Shown: positions 1 to 64,000 of the stretch, one piece after another
Numbering within the stretch: position 1 is the stretch's first letter
Layout: every line of letters begins with the position of its first letter
NCBI GenBank assembly: GCA_951406725.2
Contig: OX597840.1
Coordinates: 12,710,001 to 12,774,000 of the forward strand
Direction: 5' to 3'
Source of the DNA: Octopus vulgaris
Lineage: Eukaryota
Length of the DNA stretch: 64,000 bases
Position numbers and translations under genes: made by a program
The notes under the pieces: model-generated
Seen by the model: only the letters and a program-made list of their open reading frames with translations
What the model was told of the DNA's origin: nothing
Database searches by the model: none

Positions 1-477
1 CTGGAATGAGTTTGAATGCAGTTACAGGAGAAAAGAATATTTAGAAAGTAAAATCTCCTGTATTTAGCTACTGTTTCTGAATAACATAAATATTATTAGG
101 GTGCACAAAGGAGTGGAATGATGGGGATCTGTTATAGATAGATGTCTATAGATAAAACTAGAGGTAGGTATTTACATTTGCATATTAAACAGGGATATTT
201 AGGATTCTAAGCAAATACGCATTGCAGATATTGGCGTTAAGGGGTTTAGACAAAACCCCATTAAAGACAATGATATTCAGGGAGATAGGCAAACAATTAG
301 CATGTGTTTAGGGAGCTTGGCAAACATTTATTATGGGCAATGCATCTCTAAGGGAGCTAAACAAACATTGATTATATGAATTTATATTTGGGATGTTACA
401 AGAGGTAGAAAAACAATTATTAAAGGCAATGGTGTATAGGGAGCATTTTACAGACAAGAAAGTAAGTTTTGAACGTA

Positions 478-886
478 GACGCAGGAGTGGCTGTGTGGTA
501 AGTAGCTTGCTAACCAACCACATTGTTCCGGGTTCAGTCCCACTGCGTGGCATCTTGGGCAAGTGTCTTCTGCTATAGCCCCGGGCCGACCAATGTCTTG
601 TGAGTGGATTTGGTAGGCGGAAACTGAAAGAAGCCCGTTGTATATATGTATATATATATATGTGTATGTGCATTTGTGTCTGTGTTTGTCCCCCTAGCAT
701 CGCTTGACAACCGATGCTGGTGTGTCTATGTCCCCGTCACCTAGCGGTTCGGCAAAAGAGACCAATAGAATAAGTACTGGGCTTACAAAGAATAAGTCCC
801 GGGGTTGATTTGCTCAACTAAAAGGCAGTGCTCCAACATGGCCACAGTCAAATGACTGAAACAAGTAAAAGAGTAAAAGAGTAAAG
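478..886 (+). mobile_element. tRNA-derived CORE-type SINE (octopus OR1/OR2-like family), full length
   Basis: A-box TGGCTGTGTGG, B-box GGTTCAGTCCC, CORE-like CTTGGGCAAGTG, internal (TA/TG)n and (GTAAAAGA)n tail. More than 10 related copies occur in this window. The family name comes from recall, not a database search. Confidence 0.85.
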
Positions 887-999
887 ACAGTATAGCTGTG
901 AAAAAGCATAAAGATTTGGTGTTACACACTTATGAGATGGAAAACGTTGTCAGCAGATGAGATACCAGCTGAGTACTTTACTATTAAGCTAAACAGCTA

Positions 1000-1900
1000 A
1001 CTGGAAACAATCACCGTCAAATGCTAAATATAAAAATTTGTTTATTACACATGTCAACATTTCATTAGAAATACTACAATGCTCCAGGTTTATCTTTCTT
1101 ATTAGAGATTTTAAATATTTACACATAAGTCTGTTGCAGTTACTTTAGAACAAACTGAAAATTCAACATTTCCAGAACTTCAATGTCTGTTATCCAAGAG
1201 TTGAAATAGTTTAGACATACTCTTTGATACTTATATGCTTGTTCATTTTTCAATTCATTTTTTGTAGAGTTTGCTGACAAAGTTTTACACCATTAGGCTT
1301 CCACATCTTTAGCACATATTAATTAGCTCTGTTGGCGGAAATTTATTTTCATCTGCTAGCTTTTTATGCCAGTTACCAAGAGGTAATTGTTTGATGTGAA
1401 TGTTGCTTGGGTATCTATTTCAACTTTGTGTTGTGATATGAGTGTAGCTTCTATGATTAATATTTTTTGTTGTGAGGAATTTTATTGATTGTGCAATTAT
1501 TATATTTCAGAATTTTTCTATCTAAGTATGTTTTGTAGTGTCAAACAGAATTATGTTGTAAATGCATAGTGAGTCATCAAGAGAGTGTTGATCAAGTATG
1601 TCCAAAGATGTGGAGTCCTGAAGGTGGTCATTAATAGTTTGGGTTTACATATTTGTAATTTGTTATTGATAAAAAGATTTGTGGTTTTGGGTTCATATTG
1701 TGTATTATTAATTTTAGTTTATCCTCCCTTGTGATGCATTTTGTGTTGTGTTCTATAAAGCTTTTGATTACGTATTCGTCTATTTGTTATTTGTTATGTA
1801 TTTGATTTTAATAATAAATTTTAAGTTTGATTTGTGTATGTTCATTGGATGTATTCTCTGATGTATTTGTTGTATAATATTTATGACTCTGTCTACTACT
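1000..1900 (-). mobile_element. Degenerate Penelope-like element fragment (3' part)
   Basis: Broken minus-strand reading frames with composition and short motifs resembling the C-terminal region of the PLE at 35887-38827; many stops. Confidence 0.45.
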
Positions 1901-3160
1901 CTCTTGGAATACACATTGCGGATTTCTTTCTCTTGTGCCTCATTTGTGGACAAAAACTTGTTGACCACCACTAGGCACGGTCTGTTATGCTCCAGCACCT
2001 GATCTGTTTGGATTGGGAAATACCAGATGATTTTGCTAGTCTCTGACTCTGCCATTCTCTGCCACGTCTGTACTCATACCATGTCTTGCCTCTCTCTAGA
2101 CTTCACTTTTTGTACATTTTCCAATGTAGCACTTCACTACCTGGTCATGTTGCTATAACGTGTGGCAGTTTTGGGCAAGTATAGGGCATTCGTTCATGAT
2201 ATGAGCAATGGTTTCATCAACACTATTGCAGGTACAACACAATGGAGACATTTGATCATTCCTAAGATTGATCCTCCACTTCGTGTCCAGAGCTTGGTTC
2301 TGTGCTGCCAGTATAGTGCTCTTGGTCACTTTTTTAGGGTTCCTTTCATCAGCCAATACCTCCTATTATTTCCAGCAACTTTTGTAATGGCTATATGGAA
2401 CTGATTATGTAGCCCCTTCTTGTGTAATTCATCATCGTCATTGTCATCGTCATCATCATCATCATTATTCGTTCGTAACACAGTGTAGGTAAAAATGCAC
2501 CAGAGTCTTTAGTCATCTGTCAATTCACAACAAGGTCCTCAGACAGATGATACTTACTTTAAAATGTGCGCTGTGCCCAATAAGGCTACTTTTTGCTAAA
2601 CATCAATCTTGCATGGGATTTCCAGTTGCCTTAAGCAGTCTTGAAGTTTCAATGGGATTGAACCCAACACTCCGATCACCCCTGGTATCACTTTTACATT
2701 ACCCTCTCACATTCCATAGTCTTGCCATTTCCGCTTTCAATTCGGAGTACTTGGTGATTTTTTCAACCTCTTTACTCACAACATTCATGTCATTTGGTAT
2801 AGATGCATCAATGATCTGGCAGTATATGTCTCTCTAATTCAGAATGACAATATCCGGCCAGCAGTGTTCGATTACACGATCCGTCTGAAAATCATAGTCC
2901 CAGAGTAACGTTACTTTTCCATCCTCCTTCACTTGGTACATGCTCCTACCAGTCCTCTATTATTTCATATTGGTATTTACAGCATAAGAGCCAATGACGA
3001 TACACCCGTACACTTTATTGTAACGTGCTTGTAGTCTTTTTGTGCAAGTCTCTTACATCCACTTACCAAGTGGGTCACACTTTCCATACTTTTTCCAGAG
3101 TCTGCATTCCTGGGTGTCAGTAATTTTATAGATGTTATATTTCACTAACTTATTATTACT
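1900..3160 (-). mobile_element. Two degenerate 3' fragments of an RLE-type non-LTR retrotransposon (R4/Dong-like)
   Basis: CCHC knuckle CCTCNSVDETIAHIMNECPILAQ (ORF 2153-2356). IQTDQVLEHNRP resembles the RLE ...RPD motif. A second copy with CRL..K and an RPD/IID region lies at about 2500-3160, with an (ATG)n-like tail near 2430-2470. Confidence 0.7.
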
Positions 3161-3572
3161 GAGTGAGAGAGCAGTGCATGCTATCAAAGTGACACTTGGG
3201 TACAAATATTCAAAGCCCAGTATACCCATCTGATAAGGGTACACTAGGCACATGCATCACGACCATATGTGCATGACATGGTGATATCATATCAAGACAA
3301 ACAGCACATGACTTTGCAGGTGGAGCTTAGTTAGAATTTTGTTCATGTTGAGTAGTCTATCCAGCTCAAAAGGTCCCCGAATAAGGGTTGTTTAAGGATG
3401 TAGAACGAAACACCCATGTTTCCAAAGGGGAATTATCCAAAAGGTGTCTTCCTCTCAACACACGGCTATGATGCTCCCCCACTAATTCTGATTGTGATCA
3501 GAGATGCACATATCGTCAGCCACTAAGGGACATGCTCAACTGATTAAGGTCAAACAATTGACAGGCAAATCT

Positions 3573-3970
3573 CTTTACTCTTTACTCTTTTACTTGTTTC
3601 AGTCAATTGACTGCGGCCATGCTGGAGCACCACCTTTAGTCGAGCAAATCGACCCCGGGACTTATTCTTTGTAAGCCCAGTACTTATTCTATCGGCCTCT
3701 TTTGCCAAACTGCTAAGTGACGGGGACGTAAACACACCAGCATCGGTTGTCAAGCAATGCTAGAGGGACAAACACAGACACACATACATATATATATATA
3801 CATGTATATGACAGGCTTTTTTCAGTTTCCGTCTACCAAATCCACTCACAAGGCTTTGGTTGGCCCGAGGCTATAGTAGAAGACACTTGCCCAAGGTGCC
3901 ACGCAGTGGGACTGAACTCAGAACCATGTGGTTGGTTAGCAAGCTACTTACCACACAGCCACTCCTCCTA
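3573..3970 (-). mobile_element. CORE-type SINE copy
   Basis: Reverse complement of the SINE at 478-886. Confidence 0.85.
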
Positions 3971-3984
3971 ATCTGTAGTATTAT

Positions 3985-4190
3985 TCTTTTCTACTCTAGG
4001 CACAAGGCCCAAAATTTTGGGGGAGGGAGCTAGTCGATTAGATCAGCCCCTGTACGCAACTGGTACTTAATTTATTGATCCCTGAAGGATAAAAGACAAA
4101 GTCGACCTTGGCAGAATTTGAACTCAGAATGTAAAGACAGACAAAATACCGCTAAGCATTTCACCTGGCATGCTAACATTTCTGCCAGCT
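3985..4190 (-). mobile_element. Second tRNA-derived SINE family
   Basis: Minus strand AGCTGGCAGAAATGTTAGC...GAGTTCAAATTC (A/B-box-like), followed by a GGTCGAC...ATCCTT...AAGTACC central domain. The head recurs near 34952. Confidence 0.6.
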
Positions 4191-4233
4191 TGTGGTATTA
4201 TTATCATCATCATCATCATCATTACTGCTACTG

Positions 4234-4284
<51 letters not shown>

Positions 4285-5287
4285 TATTTATCATTAGAAA
4301 TGTTATGTCGGTAATACCTGTTAAGCTTGCATGTATTAGACAAGCCTATGGTGGATTAAAGATTAGGCAGTGAAGAGGTAGGATAATTTCAGGGTGGATT
4401 GATTAAAGACAGAGGGGTAGTTATGGTGGGGAGGAAAGGGGGAATCAATGATATCAAAAATGTTCCTGGATAAGCTCTTAACATTTAAGGAGAAAGGGGT
4501 AGTACTAAAGTAGGGTTCTCCCTCCACTTTTATTGGATAATTTGGGGTGTGTGGGATCATGTTTCCTAGTTGGTATTAGGGATTTAGTTCTATGTATAGG
4601 GTTGAATTTTGCACAGGTATTATAGGGGTGTATGAGAGGTGGCAGAATATGCTGCCTTTTACACATTTTACAGCTAGTAAAGGGTTGAGTATCCCTCTCA
4701 ACTGTGAGGGATGTTGCCTCCATTCTTTTAGGGTATGTTGACTTGGAATGTAATGGAGGTGGGTAGTTCTTAAGCCTAGTGTTAGATAGGAACATTATTT
4801 TTGCAAGAAGCCGCCAGCTGCAAGCGTTCGAATGTAATAGGTGGCATGGTTATGGAGTATTACCTCGGTTGTGGATAGACCAGAGATTCTAATCAAAATA
4901 CCTATGATTAACTTATCTTTCTCCGATGATGGAATATCAACATTTGGAATCTTCGCTCAACACGATGTTCCAATATTTGGGATGTCCTAGAAACAGCTGT
5001 CACAGACTATCTAAACCTTTTATTATAAATGTCCTTGTCAAGTCTTGTCAAACTGTTTGCCTTTTCTTTTCAGATTTAATATATATATATATGTGTGTGT
5101 GCGCTTGTGTGCATGTGTGTGTGTGTGTTGTGTGTGTGTGTGATGTGCTTTTAGTTTGTCTGGAGCTATAGTAGATGGTATTTGTCCAAAGCGTTGTGCA
5201 ATGGGATTGAACCCAAAACCACATGATTGGGAAACAACCTTCTAAATCAGATAGCCATGCCAGCACTTATATATGAATTAGAAAATA

Positions 5288-7307
5288 CTAGCACTATGAC
5301 CTGGCGTTGCTGGGTCTAGTGCTAGTTTTATGAACAAAACTTACGGTCAGTAACAGAAACCGAGCCACGAAGCATAACTGTGAAAAGCGTTTGAGTCTGG
5401 GCGGCAAAGCATGCATCCTCACGTTTAATTAGTGCATTGAATCTTATTGGATAATGATCTAGTACACGCAAATCCAAGGCCGTGCGTCCAAGGCAGCATT
5501 GGCCAGTACACACACGCATGCATACACGCACATGTTGAAGGTCATATTCAGTGCCATGCTCACACACATACACGCACAGGATGACTAAGTGTCTACTTGG
5601 GAAAACGCTTTTTGTGGTGTTTGATGTACGGGCTAATTAATTAGTGGAAAGTCGATTAAAGTTAGAAAAACATTGGGCATTTGTGAAGAGGGAGAACCCA
5701 ATCAATTTGCAGTAGCAAACAAAGAGCTTATTATGTGGAAGTTAAGGCTAAAAGAAATCGGTTGTAATTCAATTTGAATGGGGAAGCCCGTAAGGGATTG
5801 TTAGGGGCCAACTCTAATCAAATTAAAATTTCACGCACCATGAGTAACAACTTGAGCATCCTCGTCACCTGCGTTTTAGATAGCGAACGATTTGATCTCA
5901 GGCTGAATGCGAACTCAACAAACGATGGTTATGTGTATTTTCAAAATCATGCTGTGGTGCGGTCAAATTCGAATTTTCCCGCTTTCTCCTTCCTCCCTCT
6001 TTTGTCCGACTATGACATGTGCACAGTCCTGCTAACTGAAAGCTTCATATCATGTGCTTGTTGTTCGTTTCCGGTGTTTCAATAAAAAGTTCTTACTTAA
6101 TCAAGTTTGTGCAGAAACACTGTATGAATCACAAGTTCTAGCCTTGAATTGTCTTAGGTAACGGTGTGCTTCTGTTTGGTTAGCTATAAAATGGGGTAAG
6201 AACAAAACTCAGGCTTTTTACAGATAAAGATTGCTTCATTTTGTGCAAAATCCCTTTCTTTGTTTTCAGAAATTGTGTTTGTCTTTCCATCGCATATGTT
6301 TTTTAATGCATTTGACTGAGCCCTGAGCCTCTGCAGATGAAATTTCGCTTAAGAAAATCTTTGTATCTTAGGTCATTCGTACCCCAAGTTAGGGCTAAAA
6401 GAAAAGGTTGCAGTCTATTTAAATGCAGAAACCCGCAAGGAATAGTTTTATTAAGTTTTCACTGATTGATTGGCAATTTTGGTAAACTCGAATCAAATTA
6501 AGATTTCTTGCACCAAAAGGATCACCCTGATAACCCTATGCCCCTGCTGTGTAGGTAGCAAATGATTTGATCTTAGGCTGATTGCAAACAAATAAACGAT
6601 TTTTATGAAAATCCCTTGGGGGGTCAACTTACCCATTTTTCATTTTTAATCCAACTCGAATAAAACATCCTGGACTCTCGCTGGATAACTTAAATCAACT
6701 GAAAGCATAAAAGTAAAGCCCTTCCTAAACAGATTCATTGAATAGGCTCCAACTCTTTTATGGCATACTTAAGAAATGACAGCATATCAAGTATATTTGG
6801 TCTTTCATGAAAATCCCACTCTCTTGTCATTCACTTGGTCTAACTCGTTAATTATTCCCTGCATTTTTCGAATCAAAAGAGCGTGCACGTTTGAAAGCCA
6901 AAACACATCATAATGCGTTTTCGTAAAACACAAAAATGCACTGAGTCATACAGACTGTCTGCAAATGCGCATGCACATTCAACTGTCAAGGGTAAAATTA
7001 TCTCCGTCCAATCAAAAAACAGCTGGCAGTCTATTGGCGTTTCTAGCTGTATGCACGCACAGCGTACGAATTTCTATGTTTTAGCGATTTTGAATGGATA
7101 TGCCCCTAACTTATGGGCATAAGAGGTCGGTTTATCAATCTTTTTAATGGCTTTTTGGGGTGACTGGGGAAATGAAAAGATCTTCACGACCACCCACAGA
7201 CAGATTTGAAAGCCCAAAGAAAATGCGAGCCTGTTACGTGAAAAACTGTGGTTTTGTATAAAGGACACACAAATACACAGACATTTTGCCATTTATAAAT
7301 ATAGAGA
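5288..7307 (-). mobile_element. Non-autonomous Helitron (~2 kb)
   Basis: Minus strand starts TC(TCTATATTTATAAA) with a TGTCTGTGT tract and ends with hairpin GACCCAGCAACGCCAGGTC then CTAG. It is inserted at A|T and is absent from the paralogous flank copy at 9650-9850. Confidence 0.75.
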
Positions 7308-7481
7308 TTTTGTATACATTTCATATATATCTTTAACCAAACAACTGTAATTTGGGCCCAGAATTGAGTTACTCATCCAGAATCAGTCGTTTGCAATTTG
7401 TGATAAGATTTATTTTATATTTTTAACTTCCTTTTCCAAGTTATATATATATATATATGTACGTATGTATATATATATATT

Positions 7482-7561
<80 letters not shown>

Positions 7562-7592
7562 TGTGTACGTATATATATATATATATTTATAC

Positions 7593-7628
<36 letters not shown>

Positions 7629-7661
7629 ACGTATGTATATATATATATATTTATATATATA

Positions 7662-8041
7662 CTAGCAGTATCGCCCGGCGTTGCTCGGGTTTGTAAGGGA
7701 AATTATTATATAAGCATTTTTAGAGATGTAAAGTATAATAGCCATCTCAATATGGCTAACCACAAAGGGGGAGGGTGTTACTGTAGCTTTTTATGTTCTG
7801 AGATTTAATAATAAATTTTAGAGAGTTACTTCCCTTATATATGTCAAAAATGGATTAAAAATGGGAAAAATTGATGGTAAATTTTTTTTTAAATCGTAGA
7901 CTCATCGTAGACGCGCGCTAATACCCAGACGGTCTCGATATGAATCACGACTATAAGATACCCGGTTTTGGTTAAACAAAATGTGGGAGTAGTTAGGAAT
8001 CGTAGGAGACAGACACACAACCTCACTTTTATATATAAAGA
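7662..8041 (-). mobile_element. Non-autonomous Helitron (~380 bp)
   Basis: 5' TC-TTTATATATAAAA, 3' hairpin CCCGAGCAACGCCGGG then CTAG, inserted at A|T. Confidence 0.8.
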
Positions 8042-8144
8042 TTTCCTCTATTTACATAATATTGAGGTCTCTTTCTTTCTTTTGTTATCTTACTGTTTTT
8101 ACCAATATACATATATATATATATATAAATATATATATAGTTAC

Positions 8145-8462
8145 AGAGATGTACTTGCATAGCAAGTGACTTGATCTGAGATTGTGTGCTGGAACGAAAA
8201 CAGTTGCAGCGTTGAAGGTGTTTATAAGCCATTTAAGAAACACACAAAAACCGTTAGATTCACTTCAACATTTAAATTTAATTTGTCAAAATATTTTCGT
8301 CGCTTTGAGACCGCGACCTGTTAGCACGATATTTTTGTCAGTGAACAGGTCGCGGTCTCAAAGCGACGAAAATATTTTGGCAAATTAAATTTAAATGTTG
8401 AAGTGAATGTAACGGTTTTTGTGTGTTTCTTAAATGGCTTACAAACACCTTCCACGCTGCAA
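8145..8462. mobile_element. Fold-back (inverted pLTR-like) repeat carrying a hammerhead-like motif
   Basis: ~120-bp inverted arms at about 8204-8322 and 8344-8462; same family at 42541-42805 and 44476-44740. Confidence 0.65.
8334..8384 (+). ncRNA. Minimal type I hammerhead ribozyme, G3-C8 core variant (candidate)
   Basis: Stem I TTTGTCA/TGGCAAA, core GTGAACA, stem II GTCGC/GCGAC, GAAA, palindromic AATATT minimal stem III, UH cleavage site. Confidence 0.55.
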
Positions 8463-8826
8463 TATATATATACACACATATATATATATGTATGTATGTA
8501 TGTATGTATATGTGTATGCATGTATGTGTGTGTGTGTGCGTGTCTGTGCTTGTGATTGTCCTCCACCACTGCCTGACAACGAATGTTGGTTTGTTTACAT
8601 CCCTGTCACCTAGTGGTTTGACAAAGGAAACAGATAGAATAAGTACAATGCTTACAAAAATAAAACTGGAGTTGATTCATTAAACTACAATTCTTCAAGG
8701 CATTGCCCCTGCGCATGGCCACAGACCAATGGCTGGAAAAAGCAGAAGAATAAAAGAATACATTCTCTGCTTTGGTCTTATGTTCAAGGCATGAGAAAGC
8801 TTGAGTTTACATGAGAAGGCCTAACA

Positions 8827-9092
8827 GACCTGGGTAGAAACAGCAGCCAAATCTCCCTCAAATCACACCTTACTGTCTTATGTATGTATATATATATGAG
8901 CCAATGAGGGGGACCTCTACATGGTAGCTAGACCTGGTAGAAATAGCAGCCAAATTTCCCCCAAATCACACCTTACTGTCTTATCTATGTATATATGTAT
9001 GTATGAGCCAATGAGGGAGACCCCTACATGGCAGCTAGACATGGTAGAAATAGCAGCCAAATCTCCCTCAAATCACACCTTACTGTCTTATC
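8827..9092 (+). repeat. Three tandem ~105-bp repeats
   Basis: AGACCTGGTAGAAATAGCAGCCAAATCTCCCTCAAATCACACCTTACTGTCTTA at about 8827, 8929 and 9037. Confidence 0.8.
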
Positions 9093-9249
9093 TTTCTGCT
9101 ACTTGGATATAGGTCTTATATTCGTCGTAAAAAACTTTCCTGTCACACACTCACGCACATGCACACACACACACACACACACGCACCCTCACACACAAAC
9201 ATACACGCACACACACACACACACACACAGACACACACGCACGTTAGCT

Positions 9250-9608
9250 TACAATTTTATTTATATAATTGCGTGTCTATGTGTGGAAAGAGGAAGTGGG
9301 AGGCAGAGTGAAAGAATCACTCACTACAGTAAGTGAATTACTTTCATTTTATTCGTTGTCCACTGTGTGTGTGCGTTTGCGTGTGGTGTAAACCAGACTA
9401 AGAAAAGCATTTGACACACACACCAGAATGTGAGTTTTCTGTAAATTTTGCTTAATTGGAGTTTAAATTTTAAAAACTGGACCTTGCATGACGCGATGCA
9501 TTGTACTCTTAAAAATGCTAGGTAAATTGTAATTGAAGAAATCCTATATTGTAGATGTCTATAACTCCCAAAGGGAGGCAGATAAAATCTGCCTTTTATA
9601 ATAAGAGA
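9250..9608 (-). mobile_element. Helitron 5' portion (same family as 48110-48635 and 48678-48950)
   Basis: Minus strand begins TCTCTTATTATAAAAGGCAGATTTTATCTGCCTCCC, matching the start of the element at 48678. Confidence 0.65.
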
Positions 9609-10152
9609 TAAATATGTGTGTGTTTGTGTGTGTGTGTGTGTGTGTGTATTAGATGTGCTTTTAGTTTGTCTGGAGCTACAGTAGATGGTATTTGTCCAAA
9701 ACGTTGTGCAGTGGTATTGAACCTAAAACCACACGATTGGGAAACAACCTTCTAAATTAAATAGCCATGCCAGCACTTATATATGAGTTACTCATCCAAA
9801 ATCAGTCGTTAGCAATTTGTTATAAGATTTATTTTATATTTTTAACTTCCTGGGTCTGAGATTAGAAGCAATTCCCATGGCCATTACAGACCTTTCTCAA
9901 TTGCTGTGATTCAAAACTGATGGCAAAATGTTATCTGAAATTTCATCCGCCAGATTGAAATTTCACCCAACCAAAATAGTTTAACTTTCCTCCTCAAACA
10001 TTTTTAATTTCATTAAACACCAACAGTCAAATCCAACACAATTCCACGTTCCATAAACAACAATATTAAGAAAACAGACGTTTATATTTCTATATTTTAG
10101 CCAAGATTCATGCTATGTATGTTCCTCTTGAAGTCACAATGTTTTAGGAAAA

Positions 10153-10400
10153 GATAGGACCAGGAAGAGAATTCCAGAGAATCAAAACTCTTACAAGGAA
10201 GAATTGTTTGCTTTAAAACTTTTATACAATATCACATGAACAAATGTACGGTTCACCACATTTCTGAAATAACATTGAATATAATTAATTAAATGTATGT
10301 ATGCAGTTTCTTTATAGAAATCTTCCTGGTTGTGTAAAGAAGAAAAGATATTGGTCAGAGAATAGAACATGAAATCCAATAAAAACTAATACTTGTCTTT
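10153..10400 (+). promoter_or_regulatory. Conserved upstream non-coding block of ActL-1 (putative promoter or 5' leader)
   Basis: GACCAGGAAGAGAATTCCAG...CTCTTACAAGGAAGAATTGTTTG...ATATCAC.TGAACAAATG is shared, in the same gene-relative orientation, with 33640-33868 upstream of ActL-2. Confidence 0.55.
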
Positions 10401-10582
10401 TCTACATTTTACCATTAGCATGAAATTTCATTCAATTGATACAGTTTAACTTTCTTCCTTGTACATTTTTACTTGCATTAAACAACCAGCAGTTAAATCG
10501 AACACAAGTTCACGTTCCATCAACAACAATATCAACAAAACATTTACATTTTCATAGTTTAGCCAGGAACATTTTATCTAAC

Positions 10583-10705
10583 ATGCCTGATGTAGTTCAT
10601 CCTGTCGTCATTGATAATGGATCACATACATGTAAAGTTGGTTTTGGAGGTGATCATGAACCAAGAATTGCCATTTCTTCAGATGCTGATTATCCCAGAG
10701 ATCAG
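10583..10705 (+). CDS. Divergent actin-like protein ActL-1, exon 1 (41 codons)
   Basis: MPDVVHPVVIDNGSHTCKVGFGGDHEPRIAISSDADYPRDQ carries the actin phosphate-1 loop DNGS..CK.GF. It ends CAG|GTACGT, the conserved phase-0 actin intron after codon 41. Confidence 0.92.
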
Positions 10706-10739
10706 GTACGTTGACTATATTTATATGTAACTTTAAATA

Positions 10740-10772
<33 letters not shown>

Positions 10773-10909
10773 CACCATCATAATGATCCTTGTTTTTTAA
10801 TGTCCACTTTTCCATGTTTGCATGGGCCAGGTGGAATTCTTCATGAAAGATATTCTATGCTGATACCTTTTATATCAGGCTATCCTTCACCTTTTTCCAA
10901 ATATCATAC

Positions 10910-11400
10910 AGCGGCTGCCCAAATATGAACATAATTCTTGAAAATCACCCAAGATACCACTCCCAGTTGTAACTGCGAAGACCCTGAAGCCTACCCCCTT
11001 GACCAGACATGTACGATAAACACCGTCATATATGAGGCTGAAGTTAGAGCTATGATCCAAGATAAATCTGTCGAAAAAAGAATTACGTTGGTTTATGTGA
11101 GGGTCAATTCAAGAGACAATTATGCAAACCACCTATTTTCTTTCTGGCACATCGATAAAAGCAATGCAAGTTCGCTAGCCATGTACGGAATTTGAGGAGC
11201 AGCTCCACACCACATACAATTAAGTAGAGAATTGTGGAGAAATTCAAGCCATACATTAATGGATCTAAGAAATGCAGCTTGTGCATAGCAGAAAAGTCTC
11301 GTATTCTTCTCAAATCCAGATCTGCTTAATTCCACACCTGGAATTTTGAGCAGGTGTAGACACAGACAGATTTCTTCTATCGAATTGGAGGGTACCACTC
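10910..11400 (+). mobile_element. Penelope-like GIY-YIG endonuclease fragment in the ActL-1 intron
   Basis: CNC....PL...C....VIYEAEV...Y...YANHLFSF...SLA, then CxxC..EK; frameshifted. Confidence 0.75.
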
Positions 11401-12269
11401 ACTCTGAATTGAGTTGTCTCACAGACTTTGACATATTTTCTGTTATTTTTTCTTAAACAGTTGTAATTAATGAGATTTCTGCAATCAGGAAGATGGAAAT
11501 GAGGATTTAGGTCCCTTGGTTTCATTTCTTTTTTCATGTTTTTTTTTTCATGTTTTTTCCACATTTTTTTCCTTTATTTTAATATATATATAATGCATTA
11601 GCAGAACCTGGAAGATTGCTTTAAGATACATTGTGTATTTTATAAATATGCCTGTTCAAGTATCATAAAAGCATTAAAATATTAGGAGCTCTTTCGGTTG
11701 TTTATTAAATTTATACCCACACACACACACACAAAATAAGTGAATATTGTTGGATATGTTCCTAGTAGTATGCCGATGAAACATGTTCACTGCTTATGGC
11801 TACCTGATGTCATCAACAGTATTTACATAATTGTCGCTGGATCTACCTCAGAAATTCCCCAGTGTTCGTTGAATATATAACAACACATAGAGATGGAAAA
11901 TGGAATATACTAGAAATCTTATTGCTCACAACGATCGTTTTGACCCATCCTACATCGATCTGTTGTGGGTGGAATACTGTACAACAGGTTGTGGTGTATC
12001 CCCTGGTATAGAAGCATCTCTCTAGGTTATGTTATAAGGGGTATCTCATTCAATAAACCCTGTTTTGCTCAGTTTTAATATAGTATGTTTTTTAGTGACC
12101 ATAGGTTTAAGTTGTTGGACACGAATGGTTTGGGACAAATTCCATTGTGATGTTATATATATATATATAAGGATAAGCACATTAAAAGGGATATGAAGAT
12201 GTGAAAACATCTATGACAGAACTCATCAAGTGCTATAACAAATGGGGCCACAATTCCTGCTGGCTTTTT

Positions 12270-12560
12270 GTGCTAAATATGTCTGTCAGTGGCTTTACTT
12301 TTGTTGATATGCCAGAAAGAAGATGGGTGGTTTACATAACATCTTTTGAAATTGTTTTCCCAGAAACTAACATAATTGTTCTTTCCAGTTTGGTTATCTT
12401 GAAGAGATGCGGTAACTTCTACCTCATAATCAGCAGTGTTTATCATACATACCTAATGAAGTGGGCAAGCTTTAGGCTCTCAACAGTTACAACTGGAAGT
12501 GGGCTCTTGATGATGCTTATGTGTAATAATGTTCTTCATATTGGGGCAGCAGCTTTGTAG
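12270..12560 (-). mobile_element. Second Penelope GIY-YIG fragment, inverted relative to 10910-11400
   Basis: Minus strand reads SSCNCE... and YEVEVTASLQDNQTGKNNYVSFWENNFKRCYVNHPSSFWHINKSKAT, the same family as the fragment upstream. Confidence 0.65.
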
Positions 12561-12819
12561 GTGAAACACGTATGTCAGGGATTAGCAAATTGCATTGATA
12601 CAGTGGGACAGGTGATGTGGGTGGAACACACAGTTCCGGGGCTAGCGGAGAGCAATGATACAGTGGGACAGGATTGGGGAGTGAGAGGTAAGCGTAGTGC
12701 ATGAAGTGGAAATGAAGAGAAGAAATGTAGAGATGTAGTTTAGTATGTTGTAGTAGGGTGTGTGAGATGTTTACTTGTTAAGTGTGCGTGGGACACACAA
12801 CGCTTCTAGAACTCAGTTT

Positions 12820-13290
12820 GCTGACGTGGGTGGGTCTTTTCAAGAAGCTCATATCATCAGACATCTCAGTCCATTGTCATTTCCTCCATGAGGTCCAACG
12901 TCCTGAGATCGGTCCTTACCCCCTTCATCCCACGTCTTTCCGGGTCTCCCTCTTCTGCAGATACCATCCACTTTCAGTGATCACCACTTCTTTATGCAGC
13001 TGGCCTCATTCATACACATCACATCTCCAAACCAACGGAGTCTTCTCTCTTGCATGCTACATTTGATTCCTCTTATGCCCAACTTTTCTCTCAATACATT
13101 TGCACTTTGTTGTACATGTGCACTGATGTTGCACATCCAACAGAGCATACTACCTTCATTTCTCTCCAGTCTATGCACATCTTCTGCATTGAGAGCCCAT
13201 GTCTCACTTCCAAGGAGTATAGGCCATTCACACACAAGCATCATACAGTCTACTTTTCACTCTGAGGGAGACTCCTTTTATTGCTGTTAA
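12820..13290 (-). mobile_element. RTE-clade LINE 3' fragment
   Basis: LLGSETWAL...LE..E..ML.W...RRLRWFG.V..M, the typical RTE ORF2 C-terminus. Confidence 0.8.
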
Positions 13291-13549
13291 ATACTCCTAA
13301 TAACTATTTTATGATGGAATGTTCTGAATAGAGTTTCAATTACTCAAGAAATAAGGAAAACACTTTTCATCCTTACTTCAAACTTTAACAGAAAGATATC
13401 AAAGGATTAATCATGGGATATTATAGTATTTAATATGGGATATTGTAGGATTAGTTATCAGAATTCCATAATTCATGTAATTCTTTCAATAATTCTTAAC
13501 ATTTCAACAATTTTATCAACCCAAGTTTCAAGAATTCTTATCATTAACT

Positions 13550-14239
13550 AACTGAGGTATCCAGTAAAAATAACCATTAATTAGATGTCTGTTTATAGCC
13601 ATGAAGCATTTTTCCTCAAATTTCGACATTTTTCAAAAATTTAAAGTGTATATTAATGGGTTGGACCAATTTGACAATTAAATAAGCAGTGTCTGGTAGT
13701 GAACCTGTGTTGTTGTCATTGTTGTGCATGTGCATAAAATGGCCAAATTTTACACTTTGGGGCAGATTTCATCAAATTGATGTTATGACAGCTAGTGTAC
13801 AAAATGCCTAAATTTTTGCTTGAGAAATAAAATGGTCTCACTTAATCAAAACCTGAAACACCTGGGAATTAAAACAATGAATTGAAATAAGTTTTAGCAA
13901 ATCAAAACAATTCGCATTGAAATGAAGAATTAGCAAATGCTAAACAGATTGCTGTTAATAAGATGTCTGTTTATACCCATGAAATATTTTTCGTCAAACT
14001 TCAGCATTTTTCAAAAAATTGATGTAACGATGGCTAATGCAAAAATAGCTGAAATTTTATGACTTTTGAAAAATTGATGCTGATTAAAATTCAATTTTTA
14101 AAAATTCCAAGTGTGTAAGTGACCGCATGAACATAAGCCCTACACTTATGTCAAGTTTCATCAAGATCTGTTGGAGAGTATCAGAGAAGCTAAAGTAACA
14201 AATTCACAAGCACACAAGCTTTCCATTTATTATTATAGA
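13550..14239 (-). mobile_element. Helitron/Helentron-like non-autonomous insertion just upstream of the ActL-1 3' splice site
   Basis: Minus strand begins TCTATAATAATAAATGG plus a TGTG tract, like the other Helitron 5' ends here. It interrupts intron sequence homologous to the ActL-2 intron end. No clear CTAG end was seen. Confidence 0.5.
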
Positions 14240-14275
14240 TTCTTACTGAATTCCAGAATTCTTTTTGTATTTCAG

Positions 14276-15262
14276 AATGAAATGATTGGAGATGAACTCA
14301 AAGACTACAATGTTATAAATAAATTTGGATACAATACAAGTGTTCTTAACTTGAAGCATCCTATTGAACGTGGTGTCATTACCAACTGGGATGATATGGA
14401 GAAGATTTGGTTGCATGCATTCAAAGAGTTGAAAGTTGCACCTGCAGAAAGCTCTGTCTTGTTGACTGAGGCTGTTTTTAACCCCAAGGACAACAGAGAA
14501 AAGATGGCCGAAATTATGTTTGAAAAGTTTAACACTCATGCATTATGTATTGCTGATCAGGCTCCACTGTCGCTTTTTGCTTCTGGTCGTAACACAGGTA
14601 TGTCTGTGAATGTAGGTCATGGCATCACCCAAATTGTCCCTGTCTATAAAGGGTCAGTTATACGAGAAGCTGCTGTCCAGTGGGAGTTTGGTGGTGTGGA
14701 CATGACAGATTACCTTACGAGTATGTTGACTGAACGTGGTTATTCCTTTGACAGTCCTTCTCAAACAGAAACTGTCCGTAACATCAAAGAGATGTGTTGT
14801 TATGTTGCTCTAGACTTTGAACAGGAAATGCAGACTGCAGCCTCTGAGAAATATAAATTACCTGACAAGCAAGACATTACCATTGGCAATGAACGATTCC
14901 AAACCCCAGAACTTCTGTTCCAGCCAGGTTTAATTGATAAGGGCTCTGATGGCATTCATAAACTGATTTATAACTCAATCATAAAATGTGATAGGAATAT
15001 TAGAACACTACTATTTAAGAACATCATATTGTTTGGTGGCTCAACAATGTTCAAAGATGTTGTTTACCGCATGATAATTGAAATGAGATCTATTGTAGCA
15101 CCTACCACGAGTTTTCATATTGTTGCTCAACAATTTCGTGATAATTCTATGTGGAGGGGTGGTGCTCTGTTAACTTCTCTGTCTACCTTCATGGATCAGT
15201 GCATTCGCAGAGAAGAATATTATGAACATGGCTCATATATTCTCCATAGAAAGTATAGGTGA
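14276..15262 (+). CDS. Divergent actin-like protein ActL-1, exon 2 (spliced product 369 aa)
   Basis: Acceptor TTTTTGTATTTCAG|AAT is in frame with exon 1. Actin motifs [74 protein letters not shown] and HRK are present, with no internal stops. Confidence 0.93.
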   Translation, partial: NEMIGDELKDYNVINKFGYNTSVLNLKHPIERGVITNWDDMEKIWLHAFKELKVAPAESSVLLTEAVFNPKDNREKMAEIMFEKFNTHALCIADQAPLSLFASGRNTGMSVNVGHGITQIVPVYKGSVIREAAVQWEFGGVDMTDYLTSMLTERGYSFDSPSQTETVRNIKEMCCYVALDFEQEMQTAASEKYKLPDKQDITIGNERFQTPELLFQPGLIDKGSDGIHKLIYNSIIKCDRNIRTLLFKNIILFGGSTMFKDVVYRMIIEMRSIVAPTTSFHIVAQQFRDNSMWRGGALLTSLSTFMDQCIRREEYYEHGSYILHRKYR

Positions 15263-15499
15263 TATGTATAATATGTGTCATTATCATATATATATATATA
15301 TATATATATATAAATTTTAATTCCAAGAAAGTTAGAGGTTGTGAATCCAACCAACTAAGGGATAATATCTATCCAATATACTTTTGGTAGAATACTCAAT
15401 TATTAATACACAAGTGTTTTTTTTTTATTGCATTGAAATTACATTACCGAGTGTAATAAATAGGTGAAGGCAAAGAGATATTTTACCATTAATTTATAA

Positions 15500-15840
15500 A
15501 GCAATAAGAAAATGGAGGAGATCAATAGGTGGTTCATCAACTTTTAGACATTATATTATGTCGATTTATTTATTTATTTACCATAGGACAATTATAACAA
15601 TATACATATATGTATAACATATTATGCTTTACATATATAATATATAAAGATTTCCTGTATGTTATATATTTTAATAATTACTGGTATCTTTATATATTTT
15701 ATATGTAAAACATAATATGTTATACATGTATGTATATTCTTGTAATTGTCATTTTAGTAAATAAATAAATAAATCAACATAATATAATGTCTAAAAGTTG
15801 ATGACTACCACTTAATGATCCCTTCCATTTTCTAATTGCT
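15500..15840. repeat. Imperfect inverted repeat (~150-bp arms) in the ActL-1 3' flank
   Basis: 15500-15651 is the reverse complement of 15686-15840 (e.g. TCATCAACTTTTAGACATTATATTATG / CATAATATAATGTCTAAAAGTTGATGA). The adjacent 15330-15400 is related to the PLE end at 56455-56525. Confidence 0.75.
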
Positions 15841-16388
15841 CTCTCTCTCTCTCTCTCTCATTATATATATATATTTATATATTAGGAAGTGTCACAGGCC
15901 AGTGTTAGTTATTCACTACTTAGCTTTCAGACCCTCAGTGACAATCACTGTCGGATATTAAGGAATGTCTGCTAACCCTTTCTATACAAACCCACCTGAG
16001 ACAACCCCCTGCTTCTCTGTTAAAATCTTTCTATTTTAAAGTGAGTTCCATTAAAAACTTCTATGTTAATTTATTTTCAAAACACCAGCATCATAACGAC
16101 AAAGTTATTTTATTAAAATCTTATTTTGAAAATAATTAATTTCAAGAAAACTATTTTGCTTTATCAGAAATTTGGTAACAAAAGTGATAATACAAATAAG
16201 GAATTATTTTACGAAATTCTTCCTTATTTTTGTATGTTAATAAATGGTGGAAGATAGTATTCGCATATTCTGTCTGCAATATTCCAATCTGGAACGTATT
16301 TTCACTATTATAAGTTTTTTTTATTAATGGTGGTGCCATGTAACCATAAAATTTGGCTAAAAATTGCTTTTTGTGGGATCTGAACTTT

Positions 16389-16394
16389 AATAAA
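16389..16394 (+). terminator. Candidate poly(A) signal AATAAA of ActL-1
   Basis: Lies in a 3' block conserved with ActL-2 (TTTATT at 24502-24507) and ActL-4, and is followed by a GT/T-rich tract. Confidence 0.4.
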
Positions 16395-16481
16395 GAATTA
16401 AAAAAAAAAATACTGGTCTGTTGTCTTTAATGAACTTTGGACAAGGTTTTCATAACAGGCTGGCTGTAATGTCTGAAGGGT

Positions 16482-16905
16482 GAGAGAGAGAACGAGTGAG
16501 TGAGTGAGTGAGCGAGTGGGTGGGTGAATGAGTGAGTGAGTGAGTGAGTGAGAGAGTGAGTGAGTGAGAAAGTGAGTGAGTGGATGGGTGAGTGAGTGAG
16601 TGATTGAGAGAGTGAGTGAGAGAGTGAGTGAGTGAGAGAGTGAGTGAATGAGTGAGTGAGTAAGTGAGTGAGTGAGTGAGAGAATGAATGAGTGAGTGAG
16701 TGAGTGAGAGAGTGAGTGAGTGAGTGAGTGAGTGAGAGAGTGAGTGAGTGAGTGGGTGAGTGAGTGAGTGAGTGAGAGAGTGAGCGAGTGAGTGAGTGAG
16801 AGAGTGAGTGAGTGAGTGAGTGGGTGGGTGGGTGAGTGAGTGAGTGAGTGAGTGGGAGAGTGAGTGAGTGAGTGAGCAAGTAGGTGGGTGAGTGAGTGAG
16901 TGAGC
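16482..16905 (+). repeat. (GAGT)n degenerate tetranucleotide array
   Basis: Direct reading. Confidence 0.95.
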
Positions 16906-17432
16906 CTGATTCTGTATGTACGTGGGTGTGAGCGAGCAACAATTATCTGCACATGTGTTTGCATATGAGTGATTGAATGAGTGTGTGTTTGTGTGTGTGT
17001 GAGAAAGTGAGTGAGGGAAAGAGTATGTGTAAGTAAGGGTGGGAGTGTATGTATGTTTGTGCTGTGTACACACCTGTATGTCCTGGTATACAGGTGATGC
17101 AGCCCTTAAAACTGCTGGCTACTTGAGCTTTCACGTAAGAGGCAGAGAGCTGCTGCATCAAGAATTTCTTTATCCTAGGAGTGAGCATAACATCTATGGT
17201 TAGGTTGGTCTCAATGGTAACCTTCTGACTGAAGGACTCAAGTGGGTGAAGAAATTTCTCCCTAGGTCAGTCCAGGGTGTGCTTGTCCACACCTCTAGAG
17301 ATGGCTAAAGCATCTTCTTCCCCATATAGACCAAAGTAGGCTGATGGGAACTGCTCAGTTATGGTTTCAAGTATATATAACCCTATGAGGTCATAAATTT
17401 GTATGTTGTTGAATGCTCTCATGATGATGAGA

Positions 17433-18248
17433 ACTCTCACTCACTCACTCACTCACTCACTCACCCACTCACTCACCCACTCACCCACTCACTCACTCAC
17501 TCACTCACTCAATCACTCACTCTCCCACTCACTCACTCACTCACTCACTTACTCACTCACTCACTCACTCACTCTTTCACTCACTCACTCACTTACTCAC
17601 TCACTCACTCACTCACTCACTCACTCACTCTCTCACTCACTCACTCACTCACTCACTCTCATTCACTCACTCTCTCACTCACTCACTCACTCTCTCACTC
17701 ACTCACTCAGTCGCTCACTCACTCAGTCTCTCACTCACTCTCTCACTCACTCACTCACTCACTCACTCACTCACTCTCTTACTCACTCGCTCACTCACTC
17801 ACTCACTCTCTCAATCACTCACTTACTCACTCACTCACTCACCCACTCTCTCACTCACTCACTCACTCACTCTCTCACTAACTCACTCACTCACTCACTC
17901 ACCCACTCTCTCACTCACTCACTCTCTCATTCACTCACTCACTCACTCTCTCCCTAGCTCACTCACTCACTCACTCTCTCACTCATTCACTCACTCAATC
18001 ACTCACTCATTCACTCACTCACTCACTCACTCACTCAGTCTCTCACTCACTCACTCACTCACTCACTCTCTCAATCACTCACTTACTTACTCACTCACTC
18101 ACTTACTCACTCACTCACTCACTCACTCACTCACTCACTCACTCACTCTCTCAATCACTCACTTACTTACTCACTCACTCACTTACTCACTCACTCACTC
18201 ACTCACTCACTCACTCACTCTCTCAATCACTCACTCACTCACTCACTC
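17433..18248 (+). repeat. (ACTC)n degenerate tetranucleotide array, inverted relative to 16482-16905
   Basis: Direct reading. Confidence 0.95.
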
Positions 18249-18337
18249 AAAGGAACCTTCTGGGTCAGTTTGTTCAACCCATATATGCATATATATATAT
18301 ATATACATATGTATATATATATACATATGTACATATG

Positions 18338-18382
<45 letters not shown>

Positions 18383-18394
18383 GCATATATATAT

Positions 18395-18565
18395 ATACGA
18401 CGGGCTTCTTTTCAGTTTCCGTCTACCAAACCTCTCACAAGGCTTTGGTCGACCCGAGGCTATAGTTTGAAGACACTTGCCCAAGGCGCCACATAGTGGG
18501 ACTGAACCCGGAACCATGTGGTTGGTAAACAAGCTACTTACCACACAGCCACTCCTATGCCTATG
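18395..18565 (-). mobile_element. CORE-type SINE, 5' half
   Basis: Reverse complement of the SINE head. Confidence 0.8.
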
Positions 18566-18729
18566 ATGACAAAATACTCAGTTTATGGAATCCTTACTCA
18601 ATATCATGACCCACATACTTGACTATTCTAGAGACAGCTGTAAGAAACTCTCTCTGTTTATACTTTCCATCTAAATTAAAATCTTTCTGTAGAGGGAGCC
18701 AGCATGCTTTGCATTTCCCTCCTCCTCAT

Positions 18730-19760
18730 CATCATTATCATCGTTTAACATCCGCTTTCCATGCTAGCATGGGTTGGACGATTGACTGAGGGTTGGTGAA
18801 CCAGATGGCTGCACCAGGCTCCAAACTTGATCTGGCAGAGTTTCTACAGCTGGATGCCCTTCCTAATGCCAACCACTCTGAGAGTGTAGTGGGTGCTTTT
18901 ACATGCCACAGACACGGTAGCCAGTTAGCTGCTCTGGCAATGACCATGCTCGGATGGTGCTCTTAGCACCCTACTAGTACGGGCCACAAGTGCCAGTAAG
19001 TCCACGCTGGTAACGATCACACTCGAATGGTGCCTTTTATGTTCCACTGGCACGGAAGCCAGTTAGCCAGTCCATCAACGATTACACTCGTATGGTACTC
19101 TTTGCACCCGGCTAGCACGGATGCCAGTCATTGAATTTGATTTCGATTTCATTTTTCCTTTTAATCTATATCTACCTGCTCAAGGAGAAACCACTTCTAG
19201 CTGCCTTCATTAGGCAGTGTCAACACAACATTCTTTAGTTTGCAATTGAAGCCAGAATTTTGGTGGTAAACCAAACTGAGCACTCATAGTACATGTCTTT
19301 GACATTATGTCAGTTGGCAAAAAACCTTTGTATTTGCTATATTTATCTCTCAGAGTGAAAGACAGCTTGTATGATGCCTGTGTGAGAAAAGCTAAGCTAC
19401 ATAGCAGTGAAACAGGCACTGTGGCAGCTGTTGACATACATAGGCTTGAAAGAAATGAAATCAGTAGGTTTCACTGGATGTGCATATTTGACAGAGTGTA
19501 AGCATCTTGAGAGAAAAGATAAAGGGCATAAGAGCCATCAGATGCGGCATGCAAGCGAGAGGACTGTCCTGGTATGGTCAAGTGATGCGTATGGACGAGG
19601 ACAGCTGTGTAAAGAAGTGTTGATCCCTAACTGTGGAGGAAACCTGTGGTAGAGGTAGACCCAGGAAGACATGATCTCTGAAGTTTGGGCCTCACAGAGC
19701 AATGACTACTGACAAAGACCATTGGCAATATACTGAGCTTCAGAAGTCCTGTCAAGCCAA
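18730..19760. mobile_element. RTE-related relics: minus-strand element 18730-19140 and plus-strand RTE ORF2 3' fragment 19200-19760
   Basis: LSLRVKDSLYDACVR...LHSSET...HRLERNE...W matches the fragment at 12820-13290. The 18730-19140 piece ends in an (ATG)n-like tail and has a relative near 47140. Confidence 0.65.
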
Positions 19761-19864
19761 GCAAAATTGTAGTTGTGGCTGATGTTGGAGATTAACCATT
19801 TGAATATCTTGGATTATACAATCCCTAATGAGGATATAACTTCCTTGAATTGACTATATATATA

Positions 19865-19948
<84 letters not shown>

Positions 19949-19953
<5 letters not shown>

Positions 19954-20144
19954 ATATTTCGGAATGGTCATTTTGCCAGTTTAGCCAATAAAAACACACG
20001 CACTATATATTTGGTGTTACTTTGCTTCAGTGTTATTTATTTTTTACATTAATCTTAATCTTATTTCGGCCAGTAACACCAAATATATAGTGCGTGTGTT
20101 TTTATTGGCTAAACTGGCAAAATGACCATTCCGAAATATAACAA
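19949..20144. mobile_element. MITE-like fold-back element with ~72-bp inverted arms, inserted in (TA)n
   Basis: TTGTTATATTTCGGAATGGTC...GGTGTTACT / AGTAACACC...CCGAAATATAACAA; a partial copy lies at about 46480-46602. Confidence 0.7.
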
Positions 20145-20200
20145 TATCTGTTTCAACACACGACTTCACATAAAAGATCTTGCACAACAAATATTTAAAC

Positions 20201-20309
<109 letters not shown>

Positions 20310-20868
20310 AAAAGGGACAACAAAACATCCAGATAGCCGATACAAAGAAAACAAGCACCACATTATCATCGCAATTTCAGACCGCCGTCCATGCAACATC
20401 GATATTCTTCTCTGTGTTTGTGAAATTCTTGTATCTCTGCCGTAAGGCTTCATTTCCACATGTGCCAGCTTAATTCATTTCATCCTTAGTCGAAAGACAC
20501 CTGTTGTTATGTCCTGTTATTATTTTTATTGTATTTATTATTGTATTTATATTTGTGTAACTTTGTCCGTTTCTCCCTCCTTGTTTTTGTATATATTCGC
20601 TGCTTTCTTCCAAGGAATCTAATGCTCTTAGCTTAGTTTTCCCTTGCGGCTGGCCAGATTGGAGCAATCTCAAGAATAATCAGTCGAAATTGGGATGATA
20701 ATTAGATGCTTGACTTTGGATAGAGGGCTTCGAATGACCAGTCCTTGTTTTCTTTGTATCGTCTCTCTGGATGTTTTGTTGTCCCTTTTTGTGTCACCTA
20801 GCTGTCCGGATGTTTTGTGTTCTTACCCATTTTGTATTTTATATATATATACATACATATATATGTAT

Positions 20869-20925
<57 letters not shown>

Positions 20926-20927
<2 letters not shown>

Positions 20928-21507
20928 AATTAGTAAATAAATGGCACAACTAAGTACCGATATTTACTGGAAAAACGAACGTAAAAATACGACGCTAATG
21001 TGTAGCTTCACCGCGTATGTATTAGCAAAAATGCGTGTGTGCAACAAACTAGAGCAAAAAAACGTCTTACCTCCAGAGAGGACATCTGAAAGAGGAAACA
21101 CCCGGAAAAGGACAATGTGGGACCTGCAGGTTTCAGGTTTTACAAGATATGTCTCTCACCCATATTTTGTTTTACCTTCATCAGCCAAGCATATACGAAG
21201 ACGAAATCTACGATGTTACCACATTAATACTATCACACTCGACTGAAATGCGGAACGCTAACAGTACGAGAAACGGTGAAGAAGTTTCAAAATATCAGTA
21301 ATGCAATACAAAGTATCGCCTTCCAGTAAAAAGTAGCCTGTGAGGGAAAAAATACACAAATTAGTAAATAAATGACACAACTAAGTACCGGTATTTACTG
21401 GAAATAGCGAACGTAAAAATACGACGCTAATGTGTAGCTTCACCGCGTATGTATTAGCAAAAATGCGTGTGTGCAACAAACTAGAGCAAAAAAACGTCTT
21501 ACCTCCA
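20926..21507 (-). mobile_element. Candidate non-LTR retrozyme or PLE pLTR partial tandem: ~431-nt unit plus ~150-nt terminal redundancy
   Basis: Direct repeats 20926-21075 and 21357-21507 flank a complete hammerhead. It is inserted in (TA)n and is absent at the equivalent site of copy B (~57825). Confidence 0.65.
21115..21192 (-). ncRNA. Type I hammerhead ribozyme with canonical core
   Basis: Minus strand ATGCTTGG-CTGATGA-AGGT..ACAA.ATATG/CATAT.TTGT..ACCT-GAAA-CC TGCA GG-TC-CCACAT: all core nucleotides are present, with a GUC cleavage triplet and a palindromic stem III. Confidence 0.8.
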
Positions 21508-22175
21508 TATAAATATGTGTATTTTTCAATCTATGTGTACAAATAACACAGAAAAAATAAATAAATATTTACCAGAGTAGCAAAAATTCACATAAGTAGC
21601 AAGATGTTACAGCCTACTTATAAAGGTAGGAGCTCCAGGGTTTAGTGAAATGTTTTTGAATAACAAAGCTAATTTAAGAAATGGAGTTAAATGCAAGCAA
21701 CTGTCCAACTGTTGGATGGTATGATGTATTTTCACATGGTGGTGCTGTATGTTATGATACATGACCCGAATTTTCGTCTCCAATGCCACTTTGTCCAATG
21801 TCACTTCATCCACTTATTTTGGTCCAATATCTTTTTGTTCAATGATTTTTTTGTCCAACGACATTTTGTCCAATTTTAAATAAAATCTTTAGAAAACAAA
21901 GTGAACAACAAAATCAAATAATCATTGAAAATTTTATTTATAGGATTTGTATTTGGACAAAAACATCATCAGACAAAAAGACATCAGACGAAAAGATATG
22001 GACGAAAAGACGCTGGACAAAGTGATGTCGGACAAAAAGATATAGCACCATTATGATATTGATCCCAGACACCATGATGTTTACACGGGAGACACTGGCC
22101 CCTCTCTGATTGATTGTTAATTTTCAGGCTGAGCAGTGGATCAATATATGTCTACAGTTATACATATATAACTGT

Positions 22176-22587
22176 AGGCGCAGGAGTGGCTGTGTGGTAA
22201 GTAGCTTGCTAACCAACCACATGGTTTCGGGTTCAGTCCCACTGCGTGGCATCTTGGGCAAGTGTCTTCTGCTATAGCCCCAGGCCGACCAATGCCTTGT
22301 GAGTGGATTTGGTAGAAGGAAACTGAAAGAAGCCTGTTGTATATATGTATATATATGTATATGTATGTGTGAGTGTTTGTGTGTCTGTGTTTGTCCCCCT
22401 AGCATTGGTTGACAACTGATGCTGGTGTGTTTACATCCCCGTCACTTAGCAGTTCGGCAAAAGAGACCAATAGAATAAGTACTGGGCTTACAAAGAATAA
22501 GTCCTGGAGTCGATTTGCTCGACTAAAGGTGGTGCTCCAGCATGGCCACAGTCAAATGACTGAAATAAGTAAAAGAGTAAAAGAGTA
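22176..22587 (+). mobile_element. CORE-type SINE, full length (paralogous copy at 58491-58901)
   Basis: Matches the SINE at 478-886. Confidence 0.85.
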
Positions 22588-23673
22588 TATATAAATGAAA
22601 TAATTGAGATTCAGTTGAATTGGGTACTTAAGTTGAATTCCTAAGTCAGACCAGCATTATCCACACAGCCAAAAGTAAGGTGAATAAAATAAAAATAAAC
22701 AACAGGATTCTATGGAATCTTACTTTTTAATGTTTATAATTGACATATACCCACCTTTTACCTATTTAGGTTATGATATCAATTTTGAAATTTTATTTTT
22801 ATACAACATGACAATATTGCTTATGAACAATCAACCATAGTGCCCCTAAATAAAATTTCCTCTGTATTTACATCTTAGGTTTCTTAGCATCTTGCCCCTT
22901 TAACTGGTAATTAACATCATGATTTAAAGTCTGCCCCTACCTGCCTCGTTTTATAGACAGTTCCTTATATCCAATTAACTACTCCTAATGTCTTATTTCT
23001 TCCCAGGGGGGAAAGGGTTACATATGATAATATTTATGACTACACCTAGCCATAAGCTGTCAATTCACTCTTGTCCTTTATTCAAAATAGACACATTCTT
23101 CAAGTCTTAGATTTAGTAGTTGATAAAGAGATAAATGAATTAGAAATGAATTACAACACTATGACCTCATTATGCTCCGTGCAATTCCTAGAAGTTGTAA
23201 TCTATTCTTAGCTACAATAGAGACAACATGAATTTCTTCCATCTTCTTACTCTGTTAAAATATTTAAGAAAAATTATATTAATGTGCCCTACATGTTAAA
23301 ATTCCATTCATTTATTTGTACAGCCGAAGATGGCATTACATTAAAATTGATGTACTGATTGCATTGTTAAATTAAATGGAGCTGCTTGAAACAGTCGTAC
23401 TGCATCACTTGATATCCTGTTGCATATTTTGATTATATGTGTGTGTGTGTGTGTATTTTTTATCTTTTACTTGCTTCAGACATTAGACTGTGGCCATACT
23501 GGGGCAGGGCCTTGAAGGGTTGTAGTCAAACAAATCGACCCCAGTACTTAGTTTTTCCCAAGCCTGGTACTTATTCTGTCAAACTCTATTGTTGAACTAC
23601 TAAGTTATGGAAATATAAACACACCAACATCAGTTTTCAAGCAGTGGCAGGAACCAAAGACAGGTATAATGAT

Positions 23674-23717
<44 letters not shown>

Positions 23718-23924
23718 CTGACCTTGATGTTAGCAAAGCCATGGAATGCATTGTCAGAAGGAAGATGATCACATTCTTTGAAGAAAATATCTTGCTCACT
23801 AACATGTAGCATGGTTACACTTTAATATGGAGCTCCCTTACATAATTAATCGCATATTAAAAATGAATAATTAATCAACAGCTCAACTGTTCAAATATCG
23901 ATGTGATGTATCTCAAATGTCAAT

Positions 23925-24350
23925 CATGGAATGATATGGTCACAAATTGTATGACCCTTGTATCACAGGGAAACTAGGGACATGGCTGCATTACAGAAAG
24001 TCATTGCAAAGGGATCCCTAGCCAGGGAACTGTATGAGGATCACTGCTGTTCAAAGAGGCTCTCCCACCCGTGCTCTCAGTCAGACAGTCTCACCAGCTC
24101 TGCTGATGATATCTGAGTATTACAAAGTCTCAAGGACTACAGAATGATAGGAACGTAATATACAAATGGTCTGAAGAAAGCAACATAAAGTCTAATGCTG
24201 ATAAATTGCAAGCATTTTGATATCACCCTACAGATTCCACTTGGAATGCACAGGAGCAGGGAGTATTGCAATCCCAAACTTAGAGTCAGTGCTTGACTTG
24301 GGAATCCACTTGAGTGGCAATGTGTCTTTCTGTGGGAATATTACTAAGGC
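23925..24350 (+). mobile_element. Degenerate CR1/L2-like LINE reverse transcriptase relic (copy at 60030-60455)
   Basis: Broken frames reading ..QGTV..SLLF, ADD, W......N.DK and DLGI. Confidence 0.5.
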
Positions 24351-24967
24351 ACATATACTTACACACATATACAGAAGTTACCATACACAGACACACACAC
24401 ACACTCACTTGCTCTCCCTTCAGACATTGCAGTTGGGCTGTTATGATGAAACATTCTCTAAAGTGCATCAAAAACAACAGAACACTATTTTTATTAAATT
24501 CTTTATTAAAGTTCAGATCACACAAAAATCAACATTTTACTCAAATTTTATGGTTACATGGCAGTTTAGGACAACATTATCTTACCATTAATAACAAACT
24601 TATAATACTGAAAATAGGTTCCAGAGAGGAATATTGCTAACAAAATATGTTAGTACTAATTAAATCCATTTGTTACCAGATTTCTTTTAAGATACAAAAA
24701 TTATGAAGAATTTAGTCAAAATAACTTTGTCGTTATGAAACTGGCATTTCAAACATACATTAACGCAAATATTTCATGGAAGATTTTAATTGAAATCACT
24801 TTAAAACAGGCAGCTTTTATCATAGAATCAGGGGTTACTCTCAGGTGGTTAGTATTAAAAGGGTTAGTAGGATTTCATTAATATCTCTTATTAATTGTCA
24901 TTGAAGGGCTGAAAGTTAAACATTCAGCTTCCAGCTCTGGCCTATCACATTGTGCCATATATACATA

Positions 24968-25978
24968 CTAAGGACTCAAATTTTCCATTTTATGTATATG
25001 TTTCCTACAGACATGAGGTGCGTCAGAATTTTTATATTCTCCTTTTGTAATCCACAGATCATCAGTGGGAGGTCTACTAGCCAATCTAGAACCCCCAATC
25101 CATGGAGAGTATTCACGTTCTGGTAGAGCAATGATATTAACCTCTGTGTCAGGTGGTGCCAAGGCACTGATTTCCTTTTTCATACGCTCAACAAAACCTG
25201 GAAACATTGTTGAACCACCAGACAACACAATGTTGGCAAACAGATCTCTCCTAATTTCCTCATCACATTTCATGATTGAGTTATAAGTTATTTTATGAAC
25301 ACCATCAGAAGGGTTGAAAATAGCTTCTGGGACTCGAAATCGTTCATTGCCAATGGTAATGATTTGTCCATCAGATTGTTCATGTCTCTTTTCCAAAGCT
25401 TTAGAAGACTTTGCTGCCTGCATTTCTTGTTCAAAGTCTAGAGCAACATAGCAGAGCTTCTCTTTGATGACATTTAACGTTCTTTTCTCTGACATTGAGT
25501 CACCTAACATGTAGCCACGTTCAGTCAAGATATTTTTAAGGTTATCTCTCAAGGCAAGACCAGTAATATTCTCATGCTGGCAGAAAGTAGCTCCTTTTAT
25601 AGTTGAAGCTCCATAAATAGGGACAACTTGGGTGATACCATGGCCTACATTCACAGAAATACCTGTGACACGGCCAGAATCAAAGAGGGACAAAGCAGCT
25701 TGATTAGCCACCATAACTGCACGAACTTGAAACTTTTCAAACATAATTTCAACCATTTTCTCTCTGTTTTTTTCAGAGTTACCGACAGGCTCAGTCAACA
25801 AGACAGCATAGTCTTCGGCTGCAATGTTCAACTCGTCGAATGCATGTTGCCAGATCCTCTCCATATTACCCCAGTCAGTAATAAGACCATGTCCAATGGG
25901 ATTCTGCAAATTAGGCAAAGTTTTATCCTTTTCAGCTTTCTCTCCAACAAGGAATTCGGGGTTTGGTCCAAGATAACT
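24968..25978 (-). CDS. Divergent actin-like protein ActL-2, exon 2 (spliced product 374 aa)
   Basis: Acceptor TTATATTGCAG|AGT is in frame with exon 33356-33469. Motifs [77 protein letters not shown] and WIGGS are present; ORF intact. Confidence 0.93.
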
Positions 25979-26121
25979 CTGCAATATAATAAATGACAAT
26001 AAGAATTCTAGAAACTTAAGTCAATAAAATTTTTTACAAGATAGAAATAATAGAAAGAATTACACAAACAATGAAATTTTCATAATCAATCCTATAATAT
26101 CCTATAATTAATCCTATAAGC

Positions 26122-26469
26122 TCTATATATATAAAACTGAGAATGTGTGTGTGTGTGTCTGTCTGTCTGTCCGTCTGTTTGTCTGTGTGTTTCCCTAAAA
26201 CTTGAGAAATACACAAGCAATTTCATTCAAATTTTACACATGCCTTATTTAGGGTCCGGGGAGTGTCATTGCAAGAGACGGGCCTACAATTCCAGACTGT
26301 TATATATTTTGAGTATTGTTATCACTAGTGATATCAAGATATAACTTTGTATTTTGTATTTTATGTGTAGATGTATATATATAGAAGTACATGTAATATG
26401 TACACATATATATACACATATATACATGCACTAGAAATATGACCCAGCAACGACGGGTCATAATGCTAG
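26122..26469 (+). mobile_element. Non-autonomous Helitron in the ActL-2 intron (copy at 62217-62568)
   Basis: 5' TCTATATATATAAAA plus a TGTC tract; 3' hairpin TGACCCAGCAACGACGGGTCA then CTAG|T. Confidence 0.75.
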
Positions 26470-26662
26470 TATCCTATAATTAATCCTATAATTAATCGAA
26501 TCATATCCTATAATTAATACTATAATTGATCCTATAATATCCTATAATCAATCCTATAATATCCTATAATCAATCCTATAATATCCTATAATTAATCTTA
26601 TAATATCCTATAATTAATCCTTTAATATCTTGTAATTAATCCTTTAATATCCTATAATCATA

Positions 26663-27723
26663 TCTATAAAAAGGTGGATGTGTGTGCGTGTGTGTGTGTA
26701 CAGGATAGTAATTTATGCACATCCACAAATTAGCACGCATGTAGCTCAAATTTTAGGACATTTGTCAACACCCTATCTGGGTTTTGTCAACTTAATTTTT
26801 CTCCGAGGGATCCGTGAGTAGAGTAAATATCTAATTTCAGACATAGCTTTAAGCCACAAAAAAAATTGGACTTAGCTTTTTTGCTGGCGTCTAACAAAAA
26901 AATAAGATAAAGAAAAGTGGAAGAAGGAGGCAGAGAGTTTCATGGAAAAGACAAGGTGAGAGAGGGAGAGAGAGAGTAAGTGACTACATTCATAAAAAAA
27001 TAAAATGTAAAATGTTTTGTTTTTTATTTTTGAAAGGCACACTATATTTTATAATCATTGTATATATACTTTCTTACACAACAATTACAATATATTTATT
27101 TTAAATCATTTATTTATTTTAAATTGTTCATCTTTCTCCCCTCCTCTCTCTCTCACACATTGCTTTGGGTGCAAAAGAGTTTTGTCTTTATTTTACGCCG
27201 AGTAAAAAAGTGTTTTGGTGACAATCCATTTATTTAACAACAAAGAAACAAAGAGGTGAGTAACAATTTGTCAGTGAATTACACAATATAAATGGGTACA
27301 ATTTGCGAGGCTTCCACCACAACCCACTCCATTTCATGGACCACAAAAAGGGTTTTGAGGCCAGAGTAGTTGATTCCACGAAAAAAAACGATTTTTTTTC
27401 TTAGTGAAAATTGTGCGAGTGTTAATCTACAAATTTAACAACATTCATTTCTGTTTATCAACATATATGCATGCAAAAAACATGCAATTCGTCTACATAC
27501 GTACGTGTGTGTATGTGTGTTCGTGTCTGTTGCCCATATATATTTATATTATATTATATAAATATATATATAATATATATATAACATATATATATTGTAA
27601 CTAATTTCAACGAATTTCGCCCAAAATTTGACGTCTATATTACATAGTTTCATTTGAAATAAAGAACTTCATTAGCTTAATAATCATACCTTAATTCCGG
27701 GCAAGGCCAGGTTATACTGCTAG
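26663..27723 (+). mobile_element. Non-autonomous Helitron in the ActL-2 intron (copy at 62782-63780)
   Basis: A|TCTATAAAAAGG start; 3' CCGGGCAAGGCCAGG hairpin then CTAG|T; it splits the AT satellite. Confidence 0.75.
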
Positions 27724-30700
27724 TCAATACTATAATATCCTATAATCAATCACGTAATATCCTATAATCAATCCTATAAAATCCTATAATTAATCCTATA
27801 ATATCCTATAATTAATCCTATAAACAATCCTATAATATCCTATAATTAATCCTATAATATCCTATAAATGATCCTATATGATTGTATAGTCAATCCTATA
27901 ATACACTATAATCAATCCTATAATAGCCTATAATTAATCCTATGCTATCCTATAATCAATCCTATAATACCTTTTAATCAATCCTATAATATCCTATGAT
28001 TAATCCTATAATATCCTATAAGCGATCCTATAATATCCTATAACACCCTGTAATCAATCCTAAAATATGCTCTAATATCCTATAATTAATCCAATAACAT
28101 CCTATAATAAATCCTATAATATTCTATAATCAAACCTATAATATCTTATAATTAATCCTATAATATCCTATAATTAATCTTATATAATTCTATAATTAAT
28201 CCTATAATATCCTATAATCAATCTTATCAAATCCTATAATTAATCCTATAAAATTCTACAATTAATCCTATAATATCCTATAATGAATCCTAAAATATCC
28301 TATAATTAATTCTGTAATACCCTGTAATCAATCCTACAATATCCTATAATTAATCCTCTAATATCCTATAATTAATCTTATAATATCCTATAATCAATCC
28401 TATAATATCCTATAATTTATTTTATAATACCCTGTAATCAATCCAGCAAAATCCTATAATTAATCCTATCATATCCTATAATTAATGCTATTATATCCTA
28501 AAATTAATCTATAATATCCCATTATTAAGTAATCCTAAAAGACACTGTACTCAATACTAAAATATCCTATAATTAATCCTATAATATCCTATAATTATTC
28601 CTGTAATATCCTATAAATAGTCTTATAATATCCTATAATTAATCTAATAATAAATTCGATAATATCCTATAATTAATTCTATAATATCCTATAATTAATC
28701 TTATAATATCCAATGATTAATCCTGCAATATTTTTCATTAATCTTAAAATATCCTATAATTAATCCTATAAAATCCTATATTTTAATCGTATCATATCCT
28801 ATAATTAATCCTATAATATCCTATAATTAATCCTATAATATCAAATAATTATTCCTATAATATCATGTAATCAATCCTATAAAATCCTATAATTAATCCT
28901 ATAATATCCTATAATTGATCCTATATGATTGTATAGTCAATCCTATAATACACTATAATCAATCCTATAATAGCCTATAATTAATCCTATACTATCCTAT
29001 AATCAATCCTATAATACCTTTTAATCAATCCTATAATATCCTATGATTAATCCTATAATACCCTATAAGCGATCCTATAATATCCTATAACACCCTGTAA
29101 TCAATCCTATAATATCCTCTAATATCCTATAATTAATCCTATAACATCCTGTAATAAATCCTATAATATTCTATAATCAAACCTATAATATCTTATAATT
29201 AATCCTATAACTAATCTTATATAATTCTATAATTAATCCTATAATCAATCTTATCAAATCCTATAATTAATCCTATAAAATTCTACAATTAATCCTATAA
29301 TATCCTATAATGAATCCTAAAATATCCTATAATCAATTCTATAATACCCTGTAATCAATCCTACAATATCCTATAATTAATCCTCTAATATCCTATAATT
29401 AATCTTATAATATCTTATAATCAATCCTATAATATCCTATAATTAATTCTATAATACCCTGTAATCAATCCAACAAAATCCTATTATTAATCCTATCATA
29501 TCCTATAATTAATGCTATTATATCCTAAATTAATCTATAATATCCCATTATTAAGTAATCCTAAAAGACACTGTACTCAATCCTATAATATCCTATAATT
29601 AATCCTATAATATCCTATAATTAATTCTATGATATCCTATAATTAATCATATTATATCCTATAATTAATCCTATAAAATCCTATAATTATTCCTGTAATA
29701 TCCTATAAATAGTCTTATAATATCCTTATAATATCCAATAATAAATTCGATAATATCCTATAATTAATCCTATAATATCCTATAATTAATCTTATAATAT
29801 CCAATGATTAATCCTGTAATATTCTTTAATTAATCTTAAAATATCCTATAATTAATCTTATAGTATCCTATGATTAATCCTATAATATCCTATAATTAAT
29901 CCTATAAAATCCTATATTTTAATCGTATCATATCATATAATTAATCCTATAATATCATATAATTATTCCTATAATATCATATAATTAATCTTATAATGTC
30001 CTATAATTAATCCAATAATATCCTACAATTAATCTTATAATATCCTATAATTAATCCTATAATATCCGATAATTAATCTTATAATATCCTATTATTAATC
30101 CTATAATATCGTGTAATTAATCTTATAATATCCTAAAATTAATCCAATAATATCTTACAATTAATCTTATAATATCCTATAATTAATGCTATAATTAATC
30201 CTATAATATACTATAGTATATTATAGAATTAATTATAGCATTAATTATAGGATATTATAAGATTAATTGTAAGATATTATTGGATTAATTTTAGGATATT
30301 ATAAGATTAATTACACGATATTATAGGATTAATAATAGGATATTATAAGATTAATTATCGGATATTATAGGATTAATTATAGGATATTATAAGATTAATT
30401 GTAGGATATTATTGGATTAATTATAGGACATTATAAGATTAATTATATGATATTATAGGAATAATTATATGATATTATAGGATTAATTATATGATATGAT
30501 ACGATTAAAATATAGGATTTTATAGGATTAATTATAGGATATTATAGGATTAATCATAGGATACTATAAGATTAATTATAGGATATTTTAAGATTAATTA
30601 AAGAATATTACAGGATTAATCATTGGATATTATAAGATTAATTATAGGATATTATAGGATTAATTATAGGATATTATCGAATTTATTATTGGATATTAAT

Positions 30701-32300
30701 CCTACAATATCCTCTAATTAATCCTATAATATCCTATAATTAATCCTATAATACCCTGTTATCAATCCTACAATATCCTATAATTAATCCTATAATATCC
30801 TATAATAACCTATAATCAAAACCATAATATCCTATAATTAATCCTATAATACCCTGTAATAAATCCTACAATATCCTATAATTAATCCTATGATATCCTA
30901 AAATTAATCTATAATATCCCTACAATTAATCTTATAATATCCTATAAGTAAATCTATAATATCCTATAATATCCTATAATAAATCCTATAATATCCTATA
31001 ATTAATCTTATAATATCCTATAATTCATCCTATAATATCCTATTATTAATCATGTAATATCCTATAATTAATCCAATAATATCCCACAATTAATTTTATA
31101 ATATCCTATAATTAATCCTATAATTAATCCTATAATATGCTATAACTAATCCTATAATATCCTATAATTTATCCTATAATACCCTATAATTAATCCTATA
31201 ATATCCTATAATTATTCCTATAGTATACTATAATTATTCCTAAAATATCCTTTAATTAATCTTATAATATCCTATAATATCCTATAATTAATCCTTTAAT
31301 ATCCTACAATTAATCTTATAATATCCTATAATTAATCCTTTAATATCCTATAATTAATCTTATAACATCCTATAATTAATCATATGATATCCTATATTTA
31401 TTCTTATAATATCCTATAATTAATCCTATAATAACCAATAATTAATCTTATAATATCATATAGTTAATCTTATAATATCATATAACTAATCTTATAATAT
31501 CCTATAATTAATCCAATAATATCCTACAATTAATCTTATAATATCCTATAATTAATCTTATAATTAATCCTATAATATCCTATAATTAATCTTATAATAC
31601 CCTGTAATCAATCATGCAATATCCTGTAATTAATCCTATAATATCCTATGATTAATCTTATAATAACCTGTAATCAATACCACAATATCCTATAATTAAT
31701 CCTATAATACCTTGTGATCAATCCTACAATATCCTATAATTAATCCTATGATATCCTAAAATTAATCTATAATATCCCATTAATAATTAATCCTAAAAGA
31801 CCCTCTAATAAATCCTATAATATCCTATAATTAATCCTATAATATCCTATAATTAATCTTATAATATCCTATAATTAATCCTATAAAATCCTATTGTTAT
31901 TCCTATAATATCCAATAAATAATCTTAAAATGTCCTATAATTAAGTTTATAATATTCTATAATAAATCCTCTAATATCCTATAATTAATCTTATAATATC
32001 CTATAATTAATCCTATAATATCATATAATTAATCTTATAATATCCTATAATTAATCCTAATATCCTATAATTAATCCTATAATATCCTATAATTAATCCT
32101 ATAATATCCTATAATTAATCCTATAATATCCTATAATTAATCTTATAATACCCTGTAATCAATCCTACAAAATCCTATAAGTAATCCTATAATATCCTAT
32201 AATTAATCTTATAATATCCTATAATTAATCCTATAATATCGTGTAATTAATCTTATAATATCCTAAAATTAATCCAATAATATCTTACAATTAATCTAAT
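27724..32300. repeat. AT-rich satellite, ~22-bp unit ATCCTATAAT+ATCCTATAATTA, with a ~1.05-kb higher-order duplication and an internal inversion
   Basis: Direct reading. The diagnostic variant GATCCTATATGATTGTATAGTC occurs at 27870 and 28917. Further pieces lie at 26085-26120 and 26470-26660, and in copy B from about 62155. Confidence 0.95.
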
Positions 32301-32311
32301 ATGCATGTATG

Positions 32312-32361
<50 letters not shown>

Positions 32362-33355
32362 TGTATGTATGTATGTATATGTATATATATATGTATATGC
32401 ATATGTATATGTATATGTATATATATACATACATACACACACATATATATATATGTATATGTATATATATACATACATATATATATATATGTATATATAT
32501 GTATATATATATATATATATATACACATACATAGATATATACACATACATATATATATATACATATATAAATATTGAGGTTATAAGTGCTTATGTATATA
32601 TATATACACACACACACAGAAAGAAAGAGAGATATGCATATCTATATATATATGTGCGTTTGTATGCACGTGTATGTACATACATACATTCATAATATAG
32701 AGAAAAACGGAATAGTTCACCTAAAACTCATGCATGCCATGTGTTTGGCGGTTTTTAATTATTTAAACAAATCTACAGTATTTGTTGCATTTTGATTCGG
32801 AGTTCAGCACGCTACAACATGTATCATCAGCGGATTATATATCCGAAAAAGAAGACACTCTAAATGTAAGACACATAACGTGCTTACAGAATTGACCAAT
32901 GGCTTGCATTCATAAAGAACTATAAAGCTAAGTGCTGTAAGCATGCAGAACCATTCCATATATAGAGTGACCAGCCATATAATTAGCTTCCTATAAATAT
33001 ATATGTATATGTATATTTAATTTAAAATTTAATAAGGGTAGAAATTGATATTAATCAATTAAAACCAGTGGCCCAGCATATTAAAAAATCTGAAGATTAA
33101 AATATTATTGCTTACAAAATTTAAAGGACTGACCACTAAAAGTGGACGGTCAACATGCTAGATATATACGTCAAGTCGCTATTTTCCACAAAGAATATGT
33201 TCTCAAATAAGAACTCAGCACAAAACCAAAGCATTAAAAATATTTTATTTATTTGTGAACATATTTTTTGTGGAAAATAGCGATTTGACGTCTATATCTA
33301 GCATTTTTGAGTGGTCAGTCCTGTATGTATGTATATGTATATAGAGTCAACATAC

Positions 33356-33469
33356 CTGGAGATTGGGATAACCAACAAATGGAGGAATCACTTTTCTTTC
33401 TTCATAATCACCTCCAAAACCAGCTTTACACATATATGATCCATTATCAATAACAATGGAAGCAACCAT
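33356..33469 (-). CDS. ActL-2 exon 1 (38 codons; not in the ORF track)
   Basis: Minus strand [38 protein letters not shown] followed by the donor CAG|GTATGT, at the same intron position as ActL-1. Confidence 0.92.
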
Positions 33470-33639
33470 GCTTGTGTTTTTAGGTTGGATAGAATATTTC
33501 TGGCTGATGTATAGAAATATTAATGTTCAGTTTCTTAGTGTTGTGGCTTGTGGGATGTGAGCTTGTCTCAAATTTAGCTTCTGGTCCTTGGTAAGAGTAA
33601 AAATGTTATGGGAAAACAGGTATGATAGTAATTTATATA

Positions 33640-33865
33640 CGTTTCATATTCTGTTGAACGGACCAATAAATTTTACTGTTTGCAAAACAAGGAAGTTTTC
33701 TTCATAGAAAATATGTAAATGTTTTCAGTAACTAGAAACAAAGATGTTTAAAAAAATATGATAAACCATGCATTTGTTCACGTGATATTATTGTATAACT
33801 ATTTTAGAACAAACAATTCTTCCTTGTAAGAGATTTTCTTCACTGGAATTCTCTTCCTGGTCCTA

Positions 33866-33868
<3 letters not shown>
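33640..33868 (-). promoter_or_regulatory. Conserved upstream block of ActL-2
   Basis: Homologous to 10153-10400. Confidence 0.55.
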
Positions 33869-33915
<47 letters not shown>

Positions 33916-34166
33916 TGAATATATATGTATGTATCTATATATATCTATGTGTGTGTGTGTATATATACATACATACATATATGTATATATATATATATTT
34001 ACATATATATACACACACATATATATACACATACACATCACACACACATATAGATATATACAAGTTTGTATATACGAATATGTTTATAAATCTTTATGTA
34101 TTTATAAGTTTATATACAAACACATATGTCCACAAACACACATATATACTTATATACACATATATA

Positions 34167-34783
34167 CAGGGTGAGATGGGTAAATTGTCTCCATTTTATA
34201 TTTTTTATTTTACGCATGCTCATTGTTTGTTTTTAATTTTCTCAACTACACAGCATAGTAGGGTCTTTTGGGCACCATCTGTGAGGAAAACAATACTATG
34301 GCCAGAAATTTTAAAATAACATGCTGTATAGCTTGGCATTAATTCTGGAAGCTATTTCCCCTATGAACATTTCGGATTGTTTGGGTGTCAATCTGAGGAC
34401 AGCGCAGTGGAATCGGGAAGAGTTTGAATGAGTCTATTGTTGATTATGAAGATATGGCAGCTCAAAAAACTCACTCTGATCATCCTGATAAGAAAAGAAC
34501 TCTCGACCTTGTTGGTGAGGTTCAAGACATGGATTGATAACGACCCCTTCCAAGACAATCACTTCCATCACCAGGGACATGGGAATGTCTGAGTTTCTTA
34601 TCAGACAGGTAGTGTGTGAAGCAATTTGGTATTCCTCATACAAGACGAGAAACAACCAGTTTTTATCCCAAGCCATTAAGGACAAGAGGAAAGACTCCTC
34701 TACGAAGTTTTTGAACAAACTCAAGCATCCACTCCAAGCGAACATGCATTGGTTTTTCTCTGACAAGAAAAATTTCACCAACT
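34167..34783 (+). mobile_element. Tc1/mariner-superfamily DNA transposon relic (left end and transposase N-terminus)
   Basis: TA|CAGGGTG terminus; HTH-like PSKTITSITRDMGMSEFLIRQVV...YK and first catalytic motif FFSD(K)KNF; truncated. Confidence 0.7.
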
Positions 34784-35135
34784 GAAAAGGGCCTACAAAG
34801 GTCTTAGGGGTTGCTTCTACCTCCAGATCCTAGAAGGGAAGAGAAAAAGGAAAAAGAAACACCTTCACAAATTGATAATGGGTGATTCTAGATTAATAAC
34901 TCAACTCTGGGGACCAAATTATTTTCTATTTCATAAATAGGTGCAGGTATTAAGGCGGCGAGCTGACAGAAACTTCTTTCCATGCAGGAAATGAGGAATA
35001 GGTAGACAGCCAACAACTGATGAAGGGTCATCCTTTATATTAAATATCCTGTTTTCCAATTTTTTCTCTCGTTGAGCATTTAATTAATTTGTTTTTGTAT
35101 TTCACGTTGTATACTATTGGTGATATCTTGTACCC

Positions 35136-35211
<76 letters not shown>

Positions 35212-35297
35212 GAATAAATGAAAGAATGGAGTCGAACGAAGATTTTAACAGGTATCGGTTAAACGAATTTTCCATGCCAGGATAATTCATTCACCTA

Positions 35298-35355
<58 letters not shown>

Positions 35356-35429
35356 CGCCATGTTGATTCGTTAGCTACTGCACGCATTTTTTTTCTCTCC
35401 TTCTTTCTGTGTTTTTCTCTCTCTGTGTA

Positions 35430-35467
35430 TCTTTCTGTTGAAGAGCGTAGGCTCGAAACGTTAAAGA
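35430..35467 (+). ncRNA. Minimal hammerhead-like motif upstream of the Penelope ORF
   Basis: TCTTT-CTGTTGA-A-GAGC GTAG GCTC-GAAACGTT-AAAGA: stems I and II are perfect and AACGTT is palindromic; the core has A6->U. Confidence 0.6.
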
Positions 35468-35565
35468 CTTGTTTTATTTATATTTCCTGAGCGCCATACT
35501 AATAGAATTGTTCGTTTGTTTTCCACCTGCCTTCGTCTTTTGTTTATTTTCATAAAGCTTCCCGT

Positions 35566-35626
<61 letters not shown>

Positions 35627-35886
35627 GTATATATATATTTGTATATATATATGTATGTATATATATATATGTATATATATATATGTGTGTGTGTATGTAT
35701 ATATATATATTTTTTTTTTATTTCATTTGATATATATCCTCTCACCTCTGCTACTATTTGGCATATACAGGTGCTTACATTTATCAAGCATTCACCCTGA
35801 ATTTATTGTACCTACCTGACCTACGTTGTCAATTGGATCAGATCCTATATAACCTCGACAACCTTTAGTACTTGATAAACATAAAT

Positions 35887-38827
35887 ATGATACAAAGGAT
35901 TAATACCAATTTCTCTCCCAAGAACATACCACTTCACACCGAAAATGCATATATGGCGACCCTTATCCATAGAACTACGGATTTCATTAGAAGGATTAGA
36001 TGGGCTGCCTACCATTTTGACAACAAAGAAAAATGCAACTCTGATAGGAACCAGGACGAAATGATATACAGAAAAAGTTTTTAAAGTAGAAGAAACCCAC
36101 CTCGAAATTACACTTTGGAAAATTTTAAGAAGGACTTAATCGACTTTATTAGCAGTATCAAATTTAAAAAGCATAGGACCATTTCGAACACTCACTTGAA
36201 TAGTTTAAAAGAGTTCATAAATTCACTTAGGAATGAGGACAGTCTAATTGTACCTGCTGATAAAATCGGCAATTGGTATAAATTAGATTACAATAATTAC
36301 AAATTACTAATCATGAAGGAATTACATAAAAAAATTCAAGATCGCATCTACTGAAAACCTAAAGGAAATTAACTTAAAAATAAAGGAAGAAATGACTAAA
36401 CTGGATCTACTAGATAGGACTGAACCTCTCAAACCTCAGGAGCCATAAAAAAGGATTCCCAGAAAACAGGAGTAAGATTAATATGTCCAACTAAATCAGA
36501 TATAGGCAGACTTAGCAAAACTATTCTGGACACAGTGAATCCACGGATTAAACCCCATATTCCACTCAATTTATGGATTAATACCGATGATGTTCTAGAG
36601 TGGTTTAACTCCATTACTGACAGATGTAATTATTCTTTTATACAGTTCGACATAGCAAATTACTATGCTAGCATCTCCCCTATATTACTCAATAAGTCCC
36701 TTATATATGCCTGTAGCCTTTCGCTCGTAGATAGAGAAAAAATTGATATTATACTCTTGGCTAGGAAGACAATAATCGAATTTGATGGTAAACTTTGGAC
36801 TAGATCCGATACCACTGATAGCTTCGATGTGGCCATGGGCTCGAGCGATTCAGCTCAGGTAACTGACTTGGTCGGGGCCTACCTGCTTAAGAAGCTGTTC
36901 TCGGAGGTACCAGATCTTCAGGGGGGTCTATATAGGGATGATGCACTTTTCATATACCCCACTAATAATAAGAGTAAACTAGAAAGAATTAGAAGAAAGA
37001 TTAGGCAATTCTTTAAATCATTTAATCTAAAACTAGAGTTTATGACTAGTACTAAGATAGTTGATTTTTTTAGATGTTACATTAGATATAGACAAAGGCC
37101 TTCACTACCCCTATAGGAAACTGGAAGAAACCACTAGATATATTAACACATCATCCAATCACCCGCCCTGTATAGTTGATACCACAGTCCAAGCTGTCTC
37201 TGACAGACTGAGTTATCATCAAACAATAATATCTTCAGTGATTACGCGCATCACTATAACCAAGCCCTCTCTAGTGCTGGGCACCCCCAGAACATACGTC
37301 ATCAATAAAACTCCATCACATAAACGAACTAAGGATTCCAGAACCAATCATTTAAATTTAAATTTAAAATTAAATGAAATTAGACTAAATAGTTGCAATA
37401 AAAACGCAGATTCAACTAATATAAATTCAAACAGGACTTAGAAACAAACAGATAGAAATCGCACCGATAGAAATTTACTTAATGAAAACCCTACCGATAG
37501 GAGTATCACAGATAATATTAGAAGACACAAAAGTAAAAACGGTAGATTACGTAAATATATATGGTATAACATACCATATAATATAGCGGTTAAGGGTAAA
37601 TTATGCAAAAAAATATTTTCAATAATATCTATTAATTTTCCACCCACTCATAAATATAGTAGTATCTTTTGAAATAAAACTATTAGGATATCATACTCAA
37701 CTCTACCTAACATGAGCTGCCTCATAGCTAAACATAATAAAACTAAAATTAAAATAGCTAGTTTAAGAGTAAATAATAATGATCAATCAAACCCCAACAG
37801 TCCAGGAGTGAACATTGGTAGTAACCAAACTAATAACTATAGCCAAGGCATTATCCCTATAGCTTTGATACCTAACCGCCAAGCTGACAACTTAGAGATA
37901 ACTGATAGTAGTTCCCTAAACAGCGAATTTAACGTTGATAATAACTATAGCAACATTAATAATAGTATCAGTAAATATAATAACAATAATAATCTGGATA
38001 GCAATAGCAACATTGAAATAGCTAGTAATAGCACCCATTACAACAATGGAGATAATATTATACCCAATAATTATATAACTAATGAAGATAATGCTACTAC
38101 TACTATTAATGTGATAACTCAGCCCACAACGAACAATAATTGTGAATTTAATTTTACTAATTGTAATAGCAATATAACTAGCAATAATAGAGATGTAGGT
38201 GATAGATTTAATATCAGTACTAGCAGTAGAAGAAATATAGGTAGGAAAAACTTAAATAGCACCAATAGAGATAATAACAATAACAATAGCGAAGACGTTA
38301 GCGGAGCTTCTATCTACCATAATAGTAACCTTGACAGCAACCATACCGAAATTATCCGTCCGCGGATTAGTAACAGACAGCCGGAAAATGGTAATTTCGG
38401 ATGCAATTGTCTGGATGCAACAGCTTGTCCCTTACGTGGAAATTTCTTAGCAAAAAACGTAGTTTATTCCTGTGAAGTAATTACTGAAACGAACACTCTT
38501 ACATACATTGGGTGCTCATCCATCTGGAAATCTAGGTTCTATAACCACCGGTCGTCATTTAGGCTCAAACATAAGGCTAGTAGTACTTCTTTATTAAGTA
38601 AGACTTGGGAACTTAGTGACAAGAATATCGAATTTAACCTTAGACGGTCCATTATTGGATTGGCTGCGGCTTATAAAAATGATAGAACAGGTTGCCAGCT
38701 ATGTTGCATAGAACTTCTAAAAATCATTAGATTCAAAGATAAAAACAAGCTAATTAATAAAAGATCTGAATTCAAACCATCGTGTATGCATAAATTAACT
38801 AAAACCTTTAAATATTATAATCCTTAA
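35887..38827 (+). mobile_element. Near full-length Penelope-like retroelement (RT plus C-terminal GIY-YIG), inactivated
   Basis: SPKNIP...RIRW N-terminus, PADK, FDI..YY.SI, AMGS, LYRDD, FLDV, SNHPP, then CNC....CPL.G...VVY...YIG...RFYNH..SF...CxLC..E...CxH. One nonsense codon (36082-36084) and several frameshifts. Confidence 0.9.
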
Positions 38828-39225
38828 TTTTCCATTGTAATATCTTCATAATCATTTCACATTGGAATTTCAATAATCTACTACTCAGGTATTAGATTAA
38901 CTACTCATGGACTTATCCCAACAACTCTATCCCCGGATAGTATGCACATACCATTCAATCGGGAAAATTTATACTTTTATACTTACCTATGCGTATCTAA
39001 ATGGAACATAGATAAATAATCTAACCATGGTCTCTATAATTTAGCATATAGCTTCATTAATATCTTTACTAATATCAACATTAGACGAGTAATATAGGGT
39101 AATAAATACCTAGAAACTGTTGGCTTCTCACTTCCCCATACAATATAAATAAGAGTATTTTACATAGTAGATAATCGTAAAATCTCTCAAACCAATGTAG
39201 TTTTCCATTCAATATTACATTGTAA

Positions 39226-39577
39226 TGGAAGCACTCCGTCGGTTACGACGATGAGGATTCCGGTTGATCCGAATCAATGGAACAGCCTGCTCGTGAGCAC
39301 TCCACAGACACGTGTACCCTTAACGTAGTTCTCGGGGATAGTCAGCATGACACAGAGAGTGACAAGGCCGGCCCCTTGAAATACAGGTACAACAGAAACA
39401 GGAAGTAAGAGTGAGAGAGAAAGTTGTGGTGAAAGAGTACAGCAGGGATCACCACCATCCCCTGCCGGAGCCTCGTGGAGCTTTAGGCGTTTTCGCTCAA
39501 TAAACACTCACAACGCCCGGTCTGGGAATCGAAACAACGAGTCCGCTGCCCTAACCACTGGGCCATTGCGCCTCCAC
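39226..39577 (-). mobile_element. Third tRNA-derived SINE family, with a 10-bp target-site duplication
   Basis: Minus-strand head GGAGGCGCAATGGCCCAGTGGTTAGG...TTCGATTCCC; TACATTGTAA at 39216-39225 and 39578-39587. Confidence 0.8.
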
Positions 39578-40046
39578 TACATTGTAAAACTGTAACAATA
39601 TTGTTATCACCAGTATTTTTCGTTTATTCTTTCCATTATAATCTTTGCTTCTGTACTTTGATGTTGTACTTTTTTCTTATTTAACGTATCTTTCTCACCT
39701 TTCTTATTTTTTCCTTTTTTTCCTACTTTTTTCCTGTCTTTTTTCCTATCTTTTCTGATATTATTATTTTTTATTTTACTTTTTATTTTTATTTTTATAT
39801 TTTTTTATTTATATTTTTTATTTTATTTATATTTTATTTATCTATTTATTTCTTTTTCTTTTTTTCCTTTTTTTCTAATTTTATCGTTTATTTTTATCTT
39901 TACATTTTAATTATTATTAACTTGTTAATTAATTACAACTGTTACATCCCCAAAATCAAGATAGATATTTAGAAGGTGTGATACATTTGCGTGTGTGTAT
40001 GAATGAATCCACGGGTGTGTGTGTATGAAGATTTATACATAGTGTG

Positions 40047-40103
<57 letters not shown>

Positions 40104-40120
40104 ATGCATATGTATGTGTA

Positions 40121-40154
<34 letters not shown>

Positions 40155-40329
40155 CATGTGTGCTTGTATATTCGGGAATGTATAGATATGTGGATATGTA
40201 CATGTGTGTGCATGTATATATACGTATATTTGTATGTATATATGTGTTAGGTATGTGTAGGTGTACATTTCTATGTGGATGTGTATATATGTATGGGTAT
40301 ATGTAAATTAATAAATAAAATAAAACATA

Positions 40330-40493
40330 GCGTAGGAGTGGCTGTGTGGTAAGTAGCATGCTTATGAACCATATGGTTCCGGGTTCAGTCCCACTGCGTG
40401 GCACCTTAGGCAAGTGTCTTCTACTATAGCCTCGGGCTGACCAAAGCCTTGTGAGTGGATTTGGTAGATGGAAACTGAAAGAAACCCGTCGTA

Positions 40494-40531
<38 letters not shown>

Positions 40532-40757
40532 TGTGTGTGTTTGTGTGTCTGTGTTTGTCCCCCTAGCATTGCTTGACAGCCGATGCTGGTGTGTTTACGA
40601 CCCCGTCACATAGCAGTTCGGCATAACAGACCGATAGAATAATTACTGGGCTTACAAATAATAAGTATCGGGGTCGATTTGCTCGACTAAAGGCGGTGCT
40701 CCAGCATGGCCGCAGTCAAATGACTGAAACAAGTAACAGGGTAAAGAGAGTAAGAGT
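40330..40757 (+). mobile_element. CORE-type SINE
   Basis: Matches 478-886. Confidence 0.85.
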
Positions 40758-40985
40758 ATATACATACATATATGTACATACCTACCTCGACATGTATATA
40801 TACACGCATATATGTGTACAGGACAGCAAAAAAAAACGTTGAACATAATGGGAAACGAAAACATAGATCCAAAACCAAGGAACTGGACATTTTTCTTAAA
40901 CAACAAAAAAATAGAGTACAGGACAAATAACACAAGGAAAATTCCCCTTCTTCAGTCGCCATGGTTTCATCTGCTCTACGTTTCG

Positions 40986-41068
<83 letters not shown>

Positions 41069-41252
41069 ATGTGTATGTATATGTATGTATGTATGTATGT
41101 ATATAGGTGGGTGTGTATATATGTATATACATATATATATATATATGCATACACATATATGTATATACATAGGTGTGTGTGTGCGTATGTGTATATGTGT
41201 ATATGTGCATGGGTGTGTGTATGTGTGAGCGTGGGTGAACATGTACACACGA

Positions 41253-41283
<31 letters not shown>

Positions 41284-41625
41284 GGCGCAGGAGTGGCTGT
41301 GTGGTAAGTAGCTTGCTAACCAACCACATGGTTCCGGGTTCAGTCCCACTGCATGGCATCTTGTGCAATGCCTTGTAGACGGAAAGAAGCCTGTCGTATA
41401 TATGTATGTGTGTGTGTTTGTGTGCCTGTGTTTACGTCCCCCTAGCATTGCTTGACAACCGATGCTGGTGTGTTTACGTCCCCGTCACTTAGCGGTTCGG
41501 CATAAGAGACCGATAGAATAAGTACTGGGCTTACAAAGAATAAGTCCCCGGGTCGATTTGCTCGACTAAAAGTGGTGCTCCAGCATGGCCGCAGTCGAAT
41601 GACTGAAACAAGTAAAAGAGTAAAT
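41284..41625 (+). mobile_element. CORE-type SINE with internal deletions
   Basis: Matches 478-886. Confidence 0.8.
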
Positions 41626-42152
41626 AGAGAGATATATGTGTGTGTGTGTATGTATATGTTTAGTGAGTTTTACATGGGTGTGGTTATGTGTGTGTAATGA
41701 TAATTACATCGGTACATATCATTAGCTGTATGTATCAGGTTTATATATGTGCTTGTGGGTGAGTATGTAGACACACGCACCCACATACAAGATATACTTA
41801 AAGCATGTAGCGACAGATTGCCATAAAATATCAAATTTCATTTCCCCTTCCTCCGGTAATTAGAAGTAATTTATGACGCTTACCACAGCATCAAGACTTT
41901 TTAACATCTTTAACATCTTTTTAACATCTTTTTAACATCTTTTTAACATCTTTAACATTTTTAATTCTTTTGTGTTTACGATCTCTTTGTATCCTTTTAT
42001 TTTTATTTTTATTTTTGTACATTTTACATTTTTACAATACATTTCTAGAATTTATAGCTTTATACCTTCCGTGTTTTATACTTTTTTACGTTTTTATATT
42101 TTTATATCCTTATATTTTTATATTCTTATATCTTTATATTTTTTTATTATAT

Positions 42153-42540
42153 TGGCTGTGTGGTAAGTAGCTTGCTAACCAACCACATGATTCCGGGTTC
42201 AGTCCCACTGCGTGGCATCTTGGGCAAGTGTCTTCTGCTATAGCCCCAGGCCGACCAATGCCTCGTGAGTGGATTTGGTAGACGGAAACTGAAAGAAGCC
42301 TGTCGTATATATGTATATATATGTATGTGTGTGTGTTTGTCCCCCTAGCATTGCTTGACAACCGATGCTGGTGTGTTTACGTCCCCGTCACTTAGCGGTT
42401 CAGCAAAAGAGACCGATAGAATAAGTACTGGGCTTACAAAGAATAAGTCCCAGGGTCGATTTGCTCGACTAAAGGCGGTGCTCCAGCATGGCCGCAGTCA
42501 AATGACTGAAACAAGTAGAAGAGTAAAGAGTAAAGAGAGT
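42153..42540 (+). mobile_element. CORE-type SINE
   Basis: Matches 478-886. Confidence 0.85.
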
Positions 42541-43164
42541 ATATCCATTTATATTTAGCATGGTAGGTGTTTGTAAGCCATTTAAGAAACACACAAAAGC
42601 CGTCCGATTCACTTCAACATTTAAGGTTAACTTGTCAAAATATTTTCGTCGCTTTAGACCGTGACCTGTTCACTAAACTTAAATGTTAAGTGAATCGAAC
42701 GGCTTTTGTGTGTTTCTTAAATGGCTTACAAATACCTTCCACGCTGCAATTATTTTCGTTTCAGCACACGATCTCAGATCAAATCACTTGCTATGCAAGT
42801 ACATCATATATATTTATATTTTTACTTGTGATCCCAACATTATTACCGTTTCCTTCTCTTCCCCTTTATTCTTCTTTTTCCTTTTCTTTCTCTTTTTTCT
42901 CAACCTTCAATTCTCCTTATTAACTTCCCTTACAAGAGGAATAAACCCGCTAGAATCTACTCAGCATTAACTCTGTATTGACTGATGATTCAGTATGGAC
43001 GGATTTCCGAAGTCCAATAATACCCTGCACACCTATTTGATTATGAAGATTTACAAACATACTTTCTCAGTGAAACTCAATATACCTACCATTATAGATA
43101 AAGCCAAATGTTCCTTTTCGGACTTTTCACAATGTGATACAGGTCTTTGGTATAGCAATTGCAT

Positions 43165-43256
43165 GCGGCTGAAGAGAGCTTTAAACCATCTGTTATGTCG
43201 ATTACACATTGATGTAAGAATAGGTTGTTGTATAAAGCTCGAAACATGTGTACCAC
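43165..43256 (+). ncRNA. Type I hammerhead ribozyme (PLE-type)
   Basis: GCGG-CTGAAGA-GAGCTTTA...TAAAGCTC-GAAAC ATGT GT-A-CCAC: perfect 8-bp stem II and intact core; stem I has one mismatch. Confidence 0.7.
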
Positions 43257-43361
43257 GACATCCTTTGTGTTCTGTTTTTTATTTCATTTGACTTTATTTG
43301 ATTTTATTTCATTGATATATGTGTGTGTGTGTGTGTGTATATATATATACATATACATATA

Positions 43362-43428
<67 letters not shown>

Positions 43429-43440
43429 ATATATATATAC

Positions 43441-43509
<69 letters not shown>

Positions 43510-43539
43510 GGTGTGGGTGTGTGTGTGTGTGTGTGTGTA

Positions 43540-43976
43540 TATAGGTGCAGGTGTGGCTGTGTAGTAAGATGGTTCTGGGTACAAGACAAGTGTCTTCTAA
43601 TGTAGCCTCAGACCACCCAAATCCTTGTCAGTGGATTTGGTAGATGGAAACTGGAAGAAGCCCGACATATATATATATGTGTCTGTGTGTCTGTGTGCGT
43701 GCGTGTTTATGTGTCTGTGTTTTGTCCCTCTGTCCTCTCACCCATCATCACTTGACAACAGATGTTGATGTGCTTACATCCCCGTAACTTAGCAGTTCAG
43801 CAAAAGAAACTGATAGAATAAGTACTAGGCTTACAAAGAATAACTCCTGTGGGCAATTTGTTTAACTAAAGGCAGTGCTCCAGTATGGCCACAGTCAAAT
43901 GGCTGAAACAAGTAAAAGAATAAAAGAATGTATATATATGATTTTGTGCTTAAATGTATGTATGCATGAGTGTATG

Positions 43977-44008
<32 letters not shown>

Positions 44009-44071
44009 CACACACACACACATACATACATACATTTAAACACAAAATCATATATATACATTCTTTTATTC

Positions 44072-44106
<35 letters not shown>

Positions 44107-44116
44107 TACATATATA

Positions 44117-44174
<58 letters not shown>

Positions 44175-44214
44175 TATGTATGTATGTATGTGTGATTGTG
44201 TGTGTATATATACA

Positions 44215-44249
<35 letters not shown>

Positions 44250-44368
44250 ACATATAAGAAGACCTTACTAGTTTTAACTTATCAAATACTTTCACAAGAA
44301 TTTTATTTGCCAGGAACTATAATAGATATTATGTGTTCAAGGTACTTACAGCAAAATTGAAACTATCA
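43540..44368 (+). repeat. ~0.8-kb direct duplication (diverged SINE plus flank); second copy at 50190-51003
   Basis: Shared diagnostic variants GTAGTAAGATGGTTCTGGGTACAAGACAAG and the tail ...GGTACTTACAGCAAAATTGAA. Confidence 0.85.
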
Positions 44369-44874
44369 TTAGTACTAGGTTTAAAAGTAGGTCTTCAAGT
44401 GGTTTTCAAGCATAGCCGAATTCAAATGACTGAAAGAAGTTAAAGAATAAAAGGATATATATATATATATATGGAGATGTACTTGCATAGCAAGTGATTT
44501 GATCTGAGATCATGTGCTGAAACGAAAATAATTGTAGCGTGGAAGGTATTTGTTAGCCATTTAAGAAACACACAAAAGCCGTTCGATTCACTTAACATTT
44601 AAGTTTAGTGAACAGGTCACGGTCTAAAGCGACGAAAATATTTTGACAAATTAACCTTAAATGTTGAAGTGAATCGGATGGCTTTTGTGTGTTTCTTAAA
44701 TGGCTTACAAACACCTACCATGCTAAATATAAATGGATATAATACAGAATCTCCTACTTCCTCCTCTCAATGATCATACACCCTATAATCAGGATGTCAC
44801 CTGATGTTTGTGACAGCACAGAAGATCTCCTCAGCAGGATCAGTGACTGTAACACAACTTGTGACTTGACAGGA

Positions 44875-46100
44875 TGAATAGTGGGTAGCAATTCCTATAC
44901 CCATCGATTGACGTAGATTTTGCAGTGGAGAAGTGTGTGGAGATGATCAACGAGAGCCAGGTGGAGTTTTATAATGTCAACATAGAAGAACTGGGCCTCC
45001 TACTTAGACTGACATGTAATAATGAATACTTAGATAAACATAATCTTAGTAGTTTCTGCCCCAGTAGAGGTTTAAGAGGTAGACCGCCTACAATTACTTC
45101 TATGGCTAGGAAGACACATATAGAAAGATGGCGCGGATGGACCAGAGCCATACGGAGCCCCGCAAATGTCCATCAGGTAAAGAAAATGATCGCACATGCA
45201 CTAGGAGCTAGTATAAGAGTTACCCTAAAAGGCCACACGTTTAAATTTCATAATAAAATATGTGCCCAGGACGAGGGGGCAGCCATCAGTGTTAGTATCG
45301 CTGGTGATGTGGCCAACCTTTTCATGGTATGGTGGGACAGAAGGCTTAAAGAACGCCTACTGCAGAAATCCATACTCGTAAACATGTACTCTCGCTATGT
45401 TGATGATATCAACATAGTGGTAAAGGCACCCCCACAAGAGAGTAATGTTGATATAGTAATAGAAACTAATACTATGGAGAGCATCCAGCAAATAGCTAAC
45501 TCCATCCACCAGAGTATTAAGGTCACAATAGACTACCCCACTAAACACCCCAACCATAGACTACCAGTACTAGACACTGAACTCTGGCTAGAAATTGTGA
45601 ATAATAAAACCCAAATCCTTCATTCATACTATGCCAAACCTATGGCCTCAAAATACCTGATCCACCGGAACTCAGCCATTGCGGGCAATGCCAAATTCAA
45701 TATTTTGATGGCAGACCTCGTCAGAATAATGAGAAATGTGTCACGCATGTCCGAGCCTACAGAGTTAAAGAGACACATACAATATTTCATTCACCGCATG
45801 CAGTTCTCAGGTTACAGCCATAAAGAAAGGATCAGAGTATAAAAAGGAGCCATGAAGAAATTTGATAATATATTATGTAATGATAGGAATGGGATTTGCC
45901 CACTCTATAGGAACAAGTCATGGAACACTATAGAAAGGACAAAAAAGAAAATAGGGAAGGCCAACTCTTGGTATGATAGCCATAAATACCAGAGTGTCAT
46001 GTTCGTTGACACCACCCCTGGAGGTGAACTGGCGTACCGCTTTAGAAGGACCCTAGACGAACTTAAGCTAAGAATTAAGGTTGTTGGAAAGCCAGGCAAA
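44875..46100 (+). mobile_element. Penelope-like RT fragment (different family from 35887)
   Basis: LYPSID, GAAI...AG.VANLFM..WD, YSRYVDD, LPVLD..LW, YY.KPM.S; in-frame TAA at 45840-45842; truncated at both ends. Confidence 0.8.
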
Positions 46101-46597
46101 TATATATATATTTTTTTTTAAAATTTCGATTCGATTTATTATTATTATTACTAGTATTGTTGTTATACTTACATACATAGCATATGTAATGATAATAATG
46201 GGTCGATGTAAACACATGAACAAAATAAGAACAAAAACAACAACAAAAACAAAATACAAATTACATGAATGTATATAAACAGAAGATACAAATATTACAG
46301 GCATCCCCCTCCACACACACTAAATAAACATAGACGCACATGGAGATATAAGCATGCGCAAATGAAGACATACAATAGAAATACAAAATGGTTGATGGTT
46401 AGTCAGGAGAGACACAAGTAAGTGAGAAGAAAACAAAGGACCACTGATGCAGTCACAGGAGTGTGACGAAAGAACTCTGGCCGAAATAAGATTACGATTA
46501 ATGTAAAAAATAAATAATACTGAAAAATGAATAACACCAAATATATAGTGCATGTGTTTTTATTGGCTAAACTGGCAAAATGACCATTCCGAAATAT

Positions 46598-46650
<53 letters not shown>

Positions 46651-46651
<1 letters not shown>

Positions 46652-47040
46652 TAGCAGTATCACCCGGCGTTGCTCGGGTTTGTTTCGACCCTTTAGAATT
46701 GGAATTTTTGAAAAGTAAAAATGTTGCATTATGTAACTTGTTATTCTCTTTAAGTGAACATTTTTCTGGTTGAAATACACCAAAAAATGGTGACACAGCA
46801 GTCAAAAAATCGTAAAAAATAGGGCTTTTCATAGAAAAAAAGCACCTTTTTGATGTAAATAATTTTTGGTGTTAACATGGACAGATTTGAATTTTTTCTT
46901 GTATGGAAGGAAGAGCAAGCCTTCTTCTATCATACTCTCAATTTTGATCAACTTGCGCTGCTGGGTCTCGGAGGAGATAGTGTTAGTTGAAGGCTACCAA
47001 ACCTGCCATACACAGACAACCTCAGCTTTATATATAGAGA
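46651..47040 (-). mobile_element. Non-autonomous Helitron
   Basis: 5' TCTCTATATATAAAG; 3' CCCGAGCAACGCCGGG hairpin then CTAG; adjacent to (TA)n. Confidence 0.8.
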
Positions 47041-48109
47041 GGTTTCACTCAACTTTCACTGTTACCTTCCTCTGTCAATAAATATCCAGTTATTCTTAAA
47101 CTTACTTCAAAATGATGATGAACATCACCACTGCTATCATCATCATTTTAACATCCACTCTCCCATGCCTGCATGGGTCAGGTGGAATATGTTGAAGGGC
47201 AATTTCCACAGTTGGATGCTCTTCCTGTCCCCAAGCTTTATCTGTTTCTAAATAAGGTAATATCTCCACCCTGGCTGGACTGGTTTCCATGAAGATTGGA
47301 ATCCAATCACACCATTTGCATTGCAGTGACACCCTTAACAGACAACATATCATTTCCTGTACCCTGTAATAAGGTATGGGGTCATTTAATAATTGTTGCT
47401 AAACCAACACTGCGACCCACCACCCTCTACTTTGGTAAATGCTGTCTCTCAGCACTTTTGCGTCGATACTTACTGACCAGTGATACATTGATGACTGTTT
47501 CATCTCAGTATGACCCTCACTCCTCCATAGGTTGGCTTGGTGTTGAGTCAAATATTTATTGTTGCCGTGGTGGTCATAAAATCCAATTATTTTCTATGTT
47601 GCATGTAGTGTAGATATCTCATATGTAATATCTTTATTGTTGAGCCGCACGTGGTGTTTGATGTGGTCCTGCACAGAATCACTACGGTTTGTAGGATGGA
47701 GTCATACATACATATATGCATTCCTACATACATACATGCATGCATGCATGCATGCATACATACATACATACATACAAGCATATATACATATGTATGTATG
47801 TATACAATGTTAGAGGTATGGGTATAGGAGCACATGCATAATATACTTGCATGTATGCATGTATATATATATATACATATATATATAATATATATGTATA
47901 TATATACGTATGTATATATATATAAACACACATGTGTATGTACGTATATATAAATTTGAAATTACAATCAAGAGAACAGAGTACATAATAATGTAAATTG
48001 TAACTATATATGCGTGAATATATACATACATACATACATACATACATACATACATACATACATACATACATACATACATTTATACCTAAACATATGTATA
48101 CATATCCAT

Positions 48110-48632
48110 AAGTCTACTACAGAAAATGAAACTTAGCGCGCGAAGTTCTTTGAAGTTCGCGCTCCGCTTGTGTGTGTGTGTGTGCGTGCTTTAGGTGTAC
48201 GTAGGTATGTGTTTTTGTGTGTGTGTCACTGAAGCCATACATACATATATACATACATAACCTCTCTCTCTCTTTTCTGTCTCAGTCACTCACTACGAAA
48301 AGTGAATTACTTTCACTTTAATTGTTGCAGACTTGCAAAGAGAAAGGAGTAGAAATTAGAGTGATGGCGTGAGTGAATCAGATCGCTCCGTTTGTGTGTG
48401 TGTGTGTGTGCGTGTGCTGTAGCCCACACTAAGAAAAGCACTTGACTTAGACACCACAATGTGAGTTTTCTCTAAATTTTGTTTAATTGGGGTTGAAATT
48501 TTAAAAACCGGACCTGGCACGACCCGATTTATTCTACTCTTAAAAATGCTAGGTAAATTGTAATTGAAGAAATCCTATATTGTAGATTTCTATAAGAGAC
48601 AAGGAAGCAGATAAAATCTGCCTTTTATAATA

Positions 48633-48635
<3 letters not shown>
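48110..48635 (-). mobile_element. Helitron 5' portion, head-to-head with the element at 48678
   Basis: Minus strand begins TCTTATTATAAAAGGCAG. Confidence 0.7.
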
Positions 48636-48677
<42 letters not shown>

Positions 48678-48680
<3 letters not shown>

Positions 48681-49222
48681 TATTATAAAAGGCAGACTTT
48701 ATCTGCCTCCCTTTGTAAGTTATAGAAATCTACAATATAGGGTTTCTTCAATTACAATTTACCTAGCATTTTTAAGAGTAGAATGCATCGGGTCATGCCA
48801 GGTTCAGTTTTTAAAATTTAAACTCCAATTAAGCAAAATTTACAGAAAACTCACATTCTGGTGTGTATGTCAAATGCTTTTCTTAGTCTGGTTTACAGCA
48901 CACGCAAACGCACACACACAGTGTGCAACGAATAAAATGAAAGTAAATAGCGACAGAGTGATTTGAGGAAGACTAAACTGAAAGTATTTAAACCACTACT
49001 CAAAAAATAAAAAAACACAGCAAAAAGAAACAAATAAATACATAACGATTTACTCCTCACACAATTTGTTCAATTAGAATTTACCTAAGATTTTTCAAAG
49101 TACTCCATTCGCTCATGCCATAATATATTTCTTTCAATTTCACCCCCAATTAAGACAAAATTCGAGAAAACTCAATATTTTAACATTTCACTCCGAAAGC
49201 ATTGATGTACATGTGTGCGTGC

Positions 49223-49285
<63 letters not shown>

Positions 49286-50151
49286 ATGGGTTGTGCGACA
49301 CAGAAAGTGTGGTGTGTAAGTGAAGTGCTTTTGTTAGTGTGTGTAAAGAGACAGACAGAGTGAAAGACAGAAATAACTGTAGTTTTCTCTATGATATCAT
49401 CACGTGCGAAAAAATTCGAAGGGTTTTGAACAATTGAGATACAGATGTCACGCCTGTATTGAAACCATTGCTAAGCTGCCGTAATTGCTTAATTAAGACT
49501 TTGTTTAAATTGAAAGGGGCAAATATGTGACGAGGTTGAAAAAAATACCCCAGAAAAAACAATGTACTGCTGGTATTTATATAATTCACTACTATTTTGC
49601 TACAATGTCATGAAAAAGAAAAAAATTAGGTATGTAAATCGAATTCGCCACCCCCTTTTCCCCGTTCGCGTTTGTGTAAAAAATATTATTATTTAAGTTT
49701 TAAAAATTATTTACTTTGTTCAAAAAATATTAATATTAATTAATTTTCAAGAATTATTTAATTTTATTCTGTAAAATAGTAATTAATTCATTTATCTGTA
49801 AATCCACGAGGTTGTTACTCAGGCACCTACAATGGTAACCTTCAACTAACACTATCTCTTCCGAGACCCTGCGGCGCAAGTTGACCAAAATTGATAGTAT
49901 GGTAGAAGAAGGGTTGCTCTTCCTTCCGTAGAACATAAAATTCAAATCGGACCATGTTAACACCAAAAATTATTTACATCAAAAAGATGCTTTTTTCTAT
50001 GAAAATCCCTATTTTTTACGATTTTTTCACTGCTGTGTCGCCACTTTTCGGTGTATTTCGACCAGAAAAATGTTCACAAAATTTTTACTTTTCAAAATTA
50101 CAATTCCAGCGGGTCGAAACAAACCCGAGCAACGCCGGGCGATACTGCTAG
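48678..50151 (+). mobile_element. Composite non-autonomous Helitron
   Basis: A|TCTTATTATAAAAGGCAG start; the 3' ~320 bp is homologous to 46651-46997 and ends in hairpin plus CTAG|T. Confidence 0.7.
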
Positions 50152-50777
50152 TATATATATATGTGTGTGTGTGTGTGTATATATGTATATATAGGTGCAG
50201 GCGTGGCTGTGTAGTAAGATGGTTCTGGGTACAAGACAAGTGTCTTCTAATGTAGTCTCAGACCACCCAAATGCTTGTCAGTGGATTTGGTAGATGGAAA
50301 CTGGAAGAAGCCCGACATATATATATATGTGTGTGCCTGTGTGTGTGTGTGTGTGTGTGCGTGCGTGTTTATGTGTCTGTGTTTTGTCCCTCTGTCCTCT
50401 CACCCATCATCACTTGACAACAGATGTTGATGTGCTTACATCCCTGTAACTTAGCAGTTCGGCAAAAGAAACCGATAGAATAAGTACTAGGCTTACAAAG
50501 AATAACTCCTGTGGGCAATTTGTTTAACTAAAGGCAGTGCTCCAGTATGGCCACAGTCAAATGGCTGAAACAAGTAAAAGAATAAAAGAATGTATATATA
50601 TGATTTTGTGCTTAAATGTATGTATGCATGAGTGTATGTATATATATATAATGGCGGTGCCCCAGCATGGCCACAGCTCATAGGCTGGAACTGGAATCAA
50701 TCAATCATATACACACACATACATACATACATACATTTAAACACAGAATCATATATATACATTCTTTTATTCTTATA

Positions 50778-50836
<59 letters not shown>

Positions 50837-51112
50837 GTGTGATTGTGTGTATATATATACATCTGTGTGTGTGTGTGTGTACACATATAAGAAGACCTTA
50901 CTAGTTTTAATTTATCAAATATTTTCACAAGATTTTTATTTGCCAGGAACTATAATAGATATTATGTGTTCAAGGTACTTACAGCAAAATTGAATCTATC
51001 ATTATCATTATCATTATTATTATTCTGGTCACTTCCTGGAATTGAACTTGGAATTTTGGCCTTAGTAGCCCACGCTTTTAACCACTATTCCATATGCCAA
51101 TGGGCATATAAA

Positions 51113-51165
<53 letters not shown>

Positions 51166-51169
51166 TAAT

Positions 51170-51227
<58 letters not shown>

Positions 51228-51406
51228 TCAAAAAATACCTTAGGAATGAGAACCCAGGTTTGAAATTTCCCCAAGACACCTGAAGAAGGCTGGAGGGTAT
51301 ATCAGCTGAAATTTTGTGTTAACAACAAACAAGATGAGGACAAATATCCATCGAATGTAAATAATGTAAATAATGTAAATAATGACATATATTTAACATA
51401 TTACAC

Positions 51407-52262
51407 TCATTTTGTACAATGGATGAATGAACTAGATTCGTAATATTTTCTTTTAGACTTCATACCTTTGAAGGAAAGCTCAGAAACCAAACTAGAACCA
51501 CCAATCTATGGAGAGTATTCACGTTCTGGTAGAGCAATGACATTAACCTCTGTGTCAGGTGGTGCCAAGGCACTGATTTCCTTTTTCATACGCTCAACAA
51601 AACCTGGAAACATTGTTGAATGCCCGGACAACACGATGTTGGCAAAAAGACCTTTTCGGAGTTCCTCATCACATTTTCATGATTGAGTTATATGTTGTTT
51701 TATGAAGACCATCATATCCCATTCCGAGTAAACTTGGCTTGAGCATAGCTTCTGGGACACGGAATCGTTCATTTCCAATGGTAATGAATTGTCCATCAGG
51801 TAGTTCATAACTCATTTCCAAAGATGAAGAAGAGGCTGTTGTCTCCATTTGCTGTTCAAATTCTAGAGCAATGCTTTTTAACCTTTTTGCTGGAGCGGAA
51901 CCCCAAGGAAACATTCCACTGGCTCGGGGAACCCCTGCGCAATAATTTAATAGTCTTATGCATACATATTTGCACAGGAGAATTAAAAATTACTGCCGCT
52001 TTTAGCAGTTTTGTAACTTCTTGTGGAATCCCTGAACTGTATTGGCGGAACCCTGGTTGAAAACCACTGGTCTAGAGCAACATAGCAGAACTTTTCTTTG
52101 ATGTCACAGACAATTTCCCTCTGAGAAGCTGCGTCAAAGCAATAGCCACGTTCCATCAAGATCCTCATAAAGTCAAGTTGAGACCAGCAAGATCCTGATG
52201 GATTGCAGTATTTCGTGTAATTAAAGCTTCACAGACAGGGACAACTTGGGTGATACTATGAC
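51407..52262 (-). pseudogene. Actin-like pseudogene (3' two-thirds of exon 2)
   Basis: HSITQVVPV...LMERGY.F....[16 protein letters not shown] / [31 protein letters not shown]. Lesions: TGG->TAG at 51506-51508, a +1 frameshift near 51675, a frameshift near 52170, a MITE insertion and loss of the 5' part. Confidence 0.92.
51869..52069. mobile_element. hAT-Charlie-type MITE (201 bp)
   Basis: 15-bp imperfect TIRs CAATGCTTTTTAACC / GGTTGAAAACCACTG; 8-bp TSD TTCTAGAG (51861-51868) and GTCTAGAG (52070-52077), matching the Charlie NTCTAGAN target preference. Confidence 0.88.
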
Positions 52263-52849
52263 AACTGATGCTGGTGTGTTTACGTCCCCATAACCTAGCG
52301 GGTTACATTAATGGTACACATGACTGAGGAGTACTCAGCCACTTATCAAATACAATGAACAGATCTGACATTGCTATAAGTCGATGTAAAATGTATTTGT
52401 GTGTATGTGTGTGTATGTGGTGTTACATGTGTGTTTCTTTGTGTCTGTGTTTTCTCCCCACAATATAAATATTTTTCTATTTTTTTCCTTTACAAGTTTC
52501 AGCCATTAGACTGCGACCATGCTGGAGCACTGTCTAAAAGAAATTTTAGTTGAATGTATCAAACCCAGTACTTATTTTTTAAAAGCATGGTAATCATTCT
52601 GTCGGTTTCTTTTGCCAAACCACTAAGTTACAATAATAAAGACAGTTGATTTGTAAACAAAGAATAAAATACTGTTTGAGGCTTAGCTAGGATGAGTTAT
52701 CTTCCTTAAATCAGTTCAGTTGGCAAACCTTATGAACTTAAGTGCTAAACAGGTAATCTCTGCCTTTAGGCTGTTTCCAGTCAGCAAGGATTCTTTTTGA
52801 CTCTAATCAATGAATGGGGAACCCCATGCCTGCAGCAGGTAGCATTTGA

Positions 52850-53280
52850 AATGGGGGCAGGGGCTATAAATCTCATGTTTAGAGTTTGAAATAGATCTGG
52901 GTCCAGGGAGTCTTTAAGGATCTTTGCTCCCTCTGCTATGCAAAGCCTGCATTGTCTGCTCCCATTTATGTAAGGCCCTGGTTGCTCTATGATCTTCTAT
53001 TTAAGTTCATGTGGAGTATCTCCATCTTTAAGGTACCATACATGGTTAGCCTGGGATGTGATGTACCATCTTTCTGGAACCCTGAATGAGTACCTGTGGT
53101 GGTATAGGTGCTGCTTAAAGGCAGTTCCAGCTAACCTGATATACCTCCAAACTTGCATGCTGGTAGTGTTCATCTTCTGTTGGCTCCAGGCCTGGGGGTT
53201 GTTGCTGCCACTGCTGTTACTGAAGCTGTCATTCGTACTGTTATTATGGGATGTGTGTCTGGTGACATTGCTATAGTTAT
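52850..53280 (-). mobile_element. Penelope GIY-YIG fragment
   Basis: Minus strand YIRLAGTAFKQHLYHHRYSFR...HVWYLK...KII....PY.NG...CRLCIAE. Confidence 0.7.
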
Positions 53281-53284
53281 CAAT

Positions 53285-56200
53285 GCCTCAAGAAAGTAAT
53301 CAATGCCTCAAGAAAGAGGTAGTTTATTAATGCACTGTGGACACACAATTTAGCAGTAGGGTATACATCGGAGTAACTATGAATAGCATGAAACAGAGAC
53401 TTAATTATCATAGATATACTTTTAGAAATAAAAATAGGATGTACTCTACGGGGTTAAGTGCGTATATTTGGGAACTCAAAAGTAAGAACTTAGATTTTAA
53501 ATTAAATTGGAAAATACTAACTTCTGCACCTGTATATAATAGAAAAAATTAAAAATGCTCTCTATGTATTAATGAAATTTTTTTCATTATCAAAGCTGGT
53601 AGGCCTATTATTAATAATATTAACGAAAAAAAATTTTTTTGCATTCATAAACTACCGTACACTTTCTCTAGATTTAAATAGAACTTAGCTTTTCTACTGG
53701 TAATATTTTTACTTTCCTCTATATCTAATTATACTAGTAGTCTTTTACAATTTTGAAACATGTAACTTATAAATTTATAATTTTATAATTTTGTAGCTAC
53801 ACATATATATAAATATATATGTTCTGTATTAATTGTTTTTTGTTTTTGGTTTTTTGTCCTGGTTTATAAGGGAAATACACTGTGGCATGAAAGAATATAT
53901 ACATTTTGGTATATACACAGAAATAGGATACTCTTGCAGATTTCCAAAATTGCAGAGTGTGTATAAGTATCATAGTTAGAGAACCTGGTTTTAGATACTG
54001 TAATACTAATATGTAATAAATGAGAGTCTATATTGAATATTGTTTGTTTTGGATGAGTATATGGGTTTTTGCAGGTATTTATTTGGCAGTCTTATATATT
54101 GTATATTTAGTGTATCTTTGTACTCATCTTAATTTGTATCTTATGTTATTTATTAATACATCTATTCATTTACTTACATTTGGTTTTATACATATTAGCA
54201 GTCTTATATATTTAGTCTATATTTGTACTCATCTTGATTTGTACTTTATGTTATTTATCTATTTATTTATTCATTTATCTATAGGTAAATATTTACATAA
54301 TAGTAGCCTGTATACTAAGTTTATATATGTACTCTTTTCAATGTATATTTTCATTTTATTTTATGTTATTTATCTATCTATCTATACATTTATGCATATG
54401 TGGATATATACATATTAGCATTACTATATATTAGGTGTACCTTTGTATTTATCTTAATTTGTTTTCTATGGTATTTATCTATTTATTTATTCATTTATTT
54501 ATTTATATGTAGATATATACATACATATCCAATATTTATTATAATAATATATATATATGTTTACAAGCTTTTACTTATATTTTCATTTTAATTTTAATTA
54601 TTTCATCTTATTTTATCTTATTACATTTTAATTTGAAGTAATTACAATTATTAACTTATAATTAATTTAATTTTTGTTATTTACTTATATACTATTTATT
54701 GGTAAGTCCTCCACTGATATTATTTAATGCTAAATCCTGTTAATTATTATATATGTATTTATGTGTCCACTGTTGCTTAAAAATATATATATATATAAGT
54801 ACTACGAATGTTTACACGCACATCATATGTGAAAATATATGGTGTGTATGTGTATGTCTGTTGTTACACATGAGTATACATATGGACATGTAGATGTGAG
54901 TGTAATTCTATTAGTTCGTTGGTGAGGGTTTAAATAGAAAAATATTAGTATTGTAATAACATTGGATTTATTATGTAGGGATGATATCTCTTTATGCTAT
55001 AAGGAGTTATTTTGATTATTTATCTTCGAATAATAGCGTATTTTGACTTCTTACAATTAATCTCTTATAATTCAATTATTACAAACCGTTGTTAACTTAG
55101 TATATATATATTTTTATGTCTCTTGATAGTCAAACAGAAATGAGTATTCTATACTTTATAATTTAGCGATTGTTTGAATAAAGCATAGCGGTTAAGTTTG
55201 TGGACTTTTTAGTTATAAAATACTATGTTTACGAAAAATACGGTGTCATATGAATTATGTACCTTATAAAAAATTACATTCTCTATCTGGATATAATTAT
55301 ATGTATGTTTGCATTTACTGTTTTATGGAAATATGTGAGTGGATCTACTTAGTTAATACCACAACCATTGTGTCGTTTGGGGTGGCTTGATGTCTGCATG
55401 CATGTATGTGCAATCGGTTGGGTTCCTCTGTTTTGCATGTGTATAGTTGCGATTCTACCTCTTATATTATTTATTTATTTATTTATGATTTGGCTGTGTA
55501 TGTGGCCATGTATGTGTGTATGTGTGTGGGTGTGTGTGTGTGTGTCTATACATATAACTATGTATGTATGTGCGCACGATCTGTGGATGTGCGTGTGCGT
55601 ATGTGTGTTTCTTGGCTAACTAACCGTAAAATTTCCATTGTGATTCAAATTTAAAACTATAAGCCAATCGAATCTATCTATGAAAATCAATACCAAGCGG
55701 ACGGATGAATTCGACTTATTGAGTATATATGTGGATGTCTGCTTGCTTTACATGGTACAATCATGGTTGTTATTATTATTATTATTATTATTAATATTAA
55801 TATTAATTTTATTTACTTTTTGTGTGGTTATACATTTTAATAGACTGGACTGTTAAATTAAATATATATGCCTGCTTTAAATTTAAATGTGAGTGTACAT
55901 GTATTTCCTTGATGTTGGATATAGAACTATGAGTTCAACATGGAACATTATTGTGTTTGTTAATGTATATTGATATATATTGTTTATATTGTATTATTGT
56001 GTATATATATATATGTGTAGAATTATGAGTGTCTATGCACACATTTTTATATTTATATGTAAATTTTTTTCATATTACATTAAATTCTCTGAAGAGGCCG
56101 TGAGACATTCTTGTTAATGTCTCATTTATACCTACTTTATATGGCTAATAGGTTAAATGGGACATACCTGTCTTCACAGCCGAAACAGCTGTCAGCTACA

Positions 56201-56527
56201 ATGTAATTGTATTTTCTATTTCTATTTCTATGTCTAGTTATATTTGTAATATATTATGTATAATGACATTGCTGTTGCGTAATGGTTTAATAAAGTATTG
56301 ATTGGGTATTATCTGATGGTTGATTATTGATTTAGGTATGTTTCTCCATTTTCTCATTTTGTATTATTAATTTACGGTAATAATTTTACTCTTGCCCACA
56401 TAATACAGTAGATGAATTAATTGCATCGATTTTTTTAACATTTATGTATTAGTTTTGTTGGGTATCTCTCTAGCAGTATATTGGATATATGTTATCCCAT
56501 GGAGGGTTGAATTTACAACCCCTATCT

Positions 56528-56530
<3 letters not shown>
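53285..56530 (+). mobile_element. Penelope 3' portion: GIY-YIG fragment (53285-53680), long AT-rich tail and hammerhead-bearing end
   Basis: VVY.C.V.....VYIG.T....KQR..YH..TF......T.LS.YIWELK...WKIL...CSLC..E...C.H; hammerhead at 56085-56197. The extent of the tail is inferred. Confidence 0.65.
56085..56197 (+). ncRNA. Type I hammerhead ribozyme (PLE-type)
   Basis: CTGAAGA-GGCCGTGA...TCACAGCC-GAAAC AGCT GT-C: intact core, GUC site and palindromic ACAGCTGT; stem I is weak. Confidence 0.6.
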
Positions 56531-56560
<30 letters not shown>

Positions 56561-56628
56561 GGTCCCGGGTTGAGTCGGGGTTAACCACAGTAAATAAGGT
56601 ACTCAATACATTGCAGAGTAAATTAATT

Positions 56629-56665
<37 letters not shown>

Positions 56666-56703
56666 AGAGCAAAGTGTTTGTATGCTATATATATATATAT
56701 ATG

Positions 56704-56739
<36 letters not shown>

Positions 56740-56742
<3 letters not shown>

Positions 56743-57127
56743 CTTGCTAACCAACCACATGCTTCCGGGTTCAGTCCCACTGCGTGGCATCTTGGGCAAG
56801 TGTCTTCTGCTATTGTCTCGGGACGACAAATGCCTTGTGAGTGGATTTGGTAGACGGAAACTGAAAGAAGCCTGTCGTATATATGTATATATATGTGTAT
56901 ATGTGTGTGTGTATGTTTGTGTTTCTGTGTTTGTCCCCCTAGCATTGCTTGACAACCGATGCTGGTGTGTTTATTTCCCCATCACTTAGCGGTTCGGCAA
57001 AAGAGACCGATAGAATAAGTACTGGACTTACAAAGAATAAGTCCCAGGGTCGATTTGCTCGACTAAAGGTGGTGCTCCAGTATGGCCACAGTCAAATGAC
57101 TGAAACAAGTAAAAGAGAAAAAGAGAG
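56740..57127 (+). mobile_element. CORE-type SINE, 5'-truncated
   Basis: Matches 478-886. Confidence 0.85.
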
Positions 57128-57731
57128 AATACAAAATGGGACAAGAACGCAAAGCATCCGGACAGTTAGGTGATACAAAAAAGGACAACAAAACATCCAG
57201 ATAGATGATACAAAGAAAACAAGGATGGGTGATTGGAAGCCCTCTATCCTCAGTCAAGAACCAGATTATCATCACAATTTCAGACCACCGTCCATGCAAC
57301 ATCAATATTCTTCTCTGTGTTTGTGAAAATTTTGTATCTCTGTCGTAAGGCTTCATTTCCACATGCGCCAGCTTAATTCATTTCATCCTTAGTCGAAAGA
57401 CACTTGTTGTTATGTCCTGTTATTATCTTTATTGCATTTGTTTTTGTGTAACATTTCTCCGTTTTCTCCTTCCTTGTTTTTGTATACATTCGCTGCTTTC
57501 TTCCAAGGAATCTAATGCTCTTAGCTTAGTTTTTCCTTGGCTCTGGCCAGATTGGAGCAATCTCAAGAATAATCAGCCGAAATTGGGATGATAATCAGAT
57601 GCTTGACTGTGGATAGAGGGCTTCGAATGACCCATCCTTGTTTTCTTTGTATCGTCTCTCTAGATGTTTTGTTGTCCCTTTTTGTATCACCTAGCTGTCC
57701 GGATGTTTTGTGTTCTTGTCCCATTTTGTAT
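57128..57731. mobile_element. ~600-bp element with ~140-bp terminal inverted arms (partly deleted copy at 20307-20837)
   Basis: 57128-57270 is the imperfect reverse complement of 57590-57731. Confidence 0.65.
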
Positions 57732-57768
57732 TATATATATATATACATACATACATATATATGTATAC

Positions 57769-57829
<61 letters not shown>

Positions 57830-60800
57830 TGTGTATTTTTCAATTTATGTGTACAAATAACACAGAAAAAATAAATAAATAGTTACCAGAGTAGCAAAAA
57901 TTCACATAAGTACCAAGATGTTACAGCCTACTTATAAAGGTAGGAGTTCGAGGGTTTAGTGAAATGTTTTTGAATAACAAAGCTAATTTAAGAAATGGAG
58001 TTAAATGCAAGCAACTGTCCAACTGTTGGATGGTATGATGTATTTTCACATGGTGGTGCTGTATGTTATGATACATGACCCGAATTTTCGTCTCCAAAGA
58101 CACTTTGTCCAATGTCACTTCATCCACTTATTTTGGTCCATTATCCTTTTGTTCAATGATTTTTATGTTCAACGACTTTTTGTCCAATTTTAAATAAAAT
58201 CTTTAGAAAACAAAGTGAACAACAAAATCAAATAATCATTGGAAATTTTATTTATAGGATTTGTATTTGGACAAAAACATCATCGGACAAAAAGACGTCA
58301 GACAAAAAGATATGGACGAAAAGACACTGGACAAAGTGACGTCGGACAAAAAGATATAGCACCATTATGATATTGGTCCCAGACACCATGATGTTTACAC
58401 GGGAGACACTGGCCCCTCTCTGATTGATTGTTAATTTTCAGGCTGAGGCAGTGGATCAATACATGTCTACAGTTATACATATATAACTGTAGGTGCAGGA
58501 GTGGCTGTGTAGTAAGTAGCTTGCTAACCAACCACATGGTTTCTGGTTCAGTCCCACTGCGTGGCATCTTGGGCAAGTGTCTTCTGCTATAGCCCCGGGC
58601 TGACCAATGCCTTGTGAGTTGATTTGGTAGAAGGAAACTGAAAGAAGCCTGTCGTATATATGTATATATATGTATATGTAAGTGTCAGTGTTTGTGTGTC
58701 TGTGTTTGTCCCCCTAGCATTGGTCGACAACTGATGCTGGTGTGTTTACATTCCCATCACCTAGCAGTTCGGCAAAAGAGACCAATAGAATAAGTACTGG
58801 GCTTACAAAGAATAAGTCCCGGGGTCAATTTGCTCGAGTAAAGGTGGTGTTCCAGCATGGCCACAGTCAAATAACTGAAATAAGTAAAAGAGTAAAAGAG
58901 TATATATAAATGAAATAATTGAGATTCAGTTGAATTGGGTACTTAAGTTGAATCCCTAAGTCAGACCAGCCAAAAGTAAGGTGATAAAATATTTATGGAC
59001 TAATGTTTATAATTGACATAGCAATTTTAAATTTTATTTTATACAACATACAATATTGCTGTCAATTCACTCTTGTCCTTTTTCTTAGCATTCAAAATTA
59101 ACATCATGACACATTCTTCAAGTCTTAGATTTAGACTAGTTGATAAAGAGATAAATGAATTGAAAGAAATGAATTACAACACTATATGACCTCATTATGC
59201 TCCGTGCAATTCCTAGAAGTTGTAATCTATTCTTAGCTACAATAGTGACAACATGAATTTCTTCCATCTTCTTACTCTGTTAAAATATTTAAGAAAAATT
59301 ATATTAATGTGCCCTACATGTTAAAATTCCATTCATTTATTTGTACAGCTGAAGATGGCATTACATTAAAATTGATGTACTGATTGCATTGTTAAATTAA
59401 ATGGAGCTGCTTGAAACAGTCGTACTGCATCACTTGATATCCTGTTGCATATTTTGATTATATGTGTGTGTGTGTGTGTATTTTTTATCTTTTACTTGCT
59501 TCAGACATTAGACTGTGGCCATACTGGGGCAGGGCCTTGAAGGGTTGTAGTCAAACAAATCGACCCCAGTACTTAGTTTTTCCCAAGCCTGGTACTTATT
59601 CTGTCAAACTCTATTGTTGAACTACTAAGTTATGGAAATATAAACACACCAACATCAGTTTTCAAGCAGTGGCAGGAACCAAAGACAGGTATAATGATGC
59701 ACACACACACACACACACACACACATCTGACCTTGATGTTAGCAAAGCCATGGAATGCCTTGTCAGAAGGAAGATGATCACATTCTTTGAAGAAAATATC
59801 TTGCTCACTAACATGTAGCATGGTTACACTTTAATATGGAGCTCCCTTACATAATTAATCGCATATTAAAAATGAATAATTAATCAACAGCTCAACTGTT
59901 CAAATATCGATGTGATGTATCTCAAACCACTGGGTAGTAAAGAAATATATTAAATGAATAATTAAAACAGCTCAACTGTTCAAATATCGATGTGATGTAT
60001 CTCAACTTTGCCAAGGCCCTGACAAATGTCAATCATGGAATGATATGGTCACAAATTGTATGACCCTTGTATCACAGGGAAACTAGGGACATGGCTGCAT
60101 TACAGAAAGTCATTGCAAAGGGATCCCTAGCCAGGGAACTGTATGAGGATCACTGCTGTTCAAAGAGGCTCTCCCACCCGTGCTCTCAGTCAGACAGTCT
60201 CACCAGCTCTGCTGATGATATCTGAGTATTACAAAGTCTCAAGGACTACAGAATGATAGGAATGTAATATACAAATGGTCTGAAGAAAGCAACATAAAGT
60301 CTAATGCTGATAAATTGCAAGCATTTTGATATCACCCTACAGATTCCACTTGGAATGCACAGGAGCAGGGAGTATTGCAATCCCAAACTTAGAGTCAGTG
60401 CTTGACTTGGGAATCCACTTGAGTGGCAATGTGTCTTTCTGTGGGAATATTACTAAGGCACATATACTTACACACATATACAGAAGTTACCATACACACA
60501 CACACACACACACACTCACTTACTCTCCCTTCAGACATTGCTGTTGGGCTGTTATGATGAAACATTCTCTAAAGTGCATCAAAAACAACAGAACACTATT
60601 TTTATTAAATTCTTTATTAAAGTTCAGATCACACAAAAATCAACATTTTACTCAAATTTTATGGTTACATGGCAGTTTAGAACAACATTATCTTACCATT
60701 AATAACAAACTTATAATACTGAAAATAGGTTCCAGAGAGGAATATTGCTAACAAAATATGTTAGTACTAATTAAATCCATTTGTTACCAGATTTCTTTTA

Positions 60801-63800
60801 AGATACAAAAATTATGAAGAATTTAGTCAAAGTAACTTTCTCGTTATGAAACTGGCATTTCAAACATACATTAACGCAAATATTTCATGGAAGATTTTAA
60901 TTGAAATCACTTTAAAACAGGCAGCTTTTATCATAGAATCAGGGTTTACTCTCAGGTGGGTTAGTATTAAAAGGGTTAGTAGGATTTCATTAATATCTCT
61001 TATTAATTGTCATTGTAGGGGTGAAAGGGGTCTCCCCATATGTACATACTAATTTCTCAAATTTACTATTATGTTTCCTACAGACATAAGATACGCCAGA
61101 TTCTTTATATTCTTCTTTTGTAATCCACAGATCATCAGTGGGAGGTCTACTAGCCAATCTAGAACCCCCAATCCATGGAGAGTATTCACGTTCTGGTAGA
61201 GCAATGATATTAACCTCTGTGTCAGGTGGTGCCAAGGCACTGATTTCCTTTTTCATACGCTCAACAAAACCTGGAAACATTGTTGAACCACCAGACAACA
61301 CAATGTTGGCAAACAGATCTCTCCTAATTTCCACATCACATTTCATGATTGAGTTATAAGTCATCTTATGAACACCATCAGAAGGGTTGAAAATAGCTTC
61401 TGGGACTCGAAATCGTTCATTGCCAATGGTAATGATTTGTCCATCAGATTGTTCATGACTCTTTTCCAAAGCTTTAGAAGATTTTGCTGCCTGCATTTCT
61501 TGTTCAAAGTCTAGAGCAACATAGCAGAGCTTCTCTTTGATGTCATTTAACGTTCTGTTGTCTGACATTGAGTCACCAAACATGTAGCCACGTTCAGTCA
61601 AGATACTTCTAAGGTTATCTCTCAAGGCAAGACCAGTAATATTCTGATGCTGACAGAAAGTAGCTCCTTTTATAGTTGAAGCTCCATAAATAGGGACAAC
61701 TTGGGTGATACCATGGCCTACATTCACAGAAATACCTGTGACACGGCCAGAATCAAAGAGGGACAAAGCAGCTTGATTAGCCACCATTACTGCACGAACT
61801 TGAAACTTTTCAAACATAATTTCAACCATATTCGCCATGTGTGTTTCAGAGTTACCAACAGGCTCAGTCAACAAGACAGCATAGTCTTTGGCTGCAACGT
61901 TCAATTCGTTGAATGTATGTCGCCAGATCCTCTCCATATTACCCCAGTCAGTAATAATACCATGTTTAATGGGATTCTGCAAATTAAGGACAGTTTTATC
62001 CTTTTCAGCTTTCTCTCCAACAAGGATTTCGATTTTTGGTCCAGAATTTTTCTGCAATATAATAAATGACAATAAGAATTCTAGAAACTTAAGTCAATAA
62101 AATTTTTTACAAGATAGAAATGATAGAAAGAATTACACAAACAATGAAATTTTCATAATCAATCCTATAATATCCTATAATCAATCCTATAATATCCTAT
62201 AATTAATCCTCTAATATCTATATATATAAAACTGAGAATGTGTGTGTGTCTGTCTGTCTGTCTGTCTGTCCGTCCGTCTGTCTGTGTGTTTCCCTAAAAC
62301 TTGAGAACTACACAACCAATTTCATTCAAATTTTACACATGCCTTACGTAGGGTCCGGGGAGTGTCATTGCAAGAGACGAGCCTACAATTCCAGTCTGTT
62401 ATATATTTTGAGTATTGTTATCACTAGTGATATCAAGATATAACTTTGTATTTTGTATTTTATGTGTAGATGTATATATATAGAAGTACATGTAATATGT
62501 ACACATATATATACACATATATACATGCACTAGAACTATGACCCGGCAACGACGGGTCATAATGCTAGTATGCTATAATTAATCTTATAATATCCTACAA
62601 TTAATCGCATCATATCCTATAATTAATCCTATAATATCCTATAATTGATCCTATAATATCCTATAATCAATCCTATAATATCTTATAATTAATCCTATAA
62701 TATCCTATAATTAATCTTATAATATCCTATAATTAATCCTTTAATATCCTGTAATTAATCCTTTAATATCCTATAATCATATCTATAAAAGGGTGGATGT
62801 GTGTGCGTGTGTGTGTGTACGTGATAGTAATTTATGCACGTCCACAAATTAGCATGCATGTAGCTCAAATGTTAGGACATTTGTCAACACCCTATCTGGG
62901 TTTTGTCAACTTAATTTTTTCTCCGAGGGATCCGTGGGTAGCGTAAATATCTAATTTCAGACATAGCTTTAAGCCACAAAAAATATCGGACTTAGCTTTT
63001 TTGCCAGCGTCTAACAAAAAAATAAGATAAAGAAAAGTGGAAGAAGGAGGCAGAGAGTTTCATGGGAAAGACAAGGTGAGAGAGGGAGAGAGAGAGTAAG
63101 TGACCACATTCATAAAAAATGGAATGTAAAATGTTTTGTTTTTTGTTTTTGAAATGCACACTATATGTTATAGTCATCGTATATATACTTTCTTACACAA
63201 CAATTACAATATATTTATTTTAAATCATTTATTTATTTTAAATCGTTCATCTTTCTCCCTGCTCTCTCTCTCTCTCTCACACACATTACTTTAGGTGCGA
63301 AAGAGTTTTGTTTTTATTTTATGCCAAGAAAACAAGTGTCTTGTTGACAATCCATATATTTAACAACAAAGAAACAAAGAGGTGAGTAACAATTTGTCAG
63401 TGAATTACACAATATAAATGGGTACAATTTGCGAGGCTTCCACCACAACCCACTCCGTTTCACAGACCACAAAAAGGGTTTTGAGGCCAATAATTTTTCC
63501 ATTCATTTCTGTTTATCAACATGTATGCGTGCAAAAAACATGCAATTGGTCTACATACGTACGTGTGTATATGTGTGTTCGTGTCTGTTGCCCATATGTA
63601 TTTATATTATATTATATATATATATATATAATATATATATAACATATATATATTGTAACTAATTTCAACGGATTTCGCCCAAATTTGACGTCTATATTAC
63701 ATAGTTTCAGTTGAAATAAAGAACTTGATTAGCTTAATAATCATACCTTAATCCCGGGCAAGGCCAGGTTATACTGCTAGTCAATACTATAATATCCTAT

Positions 63801-64000
63801 AATCAATCATGTAATATCCTATAATCAATCCTATAATATCCTATAATTAATCCTATAATATACTATAATTGATCCTATATGATTGTATAGTCAATCCTAT
63901 AATACACTATACTCAATCCTATAATAGCCTATAATTAATCCTATACTATCCTATTATCAATCCTATAATACATTTTAATCAATCCTATAATATCCTATGA
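57176..64000 (+). repeat. Segmental duplication copy B (contains ActL-4 exon 2), runs off the window end
   Basis: Colinear with 20307-28020. Confidence 0.92.
60990..62051 (-). CDS. Divergent actin-like protein ActL-4, exon 2 (353 aa; exon 1 presumed beyond 64000)
   Basis: Acceptor TTATATTGCAG|AAA; intact ORF, paralogue of ActL-2 with a longer C-terminal tail. Confidence 0.9.

Follow-up and report, generated by a model that had tools for sequence, protein, structure and literature searches.

In the actin filament, the two strands are held together by a loop known as the hydrophobic plug, and the locus described here raises the question of what an actin that has lost it can still do. The locus lies in a 64,000-nucleotide stretch of the Octopus vulgaris genome (contig OX597840.1, positions 12,710,001 to 12,774,000; hereafter the window). 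Three regions of the window code for actin-like proteins, and an actin-like pseudogene is also present. Our preferred answer, to which we assign a probability of about 55%, is that the plug-less ActL-2 and ActL-4 are young tandem actin paralogues with a predicted actin fold that likely form no filaments and likely act as monomers, binding a partner via a fast-changing outer domain.

Actin-like genes of the window

ActL-2 consists of two exons with an open frame of 374 codons. The features of the window are as follows.

33356..33469, minus strand: coding part of ActL-2 exon 1 (38 codons), matched by the ends of spliced contigs
25979..33355, minus strand: ActL-2 intron, phase-0 GT-AG, at actin position 41/42
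24968..25978, minus strand: ActL-2 exon 2, 336 codons plus stop
25301..25318, minus strand: plug deletion junction of ActL-2; 18 nt for residues 265-270 (or 266-271) absent
24511..24967, minus strand: ActL-2 3' untranslated region, to the end of transcript-like contigs, which begin at 24511-24516
60990..62051, minus strand: ActL-4 exon 2, 353 codons; plug deletion as in ActL-2, C-terminal tail different
10583..10705, plus strand: ActL-1 exon 1, coding part
14276..15262, plus strand: ActL-1 exon 2, a cluster paralogue with full plug and equally eroded filament contacts
51410..52356, minus strand: actin-like pseudogene, disrupted by stops, a frameshift and a roughly 180-bp insertion; full plug

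The likely exon 1 of ActL-4 lies beyond the window (G000:C27:12795620-12795810). In the sequencing runs X1, X2 and X7, exon 2 and the 3' untranslated region of ActL-2 are each contained in one contig with a single gap, located inside the untranslated region. A loose contig end at 25981 corresponds to the 3' end of exon 1 in X2, X19 and X20, from three studies, joining exon 1 to exon 2 as spliced, while contigs of X15 and X17 read on into the intron. We call ActL-2 transcribed because of this splice joint, as the runs carry no RNA label on record. A retrocopy as origin of the spliced contigs was rejected, no intronless copy being present among 33 exon-2 and 15 exon-1 matches in the own genome (G000), and the open frame together with the spliced contigs led us to discard the idea that ActL-2 is a pseudogene. 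Existing annotations for O. vulgaris and O. sinensis list its product as hypothetical or actin-like. The window differs from runs X1/X2 at four coding positions (25893, 25505-25506, 25003) in three codons, all of them replacements.

The ActL-2 intron carries a 22-bp AT-rich satellite (27726-32296, ~206 copies, partly in inverted orientation). Two further open reading frames of the window (37712-38827 and 44943-45842) resemble remnants of a retroelement endonuclease and reverse transcriptase, presumably akin to Penelope-like elements; a Pfam search with both returned no match.

The plug deletion

An in-frame loss of six plug codons in ActL-2 and ActL-4 had been proposed from the sequence-only reading, and both protein and codon alignments confirm it. 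The junction in ActL-2 falls between 25310 and 25309 (or 25307 and 25306) on the minus strand and the same junction in ActL-4 between 61383 and 61382. Ser codons stand on both sides of the gap (TCT in each case in the conventional copy L006), which leaves two possible placements, residues 265-270 and residues 266-271; residues 266-270 are missing under either. Comparison with solved actins by phmmer located the six-residue gap at the plug in three of three alignments among those listed, between P264 and the G273 region. In the codon alignment, ActL-2 shows an 18-nt in-frame gap relative to all other octopus actins included; the exception is L005, which lacks 3 nt of its own. The accompanying statements of the same reading also held: plug length is full in ActL-1 (14276-15262) and in the pseudogene (51410-52356), and the D-loop of ActL-2 is two residues short, exon 2 having 9 residues ahead of the YVG-equivalent versus 11 in actin. 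ActL-2 differs from actin by further indels that the sequence-only reading had missed, namely an N-terminus shorter by ~4 residues, the loss of Y91, two residues added after residue 175, one added near 200 and an 8-residue C-terminal extension. In exon 1, the acidic N-terminus is missing and G15 of phosphate loop 1 is replaced by Tyr.

An assembly artefact can be dismissed, as contigs of the independent runs X1, X2, X7, X15 and X17 span the junction without gaps. Two independent deletions were likewise rejected: ActL-2 and ActL-4 belong to a single clade and go back to the same duplicated unit, so they reflect one deletion event.

Both protein sets in which we counted plug indels consist of top hits to a gapped query and may therefore favour gapped sequences: 183 of 186 stored proteins covered the plug, of which 168 had no net indel and nine had a six-residue gap (eight redundant octopus entries and Dictyostelium Act25), and 144 of 145 further cluster representatives covered it, 124 without indel and three, all unnamed proteins, with a loss of at least three residues (-3, -6, -8). 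Judged by these alignments, divergent actins lose the plug rarely, but have done so more than once.

Filament contacts, fold and nucleotide site

As a measure of filament competence, we took 34 residues that PMC7247010 lists as filament contacts and counted how many are retained. ActL-2 keeps 10 of them (24 of 34 differ), while three ActL-1-type proteins with full plug retain 9/34 each and the L005 type 16/34. The conventional control L006 has 29/31 and L010, a divergent octopus actin, 23/31, matching its overall identity. P0177, a protein of O. bimaculoides, has a full plug yet none of the eight D-loop donor residues. The rest of the ActL-2 protein is 55% identical, which differs from the contact sites at p = 0.004, but this 'rest' includes buried residues and biases the test, and we therefore rely on the paralogue controls. 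The earlier suggestion that ActL-2 and ActL-4 are non-polymerising thus survives as likely, although on wider grounds than the plug, given that 24/34 contacts differ and full-plug relatives are equally eroded. The plug deletion is probably not the cause of non-polymerisation.

Published work on other actins urges caution here. Leishmania actin, with altered plug and D-loop, polymerises and co-polymerises with muscle actin, its barbed-end groove being conserved (PMC9200798). The yeast plug mutant L266D has a cold-sensitive defect only (PMC2119884), and the plug itself moves and extends less far than in the first models (PMC3038201).

The losses in ActL-2 are spread over both filament ends. The pointed-end donor (D-loop) keeps 1/8 residues, the barbed-end acceptor 1/8 and the subdomain 3 loops 2/7, while the subdomain 4 loop retains 3/4 and the second lateral contact 2/4. 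Capping, the second role proposed from the sequence-only reading, needs one intact end, and these counts make it less likely. In a broader version, ActL-2 would weakly join conventional filaments and terminate, cap or destabilise them; its origin from a conventional actin, its kept fold and the retention of E241, D244, G245, M283, P322, E195 and R256 are compatible with this, and divergent actins can co-polymerise (PMC9200798). With neither end intact, the plug gone, K113E, and an 8-residue tail standing in place of the F375 end, we nevertheless regard it as quite unlikely.

The cleft between subdomains 1 and 3 is the site used by most actin-binding proteins. ActL-2 retains 3/11 cleft positions, and has Arg and Pro at 345-351. 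The third proposed role, in which ActL-2 would divert ordinary actin-binding proteins as a decoy, is weakened by this. A monomeric role is more likely than either capping or a decoy function because both filament ends and the cleft are eroded. Likewise, since most other filament contacts are altered besides the plug, ActL-2 is likely a single unit and not a filament, cap or motor track.

The fold itself appears to be kept. ActL-2 is 50-56% identical to conventional actins and has a Pfam Actin domain and a predicted actin fold. An AlphaFold2 model of the paralogue P0002 (55-row alignment) reached a mean pLDDT of 84.5, although the alignment consists mostly of conventional actins and the model therefore leans towards them. 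The helices flanking the plug are retained in the model and joined by a short loop, and its low-confidence spots (39-41 and 174-177) are the other two indel sites. Foldseek gave TM scores of 0.82-0.91 to 50 actin chains among the matches listed. Of the nucleotide-binding and hydrolysis residues, 16/23 are retained. D11, S14, K18, Q137, K213, E214 and G302 are kept, while D154N, D157H, H161Q, G15Y and K336E are changes. The first four of these changes affect sites tied to hydrolysis. ActL-2 may thus still bind nucleotide, with hydrolysis probably altered.

Origin of the cluster and timing of the deletion

Most of the 33 exon-2 matches in the own genome lie within a 300-kb cluster on C27. Besides four ActL-2-type exon-2 copies and their sister L005, it contains seven genes of the ActL-1 type, of which one is broken, and four fragments of pseudogenes. 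This array (G000:C27:12.58-12.88 Mb; L001-L005, L011, L013-L018, L020-L023) comprises at least 12 actin-like genes. The plug deletion is present in all four ActL-2-type copies, one of which (L002) carries a stop. At L035 (G000:C27:12852894-12853079) lies another ActL-2-type exon 1, the fifth, in which a deletion shifts the frame; exon 1 is thus present in five copies and exon 2 in four. L005 (G000:C27:12580287-12581225) has a one-residue plug deletion and H73R, and two near-identical exon-1 copies lie upstream of it (12585290 and 12588865). The ActL-1-type clade (window 14276-15262; L011, L013-L018) is marked by the loss of five residues around 232-236 (subdomain 4), by G245K and by a remodelled C-terminal half, and is also conserved in O. 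sinensis. The pseudogene of the window is a mosaic, its 5' part being L005-like and its 3' part nearly identical to ActL-2, which points to gene conversion in the array; it was dropped as an outgroup for this reason. Elsewhere in the genome, divergent actin-like genes occur at L010 (C8), L012 (C17) and L019 (C8), and L010, which has no intron at 41/42, may be a retrocopy.

In a nucleotide tree of 17 exon-2 sequences, built without L018, L019, the pseudogenes and canonical Arps, the cluster is monophyletic (bootstrap 100) and falls within the octopus actins, beside L012, L006 and L007. The 41/42 intron site is common to ActL-2 and the conventional octopus actins of the same genome. Tree position and common intron site show that the cluster derived from an octopus conventional actin. 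ActL-2 is thus not orthologous to a canonical Arp, nesting among octopus conventional actins and having their intron in a tree that covered octopus sequences without canonical Arps.

The six-residue gap is also present in three O. sinensis proteins, a species in which intact 374-residue proteins are present, and in contigs from organisms D and E. Two O. bimaculoides proteins, P0175 and P0177, group with ActL-2 (bootstrap 100), although their models are incomplete and the branching that would single out one of them as the direct orthologue has a bootstrap of 45. Both were found only by a region-limited search, as the search with L005 as query was dominated by conventional actins. P0177 has the short N-terminus and C-terminal tail of ActL-2, but a full plug and a full-length D-loop; the plug of P0175 is one residue short. 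A contig of X14 has an intermediate indel pattern similar to P0175, as read from 21 gap letters and a net gain of nine bases. The D-loop of P0177 is strongly basic and by eye resembles a nuclear localisation signal. With O. bimaculoides orthologues whose plug is full or one residue short, the six-residue loss is recent, and since P0177 lacks the plug deletion, the two-residue D-loop deletion and the two-residue insertion after 175, these indels, all recent, arose on one branch. Close relatives of ActL-2 were found only in Octopus.

Selection and divergence of the copies

Omega was 0.009 in conventional octopus actins and 0.78 over ten intact cluster genes (below 1 at p = 0.007), with pairwise values across the cluster of 0.6-0.9. 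The four ActL-2-type copies gave an omega of 1.77 (p = 0.055) and the three intact ones 1.5 (p = 0.20). In a split chosen post hoc, with the data already seen, subdomains 1-2 of the ActL-2-type copies reached 2.6 (p = 0.013; 2.4 with p = 0.042 without the broken copy) versus 0.92 in subdomains 3-4. The four copies carry 73 replacement versus 11 silent variant alleles, with replacement to silent ratios of 17:0 in subdomain 2, 14:0 in the C-terminal part of subdomain 1 and 6:4 in subdomain 3. Between ActL-2 and ActL-4, 42/756 replacement sites differ (5.6%) versus 163/5062 flanking non-coding sites (3.2%, p = 0.002), with uneven divergence of the flanks (intron 4.5%, downstream 2.4%), and 7/219 silent sites differ (3.2%). 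Among 23 listed of 30 coding differences between an X7 contig, which may be a paralogue, and the window, 17 replacement and three silent codons were found. Diversifying selection on the ActL-2-type copies is suggested, not proven, by these comparisons, as the gene conversion evident in the array can distort selection tests.

Could the copies simply be redundant duplicates drifting near-neutrally, the deletion being tolerated decay in a protein that does little? The pairwise omega values across the cluster and a four-copy omega indistinguishable from 1 would fit, as would the stop in one of four copies, the frameshifted fifth exon 1 and the four pseudogene fragments beside the units. For plausible dS, however, the neutral expectation on the ActL-2-type stem is 5.6-13.9 stops, with none in three of four copies, and all indels on this stem are in frame, so the frame has been maintained over a long stem. 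The intact O. sinensis proteins, the spliced contigs and the small change in subdomain 3 (6 replacement, 4 silent) against subdomain 2 (17, 0) also speak against drift, which we consider unlikely while granting it some weight.

The pattern of tandem expansion, birth and death of copies and replacement excess on subdomains 1-2 might alternatively reflect an arms race, in which ActL-2 is a decoy or escape variant against actin-targeting parasites or microbes and the outer domain diversifies in response. Such a decoy should mimic the binding surfaces of actin, but the cleft retains 3/11 positions, and germline conflict yields the same pattern; this explanation seems improbable to us.

An equally improbable, more ambitious proposal is that in octopuses of the vulgaris group a plug-less actin under positive selection had its filament core rebuilt into a new assembly by the changes in plug (-6), D-loop (-2) and 175-loop (+2), and that the cluster series (full, -1, -6) directly tests the role of the plug. 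The closely related idea that the three indels were co-selected as a new interface, with ActL-2 forming its own non-standard polymer or oligomer, is if anything a shade more doubtful. Their joint absence from P0177 and origin on one branch would be expected, and residues 39, 173, 270 and 286 belong to one network in the filament core (PMC9200798). Yet the same loops tolerate indels best once filament contacts are gone, and the copies vary at the start of the D-loop, where a surface for self-assembly should be constant.

For the monomeric actin that we favour, the following course of events seems plausible. The ancestor would have left the filament first, because contacts are eroded cluster-wide, full-plug members included. 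Plug, D-loop and neighbouring loops could then have become shorter or longer. Slippage between two Ser codons may have removed the 18 nt, a loss that would have been tolerated and fixed in the lineage of O. vulgaris and O. sinensis.

Comparison with known systems

The plug deletion is a single recent event with precedent and not a targeted signature. The putative actin-25 of Dictyostelium discoideum (Q54HF0, P0078) is a divergent paralogue with a six-residue gap at the same plug site. It represents an independent event, and Act25 keeps 19/34 contacts and has a D-loop insertion. In the available part of the Dictyostelium actinome paper, Act25 is mentioned only in a table of export signals (PMC2441452). 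Two studies of divergent protist actins (Leishmania, Plasmodium, Toxoplasma, Paramecium; PMC9200798, PMC1852557) describe changes concentrated in the plug, D-loop and subdomain 4, as in ActL-2. Leishmania actin keeps the plug, with a one-residue insertion, and the barbed-end groove, and polymerises (PMC9200798), whereas ActL-2 lacks both.

Arp11 is an ancient canonical Arp, while ActL-2 branched off from actin recently and is altered on both faces. Arp11 is placed on the end of a filament and has accordingly kept one face for binding. As the dynactin pointed-end subunit it has an actin fold and extends no filament (PMC8047447), as is likely for ActL-2 too.

Young non-canonical actins have been described mainly from flies and mammals. 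By sequence and gene structure, the ActL-2 family is most like such young non-canonical Arps, with Arp53D as the example, and is not a conventional actin, a canonical capping Arp or a pseudogene. We found no description of the octopus actin-like cluster in the literature outside subscription papers, and the O. sinensis accessions likewise returned no papers; this octopus family is apparently previously undescribed. It combines rapid evolution (dN 0.25 from ActL-2 to the sister gene L005) with retention across species, being intact in O. vulgaris and O. sinensis and having orthologues in O. bimaculoides. Drosophila Arp53D and the young testis Arps of Drosophila and mammals are likewise young, lineage-specific, actin-derived, fast-evolving and retained; they show signs of positive selection (PMC8291977), which for the octopus copies is suggested. 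In contrast to Arp53D, the octopus family has an independent origin and comprises at least a dozen genes in tandem instead of one. ActL-2 has a short N-terminus and a C-terminal tail where Arp53D has a 40-residue N-terminal extension, and its plug is deleted. Germline expression is the usual hallmark of those Arps; a search of the O. sinensis gonad study (PMC11202624), whose gene identifiers differ, gave no match. By analogy only, a tissue-restricted role may be supposed for ActL-2, with the male germline as first guess.

The octopus array would thus be a third animal case, with copies still diversifying, and offers an opening to study why duplicates of actin abandon the filament. The naturally occurring range of plugs in close orthologues (full length, one residue short, six residues short) provides ready reagents for measuring the share of the plug in filament stability, a test that many other changes confound. 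What the array has in common with Arp53D is the course taken: a young duplicate of a conventional actin, evolving fast and retained across species.

Follow-up and report, generated by a model that had tools for sequence, protein, structure and literature searches.

Young copies in a tandem array of highly altered actin-like genes, restricted to Octopus, differ about twice as much at non-synonymous sites as in the non-coding DNA duplicated with them, and their silent sites match that DNA. For the two young copies with exon 2 in the window, A (ActL-2) and B (ActL-4), we consider that diversifying selection acting against gene conversion is probably the explanation. The case for positive selection is strong when the exons are compared with their flanks, and borderline within the exon. 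By the window we mean the whole 64,000-nucleotide stretch of Octopus vulgaris DNA analysed here (G000:C27:12710001-12774000, from a genome of 2.8 Gb). An initial annotation had compared exon 2 of the two copies with the adjoining intron and attributed the difference to selection on surface loops; selection on surface patches is still the best reading, although on other grounds than those given there.

An actin-like array restricted to Octopus

A genome search located 16 exon-2 loci of the array within 300 kb (C27:12.58-12.88 Mb). Exon 2 is open in ten (L005, L011, five C-type genes and copies A, B and E) and broken in six (L018, copy D and four frameshifted copies). The young copies are A, B, D and E, of which D and E lie just outside the window and matched B at 87-89% in the genome search; further members in the same region of C27, also found by genome search, are 51-66% identical to B. 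In a quick tree, the cluster proteins form one clade (SH-aLRT 99) to the exclusion of conventional actins. The named relatives that exceed 60% identity come from three Octopus species only, the squid and cuttlefish genomes not having been searched directly. The main features are collected in Table 1.

Table 1. Features of the actin-like array in and near the window (window positions unless a contig is named).
Feature	Position	Strand	Remarks
Copy B (ActL-4) exon 2	60990..62051	(-)	actin ~44 to end; Pfam Actin E=5.5e-86
Copy B exon 1	G000:C27:12795646-12795759		outside window, 23.6 kb upstream of exon 2
B second half of D-loop (actin 44-52)	62025..62051	(-)	9/27 nt unlike A
B variable patch, actin 114-118	61830..61844	(-)	THMAN vs A's KNREK
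B variable C-terminal patch, actin 360-374	61071..61115	(-)	
B derived tail	60990..61070	(-)	deletions of 8 and 31 nt replace ancestral HKMENLSP end
Copy A (ActL-2) exon 2	24968..25978	(-)	Pfam Actin E=1.1e-81
Copy A intron	25979..33355	(-)	phase 0 at actin 41/42
Copy A exon 1	33356..33469	(-)	38 codons, ending in first half of D-loop
Duplicated block around A exon 2	21507..27931	(.)	matches 57821-63998 at 92-99%
Duplicated block around B exon 2	57821..63998	(.)	matches 21507-27931 at 92-99%
C-type subfamily member L014, exon 2	14273..15262	(+)	Pfam Actin E=6.7e-89
C-type L014, exon 1	10583-10705		same gene as exon 2 at 14273..15262
Broken actin-like copy	51410..52356	(-)	frameshifted, with stop codons; four copies of this kind exist; neutral control

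Each young copy has a 38-codon first exon and a phase-0 intron at actin 41/42. Five conventional actin loci lie on other contigs and four of them have an intron at the same place, which points to an origin of the array by DNA duplication from a conventional actin (the history of the actin family in molluscs is treated in PMC5440852, consulted in excerpt). The HKMENLSP end is common to A, E and the O. sinensis and O. bimaculoides proteins and has been lost in B, where the two deletions together restore the frame and so leave a tail 17 residues longer. At the position of this tail, contigs in three of four sequencing runs (X15, X17 and X7) have the longer DNA of A/E type.

Several further observations concern the structure of individual copies. 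Copy D (C27:12804484-12805479) is interrupted by a nonsense codon (exon-2 codon 205) and has lost 1 nt near its end. Even so, all 12 of its private changes are replacements, the most one-sided tally of any copy, and this weighs against selection as the explanation. Upstream of copy E (C27:12845010-12853070) there are two copies of exon 1, the nearer one frameshifted, and L005 (12585308-12589002) likewise has two. The introns of the young copies contain a 22-bp AT-rich satellite, which in A occupies 27726-32296 (206 copies) and in B runs from 63500 onward for more than 10 kb. At 36424-38827 and 44889-45842, open reading frame fragments resemble by eye a Penelope-type retroelement, with reverse transcriptase and GIY-YIG-like pieces; these fragments had no Pfam match.

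In databases, the family is present solely as automatic predictions. The translation of copy E is database protein P0001, an O. vulgaris predicted protein that clusters with three O. sinensis 'actin-like' models, and two O. bimaculoides models are 67-78% identical. Some models are fusions (P0102 and P0256): B has been joined to the adjoining broken copy together with a satellite exon, while a model of 1331 residues appears to unite several C-type genes, which makes the annotation of the array unreliable. High scores also went to P0005-P0021, among which are numerous entries from abalones and bivalves, ~534 residues long, that contain actin-like repeats and may represent a further expansion of actin in molluscs. 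The literature searched, with most subscription papers outside its scope, contained no description of the Octopus array. An excerpt of PMC11202624 lists one 'Actin' among gonad-biased genes, whose identifier could not be linked to array loci; one supplement of that paper had none of the terms sought, the word 'actin' is absent from the supplements of PMC6341066, and the sections of PMC9068888 that were covered make no mention of the array.

Departure from conventional actin

Conventional actins are mutually very similar, at roughly 80% identity or more. The array proteins are 52-58% identical to the genome's own conventional actins and 53-56% to others. This identity, together with a changed catalytic set and the loss of the hydrophobic plug, rules out the idea of a conventional actin under positive selection. 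The initial annotation had taken the near-invariance of conventional actin as its premise, which fails for proteins at 53-58% identity whose older family pairs have dN/dS of 0.47-0.81.

The Pfam Actin domain (PF00022) spans the full length of the array proteins. A structural model of copy E, a sister copy 89-91% identical to B, reached a pLDDT of 93 when built with 117 sequences (47.6 with 20) and a TM score of 0.93 to solved actins. The alignment shows that D11, G13, S14, K18, H73, Q137, K213, E214 and G301-G302 are kept, and the proteins are predicted to have an actin fold that preserves Q137 as well as the phosphate-1 and adenosine loops. Fixed in all young copies are G15Y, D154N, D157H, H161Q, R183L, Y169S, K336E, L349R and F352T. 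N154 and Q161 also occur in the O. sinensis and O. bimaculoides models, and among the cluster genes Q161 is found in 11/11 and H157 in 10/11. The hydrophobic plug (residues 266-271) is missing from A, B, D, E and O. sinensis, but O. bimaculoides has it. Conventional mollusc actins have the fold and PF00022 in common with the octopus proteins, but keep the residues that the array has changed (D154N, D157H, H161Q, G15Y, R183L and K336E).

According to an excerpt of PMC7221352, Q137, D154 and H161 are the catalytic candidates in actin and the plug is the main cross-strand contact. Given the altered catalytic residues and the missing plug, the array proteins are predicted from their sequences to have weak or no ATP hydrolysis and to form no ordinary two-stranded filament of their own. 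The altered pocket is itself conserved, and this, with the dN/dS of the older pairs, indicates that the family is under constraint.

The D-loop, which in conventional actin is a hydrophobic element of the filament contacts, shares one of 13 residues with it in the young copies. One O. bimaculoides model (P0106) has a lysine-rich D-loop with a sequence unrelated to those of O. vulgaris, which we take to resemble a nuclear localisation signal. The D-loop and the neighbouring C-terminus form the along-strand site that is read by cofilin, coronin and myosin (PMC7221352, in the part consulted).

Divergence of exon 2 and its flanks

Copies A and B were aligned over exon 2 up to the frame shift of B (24968-25978 vs 60990-62051). 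Over 327 gap-free codons they have 49 nucleotide differences, and our recount agrees with the initial annotation in finding 36 amino-acid differences and six synonymous-only codons. Its other counts also stand: 20 of the 36 replacements fall in codons 1-74 (28/222 nt, or 12.6%), the first 27 nt of the exon hold nine differences against one in the last 120 nt of the intron, and the three variable patches that it named (the D-loop start, KNREK/THMAN and NSDAPH/ESGVSY) are all present. The intron figure is a low draw, as 191 of 573 non-coding 120-nt windows have 0-1 differences (mean 2.7) and the last 1.2 kb of the intron differs between A and B at 48/1180 positions (4.1%). The exon figure is far less easily matched; of 294 non-coding 222-nt windows, one reaches 10%, at the edge of a mis-aligned insertion, and codons 1-74 are more than 10% different in five of the six pairs of young copies.

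As a baseline, the duplicated, repeat-masked non-coding DNA of the young units differs at 1510/67068 positions (2.25%), a value that leans low because it takes only BLAST alignments of at least 85% over 500 nt. It derives from 70 of 72 such alignments, those dropped being an older C-type coding pair and a dispersed-repeat pair. The four broken copies differ at 167/6187 positions (2.7%). In the six pairs of young copies, which share ancestry and are not independent, divergence at non-synonymous sites is 3.6-5.9%. Fourfold sites, counted only where the first two codon positions agree, differ at 13/842 (1.5%) and second codon positions at 96/2190 (4.4%). From the flank rates one would expect the four copies to carry 13.3 silent and 45.4 replacement variants; we observed 13-15 and 79-81, so that replacement variants are 1.8 times the expectation. 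Codon changes private to a single copy number 39 replacement and four silent.

The two halves of the D-loop are encoded 7-24 kb apart, and each forms a peak of its own: 5/12 nt differ at the end of exon 1 (the last 12 nt of that exon in A have five sites unlike those of B) and 9/27 nt where exon 2 begins, compared with 7/201 and 1/120 in the intron ends beside them. Differences between the young copies are also more clumped in coding DNA, with a variance/mean of 3.13 (1.41 in non-coding DNA) and at least eight differences in 11/108 windows of 60 nt (2/1166 in non-coding DNA).

We also looked for variable columns across seven sequences, the four copies of O. vulgaris plus three models from O. 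sinensis, D's record ending at residue 242. Variation is heavy in residues 33-52 (14/18 columns), 53-69 (6/17) and 70-130 (21/60), absent from 131-176 (0/48), moderate in 177-215 (9/40), 2/47 and 4/22 in the two segments that follow, nearly absent from 291-350 (1/60), and high again in 351-375 (8/25). The D-loop and the C-terminal tail are thus the most variable parts and the core is essentially invariant; for surface exposure we relied on actin numbering and the established structure.

Gene conversion among the copies

The copies have exchanged sequence by gene conversion and have a mosaic ancestry. Informative sites pair A with D in 15/19 cases in exon 2, 4/14 in the intron and 1/13 on the 3' side (exon 2 vs intron p=0.006; exon 2 vs 3' side p=0.0002). 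The initial annotation had set such a mosaic against selection, to be recognised by variable patches that match a third copy exactly. Matches of this kind exist in part: the D-loop start of A is exactly that of D, and of the 36 residues by which B differs from A, 20 or more are also found in D or E, eight others in O. sinensis or O. bimaculoides models, and eight are private. The D-loop start of B is unmatched among the O. vulgaris copies; the O. sinensis models include both B-like and E-like starts, and a contig from run X7 shows no difference from B in codons 1-23 among those listed. In the C-type genes, exon-1 and exon-2 types are reassorted in different combinations. Their two exon-1 types (C27:12633900-12720705) are unlike at 30-33 of 123 nt, with omega of 1.0-1.4, and the 230 nt upstream of this exon are 3% different.

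A peak of coding divergence amid flanks homogenised by conversion has been described as the mark of selection acting against conversion (PMC3924837, in excerpt). The array shows this published signature, and conversion and selection are therefore not alternatives. The case described there is exon 5 of the human red and green opsins, where, as in octopus, a coding peak separates duplicates within homogenised introns. The opsins have two fixed types, whereas the octopus has four or more copies with shuffled variants, and the octopus likeness is one of sequence.

Tests of selection

The pairwise test proposed for A and B gave values that are only borderline above 1 (1.35-2.25, p 0.026-0.25). With kappa set at 1, 2 and 3, dN/dS was 1.76, 2.06 and 2.25 (one-sided p 0.107, 0.046 and 0.026), and with AT-biased flank rates it was 1.35-1.64 (p 0.25-0.085). 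Replacement and silent counts over the four copies gave an omega of 1.5-1.9 (p 0.073-0.023), or 1.1-1.4 without the broken copy D (p 0.39-0.20); with isolated single changes only, p was 0.12-0.23. One-ratio maximum likelihood on the four copies gave 1.5-1.6 (p 0.10-0.18).

Site models gave larger signals. In purpose-written codon models (M1a/M2a and M8a/M8), 2dL was 15-19 with ~37% of sites at omega ~5. Across 11 genes and 264 codons, leaving out the D-loop and tail, 2dL was 39.4, with 24% of sites at omega 2.8 and the remainder at 0.38. The C-type subfamily repeats the excess, with 287/6354 coding differences (4.5%) and 688/26172 non-coding (2.6%), and four of its genes gave an M1a/M2a 2dL of 16.2 and a one-ratio omega of 1.18. 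A three-class free model (2dL 7.6-12) was set aside, since one of its classes lay at a boundary and its degrees of freedom were uncertain.

These standard site models should not be taken at face value. For the four copies, M8 does no better than a model in which omega is 1 and rates vary among sites (lnL -2003.4 vs -2002.2). Once gamma rates are added, the gain falls to 4.3 for the four copies (p=0.12) and, with shared rate variation, to 6.2 for the 11 genes (p=0.044). Among neutral simulations in which tract ages were patchy and trees mixed, 6/54 reach the observed M1a/M2a value of 19.3. The significance of the site models thus largely goes once patchy tract ages are allowed, although letting a rate term absorb the signal is conservative, as shared silent and replacement peaks are also predicted by selection against conversion.

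The same results can also be read as relaxed constraint with shuffled old tracts, in which the family would be dispensable and redundant, its surface loops would drift neutrally, and short tracts from older and more divergent copies would survive conversion by chance or because divergence blocks it, giving a patchy omega of ~1 with no positive selection. Besides the neutral model and the simulations, this explanation can draw on the fact that other copies or species also have 28 of the 36 residues of B, on the six broken loci among 16, and on old divergent patches in C-type non-coding DNA (18/92 in the intron and 15/96 in the 5' leader). We nevertheless consider it unlikely. Only 2/54 of the same simulations reach a one-ratio omega of 1.6, and they assume far more patchiness than the young non-coding DNA has. 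At either end of the intron the peaks of divergence go no further than the exon, silent variants fit the flank expectation that replacement variants exceed, and the excess recurs in the C-type subfamily.

Clustered mutation is a very improbable source of the excess. Multi-nucleotide events or slippage in A-rich patches of the exon would inflate dN/dS, since several bases changed at once nearly always alter amino acids; 16 variable codons do have more than one variable position, the changes in B's D-loop are mostly towards the nucleotide A, and significance weakens once clustered changes are removed. The codons with a single variable position still show 52 replacement to eight silent changes (p 0.016-0.051), and among 70 non-coding alignments, which are more A+T-rich, 27-nt windows with at least nine differences occur in one, which is mis-aligned. 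Uncollapsed haplotypes or sequencing errors are more improbable still: the flanks are 92-99% alike, the copies sit among long satellites and their number is known from this genome alone, but 38 of 40 listed variant letters from four independent runs are found in A, D, E or the 3' untranslated part (leaving only two new coding letters among the 40), O. sinensis and O. bimaculoides records share the family and many residues, and errors would not favour replacement sites.

Transcription

In run X15, which is putatively RNA, a 1320-nt contig on exon 2 runs straight into the end of A's exon 1, and the cover ends at the exon border and reaches 3' to 60651. The joined exons indicate that an A-type copy is transcribed and spliced. 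The contig is A-like, with A letters at 31 of the 33 listed differences from B, and has 37 differences from B in all, vs 44 for A; as contigs may be mosaics of copies, we did not use it as an allele. No B-type transcripts were seen in the runs examined. Run X17 gave shallow pieces only, with the exon joint absent among those listed, and runs X22-X24 of the same studies had next to no matching words, which says nothing on tissue.

A possible diversified actin interface

Diversifying selection acting against conversion would work on the array in two ways: conversion would shuffle and even out the tandem copies, while selection would preserve and add amino-acid differences on the outer surface of the protein. 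The D-loop and the C-terminal tail, where change is most concentrated, each provide one half of the along-strand contact, so that binding partners would vary from copy to copy. The most likely role of the proteins is a specialised structural one, possibly related to sperm; they would serve either as stable scaffolds or by capping conventional actin structures or mixing into them as subunits.

A bolder version seems doubtful to us, namely that the array is a hydrolysis-dead, multi-copy diversity locus, in which conversion would reshuffle a pool of D-loops and C-terminal tails and an ongoing arms race would select new combinations. Such a race would act at the interface read by actin regulators; sperm competition, sperm-egg conflict and the decoying of parasite proteins that target actin are candidates, and the initial annotation had likewise suggested reproductive conflict or pathogen effectors.

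The closest precedent for the array is found in the testis actin-related proteins of the Drosophila obscura group (D-ActL1-3 and Arp2D), which are likewise divergent duplicates of actin confined to one lineage, with signs of positive selection at the protein surface (PMC7038667, as are the following points, from the sections covered). The fly paralogues keep the motifs for ATP binding and hydrolysis, whereas the octopus catalytic residues are altered; no recombination and little recurrent hot-spot selection are described for them, whereas in octopus the genes contain introns, stand in tandem, undergo conversion and have recurrent hot spots. Their testis expression is proven, while the octopus genes are known from sequence and one spliced A-type contig. 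By analogy with flies and mammals, male germ-line expression of the octopus genes perhaps has an even chance, and a role of the proteins in sperm would be a guess. Drosophila Arp53D and mammalian germ-line Arps such as ACTL8 are also non-canonical and lineage-born, but probably arose independently of the octopus genes, and their localisation in flies and mammals is known (excerpts of PMC8291977 and 10.64898/2026.08.21.746286). The array belongs with this known class of lineage-specific actin-related proteins, and is itself apparently undescribed.

Fast-evolving relatives of actin are already known from flies and mammals, mostly from the testis, and an independent octopus array would make a third animal lineage for such cytoskeletal innovation. 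Its form differs from that in flies, being tandem and shuffled by conversion, with catalytic residues replaced and hot spots at the D-loop and C-terminal tail. The near-identical copies amount to a natural mutagenesis series of the interface that is read by actin-binding proteins.
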